From positions 62,946-126,945 of the forward strand of contig JAAOMT010000139.1 in the NCBI GenBank assembly GCA_016748015.1: a stretch of 64,000 bases of DNA. Reading direction: 5' to 3'. A program made the translations under genes and the position numbers. Under the pieces are notes generated by a model that worked only from the letters and a program-made list of their open reading frames with translations, ran no database searches and was not told where the DNA came from. The stretch comes from Geosiphon pyriformis uo1 (Eukaryota > Fungi > Glomeromycota). Within the stretch, counting starts at the first letter, position 1, and the number at the start of each line of letters is the position of its first letter. Of this stretch, positions 1 to 64,000 are shown in pieces.

Positions 1-214
1 ATTTTTTTATGTTGTATATTTAAAATTAACAGTTTTTTTGTTTATTAAATTTAAATAAAAATTTTATAGTTAATAATATGTATTAAATTTTTGTTTAAAA
101 GCTTTTTATTTTTATTTTGTATAATTTATTGTTTTGTACAATTTTTAACATAATTTATAATATTTTAAAATATTAAAACACCAAATTTATTAATAAAATA
201 AAATATTATATATA

Positions 215-276
215 TTTTTTATTATTTTTATTATTTTTATTATTTATTATTATTTTTATTATTTATTATTTTTATT

Positions 277-319
<43 letters not shown>

Positions 320-320
320 T
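215..320. repeat. (TTA)n microsatellite / low-complexity tract
   Basis: Perfect TTA run at ~282-319, preceded by imperfect TTATT(T) units. Confidence 0.9.
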
Positions 321-3300
321 TTAAATATTTTAATAAATATGATCTAATTATTATTTAGTTTATATAAATAAATAAATTATTTATAACTATATATAATTAA
401 TTACTCAAGTTAATTAAGATTATACTGTATATTTATATAAATATTAATATTGTTATTTAATTTAAAAAAAAAAACACTTATTATACAAACCAAAACTAAT
501 TACAAAATCTTTAATAATATTAAATATATAAACAATTTTATAAAATAAATTATTTGGTAAATTACATAAACTATATAAAGCAAAATTATTATTATTAATT
601 AAATTACTTTTTTTTATTACAATTTTATATTTAAATTTATATAACTATATTTTTTTTTGTAATCTAATATTAATTTTTATATACAAATAACCAAATATAA
701 ACAGACTAATTTAATATTTTTAAAAACTAATACAATTTTGGTAAACCAAACTTTAAAAACAAAATTTTTACAAAAAACAATATATAAAATATTATTAAAA
801 ACACAAAAAAAAATATTTGTAAAATTAAAAATAATAAAAACAATATACTTATAACTTTTTTTTTATTTATTTATATTTTTATGTAAATTAAAGCATCTAA
901 CTTATATATAAAAACATAATTCAAAAATTTTATCTCTTTATAATAAAAACAAAAGATATTAAAATATTATTTATCATATAAATATTTTTAAATTACAACA
1001 AATAATTATTTTTATTAAATAAATATATAAATTGAATATAAAACTTGTTAATAAAACCAAAATACATATAAAAATTAAGATGTTAAACCAAAACAGTACA
1101 AATCTAATTTATATTTTTAATTATATTATTAATTATTATATTGATGATTTGGTTTTTTATTAAATATAATATATTAATACATATTATAAATAAAATATTA
1201 AGTATTATTAAAAATAATAATATTATTAATTTAAAAAAATTTTATAATTAAAACAAAGAAATATAAAAATAAATTTATTGTTAATAATATTAAAATAATC
1301 TTAAATTTTAAATTAAATAAAAATTTTTTTTTTTCAAATAGAATTTATAATCTGTTTTTTCTTTATTTAACAATAATTATAAAAATTAAACAATTTTAAA
1401 ATAAACTTAGAAATATAAATATTAAAAATAAATTAACTGTTAAAATAAATTTTTATTATATAAATATTAATATATATTTAAATATTAAAAAAATAGCTTA
1501 TAATTTAGCCAATAATAATAAAATTAGACCAAAAATATAAATATCAATATTTATATTTAAATTTTCAAAAAATGTTAAAACATTACTGATTATATTATAT
1601 AAGTTTAAATTTTTTAATAAATTATTTGCAAAAAATTTTACAATTAGCAAATTTATTTTTATTAAATATTTTTTAATTATAAAAAATAACTTAAATTATA
1701 TATACTTTGACAATTAAAACAACAATTAGTAAATAAAACAATTATGTTTAAATTTTTAATATAAAAAAACTTAATAGTAATTTTAAATTAATAAGATATA
1801 AAACTCTTAAAATTTAGTTTTTTTAATAATAAAAAGTTTTTTAATCAAAAATAATATTATAATCCAAAAAATTTTAATTATTTTAACTAAAAAATTATTA
1901 ATTAAATTGATTTTGAATTTAACAAAAAATTATAATAATTTTTTAAAAATCTAATTTACAATTTACTAATCTAAAAAATAATAATTAAATAATCTATTAA
2001 CAATACTTAAAATATTTAAAAAAGCCAATTTTATTCTTTTAAAGATTTTTAAATTATATTAAAAAAAACAATGTAAAATTTTATTTAAAAAATTTTTTAA
2101 AAGATTAATTTTAAATTTAAGTTTTTTTAAATTATTATATTTTATTTATAATACATATTTTCAAAAACAAAACTAAATTAAAATTTATAATTAACAATTA
2201 ATTACAAAACAGTAAAAATTAAATGCAAAAATTATTTAATCAAAATAGTTTTCTTTAAAATTATATTAGTAAAAAATTTAATATTAAAATAAATTTTTGC
2301 TAAATTAAACTTAAAAAAATTATTTGTAAGATTTTTTTAGCAAATATAATTAATAAACAAAAATATAAATAAAAAAACTTCCTTCTTTTTTTTGTTCCAA
2401 ATTTCCAAAAAAGAGTTAAAAAAGTTTTTTTGAAAGAAGTTTTTTACCATTTAGTATAATAAATCTAAACTGTTTTTACTTGATTATAAGACCATTATTG
2501 GCCTTAGTATTATTGTTATGAAAAAAAACTGTTAAAAATTCTGGCTTTGGTAGTGGTTTTGAAGCTGTTTTATTAAGAAAAAAGAGGAGAAGTGGTGTTT
2601 TAAAAGATAGTATCAATGACAAAAAAAGTTCGGTTAAGATTTAAAGTAGTTATTTATGAAGTTCAAAAACTAGTAATACCACCAAATCTGACAGTATTAA
2701 TATAGAAGAAAAATATTCAATAGAAAAGACCAGTTTTGATTATAGTAAAAATAATGTTCTTGTTTATAGAAATTTTGATCAGACACTTAAAGATTTACAT
2801 GTTAAAATTAAGAAAGCATTGGGTAAGCCATCAGAAAAAATTAATTTCTCAGGTAGTAGTAATGATGATGAAAAATTTGGTTACTATCTCTGTTTGTAAA
2901 TCTTTCACTTTGGATATTAGACTAAATAAAGTTACCAAAAAAACATTTCAAGAAAAATACATGATGATTAAGAAATTATTTTCAAGAATCAATAATTTTG
3001 GAGAGGTGTCTACTTCCTCAAAATTTGCTGGAATTATCAAAGCAATATTCACTTTTGAATCAAGTTTGACACAGGCTTCTAAAAAAACTACTAGTGCAAA
3101 GATTTTAATAAACACTAATCTTAAAAAATATGTCAGACATTCAGATTGGGCTGTGGTAATAAAAAAAATTCCAGTTGAAATATTGGCTGAGGCTATATGT
3201 GCTGTATTGTCTAAGTTTGAGATAATTAAGTTGATCAAAATGCAGTTAATAAAACTCTAGTAGAAGGCTGTAGTTAAGTTTAAGCATTCAGATCATGCTG

Positions 3301-3475
3301 ATTTAGTCATAGCCAAATGGTCTATCTTAATTAAAAAAAATGTTATACAAGTTGTCAGAACTAATTTGAACAAAGAAACATAAGACATAAGAAATTGTTA
3401 TAAAATACTGCTCTATACTCTGCCAATAAGAATTAATGCTTATAACATATGGAATTTTATTGGTTCTATTAATGG

Positions 3476-4444
3476 TGTTATTGGAGGTTTTTGGTCTCTT
3501 TTCTTGAATGTTGTAACTGTCTGTTGGTTGCAAATTCACGTTTTCTAGAAGTAGTTGAACCTCCAATAACTGAATTTATCTTCAAATTATCTCCTATAAT
3601 TTGAACTGCTGGGCTTATAAGTGGAATGGCCAATTCCGTGCCAGTTGCTTTGTGTAGTTATGTTGTAGTAAATGTCAACTCTTTCCCAGGAATTGCTCAT
3701 CTGGAAGCTTACTAAAAATGTGTAGTTACTTTGCTGTGAAAATCAACTCTTTTACAGGAATCTCGTCTGTAGGCTACCCTAATAATTATAATAAGAAAAA
3801 AGAAAGAAAATAAAAGAAATGTAAAAGAAATAGAATTCTGTTAAAGAAAACGTTTTCTATCCAGGCCTGGAGTCACTAACAGTTTACTAAAATTGGTAGC
3901 TAATCAATTTCGAAATGTTAGTTGGGTTTTAGGGATTTTCCAAGTGCAATAATTAAAGAATTTGGTTTTTTAAATTATTTGATATTTATTTCTTTCTGTG
4001 TGTGTAGGAATGATTCTAAGTAATAAATTTAAAGTAAGATATATTTTCTTAAAGAGAAAAGCTCTTCTTTTATACAACTTGTTGTAGTACTAGTCTATGA
4101 ACTTGCACTTTTTTCTTTGCTCAAATTTCGGCGAACTAAAGATATATTTTGATGAACTACAAGTTATTTCACTGAACTATTAATTAATTTGGGTGAACTA
4201 TTTATAATTTCAGCGAATTTTTGTAAATTTCGGCGAATTTTAGAATGTTACAAAGTTCAGAGTATTGTGTAATTTGATCATCCTACTTTCTGTTATACTA
4301 ATTAGATTATTTTAATTGAATCGTGATATGTGATAATTGATTAAATAATAATGATAATTTGAAATAATATTAATATACTAATTAATTATAGGAATTATAA
4401 GAGTAATTTCGTGCTAATTAATAGTTAAAATTCTACTGGTAACA
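3476..4444 (-). repeat. 3' LTR of element A
   Basis: Direct repeat of 12385-13288; TG..CA ends; PPT (GAGGAGAAG on - strand) adjacent at ~4449-4457. Confidence 0.95.
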
Positions 4445-5132
4445 TAATCTTCTCCTCAAGACTGAGCTCTGTCAAAATCCAAGCACTATCTGTAATATTG
4501 AGATAGTGATCCAAAATAATTGAAGTAATCTGGTCTGAAAATTGTTGAAATTTCAGTTCTATAAGCTTGCCAATGTATTGGACTTTCATTGGTTGCAGTA
4601 TTGGATTTTGTAAAACATTTTCACAAGTATTAAACAAATCATAGAGTCTAAAAGCTGCTCTAAGTTTGTAGCGAGTGTTTGTTGATCCAGCTGCTGTTTT
4701 GAATTCATTATGGATTTGTTTTTGTATAGCTTCAGAAGTGAAATTTGTTGCTTCAAGTTCCAGTTTTCGTTCATAAAGTGTCTTTTCAATGTGAAAGTAT
4801 TTATAAATAGGGGTGTGTTCATTGTTCTGTTCATTGAGAAGTGATAAAAGTTTTTGTTGCATTGTAGCATTTGGTGGAATGTCAATAGGGACAATTAAAA
4901 GATTTTCTTCCAGTGCTTGCTTCAAAAGTCTTGGTAACTTATTTTCAAAGTGACTTCTTGTTTTTCTTCTATAGGGGTGATAGTTTTGTGAATGATTTGC
5001 TACTGAGGCTGTGGTTTCCTTCTAAATGTAATTAATTTGACTTCCATTAATCGTTATGGATAAGTCAGGAAGTGTTTTTAAGGCTAACATTAACTTTTGG
5101 GATATTTGTTAAATATTTCGAGAAATAATCAT
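4425..5132 (-). pseudogene. Accessory ORF3 of element A (~235 aa, unknown function)
   Basis: ATG at 5132 is in frame with ORF 4425-4925; homologous to 58398-59117 and 37924-38643; a few stops that look transition-derived. Confidence 0.8.
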
Positions 5133-5267
5133 GATAAAATTGACTAATTATGAAAAGAGAGAATAAAGAAAATTATTTTTGGAATATGGGGTTTTTTATT
5201 TGTTTTTGGGTTTGGGTGTTTTTGTAATTTATTTACTATTTTTGTCTTTGTGTTTTCATTGTAAAAT

Positions 5268-6653
5268 TTAAGTGTTCAAGTTTGGTTGTTGTTCTATTAT
5301 AATTATTGGTTCTAAATTTCGGGGAATATCTTCAGGATTAATTAAAGAGGAATGTGTACCAATTTGTGGAATTAATGGTTCAAGATTGTTTCTAGAATAA
5401 TAGTGTTTCAATCTGTCTCTATGTACAACTTTTGCTAGTATTTTGTCATCAAGTCTTAACTTGTATGATCCATTGCCTAGAATTTTGTGAATATAAAATA
5501 GTCCATCCTATTTGTTTTCAAATTTCTCACTCTATTGTTTTTCAGCCTTAGTTCTGTATAAGAGAACTTTATTTCCAACTTTAAATTCGTTGGTAATAGG
5601 TGGTAATTTGTTGTCATGTCTTTCTTTTTGTTGAGCTTGGGAATATTCAATATGAGTTGCTGCTATTCTTCTTTTTCCTTCCAGTGTACTAAAAAGAGTG
5701 TAGGCTCTTCTTTGGAGTGTTTCTTGAAAGTTTTCTTTATTGATTGGTTGTACTGAATATGTTTCTACTGTGAAATTAATTGGTAATATTGCTGTTCTTC
5801 TATAAGTAAGATCAAATGGTATGTGTTTCATAGTATCTTGTTTTAGTGTTCTGTATACTAGTAACACTGATAAAATAAAGATATTTCATTCCTGCTCAAA
5901 GTTTGTTAAGACTTTGGCTAGAGATTCACATAATGTTCTATTAAAACGTTTTACAAGTCCATTTGTTTGAGGGTGATAAGATGATGATAGAGGTTTTTTG
6001 ACTTTGAACCGTTCACAAATTTCTTGTATCAAGTTGTTTACAAAATGTGTTTCTTGATCAGATAAAAGTTCAATTGGGCATCTATATCTACAAATAATGT
6101 CTTCATAGATGAAATTTGCTACTGATTTTGCATCTGCTCTTTGGATGGCTTTAGCTTCAGACCATTTGGTAAGATAATTCACTGCAACTACAATATAATG
6201 ATTTCCTTGGGTTATGATAGGTAATAGTCCGACTAAATCAATTCCAACTCTGTCAAAAGGTTGTCCAATTTTGATTGGATTTAAAGGTTCTGTGGGGTAA
6301 GTTCCTCCTCTTCTTTGACAATTATCACAAAATTCTACATATTGTCAAATGTTTTTTTGCATGTGAGGCCAAAAATAATGTTTAAAAGTTCTTTGAATTG
6401 TTCCATCTCTTCCCAAGTGTGCTGAAAAAGGATCTGTATACATGTTGTATAGAATTGTTTCATTTTCATTTTCCTGTACTAATTTGAGTAGTTGGTTTGA
6501 GTTTTTACAATTTCTATAATATATTTTGTTATGGTGTATAAAATATTGTTTGGATTGGTTTTGTACTCAATGTTTTTTACTTGGAGACCAATTTTCTGGC
6601 ATGGTGAGAGTCTCCAAATAGTTTTTGATGTTGTTGTAGTTTTCTGGATTCAT
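5268..6653 (-). pseudogene. Integrase of element A (separate ORF)
   Basis: Starts MNPENY; H2C2 zinc finger; GIDLVG, SDQETHF, TNGLVKRFNR DDE core. Confidence 0.9.
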
Positions 6654-6720
6654 TATTGTTGATCTTGTTGTTTGTTCTGCTGTTAAGTTTGTTGGTGTTT
6701 TGTTGGTGTTGATGTTGGTA

Positions 6721-9700
6721 TTAGTATTGTCTCATTCTTGAGAGGCTATTAACATTGATGTGTAGTTTTCCTGGTTTGTAATGTAGAATGTATCTGTAGT
6801 CTGCTAGGAAGTTATTCCATTGAGACTGTTTGGCACTTTGTTCAGTTTTCTTTTTATTAAGCCATTTGAAACCAATATTGTCAGTTATTATGTCAAATTT
6901 TTTTCCATTCTTCAGGTATTGTTGAAAGTGTTTAAGAGCCCAGATGACTGCAGTGGCTTCCAATTCAGTTGAGCCATATTTGAGTTCTGTTGGCTTAAGT
7001 GTTCTGTTGGCATAGGCAATAACTTGTTCCTGGCCATTTTCATCCAATTATAATAAGATGACACCAAATACTATGTGTGAAGCATCAGTGGTTAATTAAA
7101 ATCGTTTGTTGAAGTCTGAGTAAGCAAGAACTGAGGCTGTTGTCAATTTTGTTTTGAGAGTTTCAAAAGCTTTTTGTTGTTCTTCAGTCCATTTGTATGG
7201 TACGTTTTTGTTGGTAAAATAATTGAGTGGTTTGGCAATTTCTGAGAATTCTTTTATGAATTTTCAATAGTAAAAGGCTAATCCTACAAATTTTCTTAGT
7301 TCTGTAGTATTTCTGGGGGTTTGAAAGTTTTTGACAGCACTGATTGTTCCTGGATTTGGTTTAACTTTATCTTTACTAACTATGTGTCCAAGAAAGATCA
7401 AGCTTGTTTTTCCAAAGTGATATTTCTCAATGTTTAACTTTAATCCTGCTTTCCATAATCATTGAAAAACTTCTTGCAGGTAAATGAAATGAGTCTCAAA
7501 GCTTGGTGAGTATACATCAGTATTATCAAGATAGACAACTACTGATTGCCACAAGAGCCCTTCATATACCACATCCATGAGTTGCTAGAATGTTGCTGGT
7601 GCATTGCAGAGTCCAAAAAGCATAACATTAAACTCATAGTTTCCTTCTTGGATGGTAAATGCTGTTTTGGGTCAGTCTTTTGGATCCATTTCGACTTGCT
7701 AGTATCTACTTTCTAAGTCTAAAGTTGAGAAGAACTTGGCTTTTCCTAGAGCATCTAGCATATCATCAATTCTTGGAAAAGGATAGACATCTCCAATTGT
7801 CACACTGTTCAATTGGCGATAGTCAACACAAAATCTGATTTTTCCATTTTTCTTTTTAATCAGGACTACTGGTAAAGCCTAAAGACTTCTTGATGGTTGA
7901 ATCAATCCGTTATTGAGCATTCTCTGAACTTCTTCTCTGATGAATTGGTGGCTGGCCGGTGGCACTCTGTAAGCTTGCTGTCATTTTGGTAAAGCATCTC
8001 CTGTATGGATCTAATATTGAACCATATCCGTTTTTCCCAGGTCATTGTTGTCTTTTGCAAATATATCTGCAAATTCAGCTATCAATTGTTTCAATTGTCT
8101 TTGTTGTTAAGGTTCTAAGGGACCCATGTTGATTTGAGAGAGTTTTTTTTCTAAAAAGTGGTAGTTTTCAGTAGTGAGAATGATATTTGGATTTGGGAGT
8201 AGTATGTGCCTTACAATTTCGATGAAATTAGAGACAATTTGAGGGTTTTCATCTTGAAAAATATTGCTGTATATGATTTCAATCTCTAGTTTGTTTAATA
8301 AGATAATAGGGTAATTATTGGGGTTGTAGAATATAACTCAAAATTTTTTCATTCCTTTGGGAATATAAACGTTTGAAATTGAGATTTCATGCTTCAAACA
8401 GATTTGTTCATTGGATTCAAAGATTTGTTGTGTAGTGGTGGGTTTTAAGCAAGTATAAATTTCATGATGTTCTTCAAAAGGTAAAATGGTAATTGGCTGG
8501 AGAAATTGAAGAATCTGGTGAGATTCATTTTGTGTATTTAGAGCTATGTTTACTGGAACTGTAAATCGTCTAGTTGAACCAAAATCTTGAGTTCCTCTTT
8601 CACTTTTTTCCAATTGTTCTCTGTTGTTTACTGATTGTAAATCCGAAATGTTGATTAAGAGTAAGTAAATTGCTTGAGCAATTTTTTTAGCATGTTCAAT
8701 CTTGAATGATTTGTCTGTTTCATTCTGTAACATGATAGTAATATCTCTGGTGTATCCTGTATTTATAACTCCTCCTCTAATATTGATTTCTTTGCTTACC
8801 AATGATGATCTGGAGGCAATTTGAACCATTGCTCCTGGTAGAATTTCAAGAGCAATTTTGAGATTGATTTTTGTCAAGGACTTTGGTTGGAGAACCAAAG
8901 TATCTTTTCCTGGGTATCTTAGGTCATATTCAGCATCAATTTCGTGTGCTTTTTCTGATTTCTTGGCCATAGTTGTCAAAATATTTAAGTTGTAGAGGTG
9001 GTTGTTTTTCAAAAAGATAGATAAGAGTGGTTGGTAGTTTTTCTACTAGTTCAGATACTTCAAATTCGATTTCATTTTTATCATTCTCATTTGGCAGAGA
9101 AATGTTAAGAGCATAACATTCTAAATACTATTGGTCATCACAAGACATAACACATTTTTCACACAATTAAATGTTCATTTGCTTTAATCATTGAATTTGA
9201 GCTTCTTTGGTCAGATATGTGTGGCTTGCAATTTGGTGGTAGGTTTTTACTTCATCTTCATAATCAAATCCAGCTAATTCCATGGTATACTCAATATATT
9301 CAGCTTCTTTTATTTGGTGGACATCTTCTTGGGTGGCTCTATTGATCAATGTCATTGCTAAGTCAAAAATCATTTCAGCATCATAAGGGTAGTGGTAAAG
9401 TTTATTGAGAGCACTGTTGTATACTGCATCAAATGGTGTTCCTCTTCTGACTTTTTCCAAAATTGATAGAACATATTGACAGGTTTGATCACATACTTCT
9501 CCTCTTATTGCTATATCAATCCAATTGCATTCTTTTGGTAGCATTTCTCCACATGTAAGGCAAGGTGTATTGTTTCATTTTCCACTTCTTTTTGAAGATC
9601 CAAATCATTCTCTATGACATGTTTTGCAAAAGTAACAGGTACAAGTTTTATATTCCTCTTCTGGAGAAATACATGCTCCCATTGATGAAAGTTTTTTGTT

Positions 9701-12339
9701 GTAATCTTTGCATTTGAATGGAATATAAGGTGGTTGTTTCCATGGTTCTGGTGTAGAATATCTAACTTTCTTCCATCCTTTTGATTCTTCAAAAATCTCT
9801 TGTTCTGTTTCCTCAGCCCAATTGGATAATAATTCAAGAGCCATGTAGGTTTTAGTAAGTGGCATTTCTTTCTTCTTTTCAAATTCAAATACTGGGGCTT
9901 TTTCTAATCATTTGTTAAAGGTATCACAGATTGCAAGTATTATGGTATATTGTTCTTGATATGAGATTTTAAGTTCTTAAGTTTCCCAGTTCAGATTTGC
10001 ATTGGCCTTGAGAAACCAATCATTTTTGACTAGAGCTTGGTATTGGGGTGCATTCATAACAAGAACTTTAACTAAAATGGTAATTCCATTAATTGTAAAA
10101 GAAAAATCATTAATTTCTCCTACTGGAGTCTTCTTCATATCATCAGCTGTGACAATAACTGTTTGAGCTGGTCTGTCTACGTTTCATTTGAGTTGTTGCA
10201 TCAGCTGGTAAGTGATGATATTTCCAGCCAATCCATTATTTAAGATTAAGTGAATGGGTTTTTCTTCTACTGTAGCTTCTGTGTACATAGCAGTAATTGC
10301 TTTTTGTTCATTGACTGCTGCATTACTAAGCAGAAATGGTGATTTATTTGCTTCAAATTCAAATAGAAATATATCTGACAGATTGGGATTTTGGGCAATT
10401 TGAGCTGGTAAAATAATGTGGTTGGAAGGGTTTGATCTTGGTGCTACAACTTTATCTTTAGAAAGTGCAGTTTGTTGAAAATCCGATTTCTCTGGTATTA
10501 TAAGATAACTGGATTGAGTGTAATAGTGATTGGGTTTTTGCTGACCAGAATTTCAGGGAACCAACTGGTTATTTGGATTGATTCTGTTGTGGTTACTCTG
10601 CAATTGATTTTGGGGTGTGAATTGGTTATGTTGAACCAATCTTCTTGCTGGTACTTGATATTGTTGAGTGGGTGGTGTCTAATATGGCTGAATTGGTAAA
10701 GGTTGCTAATATTGTTGCTGCATTGGTTGTGGAGCTGGTGGATAGTAACTGTTTTGATTTTGTGGTCTTGGTGAATAATAGATTGGTGGTGGAAATTGGT
10801 AATAGAATTGTTGTGGTAAAGAGTAATATTGATTACTCCTGTTTTGTTGGTCTCTTTGTAATTTCCTACAATCTTGTTTCCAATGTCCTGGAATTCCATA
10901 ATAATGACAATTTTAAGATTGGTTGTTGGACGGTGATCCAAAATTGTTTTGGTTGCATTGTTGTGGGAGTTGATATTTTTGTGATTGTTGTTGCTGTTGT
11001 TGTTGATTTGAAAGTAGCTTTCAACCTTTTTTGTAAGTTGGTCTATCTTTTCTTCAGCTGTTGAACTGGTTTCTTCAATTGCAAGGTTTACCAGCTTGGT
11101 GTGATTTGCTTCTTCCATTGCCATTTCATAGCTCTTTGCATGTCTAATAGCAGTTGCTAAGTCTGCTAGAGCATGTGGACAGACTTTCTTAATCAGTTTG
11201 GCTTTTAACCCTGCTATAAACTGATCCAGAATTTGAGCATCAGAATAGTAGTCATTGGTTTCTAATTGTTGGATTTGTCTAAGAAGTTTGTTAAATCTTC
11301 CAAGATAGGTCATAACAGTTTCAGATGTTTCTTGTTTGATATTGCGAAAGTGGTTTCTGAGAGTGATAGAGATATTGTTGTCAGTGAATTGTTGTAGAAA
11401 AGCATTTTTGAATGCTTGCCAGTTTTCAAATGGTTCTTCTAAGTTTTCAAACCATTTTTCTGCTGTTCCTTGAAGAAAGTAGGGAATTGTTTTGAGCATT
11501 CTTGCTGCGATCCAACCATTTACATCTTCTGCTTTTTGAACTTTGTTAAGCCATTCTTGAGCACTGGTATCATTGTCTTTACCAGTGAATTCTGGGATTT
11601 TTGCAATGTAAGCAGTTGCCATTTCTTCTTTGTTTTCTGTAATTTCTTCTGGTTCTGGTTCAGTTTCTTTACTTTCCAAGCTGTCTGAGTGATTACTTTT
11701 GTTTTCCTGTAAGTAATCAATGATATTGGCACTTGTTGATATTGGTTCCTGATGTTAAGTAGGATTTCTAGGTAACTGGAAATCTTCTGGTCTGGAAAAA
11801 CGGTTAAGTGGTAAACTTGGTGTTTGTGGTTGAACAAGTGAAATTGGAAATGATGTAATAGAAAGTGGTAATTTGGCACTGGTTCCTTGTTCAGGTGTTT
11901 GCAAGTGTTTGGCAGTTGTCTTTTATAGTATTAGAGTATTTGGAGTGGTTCTTATATATTGCTTCAATCTTTGTTTGTCTTTGTTGCTTGTTTCTGTCTC
12001 TGATTCAAAGTCAAAAAAGTATTTAGACTGTACTGGGTATTTTTCTTTACAATACTCAATAATGTTAAAATTAAGTTCTTGGAAGTAGGTAGCAAGTGTT
12101 TTACTGTTCAGGTCTTTTGTTCTTAATTGTGAGTAGTGCACTAAATTATTGTAGAGGTTGCTTCTAACTTCTAAAATGTTGTAGTTTCCAAAAAGATAAT
12201 TGTTGATGCAGTTTTCAATGTATTGGTATACTGATTTCTTAACAACTTCAATTCTGTCTGGAATGTTGAATCTTTGCTTGCAGTGGGTGTAAATTGACTG
12301 GTAATATTCTAGAGTTGCTGTGTCTGGTGTGGTCACTAC
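6721..12339 (-). pseudogene. Gag-PR-Cys-rich-dUTPase-RT-RNaseH polyprotein of element A
   Basis: Retrotransposon Gag (IPEFTGKD..EWL), CCHC knuckle, dUTPase motifs in ORF 8338-9012, RT YLD(D), RNase H ELEATAVIWAL; ends ..LSRMRQY*. Confidence 0.9.
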
Positions 12340-12366
12340 TTTGAATTTGTTGTTGCTGTGTTATTT

Positions 12367-12382
12367 CTGTGGGAGAGCACCA
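12367..12382 (-). promoter_or_regulatory. Primer binding site of element A (TGGTGCTCTCCCACAG)
   Basis: TGG start 2 nt after the LTR end; near-identical in C (30739) and E (51151). Confidence 0.85.
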
Positions 12383-12384
12383 AA

Positions 12385-13288
12385 TGTTACTGAAGGTTTT
12401 TGGTCTCTTTTCTTGAATGTTGTAACTGTCTGTTGGTTGCAAATTCACGTTTTCTAGAAGTAGTTGAACCTCCAATAACTGAATTTATCTTCAAATTATC
12501 TCCTATAATTTGAACTGCTGGGCTTATAAGTAGAATGGCCAATTCTGTGCCAGTTGCTTTGTGTAGTTATGTTGTAGTAAATGTCAACTCTTTCCCAGGA
12601 ATTGCTCGTCTAGAAGCTCACTAAAAATGTGTAGTTACTTTGCTGTAAAAGTCAACTCTTCTACAGGAATTTCATCTGTAGGCTACCCTAATAATTATAA
12701 TAAGAAAAAGAAAGAAAATAAAAGAAATATAAAAGAAATAGAATTCTGTCAAAGAAAACGTAGCTAATCAATTTCGAAATGTTAGTTGGGTTTTAGAGAT
12801 TTTCCAAGTGCAATAATTAAAGAATTTGGTTTTTCAAATTATTTGATATTTATTTCTTTCTGTGTGTGTAGGAATAGTTCTAAGTAATAAATCTAAAGTA
12901 AGATATATTTTCTTGAAGAGAAAAGCTCTTCTTTTATACAACTTGTTGTAGTACTAGTCTATGAACTTGCACTTTTTTCTTTGCTTAAATTTTGGCAAAC
13001 TAAAGATATATTTTGATGAACTACAAGTTATTTCGCTGAACTATTGATTAATTTGGGTGAACTATTTATAATTTCGGCGAATTTTAGAATATTACAAAGT
13101 TCAGAGTATTGTGTAATTTGATCATCCTACTTTCTGTTATACTAATTAGATTATTTTAATTGAATCGTGATATGTGATAATTGATTAAATAATAATGATA
13201 ATTTGAAATGATATTAATATACTAATTAATTATAGGAATTATAAGGGTAATTTCGTGCTAATTAATAGCTAAAATTCTACTTGTAACA
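12385..13288 (-). repeat. 5' LTR of element A
   Basis: Repeat of 3476-4444 with a ~44-bp and a ~19-bp deletion. Confidence 0.95.
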
Positions 13289-13840
13289 GTGGGAAAACAT
13301 GTGTTATTAATTGTTATCAGATTTTATATGCTTGAGCCAGATAGCTACTGTTTGTTTCAACTTTGCTAAGTTATTGAATGCTATTATGAGAACCACACCA
13401 GTGCTTAAGAGTGCCAATTTGCACTGATCTTATCTGGTTTCTGCTAAGTGTACTAAATATAAGAATTTAGGTTATACATCTTTGGATTGTACAGTTGGTA
13501 GAAAATTTCTTTCAGGTACTTTACTATATTGAGCTTTTTCAGAAGCAGATAAAAGCAGATTGGTTATTATTTATACCAAATGTTTGGCTTCTGTTGCTTA
13601 ACTGATCACTTTTGGTGGTGCTTTGTAAGTGAATATTGCTAGTAAATTCTCTTTCTTCTCTCTATTTGTATGAAATAATTTAGCTAATTCTGGTTTTTTT
13701 TAAAGATAAAATCCCCTCTGCTTGTTGCTAATGAGTTGGAATTATGTTTAGTTAATATTAAAAGCAGACTTATCAGCCTTGTGAAACAAATTAGTAAGTT
13801 GGCTAAAAGATTAGAATTACTTGTGCCAGTAGTTTCCTAA

Positions 13841-14879
13841 TATTACTTGAGTAGAAAAACTGATCCGAAGTTATGAAAAAACATGACCAGAATGTGACAT
13901 AATACAGAATAGTGTGCAAGAATATTGGATAACACATTATAACTTAGGATAGTGTAGAATAACGCATTACAACGTAGAATAACACAGAATAATACATAAT
14001 AACACTAGATAATGGGTTATAATATAGAATAACTAGTAATAACATAAAAGAACAAAGCAATAACAGAAATAACAAAGCAAAAGTTAGCAATAATAAAACA
14101 ATTAGAAGCAATCCTATAAAACCAAAAGAATATATAAAAGCAAGTAGTTGTAGAAGGTAGAAACAGACAGACAGATGGATATGAACCACTAAACAAGAAT
14201 TAAATATCCATACCTTTTTATCATTTATTATATTTCATATTCATTTTTTAAAATAAATTAATTATTAAGAAATCAGAATTACAAATTCATGTTTTCAAAC
14301 TTTGTAGAATTTATGTGAATTAACTATTGTTTCATATCTTCATTCCAAAACAGATGTCCTTAGCATAACCATCTTGAATTATTAATGATTTGAACCAATT
14401 GTTCTTGATCATAGCAATTAATGATACTAATTTTTTTCTTTCTTTTATTTTTTTTTCTTTTTATTTTTTTTATTTATTTATTTTATTTTTTTGTGGAGTG
14501 ACAACATAATAAAATCAATTGTCTGAGAATAGAATTCATGATAGCCTGGTAAAAAAAAAAGCTCCTCTTAGGTTTTTGGATATTAACATTATCTTGATAG
14601 CTTATCAGAAGGGCAAAAAGACAATGTCAAACCCTAATAACTGTGCTCGTTAGCTCAGAAAAAAAAGCTCATCTTTATAAGAAGTTGTAATCAATAAAAA
14701 CCAAAACTCTATGCCTTATAACTAAAGAACTCAATAAGTAAATTCACAACCAATAAAATAAGATTTTTAGAGACTAATAATCAAGATTAAGCCATCAGAA
14801 TTACATAAAACATGCCTTATTAATAATTGAGAGCACCAAACATTACCATCTCCCTATCTCATCAAGTTTACCCATAACA
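13841..14879 (+). repeat. 5' LTR of element B, with ~10-bp CAGAATAACA-type subrepeats
   Basis: Direct repeat of 24997-26036; ends TAACA. Confidence 0.92.
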
Positions 14880-14940
14880 TTTAGTGCTTCCTGTGAGGTT
14901 ATAAATTCACAGAGACAGAGCACTCTGAAAATTCACAAAA

Positions 14941-17900
14941 GTGGTGACTATTAGAACAATAGGAAAGGATCACATCCTATACAAAAGAGCATTATTTCAA
15001 CACTTTTGGAAAGACTTAGAAATACTTACAGAAATTGTTATTACAGAAAACCAATTTTGTGATTATTTACATGTGAAAATCGACTGCTTTTTAGGCCAAA
15101 TAACAGACACTGGGAAACTTAAAGAACAAATTCATCAAAAATTATTAGCCCACTCAATAAATACTATTACTCAAGCCATAGCTGAAACACTTCATATACT
15201 CGATAAAGATATTAAGTACTATGCAAAAAAATGCTACTCTCAAGTAAAACAACCAGCAAGACCCAATTCTAAAAAATACAAGTCTGAACCCAATAATACA
15301 ACAGCTGCACAAGAACAAACTCACTCTACAGTTAACAAGAAACCAAAATTTTTTTCCCCAACAACTCCATTATATCATCAGATACTGGAAAGTAGAATTG
15401 TATTTAACCCAACCATGGAAACCTAGGCAAAAACACCATAAACTTCCAGAAATTAACACTCATAGAGTCATAACAGTTGAATCAGATCTCTAGGAGAATA
15501 TGGATTATTATTCAGAAACCTTACTCTAACAATCAATAAAATAGATGGAAATACATTGAGATGGGAACCACTACCAACTCAACTCTTAACCAAATCATCA
15601 ACTACCCTCTCCAAAAAAATAGCTATTCTTTAGCCCATTGGAAAAATTAACAAAGGGAAACAACCAAAATTAACACCAAGAGAACACCCTAGTATGCAAA
15701 CACCAAATCCTTCAGCATTAACCAGTAAGACTCTACCTATTCATTAGATTATGGCTTACTGAGATATCACTAAATTAGAAAAATTCTCCAGTAAAGAAGA
15801 TAATGCATATACATGGATTGTGGAAGCCAAAAAAGCCATCACCATCAACAATTGGAATAATAATAGAACCATTCAAGCATTGCCATTTTTTCTGACTAGA
15901 ACTGCAGACTCATAGTATCAAAGCTTTGCAAAGAAACTAACTGACTTTGCCATCTTTAAACTTGCCTTTCTACAATACTTTTGTGATTCCAACACTCTTA
16001 TTAGATTACAAAATTAGTTTAGTATCATAAAACAAAAAGATTATAAAGTAGTAACCACTTATTTTGGACAATTCAACCAAATTTTTCATCAAATTTAGAC
16101 CATTAAAAAGGACTATTACACTGTGGTACAAATTTTTAATCAATTCATCAAAAGATTAAAGAGCAGCCTTCTCCAATCCATAAGATCCTGCCACCTGACA
16201 AACTTACAAGAGGCAGTTACTCTTGCTTGTGACTTTGAGTCAGCAAAACAAAAGACTAATCATACTTAAGTCATTAATCTGGCTATTAATAGAACATCTA
16301 ATATCAACACAAAAATAACTCAATTAAGTGAGAAATTAACTCAGAAAATTAAGGGATTTTTAGCCAGTACTATAGGACCCTTCCAGCCACCACAACAAAG
16401 AAATAATAATAACAACAGATATCAACAACAACAGAATTGTTAGCAACAACAACAATCTTAGAGATCTGATTCCTACAATTGTTACTATTGCCAGAAACCT
16501 GGACATATTGTCCAGAACTGCCATAAGAAAGTAATAGACCAAAATTAAGGAAACCAATATTAGCAACTGAAATATTTTCAAAACATGGTATTCTAATACT
16601 CTACATCTTAATATCAACTGCCTTAATACTCACAACAAATTCAGTATACTCAGCAACCATTTCAGAACTACTATCAGTCATTGCAGCCAATAGCTCAAGC
16701 AGCACTTTAGTATCAAAATTCTGTTAATAACTAACTTAAACATTATGCAATTAATTACAACCAAGAATGAAAAAATTTCAGCAACAATTAGATGCTGACT
16801 AATAGTGTACCATTGTGATTCCTAAATCATAGTAATGCCCTATATTAACTAGTACCAACTGGATACTTTAATCAAGCCTCATATTTTGGTCTTACTGAAA
16901 ACCAGAATTTTTATAGCTCTATATCTTTAAAAAAAAAGGATGTAGAAGAAACTCCCAACCCTTCAAGGTAAAATCAAATCAACAATACTATTCCATCTGT
17001 TGCTATTACTAAAGATACCACCCTTGCTGCTATCTTTCCCTTCAACATTAACAGTCTGAACACAAATAGTCTTTTCAGTGGAGCCATCATAAATTAAAAC
17101 AAACTAATCATGGCCTTATATATTGATATTAGAGTTGAAAACATAGACATTAAATTAATTCTTGATAGCAGATCAGCAGACAGTATAATAATGAAACAAC
17201 TCATGGATTAATTAAGTTACCAAGTAGATTGTGCTGCAATTGTCTAAATTATTATTGCAGATAGCAATACCAAAACCCCAATCAGAAAAATTAATATCTT
17301 CTCTTTCAAAATCAATAGAATCCAAATTTCTACAAAAGTTTTGATTATGAAAGCCATACAATATCAAGCTCTTGTTGGAAATGACTGGTTGGCCAAAGCC
17401 CATGCTATTTTTGACTGGAACACACAGGAATTACAGATTACCTTTAATAGACAATATGTCCAAGTTCTGGCTACATGCAAATACTTCAAAGTTCAAAGCT
17501 TGGAGGAACTGTTAATTGAATTTAAAAACACAATACCACCACCAACCATAGAAACTTATCAAGTTTTGTGGATAGACGAGTTTCAAACAGAGTTACCCCT
17601 ATTATCAACTTAAGAAGAAAAACAAAAGAAGAACCACAATTGACACCTGCAGACTATTCTGCTCCAAGTTAAAGAAATCAATAATATCAAACTCCAAAAT
17701 TAATTTGTGTCGACTGTGAGAAAAAGTTATTCTATGGGTGTATATATTGGAAACAATGAGAAATGGCCAACTGTTATTAAAATTACTGCAGATCTTGTGT
17801 GTTGGAAAGATTTGGCAGACCAAAATGACAAGGCAAATAGAACAATACACCATGCTTTGTTTATGACAAGATTCTGCCAAATAAAAGACTATAGAACAAT

Positions 17901-20734
17901 GTTCCCAGCAGAGAAAGAACATATGATGAAGCATGTCAATACACTATCTTGATCAATAATTGGATACAAAAAAGAACTCCAATTGATAATGCCTGAAAAT
18001 AAGTGTTATGATAATTGGACAGGTATCTCTGTAATGAATATAAGATTTAGAGAATGGTGAGTGCAAAAGCAGAGGGCACTACAACCAAGAAATTACTGAA
18101 AATTAAAAACAACCCTTTATCCCTTTTAGAACCTGAATATATTATGACTTTTGACATCTTTGGCAATATTAAGAACAATTCAAAATACTTTTACAAGCAC
18201 TATCAGAATCTGGCACTAACTAGAGAAGAGCAGAAACAAAGACTAGCTGACTTAAACATGAAACTGTGTGATTATTGTTTGATCTCTTACCACTTTTAGT
18301 ACTGCAACAAATGCAATATCATGTTCAATCTGTCTCCAAAAAAACTATATTTGATCACTGAACTACCAAAACCTAAGGTAAAAGAGAAATTAATTACCAA
18401 GAACATGTTATTTTAAGATCCAACTGAGGATACTGAAACAAAATAATATTTTGCATATTCCAATCTATTCAAAGAATTAGAATTAAAATGATACAGTGAC
18501 AATGAGAAAAAAATCTGCTCTAAAAAAGTGCATAACACTAATGCTGGTTTTAACTTATGATACCTTGGACAATCATCCATAATTATAGCCTTACATTCCT
18601 TTGTAAAAATAGATCTTAAAATAGTATTAGAAATTCTTATTAGTACAATGATACAAGTTGTCTTTCGATCTAGTCTAACCAAAAAAGAAATCAATGTAAA
18701 GAGAAGAATTATTGATGCTGGTTACACAGGAAACATTATAGTAATACTACAGAACAATTCAAACAAACCCTATAAAATAGAATCACAAGAAAAAATTACT
18801 CAAGCTATCTTTCTACTCCTAATCAAAATACCCCAATTAATCTCAGTAACAACCCAAAGAGAATTAGGCTTTACCACTTGAGAAATTCAAAAATTTGGAT
18901 CAAGTAAAAGAGGAAACATACTAATTAACTTCATGAAAGAAAATAGTAACCAGGTAAAACTTATCTACACTAACACAGTCATTTCTATTCCCTCTTATCA
19001 ACAATATATCTTTAAGATAAATTAAAAGATGCAAAATCAAGTTCTGGTATTTGAAGCTGATACTAAAATCTGTTTTCTAACCAATATTGCTAACTTATAC
19101 CTACTGGCCAAAGCTCATAAATACTTCAAAATCCTCATTCACAACCTCACAGAAGATGTAATTGAAATCCCTGAAGGGACTCTTATTGGTTCTATTTCAT
19201 TGAACATTTAACATTCTGAAAAACCTTAGCATATCCCAGATTTTGCGCAATTATTCTTATTTTGTGACATCACTTCACAAATATGGAATCAGCCAAAAGA
19301 AAGTTACTTGTTCACATTAGAAGAGATCAATAAATTAAATTTCAGGAACTTAAGTACTCTACAGCAAATGCAACTCAAGATTCTTTTGAATCAATATGCC
19401 AATGTCTTTGTCAGTGAAAATGAGTTTGGATGCACTGACATTGTAAAGCATCAGATTGATACAGAAAACACTTGACCTATTAAACAATAAGCTTACTGAG
19501 TACCTTTATCTGACAACAATCTTATCAAACAAGAAGTCCAACAAATGCTCAACAATAGCTTAATTAAGGAATTATTAAGTCTTTGGTTCTCTTCAGTAGT
19601 TCTGGTTACCAAGAAAAATGGAAAAGTATGATTCTGTGTGGATTACTGAAAATTAAATAGCATCACTCAAGAAAATAGTTATCCCATTCTCCTCATCCAA
19701 GAAATCCTGAACAATTTAGGAAAAAAAAAATAGTTCTTATTATTAGATCTAGCTAGCAAATATTGGCAGGTTAAAATGAATCCCAAAAATAAAGAAAAAA
19801 TGGCATTTACCACTTAAGACAAAAACTTCGAGTTTAATGTAATACCCTTTAAATTCTGCAATGTTTCTGCCATGTTTTAACATCTTATGGATGTCATGTA
19901 CAAAGGAATTCTTTGGAAATCAGTTATAGTTTACTTAGATGACACAAATATGTTCTTTAAAACATTTGATGATCATTTACTGTACCTTCAACAAGTTTTC
20001 AAATGCCTTCAAAATGTCAGATTAAAACTCAATTCCAAGAAATGTTTCTTTGAGAAAACCAAGTTGAAATTCCTAGAACATGTAATCAGCAAAGACAAAG
20101 TCAAACCCAATCCAGACAAGATCCAAAAAGTTAAAGATTTTCTGGCCCCAATCAACTTTCGAGAGTTATGAAAATTTTTAGAATTGGCAAAATACTATTG
20201 TCAATTCATTAAAGAGTTTTCAATGATCACAAAACCTTTTCACTACTTGTTGTTTAAATACATGCCATATCTATAAAAAAAAAACCAATAGAAAACATTC
20301 GACTATTTTAAGCAATGATTAATTACATCTCCAATCCTAATTTACCCAGATTTTACTAAATGGTTTATTATCACTACAGATATCTCAAAAAATGCTCTAG
20401 GAGCAGTCTTATCACAGATAGAACCAGACAATAAAGAACATCCAATTGTCTATGTCAATCACAGCACTAGTCCAGCAGAAAAAAATTACAGCACAACAGA
20501 TCTGGAATGTTTTGCCATTTATTGGGTCATAGAGACATGAAAACATTACTTCAGCTTGTTTTTTGACCTATATACTGATCATAAAAGACTTGTTTAATTA
20601 CTCAACAATCCACAACTAAAAAAAAATATGCAAGATGGAGTACTTATTTGCAACAATTCCCATTCAAAGTTCATTACAAAGAAGGATATAAAAACACCAA
20701 TGCCAACAGTTTGTCGAGAATACTACAAACCTAA
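14941..20734 (+). pseudogene. Gag-PR-Cys-rich-dUTPase-RT-RNaseH polyprotein of element B
   Basis: GTG start; CYYCQKPGHIVQNC knuckle ~16480; LILDS(G)SA protease ~17155; dUTPase FRSSL/IIDAGYTG; YLDD ~19932; ends NSLSRILQT*. Confidence 0.88.
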
Positions 20735-21819
20735 TTCCAGACCTATAGATATATTCACTTATCAATAAATACATTAGTACTTATTGACACTATCTTTCAA
20801 GGAGATATTATCTCAACAGAAACAAAGTACCATATAAAAACAAGCCTAAAATTATTTTATTCAAGACAACCAACTATATTAATAAGAACACCAAAACTGT
20901 TCTACTCCATAATAAGTTATAAAAAACAATGAAAAAGAAACTATATTACATAGTATGCATTCTGATCCAACTACAAAACACTTTAATAAAGATGCTACTT
21001 TCAAAAGAACACTAAATTTATACTATTGGCTAACAATATACAAAGACATTTTTGAATATGTGCTTAATTGTGACTTATATTAGCAAAGAAAAGAAGCAAG
21101 ACCAACAGAACCACTTCAATCTATTTCAGTTGGAAATTCATTTAATAGAATTGGGATTGATTTGGTTGGATCTCTCTTAATTACATCTCAAGGAAATCAC
21201 TATATTACTGTAGTCATAAACTATTTTACAAAATAGCCAGAAACCAGAGCAATCAAAGTGACCAATGCCAAAACAGTAGCTGAATTTGTGCATTAAAACC
21301 TAATTTGCTGACATAGATGCCTAAAAGAATTATTATCTGATCAAAAAACACATTTTGTTAATAATACACTAACTAAACTAAGCCAAAGATTTGCAATAAA
21401 GTAATCTTTATTATTACCATACCACTCACAAACAAACAGATTGGTAGAACAATTTAACCAAATACTGTGCAAAGCATTAGCAAAAATAAGTTATGAAAAC
21501 AAACAAGAATAGAACTTATTCATATCTTCTGTACTCTTTGTATACTGAATATTGAAACAAAATACAACTTAGTTCACATCATTTGAACTAGTCTATAAAA
21601 GAAAAGCTACATTACCAATTGAACAAGTAATATTATCATATTCAACAGAAATAATTAATGAAGAGAATTTTGAAGCTATAGTGAACTCTTTTTATAATCA
21701 CATCTTTTAGTCAGCATATTTGTGGTGACTATAGAAAGATGAGACTATAAAAAATGATTAATATCTTATCACATGATCTATATATTACATGCATAATATA
21801 ATAACTAATTATATATATT

Positions 21820-22250
21820 TTATTTAAAAAAGCTATCTATTTGCAACTGTTTTTTCTCTTCTTGAACTTTGAGAACAGTATTATGAATTAATGTTTTCAA
21901 AGTTTTAAAAAAGTCTGAATCAACTTTTTCACTATACTGTTCTTTACAATGGTGCAATGTATTTTTAAGTGCAGTTTTATCTTGATGTGTAAATAACAAA
22001 AACAAAGATTCATCTTCATCTTCACTTTTTAAATCTTTATTTGCATTAGAATTTCCATTATACTTGTTGTTAATAAGATCCACAATTTTATTCTCTGAGG
22101 CATAAGTGAATAATGGTTCAAACTTGTTAATATTAATGAAGTTTATTGCCAATAGCTTGTCAATATCAACATACTCAATAAGAACTTGTACTTCTTGTAG
22201 GAGTTCTTGTTCAATATCTAATAGATGGACTGGTATTTGACTATTATTTA
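21820..22250 (-). pseudogene. C-terminal remnant of a pogo-like transposase
   Basis: Acidic stretch and terminal PCNA-binding PIP-box motif QLQIDSFF, typical of pogo-family transposases. Confidence 0.65.
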
Positions 22251-22269
22251 GAACTATGATTCAAAAAAA

Positions 22270-22790
22270 TTTGACCACTTTACTCATGTTCTAATCAATG
22301 TATTTGCCATTAAAGTAACAATAATTTATCTAATTTATTGCTCCAGAATCTCTTACATTAGCTGCCTTTTGATACAATTTGACAGCTTAATCCATGTTCT
22401 AATTGACGCATTTGTCATTAAAGTAGCAATGTCTTAATCAAGTTATTGCTTCAAAATTCTCTATATCACTTGTCTTTTGATACAATTTGACAGCTTGATT
22501 TATGTCCTGATTAACACTTTTACCATATTGATAGCAATGACCTAATCGAGTTATTGCTTTAGAATTCCCTGCATCAACAGTCTTTTGATATAATTCGACC
22601 CCTTGACTTTTGTTCTAATTAATACCTTCATTATGCTGATAGCAATAACCTAAATTGTTCATTGTAGCAGAATTCTCTACATTACTTGTCTTTTAATATA
22701 ATTTGACAGCTTGACCCATGTTCTAATTAACATCTTTGCCATAAAAGTAGCAATTTTTTAATTTATTTATTGCTATAAAGTTTCCAGTAT
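22270..22790 (-). pseudogene. Sel1-like repeat gene fragment (~5 x 36 aa)
   Basis: 108-bp periodicity; translates e.g. VELYQKTVDAGNSKAITRLGHCYQYGKSVNQDINQAVKLYQK. Confidence 0.85.
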
Positions 22791-22863
22791 TTAAACAGAA
22801 TAGATGGTAAAAATCTAATTTGAGATTTTTACATTTTTAAAAAATACCTCCAAACAGCCACAA

Positions 22864-23237
22864 CAATTAACATGGCAATGATAATTCAGTTTGTTTATCT
22901 TCCAATAGTCTTAACAATTAATGCGACAATGATAATTCAGTCACTTATCTCCTAATGACTTTAACAATCAATACAACAATAATAATCAGATTCACTTACC
23001 TTTGGATGGTCTCAGTAATCAATACAACAATAGTAATTCACTTACTTTTAGACAGCTACAACAATCCACATGAATATATTAATCAAATTTGCTTATCTCT
23101 AAATGGTTATGGCAATTAATGTAACAATGATAATCAGATTTATTTACTTTTGAATAGCCTTGACAATCAATGTAACAATGATAATTTACTTCACTTATCT
23201 TTGGATAGTTATGGCAATTATCACAGCAATGCTAAAT
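22864..23237. repeat. ~51-bp minisatellite, about 7 degenerate units
   Basis: Unit CAATYAATGYRACAATGATAATCAGATTCACTTAYCTTTGGATRG.. Confidence 0.85.
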
Positions 23238-24168
23238 AAATTACTTAGTGGCTTGGGCAATTATTCAATATTTGCCACTAAGGCAAAGCAGAACATACTA
23301 TTTTACACTAATTTGTTTGTTGTAACTTTTAAATTATACCAATAAAATAATAAATTAATAAATAAAGCAAATAATAATAGATTAATATAAGTCTTATTAT
23401 TGTAATACTTAAATGCAAAATAGTGTTAATATTTTAAAATAATATTTGAAGCACCTTTTATAATCTGAAATACCTTACATGTTTGATTAAATATGAGATG
23501 ACATCTAATGTTCATATCTAATATCATATGATTATAGTGTGACTATAGAGAGTAGAAATTACTTATATTCTGTTATCATATTTGTGAGAATAGAGACTAT
23601 AAAGAGATATATATAGTAAAAGTAACTATAAAAAGATAATATTACATATAAATAGTTTTGGTTTTTAAAAAAATGTGATTATAAGAAAATAGTAACTATA
23701 ACCAGAAAGACTATAAAGAAAGTTTACTGTATCTTACATTAAAGAACATACCAGCTAATAAAAATATTGGATGACAATCAAAGAATAGCAGCTGACAATA
23801 TTAGTTATACTCAAAAATAACAAAAAAAAAGACATGATAACTGCCTACCAGAACAACCAATAGAATTCAAGATTGAAGACCAAGTACTGTTATATCATAC
23901 AAAAGCTAAAAAACAATGGAGTGGAAAGTTTAACTCAAAATAGAACAGTTCATTCCACATACATGAAGTTTTAGGAAATAAAGCTTACAAATTATGATTG
24001 GAAGACAGGATTTTAAAAAAAGTAGCATATGGAAATCAGTTAAAAATTTATCATACAAAACAGGAATTATTATTATCAATACCTTAGCTAGAAACACAAA
24101 TTTCATTAATCAGACCAAAAGATATATTATAAGATCTGAAACCAATCATCATCATTGAAATGTAGACA

Positions 24169-24982
24169 ATGTGCAACAAATTAAATTAGGAAATTCAAAT
24201 ATATATAGCATCTAAAAAATAGCAAAAAATGATAGAACTTTCAACATAAACTTATCAGATCAAATTTTACAACTCTCAAAACAACTATTTGACACAATTC
24301 AACAATTTTCTGCTCAAATAGAAGTGACAATTAATAGAGAAAAAATATGCTATAAAGATAAGAACAAGAAAGGGATGAGTACGAGTTCAACTAGAACTAA
24401 TTATTCTCATCTTTACATCCTACTTAAGAAATAAATTTTACAAAAAGAAATTAAATTGTCTTAGGTGGAGCTTGAAAAAAGAGTAAAGGAATGAAAAAAA
24501 GTTTATAAAAAAAGATACTTGGTTTCTGAGCTCAAAGAAATCAAAGAAGTTTTAGTTCATAGGATTGATCTTCCCAAAACAGAGAATAAACACCAGACAA
24601 TACAAAAAAATAGAAAGAAAGACTTCTTCCAGCTTATTGGTTCTACAAAATAAGTAAACAATTAGATTTAAAGATGCCATATAGAGACTTTAACCAAAAA
24701 ACTTTCAACAAAAAAGCAATACAACAAGTAGAAAAATTCATAGAAAGAAGCAACCTGACCTTATATTACAAAGCAGTATACTGACTATATGCTGCTTTCC
24801 AACATTGTTTAAATGTACTGTTATATGGATTTATAAAGACAATAACAGTTAACAACATAGAATAAATTACTAATTGACAGTTTGAAGACCTAAAAAAAAC
24901 AATACTTGATGCAACCATCAAACATTACACAAATAAAGACATAGGAACAGATACATACAATTTCACAGAAACTCAATTCTAA
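24169..24982 (+). pseudogene. Accessory ORF3 of element B (frameshifted)
   Basis: C-terminal YKAVY(R)LYAAFQHCLNVLLYGFIKTITVNNIE(Q)ITN(R)QFEDL aligns with family-1 ORF3. Confidence 0.65.
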
Positions 24983-24996
24983 AAAGAGAGAGATAA

Positions 24997-26036
24997 TATT
25001 ATCCAAGTAGAAAAACTGATCCAAAGTTATGAAAAAATGTGACCAGAATATAACATAACACAGAATAGTGTACAATAATGTTGAATAACATGTTATAATT
25101 TAGGATAGTGCAGAATAATATGTTACAACATAGAATAACACAAAATAACACAGAATAACACTAGATAATATGTTATAATATAGGATAACTAGTAATAATA
25201 TAGAAGAATGAAGCAATAACAGAAATAACAAAGCAATAGTTAAAAATAATAAAACAATCAGATACAATCCTGTAAAACCAAAAGAAAGTATAAAAGTAAG
25301 TAATTATAGAAGATAGAAACAGACAAACAGATAGATATGAACCACTAAACAAAAATCAAATATCCATACCTTTTTATCATTTATTATATTCCATATTCAT
25401 CTTCTAAAATAAATTAATTATTAAGAAATCAGAATTATGAATTCATGTTCTCGAACTTTGTAGAATTTATGTGAATTAACCATTGTTTTATATCTTTATT
25501 CCAAGACAGATGCCCTTAATATAACTGCCTCAAACTATTAATGATTTGGACCAATCACTTTTAATCACAGCAATTAACAATACTAATTCTTTTCTTTCTT
25601 TTTTTATTTTTTTTATTTTTATTTTTATTTTATTTTTTTTATTCTTTTGTGGAGTAGCAACATAGTAAAATCAACTGTCTGAGAATAAACTTTATGATAG
25701 CCTGATAAAAGAGGGAAGCTCCTCTTAAGTTTTTGGATATTAACATTATTTTGATAGCTTATCAGAAAGGTAAAAAAACAATGCTAGATTCTAATAACTG
25801 TGCTTGTTAGCTCAGAGAAAAAAGCTTACTTTTATAAGAAGTTGCAATCAGCAAGAACCAAAACTCTGTATCTTATAACCAAAAAACTTAATGGGTAAAT
25901 TCACAACCAGTAAAACAAGACTTTTAGAAACTGATAATCAAGATTAAGTCACCAAAATTATACAAAACACATCTTATCAATAATTGACTACATCAAACAT
26001 TATCATCTCTCTACTCTACCAAGTTTACCCATAACA
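24997..26036 (+). repeat. 3' LTR of element B
   Basis: Repeat of 13841-14879. Confidence 0.92.
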
Positions 26037-29000
26037 CCAGTCTAGTCTTGGATGTTAGCTTCTCATCACAGAATCAGGTGGGTAATATAGTAATGGGAAA
26101 GGGCTTGAGTGAGACCATTAATAGTAAGACTGCTGTAGTTTTGGGCATGTCTGTTCCTTCTAAAGTAGTTAGATTGGAAAATATATTGGAAGATCTTTTT
26201 GCCTCAATTCTAAGCTTGTTAGCTTACTTTAATAGTTTGGTTTTGGCTGATAGTATGCTTTTCTAATCCTCTTTTCAATAAGTAGTTTAGTGTAGAAAAT
26301 TTTATATGTAATATTAAAGGAATGAACAAATCTGTTAAGCAAGAGAATATTATTTATTGGCACAAAAAAATAAATAATTTGGTCTTTATTGTCATTGAAA
26401 TAAAATTGAGAGGTAAGATTTGTTCATAAATTGTGAACAAGTTTGATGGTATTTAAGTTTTTATTTATGGTTTGAAATTTGGTCATCTGAACTCTGGTGT
26501 TGTTATTATAATGGACATTAGTTTAACAAAACATGTATCCAAGATTTCAGAGATTGCTGATAAATTACTGTTTATCAAGCTGCTTTTTAAGAATAAGTTA
26601 TCCATTTCAATTTTGAAACTTTACACTAGTGCTGTTCTAGTTGTATATCTGTTTCAAGCTAATAATGTTAACTCTTTAATTGCAAATGCTGTGGGTGAAT
26701 TTTTTTTTGTTATCTTGGATAGAAATTTCAATAAAAATAGTTTGCACAAGTGTGCTAGTTTCAAGAAATTCTTTGATCTGGATTTGGTTAATTTTTTGTC
26801 AGGTAGTTCAGTTGCAAAGAGTTCCATATAGAAAAATTCAAGAAATGCCAAAAAAACTATTAATTATGTATTTGTCTTTTTAAACTTAATTAGTACAATA
26901 ATTAGTTATAATGTGTTGAACATTAGTAACTACTTTGATACTGATTATTAAGCTGTTTTTGTGTCAGTAAATTTGGGAGAATTGCTAGATATGTGGTTAA
27001 ACTCTCTTTGCAAACATATAAATAGAAATTGTTGAAAGTTTAATTTTAAGAGTGTAAATGATATTAAATAGACTGAGTTCAAAAAAGCTTTGGTAGCAAA
27101 TACCACTATGTTTTCTGATGATTTCATAAAGTTTAAAAAGTTTTCAAATTTGGACATGATGTGAAATACTATTTATAAAATAATGTGTCTGTTGGCTAAA
27201 GAGGTTTTAAAAAAAATGGTTCAAAAACTATGACAATATCTTTACTAAAGAGTCATTAAGATTTTACAAGCTGGAACTTTTAGTGTCTAAAATTGTTAGA
27301 ACTTCTTGGCTAGTCTCTTATGATAAGTTTGTATTATTGCTGATTAAATGGAAAAGTCTTAATACTGTTAATGCTTCTGTGATTAAATTTCTTTTTCTTT
27401 TAAGGTCTTATTTTAATGATATTAGATCTGTTTTAGAAAATCTTATCACTTCTCTAAATTGCTGAAATTAGAGCATACTAGGGAATCTCAGATCAGGTTT
27501 GCTATTGATAAAATAATAGAAAATTTTGTAGTAAATAAGAGTTGTACTATTGGAAATATATTGGAGCAGCTCTTTTACAAGATAGTATTAAACCATTTGA
27601 TTGTTAATAATAAGCTAATTCTAAAGCCTGATCTTGTCAAGTCCAAAGTAAATAAAATTATAAAAGACTGGACTCAGAAGTGTAAAGTGGTTACAAATCT
27701 TTCTATTAATTGGTTTTATCAATATTGACCTTTGAATTATATTTTTAATAATGTTTTTTCAAATATAATGTGTTTAATCAATTTTGAAGAGATGTTTGAT
27801 ATAATCTCAGCTCTGCCTAATAAAAAGACTGCCAGTCTTTCTAGCATCTCGAATAAATTGTAAAAGCATTGTGACAAGTCTGTTTTGGATATGTTTTTGG
27901 TGCTTTTGAACTTTTGTTTAATTTATAAGTCAGTGCTTGGTTCTTAAAAAAAGACTTGGGTTTTAATAATTCCCAAACTGTATAAGTGAAAAAGCATTTT
28001 TACAAATATTTGACTTATTGCTTTGATTAAGACAGTTCATAAGATTCTTTCCAAAATTATTTTAGACAAGATCTCTTTGGCTTGTAATACTTTTGATGTT
28101 CTTCATGAGAATAATTTTTCTGTTCTAAAAGATACAATGACACAATTCCCTATTTTTGCTATTGGTTCAGTAATAGAGAATACCTTAAAAAAGAACTGTA
28201 AACTGTGGCTGATTTTGCAGAACATACATAAGACTTATAATTCTGTTAGATAAGAACATCTCAAGAAAAGTTTGATTAGAGTCAAAATATGTAACAGATT
28301 CATTAAATTTTTTGGTAGTATTCACAATGATCAAATTAACAGAGTTATAATTAATTTCAGTTTGACTGATGATTATCAAGTTTATAATAAGTTAGATCAA
28401 AGAGAAATCTTTTTGCCTCTTTTCTGGTGCATATTTTATAATCCACTTTTGTGTAAAATCAAAAAATAGAAAAGAATGTGTAATTATAGGTTGAATTTTC
28501 ATTATGTTGCCAAAACTGGTCAAGCAGAATTTCAGACTGGACTGATTTTTTTTTTTGCTGCTGGTGCTTTTGTTGATGATACAATCTGAATTAATAGTAA
28601 TTAGGCTGCCACACAGCATATTCTCAATATTACTAATAAATTTTTTAGGATTAATAATATTTCTATAAATAATAATAAGACAATAGCTATCTTTATTAAC
28701 TGCAGGATTGCAAACCATTTTTATCTGTCAATGGTATGTCTATTTTTGTTGCCAAAAAAAGGAAATTTCATTACTATCTGGATATTTTTTTATTTTCTGA
28801 GGATTTGTCAAAGCCTAGCTTGGTTAAGGCACATTTGAATGTCCAGTTTTTTGCCAATTTTGTTTTAAGAAAAGTAATTTATAATAAGCAGTTTTTGTAT
28901 CTAGTGTTAACAGTTTTTTATCCTATTATTAACTATCAGACTCAATTCAGTTTTGTTTCTATTGGTGTGTATAATAAATAGAATACTCTAATTTACAAAA

Positions 29001-29766
29001 ACTTAAAGTCTAAATCTGGTCTGTTACTTAATTTTTCCAATGATGCAATATATCATCTCTTTTTATATGATTTAAAAACTTTTAAACAGATTCAGGCAGA
29101 AAACAAGTTGGCTTCTATTGTTTGTTTTGTAAATTCTTTTGGAATTTTGGTCATTTTTTTGTACATAGATTACATAACTTACAAATTCTTAGCTAATATC
29201 TATATTACTCTTTACTTTTTTTGGCTCATATTAATATTAATTTATTAAATAATTTCTTGGCTAGTATAGTCCATATTTTTCTAAAATATGATCTGTTTTT
29301 GAGTAGTCTTATGACCAATGTTTTTTGTTTTCAGAATGGTACTTCTGTATTACTTGTTCTTAATAAACCAATATATTTTAAGTGTATTTCTTTGCTTTGG
29401 CAGTATAGAATTGCTTTTGTGGACCAACATTGCAATCACACTAGTATAGTTTTTAATTGAAAAACATTCAAGAAATAAAAGAAATTAGACCCATGTGGCC
29501 TAGTTCCCAATTGGTTCGAGCTTTTAGTTCATTTTCTTAATGATATGGTCTTTTCTCTTGTTTGTTTTCCTCTTTTAAAAGACATTAGTTTATCAAATAT
29601 TCTTGGTTCTCATAAATTTGGAGTTGTCCATGATGGTTTATTGGGTGTTGATGCCAGTTATCTTTCTGTTTATATGGATAGATCTTTGTGTAGTTTGAAG
29701 ACTGTTAACATAAGGGCTAGTGAAGCTGTTTTTTTTGAGGATATTAATCTTGGTTTAGGTGTTGGT

Positions 29767-30736
29767 TGTTACCAGACAAAATTAAAGATATTGTTTAGCA
29801 TGAAATTACTCTTATAAATCTTATTATTAATTAGCATATATTATCATTTCAAATTATCACTTATTACATTAGCAAAATATCTGAAATTATCATTTAATTA
29901 ATAACCCAATTTGTACATAACACAAATGTAACCTAAGTGCGATGATCAATCATGCAATACCCTAAAATATGTAACATTTAAAAGTTTGCCAAAATTTGTA
30001 GAAATTCACCAAAATAATTGCTAGTTTACCGAAATATCTAATAGTTTGTAGAAATAACTTGTAGTTTGCCGAAATGTATCTTTAGTTCAGCAAAATTGTA
30101 GAAAAGAGCAAAGTTCAAGTTCATGGAATAGTGTTACAACAAGTTGTATAAAAAAAGAGCTTCTCTTTTCAAGAAAATATATCTTACTTTAGATTTATTA
30201 CTTAGAACCATTTCTATATACACAAAAAGAAATAAATATCAAATAATTTGAAAAACCAAATTCTTTAATTATTGCACTTGGAAAATCCCCAAAACCCAAC
30301 TAACGTTTTGAAATTGATTAGCTACCAATTTCAGTAACACTGTTAGTGACTCCAGGCCTGAATAGAAAATGTTTCCCTTAACAGAATTCTATTTCTTTTA
30401 CATTTCTTTTATTTTCTTATTATAATCATTAGGGTAGCTTATAGACGAGATTCCTGTAGAAGAGTTGACTTTCACAGCAAAGTAACTACACATTTTTAGT
30501 GAGCTTTCAGATGAGCAATTCCTAGGAAAGAGTTGATGTTTACTACAATGTAACTACACAAAGCAACTGGCACAGAATTGGCCATTCTACTTATAAGCCT
30601 AGCAGTTCAAATTATAGGAGATAATTTGAAGATAAAATTCAGTTATTGGAGGTTCAAACACTTCCCATAGTTATGAATTAACAGCATTACAACAAACATA
30701 CAAGAGCTAAGAAGAAACCAAAAACATCCAGTAACA
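29767..30736 (+). repeat. 5' LTR of element C
   Basis: TGTTACC..GTAACA; TATAAA after the U3 repeats. Confidence 0.93.
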
Positions 30737-30782
30737 TTTGGTGCTCTTCCACGGAAATAACACAGTAACAACAACTTCAAAA

Positions 30783-33700
30783 GTGGTGACTCAAACAAAT
30801 TCAAGAACTCTAGAGTATTATCAGTCAATCTACACCCACTGCAAGCAGAGATTTGACATCCCAAACAAAATTGAAACATTCAAGAAAACACTTTACCAGT
30901 ACATTAAAAATCACATCAACAATTATCTTTTTGGAGACTACAACATTTCAGAAGTTAGACTCAACTTATATGAAAACTTAGTACATCACTCTCGTCTAAA
31001 CACTCAGGATTTTAACAGTCAAACACTTGAAACATATTTCCAAGAACTCAACTTCAATATCATTCAGTATTGTAAAGAGAATTACCCAGTAGAACAGAAA
31101 TTTTCTCTTAGTTTTGAATCAGAAACAGAAGAAAGAAAAAAAAAAGGAAACAAAAACTCAGAACTACTCCCAATACATCTAAAACCACTGCCAAACATTT
31201 ACAAACTCCAGAACCAGGAACCAGCTTTAAATTACCATTCTCAATCACACTATTTCCAGCTTTACTTGCTCAACTGCAAACACCAAGCTCACCACTTATT
31301 CAGTTTTCAAGAATAGAAGATTTTCAGTCATCCAAAAGCCCTATTCAACAACAGGAACCAATATTAACCAGCACAAACCTTATTAACTACTTAGCAGAAA
31401 ATTGAAGTGAAGAGACCAAATTAGAACAAGAAACAGAAGACTCAGAAAATAAAGAAGAAATGGCTTCCACATATATCGCAAAAATCTCTGAGTTCACAGG
31501 AAAAAACAGTGAAACCAGTTCTCAAGAATGGCTTGACAAAGTCTCAAAAGCAGGAAATGCAAATGGTTGGAATGCTGTCAGAATGTTAAAAGCAATTCTA
31601 TACTTCTTATAAGGAACAGCCAGTGAATGGTTTAAAAACTTGGAAGCCCCACTAGAAGACTGGGAAGCATTCAAAACTGCTTTTCTAAAACAGTTTACTG
31701 ACAATAACACTTCCATTACCCTTCAAAATCGGTTCCAAAATATCAAGCAAGAACTAAGTAAATCAGTTATAACCTATTTTGGAAAATTCAACAAACTGCT
31801 TAGAAGGATTCACCAATTGGAAACAAATAAATACTACTCCAATGCACAAATCTTGGATCAATTCATTGCTGGACTAAAAGACAAACTTATTAAGAAAGTT
31901 TGCCCACATACACCAAAAGATTTAGCCACTGCTATTTAACAGGCAAAAAACTATGAAATGGCCATGGAAAAAGCCAACCATATCAAACTTGTTAACCTGG
32001 CTATTGGAGAAACCAGCTCAGCAGCTAAAGAAAAGATTGACCAATTAACCAAGAAAGTTGAAAACTACTTCACCAACTAACAGCAACAACAACAGCTGCA
32101 GCAATCACAACAACCACAAAAATACCAACCCCCACAATGATACAATCAAAACAACTTTGGACCACCATCCAACAACCAAATCCAAAATTGCCATTACTGT
32201 GAAATCTCTGGCCACTGGAAAAAAGATTGCAGAAAGCTACAACAAGACCAACAAAATAGGAGTAATTAACGTTACCCTCTACCACAGCAATCTTATTATC
32301 AACTACCACTACCAGTTTACTATCCACCAAGACCCCAATACCAAAATAACTATTATCAGCCCATCTTACAGCCAATCCAACAGCAATACCAACAATCACC
32401 CACACAATATTATCAAGTACCTATTCGAAAATTGATTACACAAAATCAATTCACATCACAAAACCGATACCAAGTAAACAACAATAGAATCAATTCGAAT
32501 AACCAATTGGTTCCCTAAAATTCTACTCAACCAAGACCCAACCACTATCACACTCAACCCAGTTATTTAACAATGCCAGAAGAACAGAATTTTCACTATA
32601 CTGCACTCTCGGAAGGTAAAGCTGCAGCACAACAACAAAATTTTTTTCATAACCACATCATTATTCCACCAGCTAAAATTGCTGAAAATGCCAATCTCTC
32701 TGATATCTTTCCTTTCGAGTTCAAAGCCAATGAATCACTATTTCTACTTAGCAATGCTGCTGCAAATGAACAGAAAGCAATCACAGCTATGTATACTGAA
32801 GCTGAAGTTGAAGAAAAAACAATTCGCTTAATCTTAAACAGTGGATCTACTGGAAGTATTATTACTTACCAGTTGATACAACAGTTAAAAAGAAATGTTG
32901 ACTGACCAGCTTAAACAGTAATTGTCACTGCTGATGGCATGAAAAAGACTCCAGTGAGAAAAATTGACAATTTTCCATTCACTCTTGATGGAATCACCAT
33001 TCCAGTCAAAGTTCTTGTAATGGATGCTCCTTAGTATTAAGCCCTTGTCGGAAATGACTGGCTTCAAAAAGCCAATGTGAAATTAGACTGGGAAACCCAA
33101 AAACTACAAATCTCTTATCAAGGACAACATGTTCAAGTACCTGCCACTTGTGGTACATTCAACAAATGCTCCAAAAAAACCCCAGCTTTTGAATTTGAAC
33201 CAGAAGAAGAAAAACCAATAATCGAAACATTCATGGCTCTTGGGTCAATGTCCAATTGGGCTGATGAAACTGAACAAGAACATTTTACCCCACACTCTGA
33301 ACTCAAAACCCCTGGATGGAATACCCTTTACTCAAAGACTGAGCCAAGAAAACAACACCCCTACATTCATCTTAAATATAAGGACTGCTACAAGAAACTA
33401 TCGTCAATAGGAGCTTGTATTTCACCTAAGAAAGAATATAAAAGTCATACCTGTTACTATTGCAAGGCCTGCCATCAAGAATGATGGAGCCACTTGATTA
33501 AAAGAAGCAGAAAATAGGATAGAACACTCTGTCTTACTTGTGGAAAGCAGCTTTCCGATAAATGTGACTGGATTGATGTTGCATTTAAAGGAGGAGTTTA
33601 CAATCAAACTTGTTAATATGCTTTTTTTATTGCAGAAAAAGTAAAACGTGGAACACCTTTCAATGTCACATACAACAGTGCCTTCAGCAAACTCTATCAC

Positions 33701-36370
33701 TACCCCCATGATGCTGAAATGATCTATGAACTTGCCATGGTTTTAATTAACAGAGGAACCAAAGAAGATGTCCTTCAAATAAAAAAAGCTGAATATATTA
33801 AATATACATTGGAATTAGCTGGATTCAATTATGAAGATGAAGTAAAAGTATACCACCAAATCACAAGTTACACCTACTCAATCCAAGAAGCTCAAATTCA
33901 ATGATTAGAGCAAATAAACATTAAATTATATAAGGAATGTATAATGCCATGCAATAAACAATAGTGTCCTGAATGCTATGCTCTTAGCATTCCATTGCTC
34001 AGCAAAAGCGATAAATACGAAATTGAATTCGGAGAACCTGAAGCAACAGAAAAAATTGAAACAACACCTATTTACCTCATTGAAAATCAGCCTGCTTTAC
34101 AACTCAAATACTTCAACAACAATGGACAAGGAATAAAACCGGAAAAAACACATGAAATTGATGCTGGATACAATCTACGATATCTAGAAAAAAACACTTT
34201 GGTTTTTCAACCAAATTCTCTTATCAAAATCAACTTCAAAATTGCCTTCGAAATTCCACCAGAAGCAATGATCCAAATCGCTTCACGATCATCATTGGCA
34301 AGCAAAGGAATCAATGTTAAAGGAGGAATTATAGATGCTGGATATACAGGAGACATTACAATCATGTTACAAAATGAAACCGATAAACTTTTTCAGATTG
34401 AACATGCTGAAAAAATTGCTCAAGCTATTTATTTACCCTTAATCAACATTTCAGGTTTACAATTAGTCAGTCAAAGAGAACAATTGGGAAAAAGTGGAAG
34501 AGGAACCAATGGTTTTGGTTCAACTGGACAATTCACAGTTCCAGTAAACATAGCTCTTAATGAACAAAGTAAATCTCACCAGATTCTACAACTTCCACAA
34601 CCAATTACTATTTCACCTTTTGGAGAACACCCTGAAATTTACACTTGTGAAAAGCCAACAACCACACAACAAATTTTTGAGTCCAATGAACGAATCTGCT
34701 TGGAACATAATATCTCAATCCCAAATATTTACATTCTAGAAGGAACAAAGAAAGTCCAAGTTACTTTTTACAACCCCAATAATTACCCCATAGTTTTATT
34801 AAATAACTTAAAAATTAGAGTTATTCACAGTAATATCTTTCAACAAAAATTACCCCAAACAGTCCCCAATTTCTCTGAAATTATTGGACATTCATTACCA
34901 AAAATCAACCCAAACCCCAGCTTTGAAAACTACCATGTTGTTATGGAAAAACTATCTTGAATCAACATAAAACAACTTGAACCACAACAACAGAGCCAGC
35001 TCAAAGAGCTAATTGTAGAATTTGCCAATATCTTTGCTGAAAACAACAATGACTTAGCAAGAACTGATTTGGTTCAACACCAAATCTATACAGGAGATGC
35101 CAAACCAAGGTGACAGCAAGCCTACCAAGTTGCTCTAGAAAGTCACCAATTTATCCGTGAAGAAGTACAATGGATGCTCAACAATAGGCTTATTCAACCA
35201 TCAATAAGTCTATAGGTCTCACCTATGGTCTTAGTTAAAAAGAAAAATAGAAAGATATGATTTTGTGTTGATTATTGACAACTCAACAGTATCACCATTG
35301 GAGATGCCTATCCCCTTCCCTGAATTGATAATATGTTGGATGTCCTTAGAAAATCCAAATACTTTTTAACATTAGATTTAGAGAATAGATATTGGCAAGT
35401 TGCTATGGATCCCGAAGATTGTCCCAAAACAGCATTCACCACTCAAGGAGAAAATTATGAGTTCAACGTAATGCCTTTCAGATTATACAATACACCAGCA
35501 ACATTCCAAAGACTCATGGATGTTGTTTACAAAGGTCTTCTTTGGAAATCAGTAGTTGTCTATCTCGATGATACTGATGTTTATTCACCATTTTTTGAGT
35601 TACACTTAAAACACTTGCAAGAAGTTTTTCAACGATTACAGAAAGCAGGATTGAAACTGAACATCAAAAAATGCTACTTCGGAAAAACAAGTTTGGCCTT
35701 TCTTAATTACATTGTTAGCAAAGATGGAATTAAACCAGATCCTGGAAAAATCAGCACTGTTAAAAACTTCAAGACCCCATGAAATACCACAAAATTAAGA
35801 GAATTTATTGGATTAACATCCTATTACCAAAAATTCATCAAAGGATTCTCAGAAATCGCAAAACCCCTCAACCAGCTCACTACTAAAAATGTCGAATATA
35901 AATGAACGGAAGAACACCAAAAAGCTTTTGAAATTCTCAAGGAAAAGCTGACAACAGCTCCAATTCTTGCCTATCCAGACTTCAGTAACCAATTTCAACT
36001 AGCTACAGACACTTTTTACACTGCCTTTGGTGCCATCTTATCACAATTAGATGACAACAGAAATGAGCAAATAATTGCTTATGCTAGCAGAACATTAAAA
36101 CCAGCTGAGAAAAACTACCCTGCCACAGAACTAGAAACAGCAGCCATAATTTGGGCCCTATATCACTTCAACCTTTATCTCAGGCCTAAAAAATTTGACA
36201 TTATCACTGATAATATTGGACTCAAATAGCTTCAAAACAAAAACACTCAGCTGAATGCCAAACAAACCTGATAGACAGGATTTTTAGCTAACTACTAATA
36301 CATTGTACATCACAAACCAAGAAAACTTCATACCAATGTTGATTGTCTCTCAAGAATGAGACAAGATTAG
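30783..36370 (+). pseudogene. Gag-PR-Cys-rich-dUTPase-RT-RNaseH polyprotein of element C
   Basis: ORF fragments from 31640 to 35333 are all in one frame; YLDD at 35561; ends RMRQD*. Confidence 0.92.
34105..34530 (+). CDS. dut: dUTPase domain within Pol (best-preserved copy)
   Basis: Five motifs in order: AGY(N)L, SRSSL, GIIDAGYTG, KIAQAI, RGTNGFGSTG. Confidence 0.93.
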
Positions 36371-36416
36371 AACATAAAACCAACACCCATTTGAATTAAC
36401 AACAAGACAACAAACA

Positions 36417-37802
36417 ATGAACCCCGAAAACTACAACAATCTTAAACAATATTTGGAGACATTAACAATTCCAACAGATTGGTCTGCAGATAAAAAACAC
36501 CAATTACAATAACAAGCCAAACAATACCTCTTACACAACAACATGATTTATTATTGAAACTTCAGAAACCCAGACAATTCACTCAGATTAATACAAGAAC
36601 ATAAAAAAGAAACTATTTTATATAACATACATTCAGATCCTTCATCAGCACACTTAGGAAAAAACAGCACCACCCAGAGAACACTAGAATATTACTTTTG
36701 GCCTTGAATGAGAAAAAACATTCATGAATACATTAAGTCTTGTGATAGTTGTCAAAGAAGAGAAAGAATTCACCCTACAGAACCTTTAAACCCAATTAAA
36801 GTTGGACAGCCTTTTGACTGAATTGGTATCAATTTAGTCGGACCACTACCTATTACAAACCAAGGAAACTGTTATATTGTAGTAGCTGTAGACTATCTCA
36901 CCAAATGGCCTGAAGCCAGAGCCATTCAACAAGCAAATACAAAATCAGTAGCAAATTTCATCTATGAAAACATCATTTGTAGACATAGATGCCCAATAGA
37001 ACTTTTATCTAATCAAAGAACACATTTTGTGAACAATTTAATCCAAGAAATTTATGAACAATTTAATGTCAAGAGACCATTATCTTTGCCCTACTATCCA
37101 CAAACAAATAGACTTGTAGAATATTTCAACAGAATATTGTGTGAATTATTAGCCAAAGTTTTAACCAATTTTGAGCAAGAATGGGATCTCTTTATTCCGT
37201 TAGTGTTACTAGCATATAGAACACTAAAACATGACACCACAAAAAACACACTATTTGACTTAACCTATGGAAGAACAGCAATGTTACCAATTAATTTTAC
37301 TGTGGAACCATACCCAGTATAGCCAATTAATAAAGAAAACTTTTAGGAAACACTTCGACGAAGAGCCTACAATCTTCTTAGCATATTGAAAGGAAAATGA
37401 CAAATAGCAGCCACCCATATTGAACACTCCCAAGCTTAACAAAAAGAATGGCATGACAACAAATTGCCACCAGTCACCAATAAATTTAAAATTGGAAACA
37501 AAATTCTCTTACACAGAACTAAAGCTGAAAAACAATGGAGTGGGAAATTTGAAAATAAATGAGATGGACCATTTTTTATCCATGAAGTTCTAGACAATAG
37601 ATCATATAAGCTAAGACTTGATGACAAAATCCTAGCAAAAGTTGCACATGGAGATCATTTAAAACACTATAATTCCAGAAACAATCCTAAACCATTAATT
37701 CCACAAATTAGTACACATTCCCTTTTAATTAATCCTGAAGATATTTCCCGAAATTTAGAACCAATAGTTGTCATTGAACAACCTTCCAACTTGAACACTT
37801 AA
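36417..37802 (+). pseudogene. Integrase of element C (separate ORF)
   Basis: Starts MNPENY; HSDPSSAH..CDSC; DDE core; GPF-like C-terminus. Confidence 0.9.
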
Positions 37803-37923
37803 CTTAAATTTATTATTATAGTTATCTCCTTATAATTTAGAAACAATCTCACAAAAACAAAGCAAAAATAACATAAAAACCCATACACCAAAAATAATTT
37901 TCTTTTATTTCAAATTGCTTATA

Positions 37924-38643
37924 ATGATTATTTCTCAAAACATTTAACAATTATCCTAAAAACTAATGTTAGCTTTAAAAACAATACCCAAATTATTCAT
38001 TACTGTTACTGGAAACTACATTAATTATACCTAAACAGAAGTAGTTACAAATTTAGCCCCAAATTCATGAAAATATTACCCATATAAGAAGAATACAAGA
38101 AGTTATTCTGAAATTCACCTGCCAGAACTTTTAAAGCTTGCTTTAAGAGAAAACTTAATGTTCATTCCTATTAGTATTCTACCAAATACTACTATTTAAC
38201 AAAAACTTCAACTGTGTCTTAATAAAGAAAACTACGACTATATTCTAATATATAGATATTTCTATATTGGAAAAACACTTCACGAACAAAAATGGGAGCT
38301 TACAGCAGTAAACTTCACAAAAGAAGCTATTTAAAAACAACTCCACAATGAATTCAAGACAACAGCTGGACCTACAAACAGTCATTATAAACTAAGAGCT
38401 GCTTTTAGACTTTATGACCTATTCCACACCTGTGAAAATGTCCTATAAAACCCAATTTTACAGCCTTTGAAGATTCAATACATTGGAAAGCTCACAGAAC
38501 TGAAATTTCAACAATTTTCAGACCAAATTTCTTCAATAATTTTGGATTATTATCTGGAAATTACAGACAGTACTTGGACTTTGATGGAGCTCAGTCTTAA
38601 GGAGGAGGTTATATTACCAGACAAAATTAGAGATATTGTTTAG
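37924..38643 (+). pseudogene. Accessory ORF3 of element C
   Basis: 720 bp, colinear with ORF3 of E; CAA>TAA-type stops. Confidence 0.8.
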
Positions 38644-38701
38644 CATAAAATTACCCTTATAAATCTTATCATTAATTAGCATATATTATCATTTCAAATT
38701 A

Positions 38702-38721
38702 NNNNNNNNNNNNNNNNNNNN
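38702..38721. other. Assembly gap (20 N) with a 234-bp contig overlap (38468-38701 = 38722-38955)
   Basis: N run flanked by identical sequence. Confidence 0.95.
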
Positions 38722-38865
38722 TGAAGATTCAATACATTGGAAAGCTCACAGAACTGAAATTTCAACAATTTTCAGACCAAATTTCTTCAATAATTTTGGA
38801 TTATTATCTGGAAATTACAGACAGTACTTGGACTTTGATGGAGCTCAGTCTTAAGGAGGAGGTTA

Positions 38866-39848
38866 TATTACCAGACAAAATTAGAGATATTGTTTAGCAT
38901 AAAATTACCCTTATAAATCTTATCATTAATTAGCATATATTATCATTTCAAATTATTACTTATTACATTAACAAAATGTCCAAAATTATCATTTAATTAA
39001 TAATCTAATTTGTACATAACACAAATGTAACCTAAGTGTGATAATTAATCATGCAATATCCCGAAATATGTAACATTCAAAAGTTCACCAAAATTTGTAG
39101 AAATTTGCTGAAATAATTGATAGTTTACTGAAATATCTAATAGTTTGCAGAAATAACTTGTAGTTTGCTAAAATATATCTTTAGTTCAGCGAAATTATAG
39201 AAAAGAGCAAAGTTCAAGTTCATGGAATAGTGTTACAACAAGTTGTATAAAAAAAAGCTTCTCTCTTCAAAAAAATATATCTTACTTTAGATTTATTACT
39301 TAGAACCATTTCTACACACACAAAAAGAAATAAATATTAAATAATTCGAAAAACCAAATTCTTTAATTATTGTACTTGGAAAATTCCCAAAACCCAACTA
39401 ACATTTTGAAATTGATTAGCTACCAATTTCAGTAAAACTGTTAGTGACTCCAGGCCTGAATAGAAAACATTTCCTTTAACAGAATTCTATTTCTTTTATA
39501 TTTTTTTTATTTTTTTTCTTTTATTTTCTTATTATAATCAATAGAGTAGCCTACAGACGAGATTCCTGTAGAAGAGTTGACTTTTACACCAAAGTAACTA
39601 CACATTTTTAGTGAACTTTCAGATAAACAATTCCTGGGAAAGAGTTGATGTTTACTACAACATAACTACATAAAGCAACTGGCACGGAATTGGCCATTCC
39701 ACTTATAAGTCCAGCAGTTCAAATTATAGGAGATAATTTGAAGATAAAATTCAGTTATTGGAGGTTCAAACACTTCCCATAGTCATGAATTAACAGCATT
39801 ACAACAAACATACAAGAGCTAAAAAGAGACCAAAAACATCTGGTAACA
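38866..39848 (+). repeat. 3' LTR of element C
   Basis: Repeat of 29767-30736. Confidence 0.92.
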
Positions 39849-41369
39849 GTGTTAAAATTTCCAGTTTGGTGTTTTTTACTATGACAGAGTTGCAAGCTAT
39901 TTTGTTGGCACTTGAATATGTCTCTTTTTCTAGTTCAATTCAACTTTTCTCAAACAGCCAGACTGCTTTGGATGTTTGCAAATCAGAATTGGTTTTAATA
40001 TATTCAGACTTTCAAAACAGATGTTGAATTGAATGTTATTATATTGTGGGCATTATTTATAAAAAAAATTTGGATGTCAGTTGGCATAAAGTAAAAGATC
40101 ATTTAGGTGTTTTGGGCAATGAACATATTGATACATACATAAAGACTGCTTCTCTTTCTAATTAGTATCTCTCTTATTAGATTAAATAGCATTATGTCAG
40201 AGCTAGTGGTAGTATTGTTTCTGGTAATTCTAGACATTTTATTCATGATGTTTTCTATTTTATTTATCATGTATGCTAAGAGGTTCTAATTCTTAGGTTG
40301 TGGCAAAAAATCTGCATGTAAATATTGATTGGTTTATATTATCATCAGTATAGCATCTTGATTTTCATTTGGCTGCCAGTTTTACTAGTAGATGTACTGT
40401 TAGTGTTCATATGTATTTTATGAAGACTTTACATTACTGACTTTCTATTACTGTTTATAAGTATTTATACAACAAATGTTATCCCAATGTGATATGTTTA
40501 TTTTGTGGAGATGTTGAGGTCTTGAACCATGCTTTTTCTTGCTCATTTAACTTTGCTGTTTATGCTCAGTTATTGAACACTTATGTGACTGATTGGAAAA
40601 TACTTTCTGGTCTTTTTTATTCCTTTTCATGCATATTGTAGTTGTTGTTTTTCTGTGTTTCTGATATTGCAGTGTGTATGGCTCTGTATAAGAGTTTTGT
40701 TTTTAATGATTAGTACTAAGAGTTTCTTTCTGTTTTTAAGAATTCTAAGATTGTAAGCCAAAAAATTGTGAACTTTGTGCACAAATTTTGTCTTGTGTTT
40801 TAGAATAAAATCTGGTTGGCTTATGCTAAACACCAGACTTTTATGGAAAAAAATAGACTGATCTCATGTAATGAGTCAATTTCAATTTCAATAGCTAGGC
40901 TTTTTTTAGTGATTTTAATTAGTGTAGTTAAATTATTAAATATTGCTGAAGTTTTTGGTGTTAGTTTTGGACTACATAAATTTTATTTGTTTTTTTTAGA
41001 CATAAATAGCTTGGTTTTAGTTCATATAGGTGCTTGGTGTTGTCCTAATTAACCTAAATGGCTGGTCACATATAGAAAATGCATAATTTACACCTAGTTT
41101 AAATTGCCTATATATAATGTATTGTATTAAGCAGTGTTTAGATCTCACTTGTTAAATGTTAATAAAAAAAATATATATTAACAATTTGCCAATTAATAAA
41201 AATAAATACAGTTTTATTAATATTAATTAAAATATTATTAATTTTAAAAAATTTACTTATAATATTTAAAATATTTTAAGTATTAATATAACTATTACCA
41301 ACTTAAATAATATTATTAACAAAGATATTTATAGTTAAATAAAATATAAAATTTGTGTAAATACTTTGT

Positions 41370-43637
41370 CTTTTTAGTTTTATGATCATAACCAGTGCAA
41401 AGAATAAAAAAGCTATATTTAATATTTTTCTTAAGATATCTAATAAAATTTTAATCAGAGAAGCTCTTTCTATTGTAAAAGCTACTAAACAAATATTTTA
41501 AAGACTTTTCTTTTAAATATTTATAGTAAAAGATTGTTTTTAATAACTTTTAAAATATCTTTTTTATCTTTGACTAGTTCTTTACTAATCAAAGTTTTTT
41601 TAAAGAAACATACTTAGATTAGTTTTAGTATTGTCTTTACTTTTTTAAAAAGCCCAAAAATTTTTAATAACAAATCAGTTAACAAACTGGTTTTTTTTCC
41701 ATAGTTTTTATACTAGATACTACTAGTACTTCTTTAAAAAAAATGATTAAAAAAACCAAAAGTTTAGACAAGTAAAAACAGTTATTTACCTCTGCTATTA
41801 TTACATTCAACTTTTTTGTAATTCCTAATAAGATCTTAGATAAGATTTCTGTTGTATTATCTAGCATATTATTCAAAATAGATCAAAATCAACCATTAAT
41901 TGTATTGCCAAATATGGTTTTTTCTGACAAATTATTACTGGTTTTAAAAGCAAAATAACAGTCTCTTATTGGATCATTTGTTCTTAAAAACTGGACTGAT
42001 TAAATAGAAATTAATTCAATTTTTTCTTTAATTTCTGGTGTTATTACTGGTAATTTTTAGAAAATTATTGCTAATTGTCAAAGATTTGCTAAATAAATAA
42101 CTTCTACTTTAATGCTTAGTACTACTTTCAAGATTAAATTGGCTTATATTAAGACTGTTTTTCAGTCTGTACATGGTTTTTTAAATACAAAGTCAATATT
42201 TAAGAACAATGTAAAGCTTTTTTGTATAGAGTTTGCTTTTCAAAAGTCTTTAAAAACTGCTTTTTTGGTTGAGTTTATAAACTTTATTTGTTTAGTTACT
42301 CATAAAATTATCAAGTTTTTGGTGGTTTCTAAGTCTGGTTTCCTTTTTGCTATTGTTATACTGTATAATATACCTTTAAGTTTATTTGCTGCTAATATTA
42401 AAACAGTTCTTAATGTGTTTGGTGAAATTACTTATATTATGCTAAAACCTATTGGCATTTAATAATATGTAATTGTTTATTTTAAAAAACTAAACTTTGC
42501 TGTTTTTGCTTCAAATTATTGGTTAGTTTTAATGGACAAAAATAGTATTAAAATTCTCTCTTTGGTAAATAAAATAAGATTATTTTGTTTTGTAATAAAT
42601 TTAAGACCAAGTTGATTAATCTTTTCTCTGGCTGTATTGTCTTTAAAATCAATAATATAATTTCTCAAGTTAATAGTCAAACATGTTTTATTTTTTACTT
42701 TCTTAATTCTGGTTATTGTTCTTAATTTGCTCTGATTATATTTAGATATCAGATTAATTTGGATGCTATAGTTGTCAGAATTAATATGCTAAAAAAATGT
42801 TATATCTGATAGAAAACTTTTGGAAATTAGTACTGTTTTTAATGTTAGAGTTTGAATTATCTGGCTTTAAATTATAAGATGTCTTTATCTTTGTTTTTTA
42901 AAATTCTTAAGACTTTTGTTTTTTATATTGTTGACAACAAGTTTTATGTCAAAGCTACTGTTTTTGTGTCTTTTTTGGTTTTTTGTTCTTCTGTTAATTT
43001 AGTTTTTCTTATTAATATAATATCTAATAATTTTGTGATTTTTTCTTAGTTAATCTTTTTGGAATCTGAGTTGGTCAAACTTTCTGCTTTGATTAATTCT
43101 ATTGTTAAGCCAATTAATTCTATAATTAAAGTATTTGAATAATTTATTAATGAGAATTTAAGTTCAAGTAGTGCTCTTGGCCTTAAAATTAATAAAGTTT
43201 TAATACATATAGATATTTTTAGCAAGACTATTAGTAAGCTAAAATAGAAGATAATGACTTTAAAAACTGAGTATAGCTTTAAAAACATTGATATGTTTGG
43301 CTTTTATAGAAGTTTGTTTTTTGTTAATAATAATGTTTTTTCTAATTTAATGTCTCTTTGAGAACATAAATTTGCTATTATTAAGATTGATGCCATAAAA
43401 ATAACTAAATAACTGGTTAAATTAGTTAATAATAGTGCTATATTGTTTGAAATTATTCAAAAAATGTCTTTTTTGAATAAGTTTTTTTCTAAAATATTAA
43501 TATAATATAGTTAAATAGCTAATTATATGTAAAAAGTACATAAACTACACTTAGTTTAAACCTCTTAGTTTGTTTTAAAATCTTAGATAGTGGTTGAACC
43601 ATATTTATTAGAACTTAATAAAAAAAAATAAAAAATA
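41370..43637 (+). mobile_element. ORF1-only non-LTR element (HAL1-like), heavily decayed
   Basis: ~2.1-kb RRM-like plus CCHC (~42830-42880) coding remnant, followed directly by the LINE 3' motif (43511-43560) and an A-rich tail; no ORF2. Confidence 0.6.
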
Positions 43638-43639
43638 AA

Positions 43640-44648
43640 TTTTTTTTCTTTCTTATGTTCTAAATTCTTTAAAGAGCACATTTTTGAAAAAAAATTAATT
43701 TTTTTTTATTATTTTTTTGCAATATTTTTCAACAAATAATTTTTTTGTGATAAACTTGGTAACTGTCTTAGATAGCAATATGTCTAAAAAAAAAGTGCTT
43801 AAAAATATTTTTCACAGTTTTGTTAAAGACTTTTTCTCTTAAAAAAAAAGATTTCTGTTGGTAATATCAAACACTCTGATAATAAAAAAGATATTTTTTT
43901 GATCAAATCTGGTGTTGGTAATAGTATATATTTAAATATAAACAGTAAATTAGATAATAGTAAAGATAATAGTATTTTATTAAATGTTAATAATAACTCT
44001 TTTCTTGGCTTAATAGCAACTATTTCTAAAGCTAAAAGAGTGAATATTGATTTGAAATATAGTTTTCTTATTAACATAATTAATTATAGTATAGATGAAA
44101 ATAAAAAACTTTTTTCTCTCTTTTTCAATATTTCTTTAAATAAAAGATAGATTAACTTAAAAATTGTGAAAACTCAAATCAAAGTAGCTGTAAAAAAATT
44201 TTTTATACTGAATATTAATTTTTTGACAATAGAAAAAAAATCAACAATTATAAAAACTCAGATGATCAAAATTTTTTTTTCAATAATCAATGGTTTTAAG
44301 AGAGCCACTACTTTGTTAAAATTTGAAAAAATAATCAGATCTATATTTATATTAAAAAAAAACATAAGAAAAGCTGTATTATTAATTGAGAAAAAAAGAA
44401 TTATTATAAACAACAATTTTAAAAAACAAAAATTTTATTCAGATTGGACTGTGGTAATCAAAAAAATTTTTATAAATATGTTAAAAAAAATAATTATCAT
44501 AGTTTTTTCCAAGTTTGGTCAAGTAATATCAATCCAATTACAACTAATTAAGCTGTGACAAAAGACTATAGTAGAATTTGTCAAATTAAGTTAACTCAAT
44601 TAATTGGTATCTAAGTAGTTATTTCTAATTGATAAAAACTTAATATGT
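43640..44648 (+). mobile_element. LINE-2 of this window: 5' part (ORF1 fragment), ended by LTR element D
   Basis: ORF 44166-44558 is homologous to ORF 2736-3260 (SDW.VVIKKI..SKF). Confidence 0.75.
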
Positions 44649-46696
44649 TATTACCCAAGTAGAAAAACCAATTTAAAGTTATAAAAAAAATGTGACCAAA
44701 AACATAATGACATAAAATAACACAGAATAATACAAAAAAACACAGAATAATACAGAATAACTTAAAATAACATAATACAAAACTTGATAATATGTTATAA
44801 CACAAAATAACTAATTGAAACATAAGATAATTAGTAATAATATAGAAAAATAAGACAATAACAGAAATAGCAAAGCAATAACTAACAAGAATAAAACAAT
44901 TTTGTAAAACCAAAAAAAATGTATAAAAATGAGTAGTTGTAAAAGTTAAAAAAACAGCCAGAAAAGAATTAATTTTTCTTTTCCTTATAATTATTACATT
45001 TTATAAAAATAAAAGACTTATTTAAAAACTCAAAATCATTAATACATAGTTATCAATTATTTTATGCTTGAATTGAATTAATTCTTGTTTTATATTTTTG
45101 TTCCAGAACAAATGTTCTTAGTATAAATGTCTTGAACCCTTAATAATCTGAACCAATCACTCTTGATTATGACAATTGACAATATTAATTTATTTATTTT
45201 TATTTTTTTTTATTCTCTCTTATAAAGCAGCAACATAGAAAAATTGACTATCTGAAAATAGATTTTATAATAACCTGATAAAAAAAGGAAGCTTTTCCTA
45301 AGTTTGGATATTAATATTATTTTAATAGCTTATTAGAAGGGCAAAAAAACACAGCCAAATCCTAATAAATACACTTATTAGCTTGAAAAAGATAGCTTAT
45401 ATTCACATACAAGAAGTTACAATACCATAAAACATCTCTTTGTGCCTTATAACCAAAGAATTCCATGAGTAAATTCATATTAATCAAATAAATTTTTAAA
45501 GACTAATAATACTAATATACCAAAAAAGCCTACCAAAAAAAAATCATCAAAAGTTTTCTAAAAACCCAAATTTTGAGCACTAAACATTACTATTATACTT
45601 TACCTAGTTTACCTATAACATTTAGTGTTCTTTGTAAGATTATAAAATCCACAAAAACAGAGCACCCCAAAAATTTACAAAAGTAATGATTATTAAGACA
45701 GTAAAAAAAGATCACTTACCATATAGAAAATCCTTATTTCAATATTTTAGGAAAGACTTAGAGATACTATCAGAAACTATTAATGCAGAAACTAATTTCT
45801 GTTATTACTTGTATAACAAAATTAACTGTTTATTAAGCCAAGCAATGAACACAAAAAAACTCGAAAAACAAATTTATTAAAAGTTATTGACATACTTAAC
45901 AGAAATTACTACTTGAGTCATAGCTAAAACTCTTCATATAATTGATAAAAAAATTGAAGAATACATAACATAACAGTATTCTCAAGTAAAAGGAAAACAA
46001 ATAGCAAAGTCTGATTTTATAGAATCTGAGTCTGAATTTAATAATACAATAGTTGCATAAAAACAAGTCCAATTTACAGTTAACAAGAAATCAAGATTTT
46101 TTTTTTCAACTATTCTGTTATATTATCAGACATCAAAAAGTAGAATTTTATTTAACCAACTTATAGAAATACAAACAAAAACTCCTGGAACTCTGTATCT
46201 CTAAGGTTATAACAATCAAAATTCTTAGAAAAATACAAATTATTATTTTGAAATCTTATCTCAACAGCCAACCAACTTAGTGAAAGCATATTTTTTTGGG
46301 CACTACCACTAATACAGCTCCTAACAAAGTTAACAACCACTCCTACAAAAGAAATAACTATCTTGTTACTTATTAGTTTTAACAAAAAAAAACAACCAAC
46401 ATTAGCACTTAAAGAACAATATAATACACTACCACCAAACCTTTTGTTATTAGCAAGTCAACTACCTTTTGTTCCTTAAATAATAGCTTACTGAGATATT
46501 GTTAAATTGAAGAAATTCTCTAATAAAAAAGATAATATATATACTTGAATAGTAAAAGCCAAAAAAGCAACTATTGCTAACAATTAGGATAATACCAAAA
46601 TCATTTAAGTGCTGCTTTTTTTTTTGACAGGAACTACAGACTTCTGATACCAAAGTCTCAAAGAAAAACCAACTAGTTTTGCTGCTTTTAAACTTA
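44649..46696 (+). mobile_element. Truncated family-2 LTR element D (5' LTR 44649-45620, PBS, 5' gag)
   Basis: LTR and gag are homologous to element B; ends abruptly within gag. Confidence 0.85.
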
Positions 46697-49600
46697 AAAA
46701 CAACAGGTTATGGATCTTAAAAAGCATCAAACCATTATGCTTAATCAGATTTCTTTTCTATAAATACTTTGTATTTAGTTTTTACCATCTAAATTTTAAT
46801 ATGGTAAGTTGCTTTTAAGCTTTACACAAAATTTACAAATTTTTTACTGGCAATCTTAATACTATCAAAAATAAACACAGCTTTTAAGTATCATTTTTTG
46901 AACAAAAAGCCTTTACACAATATAGTATATACAATATTATCAGAAATACACAAAAAAAGCATCTGCAAAATCCAAAACAATGGTAGGCTTAAACTTAACA
47001 TGATACTCTACTGAAATAAAAGTGACCTAAGCAAGTTTTTGTGAATCTTAGAGTTTATTATACACACAAAAAAGTGATTAGAATTCTTTATTTTTCCACA
47101 ATAAAAACACAATATACTAGAATACTCCTTATATATAAATGCTTTTAAACAGTAACTAGTAGGTAATAGTGTAAAGCTTTTATAAAATACAAATACAAAC
47201 TAGTTGTAAACTTACTCATAAAACTCACTTTCATATGTAAATTAGGATGTAAAATTAAAACAATTAAACTCAACCCATATTGTTAATTAAGCTTTTATTA
47301 ACAACATCAAATGCAGATCTGATCTTCTAACAAACACAATAAACAATTCTAAAAATTCCATAAATAAAATAACAAATATTTTCAGATATTACCACATCAC
47401 CAATCCTAATAAATTTTTTTTTAACTAGAACAAAAAGCACTAAATTTAAACTAGTAGCTGAATTGGCTAGCTTATTAGTATATTTATTGCTCAAAATACT
47501 TAAATGTTTCTTAATTTTGTACCAAAAGATGTTAAGCTTCTTATCTCTAATAGAATTTACAATACTTTATCTTTTTATTTAATAACAATTGTAAAAATCT
47601 GGCAAAGCCAAATTCAACTTCATAGCACAAGCATTTAAAACAATCTGATTATTTAAATACATTACAACAGAACTGTCAACAAAAACACACTTCAAAGCCA
47701 AAACAATTGCCTGCAATTCTGTTATTATAGAGAAAACCAACTCATTAATATTAATACTAACTTTTACATTCAAGTTAAAAAAAAATGCAGCCATGTTATA
47801 TCTCATTTTATGCATATCCAAATTTCTTAAAAACCCATCTATATAGACATTAATGACATCTAAATCCATGTTAAAAATACACTGTATTATTTCAGAAATA
47901 TTACCAGAATTGCAAATGTTCAAAAATTCAGAATTAGCATCAAATAACTTAACAGAAAAAAGAGATACAAACCTGATCAAGAAATTACATATCAATTTAA
48001 ACCAACTAGGAACCAGATTTCTTAGATTGAGTTTTTTCTAATAGTAAAATGTTTTTTAATCAAAAACCAATTCTTTTTTATTATACAATTGATTAATAAA
48101 TGCAACTTTAAACTTCATAAGTAAACATAAAACCTTAAATTTTCCAAAACATTAAACATTAAAATGTTGCCTAAAAAATGCAATGCAGATAGAAAATTAT
48201 TATTAAATAATATATTATAATCCAAAAAAATCTTTATTACACTAATTAAAAAATTGTTAACCAGACTGATTCTTGGTTTTACAAGGTAATATAAAGGGTA
48301 AATAAAAGACCAACTCAGAATCTGCAAATCTAAAGATCTATAATCAAACAGACAACCAAAAATTCTACTAATATTTGAGAAATTCAACACAAAAGCTGTT
48401 TTATTCTTAAACTGTAATTGTTTAAATGACTTCAAATCATATAATAACAGATAATAAAAAATCTTGTTAAGAAAGTTCTTTGGCAAGCCAGCTTTTATTT
48501 TTAAATCTTTTTTATTAGCATATCTCACTTAATACATATATTTTTAAAGATAAAACTAAACTAAATTCTATAACTAACTATAAACTGCAATATAGCTAAG
48601 ACCAAATAAAAAAACTGCTTGTTTGAGACAGCTTTTTTTAAAACCAAATTAACAAAAAACCTGATATCTAAATAAGTCTTTGCTAAACTGAATTTGAATA
48701 AGCCTTTAAAAGACAAAAAATACCAAAATATCTATAAAACTTTCTTTTATATGCAACTAAAATAACAAATCACTAATTGATAATAAAATATTCTTAATTT
48801 TTTGATTGATAGAGATGATTATTATCTTATTATTATTGAATAAAATATCATTGATTTTAAAAAAACTATTTACAATATCTAAAATATATTAAGTAATTAC
48901 CTGACTACTTCTAATCTAAATTATGTTATTAACAAAAACACCAGTTATTAAAAATAAAGTTAATTTACCCTAACTCTTCAATCTGTTAGTCTTAACAACA
49001 AACTTAATATCAATACAGTAGTTATATAAACTCTTTTGTCATTTGACTTTACATAAGAAAGAATCATAAAAATTTTTTCAGAGCAAAGAAAAAAAAACTT
49101 CACCTTGGTCCAGACTATTGTACATATAGTACCCATTTGTTAAATTATAATTAATCATAATTTGATTGACCTTATTATCATAAATTCTCTAAAAAAATCG
49201 AATAAACAGCTTGCATATTTTAATCTTAACCAAACTATTTCTCAGATAATACCAAATTACAAAGTCATAAGCCTTTTACATATCTTGTAAGACTAACTAA
49301 AGCTTATGATTCTTTTCTAAAACATTCTCAACCACTGAACCAATGGCAAAAATAGAAAACTGAATAGCAATATCTTTTAATACAGAAAAATTGTCATTAT
49401 AAAGAACATTAAATTTATTATAAACCAAAAAGATTCTATTAGAAAGCAATTTGGAAAAAAATTTTTAAGTAGTCTTAATTAATATAATCAGTTTAGTATT
49501 AGTCAGAACACTTTTTTACTTATATAATTTAGAAATTATTGACACTTAAGTTTTTTTTTAAGGTTAAAATACAAATTTACATACTAAACAAAGATTTAAA

Positions 49601-50192
49601 AAATCCAAAAACATAATAAGTACTAAACTATTATAATGTTTCCATAATTTATTTATAATATCAGACAAATCAACAATCTTTCTATTAGATAGGTCTTTGA
49701 TCATACACACTAAGTTATTATAACTGATAATATTTATAATATTAGAAAATATAGCATTGTCAATATGAACCAAAGACAGATATTAATAATATCACAGATT
49801 AGGAATATTATTCAACACTTCTCTTTTTTTTGTCCAATCCTCCATAATAGCATCAACTTTAGATTTAATCTTGACAAAATTCAGAATTAAATCATTATTA
49901 GCAATTAAATAATCCAATATTACTTTATAGAAAAGATGCTTCAACACACTTTTGATTATATAGTTCTTGTTAACAGCAAAGCTCTTTATTTTTTTGTTGA
50001 TAGCAAATTTAATATTAACCTCCTTAATTCTTAAAAACTTAGCAAGTTTATAGACATAATATGATTTTCTTATATCATAAAAAACAAATCTTACACAATT
50101 AAAATCAGCACCCAAATCCAATAGAACCTGAATAATCAAAGCCTTATTATTGTTCAAAAATGTTCAGCAACTTATCAAGTAATTAAATTTGC

Positions 50193-51148
50193 TGTTACCA
50201 GACAAAATTAGAGATATTATTTAGCATGAAATTATCTTATAATTCTTATCATTAATTAGCATATATTATTGTTTCAAATTATCACTTATTACATTAGCAA
50301 AAATGTCCGAAATTATCATTTAATTAATAACCTAATTGCAATGATTAATCATGCAATACCCCGAACTATATAACATTCAAAAGTTCACCGAAATTTGTAG
50401 AAATTTGCCAAAATAATTGATAGTCACCGAAATATCTAATAGTTTGCAGAAATAACTTGTAGTTCGCCGAAATATATCTTTAGTTCAGCGAAATTGTAGA
50501 AAATAGCAAAGTTCAAGTTCATAGAATAGTGTTATGACAAGTTGTATAAAAGAAGAGCTTCTCTCTTCCAGAAAATGTATCTTACTTTAGATTTATCACT
50601 TAGAACTACTCCTACACACACAAAAAAAAATAAATATAAAATAATTCGAAAAACCAAAAACTTTTTAATTATTGCACTTGGAAAATTTTCAAAACTCAAC
50701 TAACGTTTTGAAATTGATTAGCTACCAATTTCAATAAACTGTTAGTGACTTCAGGCCTGAATTGAAAACGTCTCTCTTAACAGAATTCTATTTCTTTTAC
50801 ATTTTTTTTATTTTCTTTTTATTTTCTTACTATAATTATTAAGGTAGCCTACAGATAAGATTCCTGTAGAAGAGTTGACTTTCACAGCAAAGTAACTACA
50901 CATTTTTTTTAGTGAGCTTCCAAATGAGCATTTCCTGAGAAAGAGTTGACATTTACTACAATGTAACTACATAAAGCAACTGGCATGGAATTGGCTATTC
51001 TACTTATAAGCCCAGCAGTTCAAATTATAGAAGATAATTTGAAGATAAATTCAGTTACTGGAGGTTCAACCACATTCAGAAAACATGAATTCACAGCAAA
51101 CAAGCATCGACAATATTTAAGAAAAGAGACCAAAAACCTCCAGTAACA
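50193..51148 (+). repeat. 5' LTR of element E
   Basis: TGTTA..TAACA; repeat of 59086-60069. Confidence 0.95.
50383..50550 (+). promoter_or_regulatory. U3 array of ~6 GTTCGCCGAAAT-like motifs followed by TATAAA (50545)
   Basis: Motif array and TATA box present in all family-1 LTRs. Confidence 0.6.
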
Positions 51149-51193
51149 TTTGGTGTTCTCCCACAGTAACAACACAGCAAAAACAACTTCAAA

Positions 51194-54100
51194 GTGGTGA
51201 CCACACCAGACGCAACAACTCTAGAGTATTACCAGTCAATTTACACTTACTGCAAGTAAAGATTCAACATTTCAGACAGAATTGAAGTTGTCAAGAAATC
51301 AGTATACCAATATATTGAAAACCGCATCAACAATTATCTTTTTGGAAATTACAATATCTCAGAAGTTAGAAGCAACCTTTACAATAATTTAGCACACTAT
51401 TCACAATTGGGAACTGAAGACCTTAACAGTAAAACACTTGCCACTTACTTTTACGAACTTAATTTTAACATTATCAAATACTGTGAAGAAATATATCCAG
51501 TGCAGTTTCAATACATTATTGATTTTGAATCAGAAACAGAAACAAGCAACAAAGGCAAAAACAAATTGAAGCAATACTTAAGAACCACCCCAAATACTCC
51601 AACACTACTGAAAACAACTGCCAAATATTTACAAACACCTGAACAAGGAACCAGTTCAAAATTTCCACTTACTAACACACTTTTTCCAGCTTTACTTGCA
51701 CAAGCACAAACACCTAATTCACCCTTGAATTGATTTGCAAGACCAGAAGATTTTATATCACTCAGAAGTCTCACCAAACAACAAGAACCCCTGCAAATTA
51801 ATTCCAATCTTCTTGATTTTCTAGCTGAAAATCAAAGTGAACACTCTGAGACAGCAGCAAACAAAGAAAACGACTCTGAAATAACTAAAAAAGAATCAAT
51901 AAACAGTGAAAACAAAGAAGACAAAATGACAACATACATTGCAAAAATTCCTGAATTCAATGGAGAAGATATTGAGACCAGTTCCCAAGAATGGCTTGAC
52001 CAAGTTACTAAAGCTGGAAATGCAAATGGATGGAATGCTGCCAGAATGTTAAGAACAATTCTCTACTTTCTCAAAAGAACAGCAGGAGAATGGTTTGAAA
52101 ACTTGGCTGCCCCATTCAATGATTGGAACACTTTCAAAGCAGTCTTTCTTGAACAGTTCACCGACAATAATACCTCTATCACCCTTCGCAATCATTTTCG
52201 AAATATCAAACAAGAACCCTCTGAATCTGTTATAACTTATATTAGGAAATTCAACAAACTTCTCAGATGAATTCGTCAACTCGAAACAAATAATTATTAT
52301 TTCGATGCTCAAATCTTGGATCAATTTATTGCTGGTTTAAAAGATAAACTAATTAAAAAGGTTTGCCTACATGTGCCAGAAGATTTAAACTCTGCCATAC
52401 AGCATGCAAAAAGATATGAAATGGCCATGGAAGAGGCCAATCGCACAAAACTTGTAAATTTGACAATTAGAGAAACCAGCTTAGCAGCTGAGAAAAAAAT
52501 TGACCAATTCACAAAGAAAGTTGAAAACTATTTCACCAATTAACAACAACAGCAACCTCAAAGATATCAACCACCCCAAAGATGAAATCAAAATAATTTT
52601 GCACCACTTTCCAATAACCAGTCTCAGAATTGCCATTACTGTGAAATCTCTGGCCACTGGAAAAGAGATTGCAGAAAGCTACAATGAGACCAACAAAATA
52701 GGAGTAATCAATGTTATCCTTCACCACAGCAATCTTATTATCAACCACCACCACCAGCTTACTATCTACCAAGACTCCAATACCAAAATAACTATTATCA
52801 GCCTGCCCCACAGCCAATCTAACAGCAATACCAACAACTACTTACACAACATTATCAAGTACCTGCTTGAAAACTGATTACACAAAATCAATTCACACCA
52901 CAAAACTGATACCAAGTAAACAACAATAGAATCAGTTCAAACAACCAATTGGTTCCCCAAAATTCCACTCAACCAAGATCCAACCACTACTACATTCAAC
53001 CCAGTTATTTAACAATGCCAGAAGAACAAGATTTTTACCATACTGCACCCTTGGAAGGTAAAGCTGCAGCACAATAACAAAACTCTTCCTATACTCTTAC
53101 TACAATCCCACCAGCCAGAATTGCTAAAAACGCTAACCTTTTAGATATATTCCCTTTTGAGTTCAAAGCAAATGAGTCACCATTCCTGCTTAGCAATGCA
53201 GCCGCCAATGAACAAAAAGCAATCATGGCTATGTATACTAAAGCAGAAGTCGAAAGAAAGACAATTTGCTTGATCCTAAACAGTGGATCCGCCAGAAGCA
53301 TTATCACAAACCAGTTAATACAACAGTTGAAGAAAAATGTTGACCGACCAGCTCAAACAGTAATTGTCACTGCCAATAGCATGAAAAAGACCCCAGTAGG
53401 AGAAATTGACAATTTTCCATTTACTCTTAATGGAATCACCATTCCAGTCAAAGTTTTTGTAATGGATGCATCCCAGTACTAAGCTCTCATCAGAAATGAT
53501 TGGCTTCAAAAAGCCAATGCTAATTTGAATTGGGAAACACAAAAGTTAACAATCTCCTACCAAGGACAATATGCCTGGGTACCTGCCACTTGTGGTACAT
53601 TCAACAAATGCTCTGAAAAAGCCCCAGCTTTTGAATTTAAACTGGAAGAGGAAAAACCCCTCATTGAAACATTCATGGCTTTTGGATCAATGTCTAACTG
53701 GGCCAATGAAACAGAACAAAAACATTTTACCCCACACTCTGAACCCGAAACCTCTGGATGGAATATCTCTTACTCAAAACCCGAACCAAGGAAACAACAC
53801 CCCTATATTCCCCTTAAATGTAAGGACTATCACAAGAAACTATCATCAATGGGAGCCTGTATTTCACCTGAAGAAAAATATGAAAATCATACTTGTTATT
53901 ACTGCAAGGCTTGCCACAGAGAACGATGGGACCATCTAATAAAAAAGAACAGAAAATAGGACAATACTCCTTGTTTGACTTGTGGAGATATGCTACCAGA
54001 AAAATGCAATTGGATTGATGTAGCCATGAGAGGAGGAGTCTGTGATCAGACCTGCCAATATGCTTTATCAATTTCAGAAAAAGTAAAAAGAGGAACACCC

Positions 54101-56812
54101 TTTAATGTGGCATACAACAGTGCTCTTAACAAACTTTATTACTACCCCCATGATGCTGAGATGATTTTTGACCTAGTAATAGCATTAATTAATGGAGCTA
54201 CCAAAGAAGATGTTTATCAAATAAAGGAAGCAGAATACATTGAATACATCATGGAATTAGCTGGATTCAATTACAAAGATGAAGTAGAAGTCTACCACCA
54301 AATTGCAAGTTACACCTACCCAACTCAAGAAGCTCAAATTTAATGATTAGAGCAAATGAACATTAAACTATGTAAAGAATGCATTATGCCTTGCGATAAA
54401 CAGTAGTGTCCTGAATGCTACGCTCTTAGTATCCTCTTGCCCAGCAAAAATGATGAGAACAAAATTGAATTTGGAGAATCTAAAGCAATGGAAGAAATTG
54501 AAACAACACCTATCTACCTTATCAAAAATCAGTCTGCCTTACAACTTAAATACTTTAACAACAATGGACAAGAAATAAAACCCAAAAAAGCACACGAAAT
54601 TGATGCTAGATATGACCTAAGATATCCAGACAAGGTTACTTTTGTTCTCAAACCCAAATCTCTTACAAAAATCAACCTCAAAATTGCACTTGAAATCCCA
54701 CCAGAAGCAATGGTTCAAATCATCTCCTGGTTCTCTCTGGCAAGCAAAGGAATTAATATCAGAAGAGGAATAATTGATGCTGGATATACTGGAGACATTA
54801 CAGTAATGCTTTAAAATAAAACTAACAAACCATTCAAGATTGAACATGCTGAAAAAATTGCCCAAGCTATTTACTTACTCTTAATCAACATTTTGGGTTT
54901 GCAAGTAGTTAATCAAAGAGAACAATTAGGAAAAAGTGATAGAGAAATCCAAGGTTTTGGTTCAACTGGATGATTCACAGTTCCAGTTAATATAACTCTT
55001 AACACACAGAACAAATCCCACCAGATTTTCAGACTTTCACAACTAATTACCATCTCACCTTTTGGAAAACATCCGGAAATCTATACCTGTCCAAAGCCAA
55101 CAACCAAACAACAAATTTTTGAGTCTAATGAACAAGTCTGCTTGGAACATAATATTTTGATCCCAAATATTTATATTCCAGAAGGAACAAAGAAAGTCCA
55201 AGTTACTTTTTACAACTCCAATAATTACCCCATAATTTTATTAAATAATTTAGAAATTGGAGTTATTCACAGTAATATATTTCAACAAGAATTACCACAA
55301 ACAGTCCCTGATTTCTCTGAAATTATTAGACATTTACTACCAAAAATCAACCCAAACCCCAGCTCCGAAAACTACCATGTTGTCATGGAAAAACTATCTT
55401 GAATCAACATGGAACAACTTGAACCACAACAACAGACCCAGCTCAAAGAGCTAATTGTAGAATTTGCCGATATCTTCACTGAAAACAACAATGACTTAAG
55501 AAGAACCAATTTGGTCCAACACCAAATTTATACAGGAAATGCCAAACCAAGAAGACAACAAGCATATCGAGTTGCTCCAGAAAGCCACCAATTCATCCGA
55601 GAAGAAGTACAACAAATGCTTAACAATAGGCTCATTCAACCCTCTATGAGTCCTTGGGCTTCACCTGTAGTGCTAGTTAAAAAGAAAAATGGAAAGATCC
55701 GATTTTGTGTTGACTATCAACAATTCAACAGTATTACAATTAGAGATGCCTATCCCCTTCCTCAGATTAATGACATGTTAGATGCTCTTGGAAAATCCAA
55801 ATACTTTTCAACACTAGATTTAGAAAGCGGTTACTGGCAAGTTGCTATGGATCCCAAAGATTACCCCAAAACAGCATTCACTACCCAAGGCAGAAATTAT
55901 GAGTTCAATGTAATGCCTTTCGGATTATGCAATGCACCAGCAATGTTTCAGAGATTAATGGATGTTGTGTACCAAAAACTTCTTTAAAAGTCAGTAGTCG
56001 TTTATCTTGACAATACTGATGTTTATTTTCCATCATTCGAATTATACTTAAAACACCTGTGAGAAGTTTTTCAACGATTATGAAAAGCAGAACTAAAACT
56101 CAATATCGAAAAATGCTACTTTGGAAAAACAAGCCTGGCCTTCCTTGGTTATATCATTAGTAAAGATGGAATCAAACCAGACCCTGAAAAAATTAGTGTT
56201 GTCAAAAACTTCAAAACTTCTTAAAACACTACAGAACTAAGAGGATTCATAGAATTAGCATCCTACTATCAAAAGTTTATTAAAGAATTTTCGGAAATTG
56301 CAAAACCCTTCAACCAGCTCACCACCAAAAACGTTGAATACAAATGGACTACCGAACACCAAAAAGCTTTTGAAATTCTCAAGGAAAAACTAACAACAGC
56401 TCCAATTCTTACCTATCTGGATTTCAGCAACTAATTTCAACTAACTACAGATGCTTTGTATACTGCCTTTGGTGCCATCTTATCACAACTAGATGACAAT
56501 GGAAATGAGCGAGTAATTGCTTATGCTAGCAGAACATTAAAACCAGTTGAGAAAAACTATTCTGCCACAGAACTAGAAACAGCAGCCATAATTTGGGCCC
56601 TATACCATTTCAACTTTTATCTTAGGCCTAAAGAATTCGATATTATCACTGATAATATTGGACTCAAATGGCTTCAGAACAAAAATACTCAGCTGAATAC
56701 AAAACAAACCTGATGGACAGGATTTCTAGCAAACTATCGATACATAGTACATCACAAACCAGGAAAACTCCACACCAATGTTGACTGTTTCTCCAGAATG
56801 AGACAAGATTAG
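51194..56812 (+). pseudogene. Gag-PR-Cys-rich-dUTPase-RT-RNaseH polyprotein of element E (single frame, ~1870 codons, point-mutation stops only)
   Basis: ORFs 51407, 51926, 52316, 53225, 53525, 53975, 54437, 55142, 55409 and 56456 all share one frame. Confidence 0.93.
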
Positions 56813-56864
56813 AAAAACACAAAAACCAACACTCAACTTAACCAACCAAAAGAGCCAACAACCA

Positions 56865-58276
56865 ATGAATTTGGAAAACTACAACGATCTCAAACAATAT
56901 TTGGAAACATTAACAATCCCAACAGATTGGTCTCCAAATGAAAAACATCGACTACAACAACAAGCCAAACAATATTTTCTACACAACAACATTATTTATT
57001 ATCGAAATTTCAAAAACCCAGACAAACCACTCAGATTAATACAAGAACAAGAAAAAGAGACTATATTATACAACATGCACTCAGATCCTTCATCAGCCCA
57101 CTTCGGAAAAGACAGCACCACTCAAAGAACACTAGAATACTACTTTTGGCCTCGAATGAAAAAAGACATTCACGAATATGTCGAATCTTGTGATAGTTGT
57201 CAAAGAAGAGGAGGAACTCGCCCTACAGAATCTTTAAACCCAATCAAAGTTGGACAGCCTTTTAACAGAGTTGGTATCAATTTAGTCAGACCACTACCTA
57301 TCACAAACCAAGGAAACCATTATATTGCAGTAGTTGTAGACTATCTCACCAAATGGCCTAAAGCCAGAGCCATTCAATGGGCAGATGCAAAATCAGTAGC
57401 AAACTTTATCTATGAAGACATTATTTGTAGACATAGATGCCCAATAGAACTTTTATCTGATTAAGGAACACATTTTGTGAACAATTTAATCCAGAAAATT
57501 TGTGAACGATTTAATATCAAGAGACTATTATCTTCACCCTATCATCCACAAACAAATGGACTTATAGAATGGTTTAACAGAATATTGTGTAAATCATTAG
57601 CCAAAGTTTCAACTGATTTTGAGCAAGAATGGGATCTCTTTATTCCATCAGTGTTACTAGCATATAGGACACTAAAACAAGATACCACAAAACACACACT
57701 ATTTGATTTAACTTATGGAAGGATGGCAATGTTACCAATTAGTTTCACAGTGGAAACATACCCAGCACAATCAATCGATAAAAACAATTTTCAAGAAATG
57801 CTTCAGCAAAAAGCCTACACTCTGCTTAGCACATTAGAAGGAAAACAATGAATAGCAGCCACCCATATTGAACACTCCCAAGCTCAACAAAAAGAATGGC
57901 ATGATGACAAATTGCCTCCAGTTACCAATGAATTTAAAATTGGAAACAAAGTTCTCTTACACAGAACTAAAGCTGAAAAACAATGGAGTAGAAAATTTGA
58001 AAATAAATGAGATGGACCATTCTTTATTCATGAAGTTTTAGGCAATGGATCATACAAGCTAAGACTTGATGACAAAATTTTAGTAAAAGTTGCACATGGA
58101 GATCGTTTGAAACACTATAATTCCAGAAACAATCCTGAACCATTAATTCCACAAATTGGTACACATTTCCCTTTAATCAATCCCAAAGACATTCCCCTTT
58201 AATCAATTCCAAAGACATTCCCCAAAATTTAGAACCAATAGTTGTCATTGAACAGCCTCCCAACTTGAATACTTAA
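56865..58276 (+). pseudogene. Integrase of element E (separate ORF, +1 frame)
   Basis: ORFs 56865-57464 and 57477-57851; H2C2 zinc finger and DDE motifs. Confidence 0.92.
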
Positions 58277-58397
58277 TTTAAATTTATTATTATAGTTATC
58301 TTCTTATAATTTAGAAACAATCTTACAAAAACAAAACAAAAATAACATAAAAACTCATATATCAAAAATAATTTTCTTTTATTTCAAATTGCTTATA

Positions 58398-59117
58398 ATG
58401 ACTATTCCTTAAAACATTCAACAATTATCCCAAAAACTAATGTTAGCTTTAAAAACAATACCTGAATTATCCATTACTGTTACTGAAAACCACATTAATT
58501 ATATCCAAACAGAAGTAGTTACAAATTTAGCCCCAAATTTATGAAAATATCACCCGTATAAGAAGAACACAAGAAGCTATACTGGAATTCACTTGCCAGA
58601 ACTTTTAAAGCTTGCTTTAAGAGAAAACCTAATGCTCACTCCAATTAGTATTCCACCAAATACTACAATTCAACAAAGACTTCAACTGTGTCTCAATGAG
58701 GAAAACACTGAATATCCTCCAATCTATAGATATTTTCACATTGGAAAAACACTCTACGAATGGAAACTGGAACTTACAACAGCAAACTTCACAAAAAAAG
58801 CTATTCAGAAACAACTCCACAACGAATTCAAGACAACAGCTGGATCAACAAACAGTCGCTACAGGCTCAGAGCTGCTTTTAGACTTTATAATCTATTCCA
58901 CACCTGTAAAAACATACTACAAAACCCAATTTTTCAATCTTTAAAGATTCAATACATTGGAAAGCTCACAAAACTGAAATTTCAACAATTTTCAGACCAA
59001 ATTTCTTTAATAATTTTGGATTATTATCTGGAAATAACAAACAGTACTTGGACTTTGATGGAGCTCGATCTTGAGGAGGAGGTTATGTTACCAGATAAAA
59101 TTAGAGATATTATTTAG
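58398..59117 (+). pseudogene. Accessory ORF3 of element E (239 aa; two transition-type stops)
   Basis: ATG at 58398 is in frame with ORF 58593-59117; runs through the PPT into the 3' LTR. Confidence 0.82.
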
Positions 59118-60069
59118 CATAAAATTATTTTATAATTCCTATCATTAATTAGCATATATTATCGTTTCAAATTATCACTTATTACATTAGCAAAAATGTC
59201 CGAAATTATCATTTAATTAATAATCCAAATTGTACATAACACAAATGTAACCTAATTGCAATGATCAATCATGCAATACCCTGAACTATGTAACATTCAA
59301 AAGTTTGCCGAAATTTGTAGAAATTCACTGAAATAATTGATAGTTCACTGAAATATCTAATAGTTTGCAGAAATAACTTGTAGTTCACCAAAATGTATCT
59401 TTAGTTCAGCGAAATTATAGAAAATAGCAAAGTTCAAATTCATAGAATAGTGTTATAACAAGTTGTATAAAAGAAGAGCTTTTTTCTTTGAGAAAATGTA
59501 TCTTACTTTAGATTTATCACTTAGAACCACTCCTACACACACAAAAAAAAATAAATATAAAATAATTCGAAAAACCAAAAACTTTTTAATTATTACACTT
59601 AGAAAATTCTCAAAACTCAACTAACGTTTTGAAATTGATTAGCTACCAATTTCAATAAACTGTTAATGACTTCAGGCCTGGATTGAAAATGTCTCCCTTG
59701 ACAGAATTCTATTTCTTTTACATTTTTTTTATTTTTTTTTTATTTTCTTACTATAATCATTAGGGTAGCCTACAGACAAAATTCCTGTAGAAGAGTTGAC
59801 TTTCACAGCAAAGTAACTACACATTTTTTTTAGTGAGCTTCCAGACAAGTATTTTCTGGGAAAGAGTTGACGTTTACTACAATGTAACTACATAAAGCAA
59901 CTGATACAGAATTGGTTATTCCACTTATAAGCCCAGCAGTTCAAATTATAGGAGATAATTTGAAGATAAATTCAGTTATTGGAGGTTCAACCACATTCAG
60001 AAAACGTGAATTCACAGCAAACAAGTATCAACAACATTTAAAAAAAGAGACCAAAAACCTCCAGTAACA
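59086..60069 (+). repeat. 3' LTR of element E
   Basis: Repeat of 50193-51148. Confidence 0.95.
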
Positions 60070-63000
60070 TCACCATTAAAACCCATATGTAAAGACTTTA
60101 CAATTTTTAAAACCAAAATTTTCAACTTATGAAATCTGGAAAAATTCTTTGTAAAAACACCATCAAAGTTCTTAAACCAACTTTTCTTAAAAATTTTATT
60201 GACTAAAAGACATACTGTCTTACAAACAGTATTCTACATTGTATTTAGATTCAAAAACCTCTTGAATATAACAAACTTATTAAAGAACAACACCACATTA
60301 GCTGCTATAGCATCTTTGAATTTATTCTATTTTACTTTATTAGCATCTTTAATATTAAACTTTCAATGATTCTTATTTATTTGCTTGTACAGAAGGTTTA
60401 GCTGTACATCTAACAAGTTACTCAAATCTACAAAAATAGAAACAGCCTGATGATTAGTGTTAAAATAATCTTTAATATTTATAATATCATAATCTATTAC
60501 TGTATTAATTAAGTTTGAAGAAATAAATACATAGTCAATTGTTTTCTTAATACCTCTAAAATTTTTTCAAGTTGATGTTTTTGCAGCTGAACTCCCAACC
60601 AATGAATTAACCAGCTCTAAGCTAAGACATTTTTTAAAATTAACACATTTGTAGAAACTATCTTTATTAAAATCACTACTTAAAATAATGAAAAAAGACT
60701 CATTTACAGTTTTTGAAATTAAAGAATTGACTTTATCAGCCTAAAATAAATGCACAGCCAGTATTATATCAGCATATAGCCACAGAATTAAAACAAAAAA
60801 TCTATTTTTAAAAAGCAATCTAACAGAAAAAAGATGACCAAGAACTTTAGAAACCCTATATACATGTTATATTAAGACAATATTTATAATAATTGCAACA
60901 TCAGAACCCAAGTAACCAAAGTCTAAACCAGAAACAAAAAAACAAATACCATTAAACTTATTAGCAATTCACAAGTAGATCTTTTTTTTTAATTTTGTTT
61001 TAGTAATAATTGAAATTAAATTGTTCATATTTTTGTGTTAACAAATAATATCTTCTTGTTTTACAGGATTGTTCATATTCCTAATATTACATGTGGCAAC
61101 TTTTTATATTTAATCAGTCATTAATGAGAAAAAATATTTAAATTTAAACTTTTATTGTCCAATTTGATTAACAATTCCAAAACCATATCTGATAAATTAT
61201 TCAATTTCTTCCCAAACTTCTTAATAATTAATTAATTCAAAGATATTATTCTTGTTACAGTTTTATTACAAATGACCACACCTGAATCTTTATTTATTAC
61301 TATATTTGTCTTTTGATTCTGTGATAAAAGAATTATTAATGGTTAATATTCAGAATTAGACTAAGAAATTATTGGCTTGAATGCATTCAACCTCTTAGCC
61401 AGTTCACTAACTTGCTCTATAAAGCTGACAAAACTATACTCAAAAGTGGCAAATCTGTTATTTATATCCAAAAAAACCAGTAGAAAAGATTTTGTATTCA
61501 AAAATGAACCAACATCAAAAGAAACTACAGGCTTTACATAAAAAGAGAAACCACTAACAACTTAAGCCCAAGTTTTATCTTTAAACAAAACTGGACAAGT
61601 AATTGGTATTTGTTTCTTTTTATATATACTTACCAGACAATTTTGATCCTGAGAACTAATTATCTGCTTACTGTAATCACCAAAATTCTTATTTACTAAA
61701 CATATACCAAAAACATAATCAAATTGTTTATATTAAGCATAACAGATTAAAAAAAGACCAGTCCAATGCAGAATTACATCTTTAAAAACTGAAACAGAAC
61801 CAATAACAGTTTTTTTAAATGTTTTATCTCGAAAATAAATTACAGTACACTTATCATGCACATATAAACTTGGATTATGGCCAATAAAACAAGTTTTTTT
61901 ATTATAAAATTCCATCAAATTAGAAAGATTATAGACTGTGGTACCAACTGGCAAAATATATAATAAAGTTCAATACTAATCTCTTAATATCCATAATTGT
62001 TTATTATAGCCAATACTATTCATACAGAATCCTTACTTATAAGAACTAATTACTTGAATATAATCAAACTAACAACTTCAAATAACTTAAACTCAACTAA
62101 AGTTTTTTGTTAAAAACCAATCAGTTATATTTTAATTAAAACTACTTTATCAAATTTGGAAAAAACTGATTCCACAGCCAATTTAAGAAGATTGACTGGA
62201 ATTTTTTTGACAATAATTTTCCAATTTATACAGTTGTTTGTTTTCTTAATATTAATATTAACAAGAATTTTCTTATTGATAGCCAATTCTTTAGTTTTTT
62301 GCAAATTTAAATCCAAAGTAAAAAAAGACCTAATTATCTTTAAAAATTTTGAAAAAGTAGAAGCTCTTCCAAAACCATCAATTTGATAGAAAATTTTTTT
62401 AATTGCAATTAATTTATTATCATTAGTTTTGTCTAGTACAGTAGATAGTTCAATATTTAATATGAAAAATTTAACTAGCTTAAAATTGCACCTATTTAAA
62501 ACATGTAACTTAACTGTTAACAAATGCTTAACACCAAAAAACTTAGGAACTGAAAGTGTTAAAATATCATCATTATTATTGCTTAAATTATTGAAAAATT
62601 TTTTTTTTGGTTAGCTACTTAAAACATATGTTCTGATATGTGTTTTTTTAGATGTGATATTGATTATTATATTATTAACTTCTGAAGCATTTAAATCTAT
62701 ATAGCTGGTTTCTTTTACAACTGTATTTTTCATGTTCTTTAAGTCTGATATATCACTGATATGGCTTGTTTTGCTATTTATTTTACTGTCTTAAGATCTC
62801 ATAGGCTTGTTATCATTAGTAATTATATCTGTAAAATTTAAAAGATCAGTAGACATCTCAATCATATTGTCAACAATAGTAGGTTTCTTGGATTTTTTAT
62901 AAGAAACACTACATGAGTAAATACTTATTAAACATTTGGTTTTGACATTAAACTAAGTCTTTAATCTAACTAAACTAAATACCAACCCATTAGCAAAAAA

Positions 63001-64000
63001 ATTTACTGATTTTATAATCATAAATAAAAATATGTTAGAAGAAATAACTATGAAAATAAAAAAAATAGGGAGTAAAAAAAATTTATCTCTTTAGTATACT
63101 TTTTTAATTATATACAAAAAAAAATTTAAATATTAATTTTTAAATTAAAAACTAAATATAAAAATTAGATTTAATTTGTATAATATAATTTATTAGTAAT
63201 AATTTATTTAATATTAAATACTTAATTTATTTTAATATGTTTTTAATTCCAAAATTTTTTTTAATGTTTTTATTATATAGAATTATATTATATAATTTAT
63301 ATAAATTTACAAAATTCATAATTAAATATTAAATTTTAATTATTAAAAAGAATTTATTGATTGTATTTTTTTTGGTTGTTTTTTTATTAATATTAATATT
63401 AGTTTGAACCTTGCTCGTTAAACGTAATATAAAAAAATAATATTAATATTATATAATTATTATACAAAAATTACCCATTTAAAAGTTTTAAAATATAAAT
63501 TACATATATATATATAAATCTAGCCAATTAGAAAAGTTTTTAGCACTATAAATTTTATTATTTATATTTTTATACATAAAATACCTTTTAAAAAATTCTT
63601 ATTGCTTAATTATTTATTAATAATAAAAAATTATAAAGTTTATTGAAAATTATTAATGTATTTTTTTTTGTATATTTAGATACAAAGTAATAGTAAGTTA
63701 AAATATAGAATTTTAATATTTACAGTCAAAGTTAAACGCAGGAAATTGAGCAAATTGGTCAGAGACTAAGGAGTTATCATCAATCACGTGAATGTGATAT
63801 AAACCACGATGGTGATATGTTGATGATACCATTTTACGATATGTGGTGGCCAGTTTGCGTTGTGTAGCAAATATAGGGTATTAAGCTAATAGTTGGTATT
63901 TACAATAACAAACTTGAACATGTCGCAGTTTAAGGCAAAAAAGGAAAATAGGAGAGAAACGGCGAGATCAAAATTTGAAAATTAAAAAAACGTCAAATTA

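Follow-up and report, generated by a model that had tools for sequence, protein, structure and literature searches.

The window, the whole 64,000-nucleotide stretch of the Geosiphon pyriformis genome that was analysed, carries LTR retrotransposon copies designated A to E. Element E (50193..60069, LTR to LTR; it and all its features lie on the plus strand), like copies A and C, is a decayed LTR retrotransposon of the Ty3/Gypsy type. The 5′ LTR (50193..51148) and 3′ LTR (59086..60069) of E have TG...CA ends and are 91% identical. A primer-binding site (51151..51165), which begins with TGG 2 nt past the LTR and is common in sequence to A, C and E, and a polypurine tract (59073..59082) were assigned from sequence. 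The 4-bp flanks of E (ttgc/tcac) are consistent with a single decayed target-site duplication, those of A read ccac/ccat, and the mismatches in E and A are each explained by C-to-T decay, the change mainly responsible for the death of copies after insertion; for C and for B, the flanks of the two sides do not match. One gag-pol frame in E (51194-56812), with 24 stops in 1,872 codons, encodes Gag, a CCHC knuckle, protease (PR), a Cys-rich region, dUTPase, reverse transcriptase (RT) and RNase H (RH).

All modules of E are present in unchanged order in A (3476..13288, minus strand, 76% DNA identity to E) and C (29767..39848, plus strand, 83%), the 3′ end of C spanning an assembly gap (N, 38702-38721). 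Element B (13838..26036, plus strand) is a single copy of a second family, more heavily decayed than A, C and E (LTR K2P 0.17), in which capsid, knuckle, PR, Cys-rich module, dUTPase, RT, RH and integrase (IN) follow the same order, with 31% (Cys-rich module) and 46% (dUTPase) identity and a weak match only for ORF3. In B, ATA stands in place of the expected IN ATG, RNase H carries a 1-nt slip, and the integrase contains a Sel1-repeat insert (~21690-23730). Element D (44646..46695, ending at ~46700, plus strand) lends no support to the layout because it consists of a B-family LTR and gag stub and nothing more. The original prediction that two dissimilar families share one layout is accurate for A, C and E, holds mostly for B, as one broken copy, and gets no support from D. 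The LTRs of the two families are indeed unalike, whereas weak homology links the Gag extensions (HMM E 2e-4 to 6e-4, 11 targets). Independent convergence of two families is unsupported, because A, B, C and E form one integrase clade with the metagenome locus L002 (SH-aLRT 100, in a quick tree). The relatives used throughout are such metagenome loci (L-numbered), with four distant viral-contig loci left out.

The gag-pol frame opens with a Gag N-terminal extension (51194..51925) that has a putative GTG start, contains no ATG in any frame and shows a dN/dS of 0.23-0.33 across A/C/E. Capsid Gag (51926..53170) runs from the first ATG onward, matches Retrotrans_gag and Ty3_capsid, contains the CCHC knuckle (52631-52672) and has a Gln/Pro-rich tail. 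No ATG occurs in the 777 nt from the LTR end in E (8.8 expected) or ahead of the capsid ATG in A (7.5 expected); C has one extra ATG, and AUG depletion is absent from B (8 ATG, 10.4 expected). Taken by itself, E has no significant out-of-frame deficit (0 versus 1.7 expected, P 0.08). The Gag extensions of 26 Geosiphon database proteins contain 1 Met in 5,289 residues (85 expected), a count that is not independent since the copies are related. Among seven intact relatives, the extension lacks AUG in four (L020, L040, L050 and L039), with no ATG over 489-1,074 nt and an out-of-frame P of <=0.0015 in each, and depletion is absent in the other three; in L039, 207 open codons precede the first Met. 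The subfamilies differ in reading frame upstream of Lys-Val. An ATG-started ORF in the 5′ LTR (50985) was rejected, as the ATG is missing from A and C and consistent selection is seen in none of the frames.

The AUG-free extension in A/C/E and four of the seven intact relatives points to leaky scanning from GUG. The extension itself, claimed in the original prediction, is present in A, C and E and ATG-free in E and A; its GTG start is inferred from these two copies, where the stretch from the LTR to the capsid Met contains no ATG. The capsid gene likely starts twice, first at the non-standard GUG. Probably, some ribosomes would start at this strong-context GUG and produce Gag-Pol with a 244-residue extension, and most would scan past the AUG-free stretch to the capsid AUG.

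In this copy, the aspartic protease (53222..53557) reads Asn at the catalytic Asp; DSG is the commonest active-site form in database copies. The Cys-rich module (53819..54418; dN/dS 0.14-0.17) has 16 conserved Cys, belongs to no known family and is likely a zinc-binding domain. Its homologues are from Geosiphon in 120 of 120 cases among the matches listed, it was found in 0 of 80 metagenome loci, and it lies upstream of dUTPase in 88 of the 89 database proteins with both. Fold searches with a model of the module (pLDDT 51 overall) gave nothing clear, the best match (Z 6.3, rmsd 4.0, 71 aligned) being helical only. Stops within the module that are shared by A, C and E were considered as programmed, a reading rejected because the corresponding codons are open in database copies. 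The dUTPase (54581..54970; PF00692, E 1.2e-15; dN/dS 0.23-0.27) spans profile positions 6-129 of 129. Enzyme activity is here a prediction, and the motif-3 catalytic Asp of trimeric dUTPases is present in 57 of 72 matched database copies; 1 of 11 relatives whose locus spans PR-RT has a dUTPase. A conserved spacer domain follows (54971..55390; dN/dS 0.12-0.23), in which no second dUTPase fold was detectable (hhalign probability 0.1, with shallow alignments; no PDB sequence match). RT and RNase H (55676..56812) extend to a pol stop (56810-56812) whose codon position A, C and E share, and the best PDB match of the RT is Ty3 RT (E 7e-43; next two groups 7e-29 and 2e-24). The Geosiphon branch would have gained the likely zinc-binding module and the dUTPase between protease and RT, and the dUTPase would keep uracil out of cDNA.

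Downstream of an A/C-rich, ATG-free spacer of 52 nt (56813..56864) lies a separate integrase gene (56865..58276; dN/dS 0.25-0.35), which has its own ATG in a different frame from pol and encodes the HHCC, core and GPF modules. A 26-nt duplication near 58163-58188 breaks its tail in this copy only. The GPF module is recognized by a DGPF motif and an SH3_Tf2-1 match under the curated cut-off (E 1e-4); the protein ends ~40 residues past it, with no Pfam chromodomain match after the integrase at E up to 1. RNase H-integrase fusion occurs in 0 of 29 metagenome relatives. A length-limited search returned 718 integrase homologues (237-756 aa). Met starts 119 of 120 among the matches listed, gene callers themselves starting at ATG, and it is invariant at column 1 across 89 aligned rows. 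At the DNA level, the integrase very probably lies outside Pol and starts at a conserved AUG of its own.

Of the spacers at 24 well-mapped junctions, 6 measure -20 to +2 nt, 15 measure 24-99 nt and 3 are longer (162-727 nt), with the phases split 7/8/9. Short spacers are depleted in ATG (4 versus 12.4 expected in 18 spacers, P 0.006), and the two longest have the expected number. The IN ATG is preceded by a purine at -3 in 34 of 37 loci and followed by G at +4 in 33 of 37, and RH and IN distances are correlated (r 0.75). The Geosiphon spacers (67 nt in A, 46 in C, 52 in E, 10 in B) are all 1 mod 3 in length and consist of 57% A and 4% G.

ORF3 of E (58398..59117; dN/dS 0.19-0.41) crosses the polypurine tract into the 3′ LTR. 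The Geosiphon ORF3 is 29% identical to that of L002 (E 6e-16), and the match that ties it to the wider family has a weak score (~6 bits). This family is large, helical and uncharacterised (600 clusters), and ranges over Glomerales and Diversisporales, with members in Gigaspora, Glomus cerebriforme, Rhizophagus and Cetraspora. ORF3 was not found downstream of IN in 14-17 of 38 loci and lies 1.1-1.2 kb past IN in L040 and L043. No env-type transmembrane segment was detected (its hydropathy peaks at 0.82, and 1 of 121 family rows exceeds 1.8). For a model of the L038 member (pLDDT 97.6), there was no Foldseek match at E 0.001 and nothing clear in fold searches (best VIA Z 4.9, rmsd 3.2, 69 aligned), which is not evidence of a new fold. 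A weak DUF1016_N match (E 0.02) was dropped, as it recurred in 1 of 121 family members. ORF3 may be a soluble helical protein with conserved arginines, and its likeliest role would be to bind RNA or the translation machinery.

Every module of A/C/E has a dN/dS of 0.11-0.41, with upper confidence limits below 0.7. The layout is real and shaped by selection, and is not one ancient five-module package. Judged from the sequences compared, the integrase split, ORF3 and the AUG-free Gag extension are lineage-wide traits, the separate ATG-started integrase and ORF3 being old and widespread, and the Cys-rich module and dUTPase are local ones. The claim of an old, selected architecture is thus sound for selection and for the widespread split integrase and ORF3, but the five modules as one old package are unsupported because the Cys-rich module is confined to Geosiphon among the matches listed and dUTPase is rare in the relatives.

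The best explanation, which we consider somewhat better than an even bet, is that there are three separate genes, one for Gag-PR-RT-RNase H, one for integrase and one for a small helical protein, likely expressed from one RNA through leaky scanning and a likely restart after stops. With about an even chance, ribosomes finishing Pol would resume scanning over the short unstructured spacer to the IN AUG, and again to ORF3. Long ATG-bearing spacers and the distant ORF3 of L040 and L043 fit scanning poorly, and a calicivirus-type termination upstream ribosome-binding site (TURBS), defined as UGGGA no more than ~100 nt ahead of the stop, was seen at 1 of 27 junctions (background 2).

The long spacers with ATGs and an ORF3 more than 1 kb downstream would suit subgenomic RNAs, made by splicing or from internal promoters as in complex retroviruses, from which integrase and ORF3 would each be translated. 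The strong Kozak contexts suit any scanning start, and the bdelloid LTR-element ORF3s are described in excerpts of PMC5408684 as separate spliced transcription units. Yet four spacers contain no AG whatever, a branch-plus-acceptor pattern is found at 5 of 27 junctions (background 0-5), ATGs occur at normal density (2.2-2.7 per 100 nt) in the final 500 nt of pol, and the stop is overlapped or abutted at six junctions. We regard this alternative as unlikely, though worth keeping in view. The original prediction of an expression strategy resembling complex retroviruses is unsupported, because ORF3 is not env-like and no splice signal above background was found at the junctions; translation by leaky scanning and likely reinitiation looks pararetrovirus-like, not splice-based.

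The integrase might also be started by internal ribosome entry or a spacer RNA element, with no need for Pol translation, and this we hold to be improbable. A 37-nt structured RNA lies 0-9 nt ahead of the IN AUG in 17 loci and 32 nt ahead in one, with 143 of 143 cells pairing and compensatory change in 6 of 11 pairs, and the base composition of the Geosiphon spacers would also suit such a start. The motif, however, occurs in 18 of 80 loci and is absent from the window, has no credible Rfam family (17 loci scanned), and could equally be a packaging or processing signal. Still less probably, ribosomes translating the Geosiphon families would shift by +1 on reaching the pol stop, giving a normal Pol-IN fusion and a split that is only apparent: the A, C, E and B spacers share one phase and, in A and E, the IN frame is already open from 8 nt ahead of the pol stop, but in L002, the nearest relative, an in-frame stop is followed by a 24-nt spacer, phases are even over the 24 junctions, Met is kept at the homologous position and the spacer translation varies between copies. 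Decay, nesting or misassembly, suggested by the stops in E, the gap in C and the insert in B, is largely refuted as the source of the odd modules by dN/dS far below 1 in each, by the constant order of Cys-rich module and dUTPase in database proteins and by intact relatives with the same split; purifying selection supports the claim that the layout is no decay artefact.

A bolder extension of the three-gene reading is a doubtful one. The elements would form an unnamed, phylum-wide Ty3/Gypsy clade of arbuscular mycorrhizal fungi with a polycistronic RNA, leaky scanning (two Gag forms), long-ORF reinitiation (free integrase) and, in ORF3, a transactivator of reinitiation that the clade itself encodes; no TAV-like factor would have been known before outside Caulimoviridae.

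LTR elements account for 41% of the genome of G. pyriformis (PMC11952901). Among the 'hypothetical proteins' of this fungus, hundreds are pieces of the elements described here (361 matches), and ORF3 and the Cys-rich module represent uncharacterised protein families. LTR retroelements are taken to bring integrase into the particle within Pol. Where a large lineage has a free integrase, packaging must take another route, which may be non-covalent binding to RNA or Gag-Pol. The integrase gene would moreover be translated downstream of a 1,900-codon ORF, and eukaryotic ribosomes rarely translate a gene downstream of a long ORF (PMC3542737, in excerpt). Since intact-looking integrase genes are present in Rhizophagus irregularis, both the packaging and the translation questions are testable. 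No description of a split-integrase Gypsy layout was found in the literature examined; Repbase, GyDB or paper supplements may name the clade. The candidate novelty of the lineage stands to that extent, but not for the dUTPase, since PMC2864245 already reports this domain at the PR-RT boundary of fungal Gypsy elements.

With non-chromodomain Ty3/Gypsy elements (Metaviridae), the elements share TG...CA LTRs, a 4-bp target duplication within the family range of 4-6 bp, primer-binding site, polypurine tract, capsid and CCHC Gag, the order PR-RT-RH-IN, the GPF module and an RT nearest to Ty3 in the PDB. They differ in the separate integrase, the conserved non-env ORF3, the AUG-free Gag extension, the Cys-rich module and a gag and pol that share one frame without a shift. 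An integrase inside Pol, typical of canonical Ty3/Gypsy elements without being a classifying trait, is not found here, nor is the chromodomain after integrase of chromoviruses. Troyka elements, which have CG...CG ends, a 3-bp target duplication and no GPF/Y motif (PMC12440569), were rejected on the TG...CA ends, 4-bp duplication and GPF module of E; Kuafuorterviruses were also considered and rejected. As seen in excerpts of PMC2864245, dUTPase occupies the same PR-dUTPase-RT position in fungal Gypsy elements of Postia (PosPlaTy3-5), Phanerochaete and Tuber; the dUTPase tree there comprises chromodomain-containing elements, whereas no Pfam chromodomain is found here, and those excerpts mention neither a separate integrase nor a Cys-rich module. 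Bdelloid rotifer LTR elements likewise combine dUTPase between PR and RT with a third ORF, but their integrase lies within pol and their ORF3s are of env, esterase or exonuclease types gained per family (PMC5408684, in excerpt).

For translation, cauliflower mosaic virus (CaMV) provides the precedent of distance-tolerant reinitiation (excerpts of PMC3542737 and PMC5902531), and CaMV with TAV/P6 has, as here, variable ORF overlaps and spacers, no TURBS and a 3′-terminal accessory gene (PMC5902531, in part). Similarity of ORF3 to TAV was not found, in contrast, and some split-integrase relatives have no ORF3. Termination-reinitiation of the calicivirus type, in which the start lies only a few nt from the stop, fits less well, with TURBS at background and only 6 of 24 relatives overlapping or abutting. 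Murine leukaemia virus glyco-Gag, an N-terminally extended Gag from a CUG start, similarly uses a near-cognate upstream start in a different family and host. The AUG-free leaky-scanning precedent is rice tungro bacilliform virus (RTBV) (PMC3542737, PMC5902531, both in excerpt), which together with the badnaviruses (Caulimoviridae) shares a first start that is weak or near-cognate, an AUG-cleared stretch of ~0.7-1 kb and a strong AUG downstream of it. Unlike in those viruses, the upstream start here extends the same frame instead of opening a separate ORF, and LTRs and an integrase are present.

Self-comparison of the window revealed five LTR elements: A (3476–13288, minus strand), B (13838–26036), C (29767–39848), D (44646 to ~46700) and E (50193–60069). 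A, C and E are 75–83% alike, and B and D have a common LTR distinct from that of A/C/E. All 38 matches to residues 700–1500 of the E polyprotein are predicted Geosiphon pyriformis proteins (identity up to 79%), so the host of these elements is very likely G. pyriformis. The reading frames of E were translated with stops written as X. Its gag-pol frame (51194–56812) carries Gag, a CCHC knuckle, protease (PR), dUTPase, reverse transcriptase (RT) and RNase H in a single frame, a second frame carries the integrase (HHCC, core and GPF module), and the accessory ORF3 runs from 58398 to a point 32 nt within the 3' LTR. The LTR ends of E, its domain order and the similarity of its RT to that of Ty3 mark it as a Ty3/Gypsy-type element of the non-chromodomain kind, no chromodomain having been detected; the flanks of E (ttgc/tcac) are compatible with a decayed 4-bp target duplication.

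Every copy in the window is dead, since stops have accumulated (24 within 1,872 codons in E). Divergence between paired LTRs is 3.4% in A, 7.7% in C, 6.6% in E and 17% in B, predominantly through transitions (152 versus 6 transversions in A, C and E). Differing positions in A, C and E amount, per site, to 52% for CpG, 18% for CpA, 15% for CpC and 9% for CpT, and CpG is depleted to 0.02–0.28 of expectation beyond the first 2.5 kb; positions 1–2500 are extremely AT-rich (GC 8%). A Sel1-repeat gene fragment with 108-nt repeats (21690–23730, minus strand) is inserted within the B integrase. The flanks of C are mismatched, and its 3' LTR may belong to a different copy, because at 38468–38955 an exact 234-nt duplication brackets a 20-N gap. 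Decayed, mutually related repeats lie between the LTR elements (26100–29700, 46700–50190 and 60070–62000); inspected by eye, their translations resemble non-LTR reverse transcriptase, and Pfam gives no match at E 0.001.

For each module, dN/dS was computed between pairs of A, C and E, with wrong frames as the control (0.34–1.53). The values were 0.23–0.33 for the Gag extension, 0.14–0.17 for the Cys module, 0.23–0.27 for the dUTPase, 0.12–0.23 for the spacer after it, 0.25–0.35 for the integrase and 0.19–0.41 for ORF3, for which both A pairs, but not the C–E pair, separate the frames. The Cys module and dUTPase occur together in 89 of 142 Geosiphon proteins, 10 of these 89 falling in divergent families, and the Cys module comes first in 88 of the 89. 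By these measures the modules of A/C/E evolved under selection. The low dN/dS, the constant Cys–dUTPase order and the matching module order of B bear out the original prediction of a selected layout and rule out decay as its origin; the layout holds for A/C/E and B, but D retains only an LTR and a gag stub.

A length-limited search with the integrase returned 718 proteins of 237–756 aa. Among the matches listed, 119 of 120 are Met-initiated, nearly all at the homologous position, and include Rhizophagus irregularis and R. clarus entries; one cluster takes in Entrophospora fragments. One integrase of the split-integrase lineage, P0443, carries an Acidobacteria MAG label, which is probably a binning error. 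Because the protein search was length-limited, the DNA context of 80 metagenome loci was fetched. Of the 29 loci in which RNase H precedes the integrase, none has the two fused, and RNase H and integrase distances are correlated across 31 elements (r 0.75, 0/5,000 permutations). A quick integrase tree places A, B, C and E in a single clade with the metagenome relative L002 (SH-aLRT 100), so the two Geosiphon families inherited their layout from a common ancestor. On this evidence the separately encoded integrase is a trait of the whole lineage.

ORF3 is similarly widespread. ORFs downstream of the integrase in the relatives are mutually homologous, and the ORF3 profile gathers 600 clusters at 50% identity; five of ten members looked up are named, from Gigaspora margarita, Glomus cerebriforme, R. 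irregularis and Cetraspora pellucida. Without Geosiphon-like rows, the profile gives weak matches in the window, four of five on ORF3 of A, B, C and E, and the L002 ORF3 matches that of E directly (29%, E 6e-16). The family follows the integrase in 21–24 of 38 loci with enough sequence; at L009:1876–2889 a NUDIX hydrolase takes its place. One member (L038) is predicted to be all-helical (pLDDT 97.6). Arginines are conserved, and an envelope protein is rejected because a transmembrane segment is absent.

The Gag extension was originally predicted to start at GTG. The stretch from the LTR to the capsid ATG (51926 in E) contains no ATG in E (777 nt; 8.8 expected), none in A (7.5 expected) and one in C (4.8 expected); B is not depleted (8 versus 10.4 expected). 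In the 26 of the 38 database proteins with both landmarks, the extension holds one Met where 85 would be expected over 5,289 residues, the copies being related. Conservation begins at Lys-Val, upstream of which C and the database protein P0005 lie in a different frame from A and E. In E, C and B the first Gag codon is GTG, within AAA GTG G; A has GTA there, then a second GTG. Seven intact relatives were compared. In L020, L040 and L050 the first ATG carries a pyrimidine at -3 and is followed by 489, 819 and 1,074 nt, respectively, free of ATG in all frames, before a strong capsid ATG. In L039, 207 codons are open and lack ATG ahead of the first Met, and a CTG in strong context lies close to the start. 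L006, L012 and L030 are not depleted. This leader pattern (A/E; L020, L040, L050, L039) is the leaky-scanning signature of rice tungro bacilliform virus, as described in PMC3542737 and PMC5902531. It makes a GTG start plausible in A/C/E and implies that Gag comes in two forms, not one. The Gag N-termini of L012, L020, L030, L039 and L050 have a common His...CxxC motif, possibly a zinc site, which was not seen in the Geosiphon extension.

For the pol–integrase junction, 30 relatives were mapped and six left out (five because their starts mapped uncertainly, one as a near-duplicate), the L040 pol stop being set by hand. The 24 spacers measure -20 to +2 nt in 6, 24–99 nt in 15 and more in 3, with phases of 7/8/9. 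In A, C and E the pol stop is at the identical codon, 67, 46 and 52 nt, respectively, before the integrase ATG, at which B reads ATA. The integrase AUG sits in a strong context: 34 of 37 loci have a purine at -3, and 33 of 37 a G at +4. Resumed scanning to this AUG after Pol termination would account for the junctions. It is favoured because splice and TURBS (calicivirus-type termination-reinitiation) motifs are at background, short spacers are ATG-poor (4 versus 12.4 expected), and the combination of overlaps with short gaps is like that of Cauliflower mosaic virus (CaMV), whose reinitiation tolerates distance (PMC5902531). Subgenomic RNAs and internal entry, taken together, are about equally probable, although the splice background, four spacers without any AG and a normal ATG density in the pol tail count against subgenomic RNAs. 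A fixed frameshift or readthrough is ruled out by the spread of spacer lengths and phases across the 24 junctions, with caution within Geosiphon, where all four spacers (A, B, C, E) are 1 mod 3.

Besides resumed scanning, further routes may operate in the lineage, since one subclade bears a covarying 37-nt RNA structure directly 5' of the integrase AUG (18 of 80 loci: L013:586–622, L015:723–759, L020:5193–5229 and 15 further loci), with perfect pairing and compensatory changes; it matches no Rfam family and is absent from the window. By analogy with CaMV, a role for ORF3 like that of the polycistronic translation protein TAV is possible, and is weakened because some split-integrase elements lack ORF3. 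Six relatives have a single in-frame stop between protease and RT (L006:2882, L007:870, L028:902, L030:3290, L050:3358, L062:1585), in every case TGA followed by CTA, a readthrough-type context. In L020, L029, L032, L038, L043 and L050, Pol extends 235–586 residues beyond RNase H as an acidic stretch and then a Cys/His-rich domain, with no Pfam match.

The Cys module, whose 16 conserved cysteines include several pairs, was found only in Geosiphon among the matches listed (120 of 120, from 361) and in none of the 80 metagenome loci; among the 11 loci that cover PR through RT, one has the dUTPase. Given this near-absence from relatives, both were added in the Geosiphon branch and stand outside the old core. 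The five modules are thus not one old package as originally predicted: selection and an old split integrase and ORF3 stand, without these two modules. In full-text literature searches and in the available portions of PMC3248453, PMC2774666, PMC11952901, PMC9453076, PMC5408684, PMC11673190 and bioRxiv 2021.03.30.436303 and 2026.05.21.726589, no account of a Gypsy integrase encoded as a separate gene was found. Troyka was rejected as the identity of the elements against its description in the accessible part of PMC12440569. The Geosiphon dUTPase retains the catalytic Asp in 57 of 72 matched copies, and its position between PR and RT is that of Postia PosPlaTy3-5 in PMC2864245, which also describes dUTPase-bearing elements in Phanerochaete and Tuber.

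Follow-up and report, generated by a model that had tools for sequence, protein, structure and literature searches.

The window, that is the whole 64 000 nt stretch of Geosiphon pyriformis DNA that was analysed, was found by self-comparison to contain three related LTR elements, A, C and E (75–83 % alike; family 1), together with a second family comprising element B (13838–26036) and a decayed partial copy, D. The elements possess paired LTRs with TG...CA ends, a primer site and a polypurine tract, as is usual for Ty3/gypsy elements (Metaviridae), and a Ty3-type capsid, dUTPase, RT and integrase were recognized in them using Pfam. The domain order was Retrotrans_gag, Ty3_capsid, RVT_1, Integrase_H2C2 and rve, corresponding to the Ty3-type arrangement of a capsid followed by PR-RT-RH-IN. 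On the basis of LTRs, capsid type and domain order, the copies are assigned as Ty3/gypsy-type LTR elements. Their relevant features are as follows.

3476–13288, minus strand: element A (self-comparison)
11620–12339, minus strand: extension of copy A, from GTA at 12339 to ATG at 11622, with zero ATG in any frame
14941–15753, plus strand: extension of copy B (second family), with eight ATG
29767–39848, plus strand: element C (self-comparison)
30783–31462, plus strand: extension of copy C, from GTG to ATG at 31460, with one ATG at 30970 and a frameshift near 31136–31145
45683–45688, plus strand: start site of copy D, heavily decayed, GTA ATG
50193–60070, plus strand: element E (self-comparison)
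50193–51148, plus strand: 5' LTR of element E, TG...CA ends, 91 % identical to the 3' LTR at 59086–60069
50544–50552, plus strand: TATA-like box, in all six A/C/E LTRs, presumed promoter
51086–51088, plus strand: TGA, the nearest in-frame stop common to all six A/C/E LTRs, ~108 nt upstream of GTG
51151–51166, plus strand: primer-binding-site-like motif, TGGTG..., directly 3' of the LTR
51191–51199, plus strand: proposed near-cognate start, GTG at 51194–51196 (A at −3, G at +4); four families share the K/T-V-A boundary
51194–51510, plus strand: conserved N-terminal domain of ~105 aa, predicted to form five helices and interrupted in E by TAA at 51257
51511–51925, plus strand: linker of ~135 aa, T/P/S/E-rich, less conserved, broken in E by TGA at 51731
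51926–51928, plus strand: Gag ATG adjoining the capsid domain, the first ATG past the LTR
51926–56812, plus strand: Gag-protease-dUTPase-RT-RNase H, in frame with the extension, decayed in E

All copies have undergone heavy decay by C-to-T and G-to-A change. All five copies in the window are broken, with two stops each within the extensions of E and A and seven in that of B. The primer-binding-site-like motif is given the role that such motifs have in LTR elements generally. A second TATA-like motif, near 51005, is likewise common to the A/C/E LTRs, which also share a CTAAC...TAG motif resembling the 3' end of an intron. A long T-rich tract is present in the LTRs of both families (50690–50850 in E and the matching part of the B LTR); these motifs could represent leader introns or a termination signal.

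In element E the extension, gag, protease, dUTPase, RT and RNase H form one frame. The dUTPase domain is located between protease and reverse transcriptase (33965–34960 in C; 8338–9042, minus strand, in A), as it is in the dUTPase-bearing fungal Gypsy elements (e.g. PosPlaTy3-5), for which the excerpted account mentions neither an extension nor a non-AUG start (PMC2864245).

Integrase is not continuous with pol. A stop after RNase H is common to A, C and E, and integrase has its own ATG, 49–70 nt past the stop and in a different frame (56810–56867 in E, 36368–36419 in C and 6723–6651, minus strand, in A); the nucleotide at −3 of this ATG is A in copies C and A, and C in copy E. The RNase H–integrase spacer is A/C-rich and its length differs between copies by non-multiples of three, and copy B also changes frame at this point (about 20730). 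Translation of integrase from a separate ORF would call for reinitiation or a dedicated RNA. A single pol is typical of Ty3/gypsy elements rather than defining, and the discontinuous integrase was therefore treated as a variant.

The sequence-only reading of this DNA had proposed a conserved coding frame that begins at AAAGTGGTGAC and continues in frame into Gag. GTG was confirmed at 51194 (E), 30783 (C) and 14941 (B), whereas the decayed versions in A (12339, minus strand) and D (45683) have GTA. The frame joins the Gag ATG after 244 codons in E, 239 in A and 270 (net) in B, and the poly-A slip described for C was located in an A-run near 31136–31145. In-frame stops had been noted just upstream of the start in A and E; these are real, but they lie at different codons, that of A being at the next codon relative to that of E. 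The E stop is private, position 51167 being A in all aligned contigs that cover it, and in many relatives the upstream stretch is open, so that the A and E stops were rejected as a conserved boundary. The second GTG did not prove to be conserved (Ala 72, Val 36, Thr 6 and Met 4 among the 120 relatives listed). This column has the pattern of a decaying GCG, and the candidate start is the first GTG only.

Relatives of the extension were numerous. A total of 445 were found among longer proteins, and the 120 matches listed, 80–91 % identical, were without exception hypothetical proteins from Geosiphon pyriformis, a glomeromycete fungus. The same species accounted for all matches listed for copy B (20) and for families 3 and 4 (120 of 163), and for all 10 of the profile-search relatives that were looked up. 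The two latter families were revealed by a HMMER search of 1.84 billion representatives, which gave 92 matches. All these relatives were selected by similarity and are gene models derived from decayed copies that are themselves related, such that their counts do not represent independent events; gene finders, moreover, favour ATG. The four families align in register over the domain, with 16–22 % identity to copy A. Pairwise BLASTP between the A and B extensions was not significant (E 7.6), but their profile alignment was in register (probability 99.5 % for the whole protein, to which Gag contributed much) and a profile search found families 3 and 4 at E values of 9e-6 to 1e-3; together these results argue that the A and B extensions are homologous. 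A metagenome scan by protein profile gave 592 pattern matches, of which none was confirmed, and the 120 loci from a DNA pattern scan showed no similarity to the elements by tblastn or blastn; these loci are chance matches.

The start motif was matched in 262 of 337 relative proteins, this end being absent or divergent in the remainder. Residue 1 of the 262 was Val in 232, Met in 18, Leu in 10 and Ile in two, and residue 2 was Ala (186), Val (54), Thr (20) or Ile (2). The Leu cases and seven of the Met cases possess foreign flanks and resemble gene-model junctions. The residue preceding Val (n=232) was K in 214, S in six, T in seven, N in two, I in two and E in one; the S cases derive from gene-model junctions. 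Since K, T, N or I, whose codons place A at −3, occurred in 225 of the 232, the feature that has been kept is A at −3 and not an amino acid. Decay also indicated which Val codon was used. Codon 1 of family 1 yielded 13 Met and no Ile, compared with one Met and 38 Ile in the eight other Val columns of the extension (P 1.5e-7, counting only the seven models that begin at that Met). G-to-A change turns GTG into a Met codon and other Val codons into Ile codons, which points to GTG as codon 1; in families 3 and 4 the codon is deduced from protein only.

All four families, ~20 % identical to one another, start with K/T-V-A, whilst the sequence upstream is unrelated between families, and the boundary thus looks like a start site. 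Non-AUG starts normally depend on a context of this kind, with A at −3 and G at +4 (PMC3542737). The arrangement of a near-cognate codon in strong context, in frame and upstream of the gag AUG, is that of glyco-Gag, the codon being GUG and not CUG. The cassette of the rice tungro bacilliform virus (RTBV) type includes a stem-loop ~14 nt 3' of the start codon, which is enhancing and not required. No stable hairpin was detected on folding 3' of the GTG in the five decayed copies (z −0.4 to +1.0).

The sequence-only reading depended on purifying selection acting on the extension, and a codon-position signal was present downstream of the GTG. Variable columns there fell at position 2 in 27 of 163 cases and at position 3 in 78 of 162 (P 9e-10). 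This coding pattern was absent from the 34 codons upstream of GTG, where position 2 varied in 13 and position 3 in nine. Position-2 variability dropped from 13/34 upstream to 8/68 over the 204 nt that follow the GTG (P 0.004), and codon-position conservation, as judged from these alignments, begins at the GTG. Comparison of A, C and E gave pN/pS values of 0.25–0.34 in the domain, 0.39–0.55 in the linker and 0.25–0.27 in the capsid, with 0.66–1.25 in shifted frames of the same domain DNA. Codon position was preferred as evidence because raw pN/pS is weak here: non-coding LTR frames gave 0.33–0.73 (all changes), and the intervals of the transversion-only values for the domain (0.47–0.65) include 1.

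ATG was counted from the LTR end to the Gag ATG and compared with 2000 dinucleotide shuffles. The extensions of E and A had been described as ATG-free, and this proved correct: no ATG occurred in 777 nt of E (shuffle mean 8.75) or in 763 nt of A (shuffle mean 7.2), and none of the 2000 shuffles was as low in either case. Copy C had one in 723 nt (4.5 expected; P 0.03), and this ATG, at 30970, faces ACA in A and E. In A, C and E pooled, one ATG was seen against 20.5 expected, these copies being related and not three independent tests. Among the 64 trimers in A/C/E, only GCG ranked below ATG (0 vs 0.7). Codon shuffling, which tests out-of-frame ATG alone, gave P 0.001 (E) and 0.005 (A). The depletion is strand-specific, antisense ATG being reduced only slightly (25 vs 42 expected), and it stops at the Gag ATG; the first 723–777 nt of Gag contained 18 (E), 17 (A) and 11 (C) ATG, as expected.

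Copy B differed. Its several ATGs had been ascribed mostly to CpG decay, and decay can account for most of them, because four of the eight face ACA and two face ATA in copy D, no ACG remains in B, and Thr and Met alternate in the family-2 proteins. Depletion itself was not found in B (eight in 872 nt vs 10.6; P 0.20). The Gag of copy B is also ATG-poor (15754–16650; three seen vs 12.8 expected), unlike that of A, C and E.

The relative proteins carry a corresponding signature. Met per 100 residues was 0.03 in the extension vs 1.48 in Gag for family 1, and 0.27 vs 1.40 for family 3. Residue pairs whose codons could create an ATG out of frame occurred in the extension at 0.33 (family 1) and 0.39 (family 3) of expectation, and in Gag at 0.88 and 0.93, respectively. 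No such contrast between extension and Gag was detected in family 2 proteins (Met 0.63 vs 0.65; pairs 0.56 vs 0.64). A region free of AUG, like that scanned in RTBV, is present in A, C and E and, indirectly, in family 3, but not in copy B. All nine ATG sites 3' of the TATA box were polymorphic among the six LTRs, with ACG or ACA at six of them, and U3 ATG sites were likewise polymorphic. The polymorphism of the post-TATA sites is suggestive of an ATG-poor path that may extend to ~1.4 kb.

A second conserved feature lies at the capsid edge. With a pattern that admitted only M or I, Met-Ala/Thr directly preceded the capsid in 91/110, 10/11 and 45/51 proteins of families 1, 2 and 3, the remainder having Ile; the single testable protein of family 4 has Ile at this site. 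The median distance from Val to the capsid Met was 225–252 residues, lengths that are shortened by model introns. In family 3 the Met was preceded by Pro in 37 of 51 proteins, which is a weak context.

The domain of copy A was modelled with AlphaFold2 from a 26-row alignment, giving five helices over residues 7–100 (mean pLDDT 82.8, pTM 0.75). Among 173 extensions, hydropathy revealed no signal or membrane segment (best 19-residue hydropathy: medians 0.58–0.79, maximum 1.74). No family above cut-off was found for the domain in a Pfam search, and a PDB sequence search gave a single match (E 0.65). Fold searches with the model gave no clear match, the best (Z 6.8) being among unrelated helical bundles; no MA fold was present among the 50 matches listed, and Foldseek returned no E below 0.8, results that do not in themselves establish a novel fold.

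With the frame, its selection, its ATG depletion, the conserved boundary and the conserved capsid-edge Met as observed, the reading that we consider probable is that a long Gag is initiated at the GUG and that a short Gag is made by leaky scanning to the capsid ATG. A capped RNA from the LTR would be scanned by ribosomes, a fraction of which would start at the GUG in its strong context and produce long Gag with the predicted five-helix domain. Initiation at near-cognate codons covers a range of 2–30 % (PMC3542737). The remaining ribosomes would scan through the ATG-free extension on the same RNA to the capsid ATG and produce short Gag. Both starts would also yield polyproteins, since a single frame runs from the extension through gag and into pol as far as RNase H. 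As to the ratio and function of the isoforms, we infer that the short form would build the capsid, with a minority long form perhaps displaying its helical domain on the flexible tether, conceivably for targeting or host interaction.

The likely resemblance of the extension to murine leukaemia virus (MLV) glyco-Gag, PEG10 and RTBV concerns the mode of expression. The comparison with glyco-Gag drawn in the sequence-only reading is apt in this respect: MLV makes a CUG-initiated extended Gag and, via leaky scanning, an AUG-initiated Gag (PMC3542737; PMC5120145), and in both systems an in-frame near-cognate start upstream of the gag AUG would give two C-coterminal Gags. The comparison does not extend to the protein. 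Glyco-Gag, a type II membrane glycoprotein from a gammaretrovirus, has 88 added residues that include a signal/anchor, whereas the fungal element has a GUG, ~240–270 codons, no hydrophobic segment and a predicted soluble helical domain; as it lacks a signal/anchor segment, the extension is not a glyco-Gag. PEG10 is likewise a Ty3/gypsy-derived gag with an upstream non-AUG start and an AUG start, both established by mutagenesis (PMC2800197). It differs in being a non-mobile, domesticated mammalian host gene with its CUG 34 codons upstream; a splice variant also provides an AUG there, and the excerpted account describes no folded extra domain (PMC2800197). RTBV and badnavirus ORFs I–II–III share reverse transcription, a non-AUG first start and an AUG-free scanned stretch, ~900 nt free of internal AUG in RTBV (PMC5902531), but these are separate ORFs with an AUU start and ribosome shunting, whereas the fungal element has one in-frame extension. 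Conserved near-cognate starts are also found in filamentous fungi, where those of cpc-1 give N-terminal extensions of 120–180 aa (PMC5487733); this is a host transcription factor of Dikarya, not Glomeromycotina, with several near-cognate codons and uORF control.

The long form might instead acquire an AUG by splicing. A spliced upstream ATG exon, against which the sequence-only reading had itself cautioned, was not found as far as the DNA and protein sequences allow. Gene models often enter the frame from the LTR via introns of 35–52 nt, many of them from the equivalent of an ATG at 50985. The 53-codon LTR ORF that begins there was rejected as a product of CpG decay (ATG in one of six LTRs, ACG/ACA in five). 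In the splicing explanation, an LTR exon ending in A and joined at AAAG/TG would create ATG-GCN, the spliced RNA giving the long protein and the unspliced RNA being scanned to the Gag ATG; in a variant, the LTR would supply an ATG exon. Such a start would account for the ATG depletion and the conserved boundary together, AG is present at −1/+1 in all five window copies, many gene models join here or slightly upstream, and the LTRs contain the intron-like CTAAC...TAG and T-rich tract. We nevertheless consider it unlikely. The decay-derived LTR ATG used by the models lies in a frame that is closed by stops in both C LTRs, the introns needed are very short, no YTRAY branch motif occurs in the ~90 nt upstream in any of the five copies, alternative AG sites lie 18–30 nt upstream, and AAG is a rare splice acceptor. 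In addition, three family-3 proteins (P0225, P0253 and P0281) have Asn before the boundary, so that AG is lost and A at −3 is kept. Another near-cognate codon further upstream is a highly improbable start for the long form. Some 35 open codons separate the TGA at 51086 from the GTG, many relatives likewise have no stop in this interval, and fungal extensions can use several near-cognate starts (PMC5487733), but this stretch shows no coding signal (pN/pS 0.7–1.3), overlaps the LTR end and primer site, carries an extra A directly before the GTG in copy C, and is not shared between families.

Alternatives to leaky scanning concern the short form. Were the GUG the sole start, the extension would be a matrix-position Gag domain and the conserved Met a structural or protease-site residue. 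The single frame from GTG through RNase H in E is compatible with this, as are the weak context of the family-3 Met and the very efficient GUG start known from parainfluenza virus 1 (PMC3542737). It is quite unlikely, since it gives no reason for a purge of out-of-frame ATGs over 730 nt that is relaxed right past the Met, or for the retention of Met-Ala/Thr at the capsid edge across families ~20 % alike. Short Gag could also come from its own RNA (by an internal promoter or splicing), or from shunting or reinitiation, with the depletion due, for example, to composition or RNA structure. Ty1 has an internally initiated RNA (PMC5408680), the separately started integrase and the extra 3' ORF of the present elements suggest further RNAs or reinitiation, and family 2 has no depletion contrast. 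This explanation seems very unlikely given that the depletion survives both dinucleotide- and codon-preserving shuffles, is confined to the sense strand and ends at the Gag ATG.

Expression of Gag from two starts was previously known from one gammaretrovirus and from the domesticated PEG10. A survey of titles and abstract openings, mostly from outside subscription journals, revealed no non-AUG Gag extension in a mobile LTR retrotransposon, a fungus or Geosiphon. The signature of GUG initiation with leaky scanning is unusually clean here, is retained across four families ~20 % alike and adds a folded domain that has no Pfam or clear structural match. A broader picture can be advanced tentatively, in which a complex fungal retroelement lineage would be expressed wholly by non-canonical translation. 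Its long Gag would start at a GUG and carry a helical domain of no known class, which in a retrotransposon would correspond to matrix or to the accessory function of glyco-Gag; its short Gag would be reached after scanning of as much as ~1.4 kb; its integrase would be initiated separately past a stop, and it would have a conserved extra ORF at the 3' end. In G. pyriformis, LTR elements account for 41.2 % of the genome (PMC11952901). A correction of annotation follows as well, because hundreds of 'hypothetical proteins' are models that reach an ATG-less frame via doubtful introns, and long ATG-free frames ahead of gag offer a general screen for other repeat libraries. One Geosiphon gene model, P0246, has a family-3 extension fused to PF02170, PF02171 and PF16486-8, which we take to be Argonaute domains; it is probably a model spanning an insertion.

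Several further observations were made in the window. An extra, conserved ORF of ~230–240 codons lies between integrase and the 3' LTR and extends into the latter (~58400–59117 in E, ~37925–38650 in C and ~5130–4425, minus strand, in A); a Pfam search found no family above cut-off for it. Element C contains a 234-base exact duplication flanking a 20-N run (38702–38721; span 38468–38955), which is probably a scaffolding join. Element B contains, at 22268–23246 and 5' of its 3' LTR, degenerate tandem repeats whose periods are close to 108 and 198 bases.

What the first reader, a model, noticed from the sequence alone, without database searches (positions are those of the whole stretch)
56790..56870. 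Integrase is uncoupled from Pol and always resumes in the +1 frame
Seen: Pol stops right after RNase H in all four full-length elements, and integrase begins at its own start codon. The spacers are 67 nt (A, 6654-6720), 46 nt (C, 36371-36416), 52 nt (E, 56813-56864) and 10 nt (B, 20735-20744; start decayed to ATA). All four are 1 mod 3. The +1 frame is open across the Pol stop in A, E and B, and has a single TAA (plausibly from CAA) in C. Inference: either programmed +1 frameshifting at the stop codon or separate translation of integrase (reinitiation or a spliced/subgenomic mRNA). The sample is small and there is no shared slippery motif.
Basis: partly seen in the sequence, partly recalled or inferred. 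Interest (0 to 1): 0.85.

Follow-up and report, generated by a model that had tools for sequence, protein, structure and literature searches.

The report
Retrotransposon integrase as its own gene
In this large family of probably fungal jumping genes the integrase is not the tail of the polymerase protein but a separate gene with its own conserved start codon, likely made by ribosomes that stop after the polymerase and restart a few dozen bases later, not by a frameshift.

Summary
The split is real; the +1 rule is not. All four junctions are as described (67/46/52/10 nt, all 1 mod 3), but A, C and E are one family and B is in the same subclade. In 38 related metagenome junctions none is fused, spacers run -14 to +727 nt and phases are 11/15/12 (p=0.71). 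20 of 27 non-overlapping spacers have a stop in the integrase frame. The nearest relative is phase 0, and other copies of E's family carry -1/-4 spacer variants. The integrase Met is conserved, in good initiation context, and spacers are AUG-poor. 11 of 38 junctions are stop-start overlaps (UAAUG, AUGA, AUG-n2/5/8-stop), the pattern of viral termination-reinitiation. A third ORF and inserted cargo ORFs abut in the same way. One subclade has a covarying stem-loop, unmatched in Rfam, just before the AUG. Verdict: a Ty3/gypsy lineage of probable Glomeromycota hosts with integrase as a separate cistron. Reinitiation is inferred (0.55), with no RNA or protein data. Ten paper searches found no description; this scan found the split before on other DNA (e1-7415176, e1-7415508).

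The parts
50193..51148 (+). Element E 5' LTR (TG...CA), followed by a TGG-starting PBS-like sequence
   Evidence: 93.8% identical to the 3' LTR, 58 of 59 differences are transitions
51260..56812 (+). Element E gag-pol frame: Gag, aspartic protease, unknown Cys-rich region, dUTPase, RT, RNase H; ends TAG 4 codons after the RNase H 'SR' motif. True start not determined
   Evidence: (PF03732, PF13650, PF00692, PF00078, PF17917)
56813..56864 (+). Element E Pol-IN spacer: 52 nt, 47 A/C, no AUG, no predicted structure
56865..58276 (+). Element E integrase as a separate ORF from its own ATG: N-terminal helix, HHCC zinc finger, DDE core, GPF motif. Decayed copy with internal stops and a local duplication near the end
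   Evidence: (PF17921)
58277..58397 (+). Element E IN-ORF3 spacer: 121 nt, no AUG, U-rich with a pyrimidine tract ending in TAG (possible splice acceptor, untested)
58398..59117 (+). Element E ORF3, about 240 codons, own ATG conserved in A, C and E; member of a lineage-wide family with no Pfam match
   Evidence: 31% identical to L001 ORF3, E 7e-20
59086..60069 (+). Element E 3' LTR, preceded by a purine-rich tract (GAGGAGGAGG)
36368..36419 (+). Element C junction: Pol TAG, 46-nt A/C-rich spacer, IN ATG (IN 36417-37802; ORF3 ATG 37924; element 29767-39848)
6651..6723 (-). Element A junction: Pol TAA, 67-nt A/C-rich spacer, IN ATG (IN 6653-5268; ORF3 ATG 5132; element 13288-3476)
20732..20747 (+). 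Element B junction: Pol TAA, 10-nt spacer, ATA at the position of the conserved Met (start inferred; element about 13838-26036, heavily decayed)

Best explanation
These are Ty3/gypsy LTR retrotransposons in which Pol ends right after RNase H and the integrase is a separate reading frame with its own conserved start codon, likely translated from the same RNA by ribosomes that terminate at the Pol stop and reinitiate nearby. Shown: the split, the conserved Met, the random spacer phase, the overlaps in relatives and a third ORF with its own start. Inferred: (1) the post-termination 40S stays on the RNA and either restarts at once on an overlapping AUG (many relatives) or crosses a short AUG-free, unstructured A/C-rich spacer (this family, as proposed for LINE-1); (2) the new start stands where fused relatives have a linker that the protease would cut, so initiation would replace proteolytic release and set IN at a fraction of Pol; (3) free IN would enter the particle by binding Gag, RT or the RNA.
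For: Separate gene: Met1 is invariant in 50 aligned homologs. 103 of the top 120 homologs have Met in that column and 101 begin there (length-limited search). In a search with no length limit, 22 of the 24 hits among 150 that match from profile position 1 start at residue 1. 0 of 39 loci with RNase H upstream are fused. Real initiation: purine at -3 in 60 of 70 starts versus 212 of 338 internal Met codons (Fisher p=1.4e-4); residue 2 is always D, E or N. Scanning ribosome: 12 ATGs in 24 spacers up to 165 nt versus 19.1+/-2.9 in dinucleotide shuffles (p=0.011), and none in the four window spacers. Coupling: 29 of 38 spacers are at most 100 nt; 11 of 38 overlap at -1 (x2), -4, -8 (x3), -11 (x3), -14 (x2). 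These match the UAAUG / AUGA / AUG-nX-stop (X=2,5,8) forms listed for termination-reinitiation in PMC5972666, and they fall in several separate branches. Inserted ORFs between Pol and IN overlap the IN start (L033 -4, L060 -1, L027 -8), and IN overlaps ORF3 in 3 clear cases of 13 (-1, -4, -8). No YAG or branch-point excess before the AUG. Fused gypsy relatives carry the same N-terminal helix about 25-55 aa after RNase H.
Against: No RNA, ribosome or protein data: all mechanism evidence is sequence pattern. The window's own spacers (46-67 nt in A, C, E) exceed the roughly 20-30 nt limit reported for TURBS-type reinitiation (PMC10275272). That review also reports norovirus TURBS reinitiation as independent of Kozak context, whereas these starts have one. 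UGGGA lies within 90 nt upstream of the stop in only 1 of 38. No general RNA structure next to the AUG outside one subclade. L034 and L031 have 365 and 727 nt spacers with 7 and 12 ATGs and no abutting ORF, which simple reinitiation cannot explain. ATG depletion over all 27 spacers is weak (39 vs 48, p=0.08, mononucleotide shuffle). Kozak context and AUG depletion fit a capped subgenomic RNA equally well, and tight spacing could be genome economy. One fused protein, P0126, nests inside the clade, and P0150 is fused with a Met at the homologous site.
Confidence: 0.55

Rival explanations
1. Integrase is a separate gene but is made from a subgenomic RNA (internal promoter, or splicing from a donor near the 5' LTR), as foamy virus Pol (recalled) and the env RNAs of some gypsy elements are.
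For: Kozak context and AUG-poor spacers fit a 5'-proximal AUG. It would cover long spacers with many ATGs (L031, L034). Spliced subgenomic RNAs occur in LTR elements (PMC3735527 passages). The window's IN-ORF3 spacer has a pyrimidine tract ending in TAG in A, C and E.
Against: No excess of YAG or branch point + YAG within 40, 60 or 100 nt of the AUG (2 vs 5.6, 10 vs 11.2, 21 vs 19.6). The window's Pol-IN spacers have 3-6 U. Exact stop-start overlaps recurring at Pol-IN, cargo-IN and IN-ORF3 junctions are not needed under this model.
Confidence: 0.25
2. Internal ribosome entry at the integrase AUG, through the A-rich unstructured spacer here or through the conserved stem-loop in one subclade.
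For: 16 of 80 loci carry a stem-loop ending 0 to about 31 nt before the AUG. 10 of 13 pairs change on both sides, 0 of 500 shuffles reach that, and a held-out copy scores E 2.5e-11 (L081). Its 11-nt bulge is conserved in sequence.
Against: It is absent from the window and from L082, whose Pol ends in nearly the same peptide as L040's. It is small and weak (-7 kcal/mol, z -0.4), so it could equally aid reinitiation or bind a protein.
Confidence: 0.12
3. Programmed +1 frameshifting at the Pol stop gives an RNase H-integrase fusion.
For: 4 of 4 window spacers are 1 mod 3 and the A/C/E length differences are multiples of 3. 8 of the 11 overlapping relatives are also in the +1 frame.
Against: Phases are 11/15/12 in 38 relatives. 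20 of 27 non-overlapping spacers have a stop in the IN frame, and 9 of 38 are compatible. The nearest relative L001 is phase 0. In E's family a 1-nt deletion at 56813 is in 19,590 of 46,191 depth, and two contigs spanning stop and ATG are 4 and 2 nt shorter. The invariant Met with initiation context would be unnecessary. The shift window is under 3 codons.
Confidence: 0.04
4. The stop and frame offset are decay inherited from one dead ancestor.
For: All four copies are dead, with many transition-made stops.
Against: 28 relatives with a stop-free integrase show the same split; median pairwise integrase identity among the 38 is 49%. The HHCC and DDE residues are invariant in 120 of 120 stand-alone homologs.
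Confidence: 0.01

Closest known systems
Ty3/gypsy LTR retrotransposons (Metaviridae)
   Same: LTRs with TG...CA, PBS- and PPT-like signals, order Gag-PR-RT-RH-IN, HHCC/DDE/GPF integrase.
   Different: Described members carry IN as the last domain of Pol (PMC3248453, PMC12440569 passages). Here IN is a separate ORF, with a dUTPase in Pol and a further unknown ORF3.
Coupled termination-reinitiation: calicivirus VP1/VP2, influenza B M1/BM2, fungal victoriviruses and hypovirus CHV1, non-LTR retrotransposon SART1
   Same: UAAUG, AUGA and AUG-n2/5/8-stop overlaps in 11 of 38 relatives.
   Different: No UGGGA motif (1 of 38). 27 of 38 junctions, including all four in the window, have a true spacer. 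Coupling is not shown by experiment.
LINE-1 ORF1-ORF2 translation across a 63-nt spacer (Alisch 2006, seen only as cited in PMC5972666)
   Same: A long upstream ORF, a spacer of tens of bases, and a downstream enzyme ORF on a retroelement RNA; window spacers are 46-67 nt.
   Different: LINE-1 is a non-LTR element and the junction is ORF1/ORF2; here it splits Pol between RNase H and integrase and keeps a strict AUG.
Tat elements with an additional RNase H in a separate ORF (PMC10508981 passages); foamy virus Pol and Ginger1 transposases (recalled; Ginger1 named in PMC12440569)
   Same: An enzyme domain expressed outside the main polyprotein; a gypsy-type integrase with a free N-terminus.
   Different: In Tat the separate domain is an extra RNase H. 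Foamy Pol keeps IN fused. Ginger1 is a DNA transposon with no RT or LTR.

Membership tests
Ty3/gypsy (Metaviridae) | Direct LTRs with TG...CA ends, PBS and PPT | tested here: met
   (A, C, E); priming tRNA not identified
Ty3/gypsy (Metaviridae) | Domain order Gag-PR-RT-RH-IN | tested here: met
Ty3/gypsy (Metaviridae) | Integrase with HHCC, DDE and GPF/Y motifs | tested here: met
   H72 H79 C109 C112 D139 D199 E235 G384 in 120 of 120 homologs, P385 in 119; the window copies are substituted at some of these
Ty3/gypsy (Metaviridae) | Integrase fused in the Pol polyprotein (typical layout, not the basis of the RT-defined family) | tested here: not met
   0 of 39 junctions fused; rare fused relatives P0126, P0150
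Ty3/gypsy (Metaviridae) | Placement by RT phylogeny among named clades | not tested
   Only an integrase tree with unnamed fused outgroups was built
Ty3/gypsy (Metaviridae) | 4-6 bp target-site duplication | tested here: inconclusive
   near-matches of 4 nt for A (CCAC/CCAT) and E (TTGC/TCAC), none clear for C
Programmed +1 frameshift (Ty1/Ty3 type) | Fixed +1 phase with the downstream frame open from the shift site | tested here: not met
   phases 11/15/12; 9 of 38 compatible
Programmed +1 frameshift (Ty1/Ty3 type) | Conserved shift motif | tested here: not met
   stop context varies; shared k-mers upstream are RNase H codons or A-runs
TURBS-type termination-reinitiation | Stop and start within about 30 nt or overlapping | tested here: inconclusive
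   17 of 38 relatives at -14 to +30, and B (10 nt); A, C, E at 46-67 nt
TURBS-type termination-reinitiation | UGGGA motif upstream of the stop | tested here: not met
   1 of 38; fungal victorivirus and CHV1 cases also lack it
TURBS-type termination-reinitiation | Downstream expression depends on upstream translation and stop position | not testable with these tools
   needs a reporter assay
Spliced subgenomic mRNA | 3' splice site just upstream of the integrase AUG | tested here: inconclusive
   no enrichment; no RNA run to test directly

The most novel reading that the evidence does not exclude
A widespread fungal LTR-retrotransposon lineage runs as a eukaryotic operon: Gag-Pol, optional cargo ORFs (one with a restriction-endonuclease domain), integrase and an all-helical ORF3 protein with no structural match are translated in relay from one RNA by stop-start coupling, and one subclade uses an undescribed RNA stem-loop to place the ribosome on the integrase AUG.
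Probability: 0.4. Interest if true: 0.82.

Novelty: new variant of a known kind. Interest (0 to 1): 0.62.

Why it matters
LTR retroelements normally package integrase by making it part of Pol and cutting it out inside the particle. A successful, high-copy lineage that makes integrase as a free protein must set its amount and package it another way. It offers dozens of natural junction variants (overlap, short spacer, stem-loop) for testing how eukaryotic ribosomes reinitiate after long ORFs. It also matters for annotation: close 'fused' models in Rhizophagus and Cetraspora lack the residues around the junction, as if an intron had been called across it, and intact elements could be scored as broken.

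Tried and rejected
No whole genome is held for the window, so spacer phase over all genomic copies could not be tabulated; assembly contigs of run X1 gave only partial counts. No RNA holder listed. Viral contigs: no integrase relatives and no stem-loop pattern; genome contigs: no pattern match, and its 12 integrase loci are weak hits or short contigs that look like host carry-over. Rfam: no match to the stem-loop loci at E up to 5-10. Twister, twister-sister and hammerhead resemblances were recalled leads with no support from these searches. Recalled idea that lokiretroviruses, Odin or Troyka have a separate integrase: the passages read show IN inside Pol. SART1-like structure downstream of the AUG: z -1.2 to -2.0 in the window copies but mean z +0.39 over 54 relatives. 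'Fused' close hits P0123-P0125 lack the end of RNase H and/or the start of IN, and P0131 has a 135-aa linker; read as spliced gene models, DNA not seen. ORF3: no Pfam match above cut-off; model pLDDT 92.5, all-helical; no Foldseek match in PDB or BFVD and best VIA Z 4.4, which does not show a new fold. The protein atlas gave no result. No tRNA genes in the window. Ten paper searches found no description of a separate-integrase LTR lineage; subscription papers, Repbase and GyDB were not searchable and no supplements were read, so a record there is possible.
Full report
Context. The window is AT-rich eukaryotic DNA holding three copies of one LTR element family, A (13288-3476, minus), C (29767-39848) and E (50193-60069), 75-83% identical, and a more decayed element B (about 13838-26036). 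LTR pairs are 96.7, 92.9, 93.8 and 86.1% identical, almost all by transitions. Domains in E are Gag, aspartic protease, dUTPase, RT and RNase H in one frame, then integrase in another frame, then ORF3. Named close homologs come from Rhizophagus irregularis, R. clarus and Cetraspora pellucida, so the host is probably a Glomeromycota fungus. That is inferred; most relatives are unnamed metagenome contigs. The family is abundant in the one DNA run that holds it (6,125 contigs laid on 1.1 kb).

Observation. The split is not random decay: E's gag-pol has 25 point stops but no frameshift in 1871 codons, and the only E-versus-C indels in 3.6 kb are in the spacer. The four copies are not independent, since B groups with A, C, E and L001 at SH 99. 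In A, C and E the +1 frame is closed by a TGA 8 nt before the Pol stop.

Integrase is a separate gene across the lineage. The top 120 of 735 hits of similar length are 359-453 aa stand-alone proteins (this search excludes fusions). 103 of 120 have Met in the column of E's Met, and HHCC and DDE are invariant in all 120. A search without length limits agrees: of its best 150 hits, 24 match from profile position 1, of which 22 start at residue 1, one at residue 23 and one is fused. 39 of 80 have RNase H ending upstream of integrase; the other 41 are too short or have long tails or other ORFs there and were not counted for phase. None of the 39 is fused; one (L069, decayed) has no assignable ATG, leaving 38. 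For 11 of the 38 the profile did not start at position 1 and I took the in-frame ATG nearest the expected start. The search for longer proteins (best 120 of 1560) returned mostly ordinary gypsy Pol at 24-44% identity. Five hits were closer (46-52%), all eukaryotic gene models: three lack junction residues, one has a long linker and one has no RNase H. Two real-looking fusions exist: P0126, nested in the clade, and P0150. On a FastTree integrase tree of 106 rows, 70 of 75 separate forms plus P0126 form one branch (SH 88, not starred); single origin is neither shown nor excluded.

The +1 frameshift fails. Phases among 38 are 0:11, 1:15, 2:12 (p=0.71); 8/10/10 among 28 with stop-free integrase and 8/11/10 among 29 clusters at 70% identity. 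20 of 27 non-overlapping spacers hold a stop in the integrase frame and only 9 of 38 allow a +1 shift. Three phase-0 spacers without a stop (L001, L013, L029) would allow readthrough, which therefore is not general either. Within E's family a 1-nt deletion at 56813 is in 19,590 of 46,191 depth, a 3-nt deletion at 56816 in 3,321 of 55,521, no insertion is listed at 1%, and two contigs reaching from the stop to the ATG are 2 and 4 nt shorter than E (short contigs, old copies, so supporting only).

Evidence on how it is translated. Among 70 starts (80 loci less 7 without an ATG and 3 dropped as truncated or misassigned), 60 have a purine at -3 versus 212 of 338 internal Met codons (p=1.4e-4), and residue 2 is D (34), E (21) or N (15). 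These would be NatB-type termini (recalled). Spacers up to 165 nt have 12 ATGs versus 19.1+/-2.9 expected (p=0.011; TGA and GTG are not depleted). No splice-acceptor excess was found. 29 of 38 spacers are at most 100 nt and 11 overlap: -1 twice, -4, -8 three times, -11 three times, -14 twice. A review lists these forms, UAAUG, AUGA and AUG-nX-stop with X of 2, 5, 8 or 14, for coupled termination-reinitiation, with fungal-virus, SART1 and LINE-1 (63-nt spacer) examples (PMC5972666, passages). Where extra ORFs lie between Pol and IN, three overlap the IN start (L033 -4, L060 -1, L027 -8); L067 and L076 end 2 and 25 nt before it; L061, L075 and L078 overlap by 32-65 nt; L034 and L042 end about 100 nt before. 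IN to ORF3 distances in 13 loci are -38 to +129, with -1, -4 and -8 among them. The window's spacers are A/C-rich, AUG-free and unstructured, as is L001's. Against: no UGGGA motif (1 of 38); TURBS reinitiation falls off beyond about 30 nt and in norovirus ignores Kozak context (PMC10275272, passages); L031 and L034 have long, ATG-rich spacers.

A structured variant. 16 of 80 loci, nearly all in one branch whose members with RNase H have a 233-313 aa Pol tail, carry a stem-loop just before the AUG: a 5-bp helix, an 11-nt bulge of conserved sequence, a 6-bp helix, a bulged A and a 2-bp triloop cap. On 15 sequences 92% of cells pair, 10 of 13 pairs change on both sides, 0 of 500 shuffles reach this and slid controls give at most 4. 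A held-out copy in L081 scores E 2.5e-11. It has no Rfam match and is absent from the window. Its role is unknown; its position suggests control of integrase translation.

Mechanism. Shown: separate ORF, conserved start, random phase, recurrent overlaps, ORF3. Inferred: reinitiation after Pol termination (0.55), versus subgenomic RNA (0.25), internal entry (0.12), +1 frameshift (0.04), decay (0.01). Fused relatives have the same N-terminal helix 25-55 aa after RNase H, so a start codon appears to have replaced the protease-cut linker; how free integrase is packaged is open.

Comparison and novelty. By LTRs, domain order and integrase motifs this is a Ty3/gypsy element; its place among named clades was not tested. 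Papers seen describe IN as part of Pol (PMC3248453, PMC7947760, PMC9040795: passages; PMC12440569: parts 1-2 of 5). PMC10508981 (passages) reports a separate extra RNase H in Tat elements; PMC3735527 (passages) spliced LTR RNAs; PMC13465315 and bioRxiv 10.1101/2021.03.30.436303 (passages) gave nothing on this layout. Ten searches found no description; Repbase, GyDB, subscription papers and supplements were not seen. After my junction analysis I found two earlier notes of this scan on another genome with the same reading; they are not independent evidence. Verdict: new variant of a known kind; the split is secure, the route of expression is not; interest 0.62.

Noticed in passing
L040:4463-4503 and 15 other loci; L081:141-207: Covarying stem-loop with a conserved 11-nt bulge immediately before the integrase AUG; no Rfam match; absent from the window.
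   Followed up: partly
L072:1-83, L077:320-425, L080:1-50: A second conserved motif before the integrase AUG (GGTGAAAGTCC ... AGTGG-RCCAGAGG-CCATT ... GCGTAA) sharing words with the first; no Rfam match for L077; too few copies for covariation.
   Followed up: partly
window 58398-59117 (E), 37924 onward (C), 5132 onward (A, minus): ORF3 in the env position with its own ATG; lineage-wide family of 143-266 aa, confidently predicted all-helical, no Pfam or structure match. Its upstream spacer has a pyrimidine tract ending in TAG, unlike the integrase spacer.
   Followed up: partly
L033:521-1237: A 238-aa cargo ORF with an Mrr-type restriction-endonuclease domain (PF13156, E 5e-9) just upstream of integrase, with ATGA overlaps at both ends.
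   Followed up: no
window 54407-54970 (E); also A, B, C: dUTPase domain inside Pol between protease and RT, preceded by a Cys-rich region of about 300 aa with no Pfam match.
   Followed up: no
L025:2420-3274, L037:4354-5166, L040:3500-4441, L049:593-1294, L031:4945-6705: Pol carries a 233-586 aa tail after RNase H with a Cys/His-rich motif and no Pfam match in the three tails scanned; four of these five loci have the stem-loop.
   Followed up: partly
window 38468-38955: Exact 234-nt duplication flanking a 20-N gap (38702-38721) in element C, probably an assembly overlap.
   Followed up: no
window about 21700-23750: About 2 kb of unrelated sequence with degenerate 108-nt and 198-nt repeats interrupts element B's integrase.
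   Followed up: no
window 13838-14879, 24994-26036, 44649-46695: B's LTR and downstream region have a 68% identical partial relative at 44649-46695.
   Followed up: no
window 1-2000: Very low GC (8%) with a degenerate inverted repeat (23-437 vs 1097-1506).
   Followed up: no
L081, L082, L083: Short contigs with this integrase lie in bacterial genome records, one of an endosymbiont of an arbuscular mycorrhizal fungus; probably host carry-over.
   Followed up: partly

Follow-up and report, generated by a model that had tools for sequence, protein, structure and literature searches.

ORF3, a conserved third gene behind a separately encoded integrase in Ty3/gypsy elements of Geosiphon pyriformis

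An open reading frame that follows the integrase gene in LTR retrotransposons of the glomeromycotan fungus Geosiphon pyriformis, here named ORF3, is confirmed as a real and conserved third gene of Ty3/gypsy elements, and no earlier description of it was found. Extra ORFs after pol are as such already known; what is new is an accessory protein family in an unusual Ty3/gypsy lineage whose reading frames point to a tricistronic organization. A literature search, mainly of open-access sources, returned no account of the ORF3 family, nor of a separate integrase in these elements, and the available part of PMC13524379 held nothing further on fungi.

The window, meaning the whole stretch of 64,000 nucleotides analysed here (contig JAAOMT010000139.1, positions 62,946 to 126,945), is AT-rich and carries four LTR elements, namely A (3476-13289, minus strand), B (about 13838-26036), C (29767-39848) and E (50193-60069). 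Pfam matches on these elements comprise Ty3-type Gag, protease, dUTPase, reverse transcriptase (RT), RNase H and integrase. Element E has the characters by which Ty3/gypsy elements are recognized, with LTRs, a primer-binding site (PBS), a polypurine tract (PPT), the order gag-PR-RT-RH-IN and a Ty3-like RT, the nearest solved RT being that of Ty3 (E 9e-30, versus 5e-12 for foamy virus). The parts of element E are the following:

50193 to 51164, plus strand: 5' LTR (to 51148) and PBS-like sequence (51151-51164)
51260 to 56812, plus strand: gag-pol in a single frame, with capsid, CCHC knuckle, protease, Cys-rich domain, dUTPase, RT and RNase H, then a stop
56813 to 56864, plus strand: A/C-rich 52-nt spacer from the RNase H stop to the integrase ATG
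56865 to 58276, plus strand: integrase, a separate ORF with its own ATG, comprising zinc finger, rve core and SH3
58277 to 58397, plus strand: G-poor ORF3 leader (2% G, no ATG, a CAA-rich stretch)
58398 to 59117, plus strand: ORF3, 239 codons with 2 internal stops
59051 to 59082, plus strand: conserved DNA ending in the PPT (59073-59082), read in different frames by ORF3 lineages
59086 to 60069, plus strand: 3' LTR, 93.8% identical to the 5' LTR; ORF3 ends 32 nt inside it

The integrase is not encoded within the Pol polyprotein. In A, C, E and the metagenome contig L001, RNase H ends at a stop and integrase begins at a new ATG, which in A, C and E is in a different frame and in L001 lies behind an in-frame stop; an RNase H stop and a frame change likewise precede the integrase of B. 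The spacers ahead of the separate integrase are found at 56810-56867, 36364-36420, about 6660-6730 (minus strand) and about 20730-20760 in the window and at 772-801 in L001; they are short and A/C-rich, with lengths of 24-52 nt in E and L001, and the ORF3 leader resembles the integrase spacer in being G-poor (2-4% G). No conserved splice acceptor was seen before integrase or ORF3, the spacer of L001 having no AG and the AG positions ahead of ORF3 differing among elements. The integrase ends in SH3, without a chromodomain match, and in E its end is shifted by a 26-nt duplication near 58163-58223. Judged from these frames, the element appears to be tricistronic, with gag-pol, integrase and ORF3 as separate ORFs. 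Integrase and ORF3 might, as a guess, be started by reinitiation on CAA-rich leaders, and a subgenomic RNA may be an alternative route to their translation. Between protease and dUTPase, at 53750-54460, lies a Cys-rich domain of about 240 residues with several CxxC pairs, which is under purifying selection and has no Pfam match.

A preliminary description of this DNA had reported an ORF of about 236-239 codons after integrase in A, C and E, and translation recovered both the frame and its copies. In E, ORF3 runs for 239 codons before its terminal stop and is interrupted in frame by stops at codons 5 and 49; the copy in C is 79% identical to it and that in A 65%, and the homologue in B is frameshifted once, near 24630-24650. 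The further copies in the window are:

37924 to 38643, plus strand: ORF3 of C, 7 internal stops
4425 to 5132, minus strand: ORF3 of A (subfamily 1b), 2 internal stops
about 24225 to 24982, plus strand: ORF3 of B (family 2), frameshifted, ending at the PPT

ORF3 is present in four of the four full elements of the window, as befits a family-wide additional ORF (aORF) found in most copies, and the copies of A, B, C and E are all dead. Relatives of the E protein with an intact 239-aa frame and identity of up to 90% occur in G. pyriformis; because such intact natural copies exist elsewhere in the genome, they were used instead and a repaired consensus was needless. The homologue previously claimed for B was borne out, the motifs quoted for it being present and the ORF3 profiles of families 1 and 2 aligning significantly (hhalign probability 94.6%, E 6.9e-8, 102 columns).

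In a test on three DNA copies only (A, C and E), pairwise NG86 dN/dS of ORF3 was 0.22 for E-A and 0.20 for C-A, where permutation gave null values of 0.66 and 0.61, and in these two pairs 0 of 300 spectrum-preserving permutations were as low as the observed value. The close pair E-C gave a weaker signal (dN/dS 0.41; 19 of 300 permutations as low), as is to be expected where neutral decay prevails. The helical core alone gave 0.16-0.20 against A, and the other genes gave 0.17-0.21 (gag), 0.26 (integrase) and 0.11-0.15 (RT). The dN/dS comparison proposed in the preliminary description thus returned values that are not near 1 (0.20-0.22 against A, with a null of about 0.6), and ORF3 is under purifying selection comparable to that on gag, with no sign of positive selection in the comparison of A, C and E. 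Synonymous divergence is uneven along 51260-59085 (dS for E-A: RT 1.5, integrase 0.53, ORF3 0.91; for E-C: gag 1.05, integrase 0.25), which suggests recombination between subfamilies.

Within the LTR pairs of the window identity is 85-97%, and nearly all differences are transitions, with C-to-T changes in all contexts (CpG 0.45, CpA 0.28, CpC 0.23, CpT 0.16). Stops in gag-pol at 53957, 54344 and 54404 are common to A, C and E and appear to result from the decay of tryptophan codons rather than to mark gene ends; together with the C-to-T changes in all contexts, they suggest broad cytosine methylation or RIP-like decay of the elements. Other features of the window include a 2-kb insertion at about 21705-23743 that splits the B integrase and contains tandem repeats of 108 nt and 51 nt as well as a minus-strand frame of 146 codons; at 38468-38955, at the end of the C ORF3, a 234-nt sequence duplicated exactly around a gap of 20 N, which is probably an assembly artefact; a B-like LTR with a gag start at 44649-46695; and other diverged inverted repeat pairs (26306-28909 versus 48597-50108 and 60100-61092).

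It had been proposed that ORF3 reads through the PPT into U3. This holds for family 1, by 6-10 codons only (10 in E and C, 6 in A), but not for B-type lineages, whose ORF3 terminates at the PPT in a different frame; in B itself the stop codon, 24980-24982, falls where the PPT begins, and the LTR is never entered. In family 1 and in the L001 and P0172 types, an ELSLEE-type C-terminal peptide crosses the PPT and continues for 6-10 LTR codons, whereas in family 2 and two other lineages ORF3 ends in GAQF or GAQY at the PPT. In A, C, E and L001, translation of that DNA in the neighbouring frame gives a GAQS-like peptide followed by a stop, the other-frame stop at 59072 being common to A, C and E. 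Since a conserved cis sequence is here read in two frames, the ORF3 tail was likely dictated by the DNA rather than by protein function. The analogy formerly drawn with nef or bel stands as far as position is concerned but extends to no further parallel, the U3 overlap being short and lineage-limited; as it is not family-wide, there is no real nef-like parallel.

Searches for relatives returned 199 ORF3 homologues, of which the 120 listed are all G. pyriformis gene models, and a family-2 search found 17 proteins. When an ORF3 profile was searched against 1.84 billion representatives, 73 matches were obtained, of which 26 distant ones were read and 10 looked up; these ten comprise eight from Geosiphon and two metagenome proteins, with no named organism besides Geosiphon among them. 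None of the 26 distant matches read (of 73) resembled a host gene, and several were gene models fused to integrase or Gag. Grouped by eye, the ORF3 proteins fall into seven or more lineages (identity about 20-37%), two of them metagenomic. A profile built on the metagenome forms retrieved only 4 proteins, and more distant fungal relatives may lie beneath the detection limit. The intact ORF3 of L001 follows integrase and runs into an LTR, and that of a second metagenome contig, L002, comes after an integrase tail plus one more ORF. This extra ORF (L002 425-811), between integrase and ORF3, encodes 128 aa and has no Pfam match. In two further Geosiphon lineages the position of ORF3 is known only from gene models fused to the integrase tail, and the statements on context behind integrase cover the lineages other than those of P0163 and P0180. 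No relatives were found in viral contigs or in prokaryote genome contigs. Pfam, PHROGs and NCBIfam gave nothing convincing for the ORF3 proteins (best stray E 5e-4), and the best PDB match by sequence had an E of 0.32.

AlphaFold2 models built from intact natural copies (the full model from P0172) reached pLDDT 80 and 84. In these models, ORF3 is predicted to start with a small alpha/beta module, followed by a flexible linker that holds the PY motif and by a helical core; these parts correspond to the following positions in E:

58398 to 58505, plus strand: predicted N-terminal helix and beta-hairpin (P0172 model H11-24, E29-34, E37-42, pLDDT about 75), alignable across lineages
58542 to 58565, plus strand: basic PY motif in a low-confidence linker, a candidate PY-NLS with the R/H/K-X2-5-PY consensus
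58704 to 59033, plus strand: all-helical core common to all lineages (pLDDT about 90)
58791 to 58898, plus strand: helix, G-x-(T/N)-N turn and basic helix, a candidate helix-turn-helix (HTH) from alignment and sub-threshold ParB/KorB/sigma matches

The ORF3 proteins contain 0-3 cysteines and, judged by hydropathy only, nine of nine have no hydrophobic segment (maximum 19-residue Kyte-Doolittle window 0.39-1.29), in agreement with the earlier claim that transmembrane stretch and signal peptide are lacking. Of the basic (R)KYHPYKK motif noted before, KYHPYKK is present in E, but the R before it is a stop there. The suggested likeness to a PY-NLS gains from conservation, a PY with upstream R/K/H occurring in 5 of the 6 lineages covering the site and one lineage having no PY. 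The pattern R/H/K-X2-5-PY, given in the consulted part of PMC2408616 as the shared C-terminal part of PY-NLSs, is matched in 5 of 9 ORF3 proteins. With pLDDT below 50 at residues 47-54, the motif lies in a flexible region, and the basic residues around it come mostly after the PY. It is a candidate nuclear import signal of ORF3.

Fold comparisons gave hints below the level of significance. Foldseek with the ORF3 models found no match at E<=0.001 in PDB or BFVD, and a fold search against 48,161 chains returned nothing significant, the best Z being 4.2 for the full model and 5.6 for the core alone, both with unrelated chains, where the usual background is 7-8. The top 30 of the 48,161 chains for the full model included Spo0J (Z 3.6, rmsd 5.3, 96 aligned), KorB (Z 3.3, rmsd 5.0, 94 aligned), ParB (Z 3.3, rmsd 3.0, 59 aligned), SigmaF (Z 3.6, rmsd 2.4, 56 of 57) and the RptR repressor (Z 3.3, rmsd 3.3, 68 aligned), which cover the ORF3 core and are tied in Z with unrelated helical chains; ParB-type chains were not among the top 50 for the core-only model, nor in a second look. 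Pfam DUF1016_N matched weakly (E 0.02-0.12) in 2 of 22 members, over the same helices as the ParB-type matches, and not at all in the two intact metagenome proteins. By hhalign, ORF3 against DUF1016 gave a probability of 4.6%, with 3 of 40 shuffles higher, and the core against an 8-sequence DUF1016 alignment 9.6%, above 60 of 60 block shuffles; a five-sequence ParB alignment gave 0.15%, with 12 of 60 shuffles as high, in a comparison that also missed its DUF1016-ParB positive control. The HTH_ParB model weakly matches the N-terminal domain of two plasmid DUF1016/YhcG genes (L017 and L018; E 1e-4 and 2e-4 per plasmid), so the ParB and DUF1016 hints point to one superfamily. Both the ParB/KorB DNA-binding domain and DUF1016_N (PF17761) share with ORF3 a helix, glycine turn and basic helix followed by short helices, whereas the ParB CTPase and the PD-(D/E)XK nuclease domain are missing in ORF3 and all scores are sub-threshold. 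The chances for and against an HTH-type core, as predicted from these models, are about equal. A homodimer prediction for ORF3 scored 0.00 and yielded no verdict.

Candidate targets were noticed in U3:

59304 to 59392, plus strand: near-palindromic 9-mer repeats of U3 (TTCGCCGAA type) at 20-bp spacing, candidate binding sites, upstream of a TATA-like box at 59466

The TTCGCCGAA-type near-palindrome is present in 3-4 copies in six of six family-1 LTRs, compared with a shuffle mean of 0.21-0.26 (maximum 3), the pattern having been derived from the same LTRs in which it was counted. The LTRs of B and L003 have no copies of this type and carry other repeats instead, AGAATAACAC and TTGCCCTAG. U3 repeats are commonly bound by host factors, which could equally bind those described here.

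For most extra ORFs of LTR retrotransposons no function is known, and examples of LTR regulators encoded by the element itself come mainly from complex retroviruses. Foamy virus Tas/Bel1, HTLV Tax and lentiviral Nef share with ORF3 a 3' position in the genome; the targets of Tas and Tax are LTR elements, those of Tax being 21-bp repeats in U3. The ORF3 element differs from these viruses in its Ty3-like RT, the lack of env and the short, lineage-limited U3 overlap, and no likeness to Nef, Bel1/Tas or Tax occurs among the listed Pfam, PDB and BFVD matches of ORF3. In the accessible parts of PMC7264820 and PMC11963269, additional ORFs between pol and the 3' LTR are described from plant and fungal elements (Grande GENE23, RIRE2, Retand TRP28 and Boty); GENE23 localizes to the nucleus, DNA binding is proposed for TRP28 and a regulatory role for such ORFs. 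Like ORF3, these aORFs are family-wide, follow pol and are conserved as other element genes are. However, the plant and Botrytis ones are antisense and the sense ones reviewed there are Env-like with transmembrane segments, whereas ORF3 is sense, soluble, without a Pfam family (best E 0.02) and placed after a separate integrase. Bdelloid Ty3/gypsy elements, according to the portion of PMC5408684 consulted, likewise bear a dUTPase and a sense non-Env ORF3, but these ORF3s are GDSL esterases or DEDDy exonucleases, neither of which is matched by the fungal ORF3 in Pfam. CERV of the C. elegans element Cer1, compared with ORF3 by description only (PMC10309623, in part), resembles the proposed ORF3 as a nuclear accessory protein of a Ty3/gypsy element; it is made from spliced RNA and acts in RNA export.

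The leading guess, which is possible though somewhat short of an even chance, is that ORF3 acts as a nuclear LTR-binding activator or anti-silencing factor of its own element, a reading that rests on the sub-threshold fold hints and the U3 repeats. ORF3 would be translated separately from its own ATG behind the G-poor leader, by reinitiation or from a subgenomic RNA, would enter the nucleus via the PY motif by the Kap104/transportin route and would bind DNA through its helical, HTH-like core; the lineage-specific cognate U3 repeats would be its targets, and LTR transcription would be sustained by activation or by relief of methylation silencing. Against this count the PY proline, kept in 55 of 91 family-1 copies and so less often than most prolines, and the acidity of the two intact metagenome proteins (pI 5.4-5.9). 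A more specific form, in which ORF3 would be a prokaryote-type (ParB/DUF1016-like) HTH transactivator or anti-silencing factor, tuned in each lineage to its own U3 repeat within a tricistronic "complex" fungal lineage and helping to drive the LTR expansion of Geosiphon, is rather unlikely.

Other roles have to be weighed against that of an LTR-binding factor. Because the element needs three separate initiations, RNA-level control is plausible, and ORF3 might be a Rev/CERV-like regulator that binds element RNA and governs its export or selects which of gag-pol, integrase and ORF3 is translated; RNA-binding proteins commonly carry a PY-NLS. CERV of Cer1, being nuclear and an accessory protein encoded by a Ty3/gypsy element, offers a precedent (PMC10309623, in the part seen), and with the core-only model the first-ranking match is to the RNA enzyme PNPase, over a helical stretch (Z 5.6, rmsd 2.0, 59 aligned). 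However, the PNPase match falls short of background, a conserved splice acceptor was not seen ahead of integrase or ORF3, and the alignment contains no arginine-rich RNA-binding motif common to all lineages, so that such a regulator is considered fairly unlikely. An integrase outside Gag-Pol needs another route into the particle, and a cofactor of the particle or pre-integration complex could deliver it to the particle or to the nucleus, or could take the part of a chromodomain in directing integration. The absence of a chromodomain match in an integrase that ends in SH3, the location of ORF3 after integrase in every lineage with context in view and its candidate import motif are in line with such a cofactor, which is nevertheless doubtful, as ORF3 diverges far faster than integrase (L001 versus E: integrase 59%, ORF3 about 30%), a behaviour more like that of a regulator than of an obligate partner.

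Fast divergence with the fold kept would also suit a suppressor of host defence that works through protein contacts with the small-RNA or methylation machinery and not by LTR binding, and the elements are under heavy C-to-T decay in a genome of which LTR elements make up 41.2% (PMC11952901, in the part consulted); nevertheless, no likeness to a known suppressor appeared in any search run and positive selection left no sign, making this role quite improbable. Although ORF3 occupies the position of env, an identity as Env-like or movement protein is highly improbable, and so is the capture of a host gene that serves no function, in view of the missing hydrophobic segment, the 0-3 cysteines, the purifying selection and the 26 distant matches read (of 73), none of them like a host gene. 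These readings are already largely refuted, nine of nine proteins having no hydrophobic segment by hydropathy. No Env fusion-protein fold or family occurs among the listed Pfam and fold matches, the model being mostly helical and soluble, and the Env or host-protein match considered in the preliminary description did not appear in the Pfam and fold searches.

Natural copies with intact frames, a confident model and candidates for both the import motif and the lineage-specific target repeats make the role of ORF3 testable with cognate and non-cognate pairs, and the separately encoded integrase raises the question of how it is translated and packaged in these elements.
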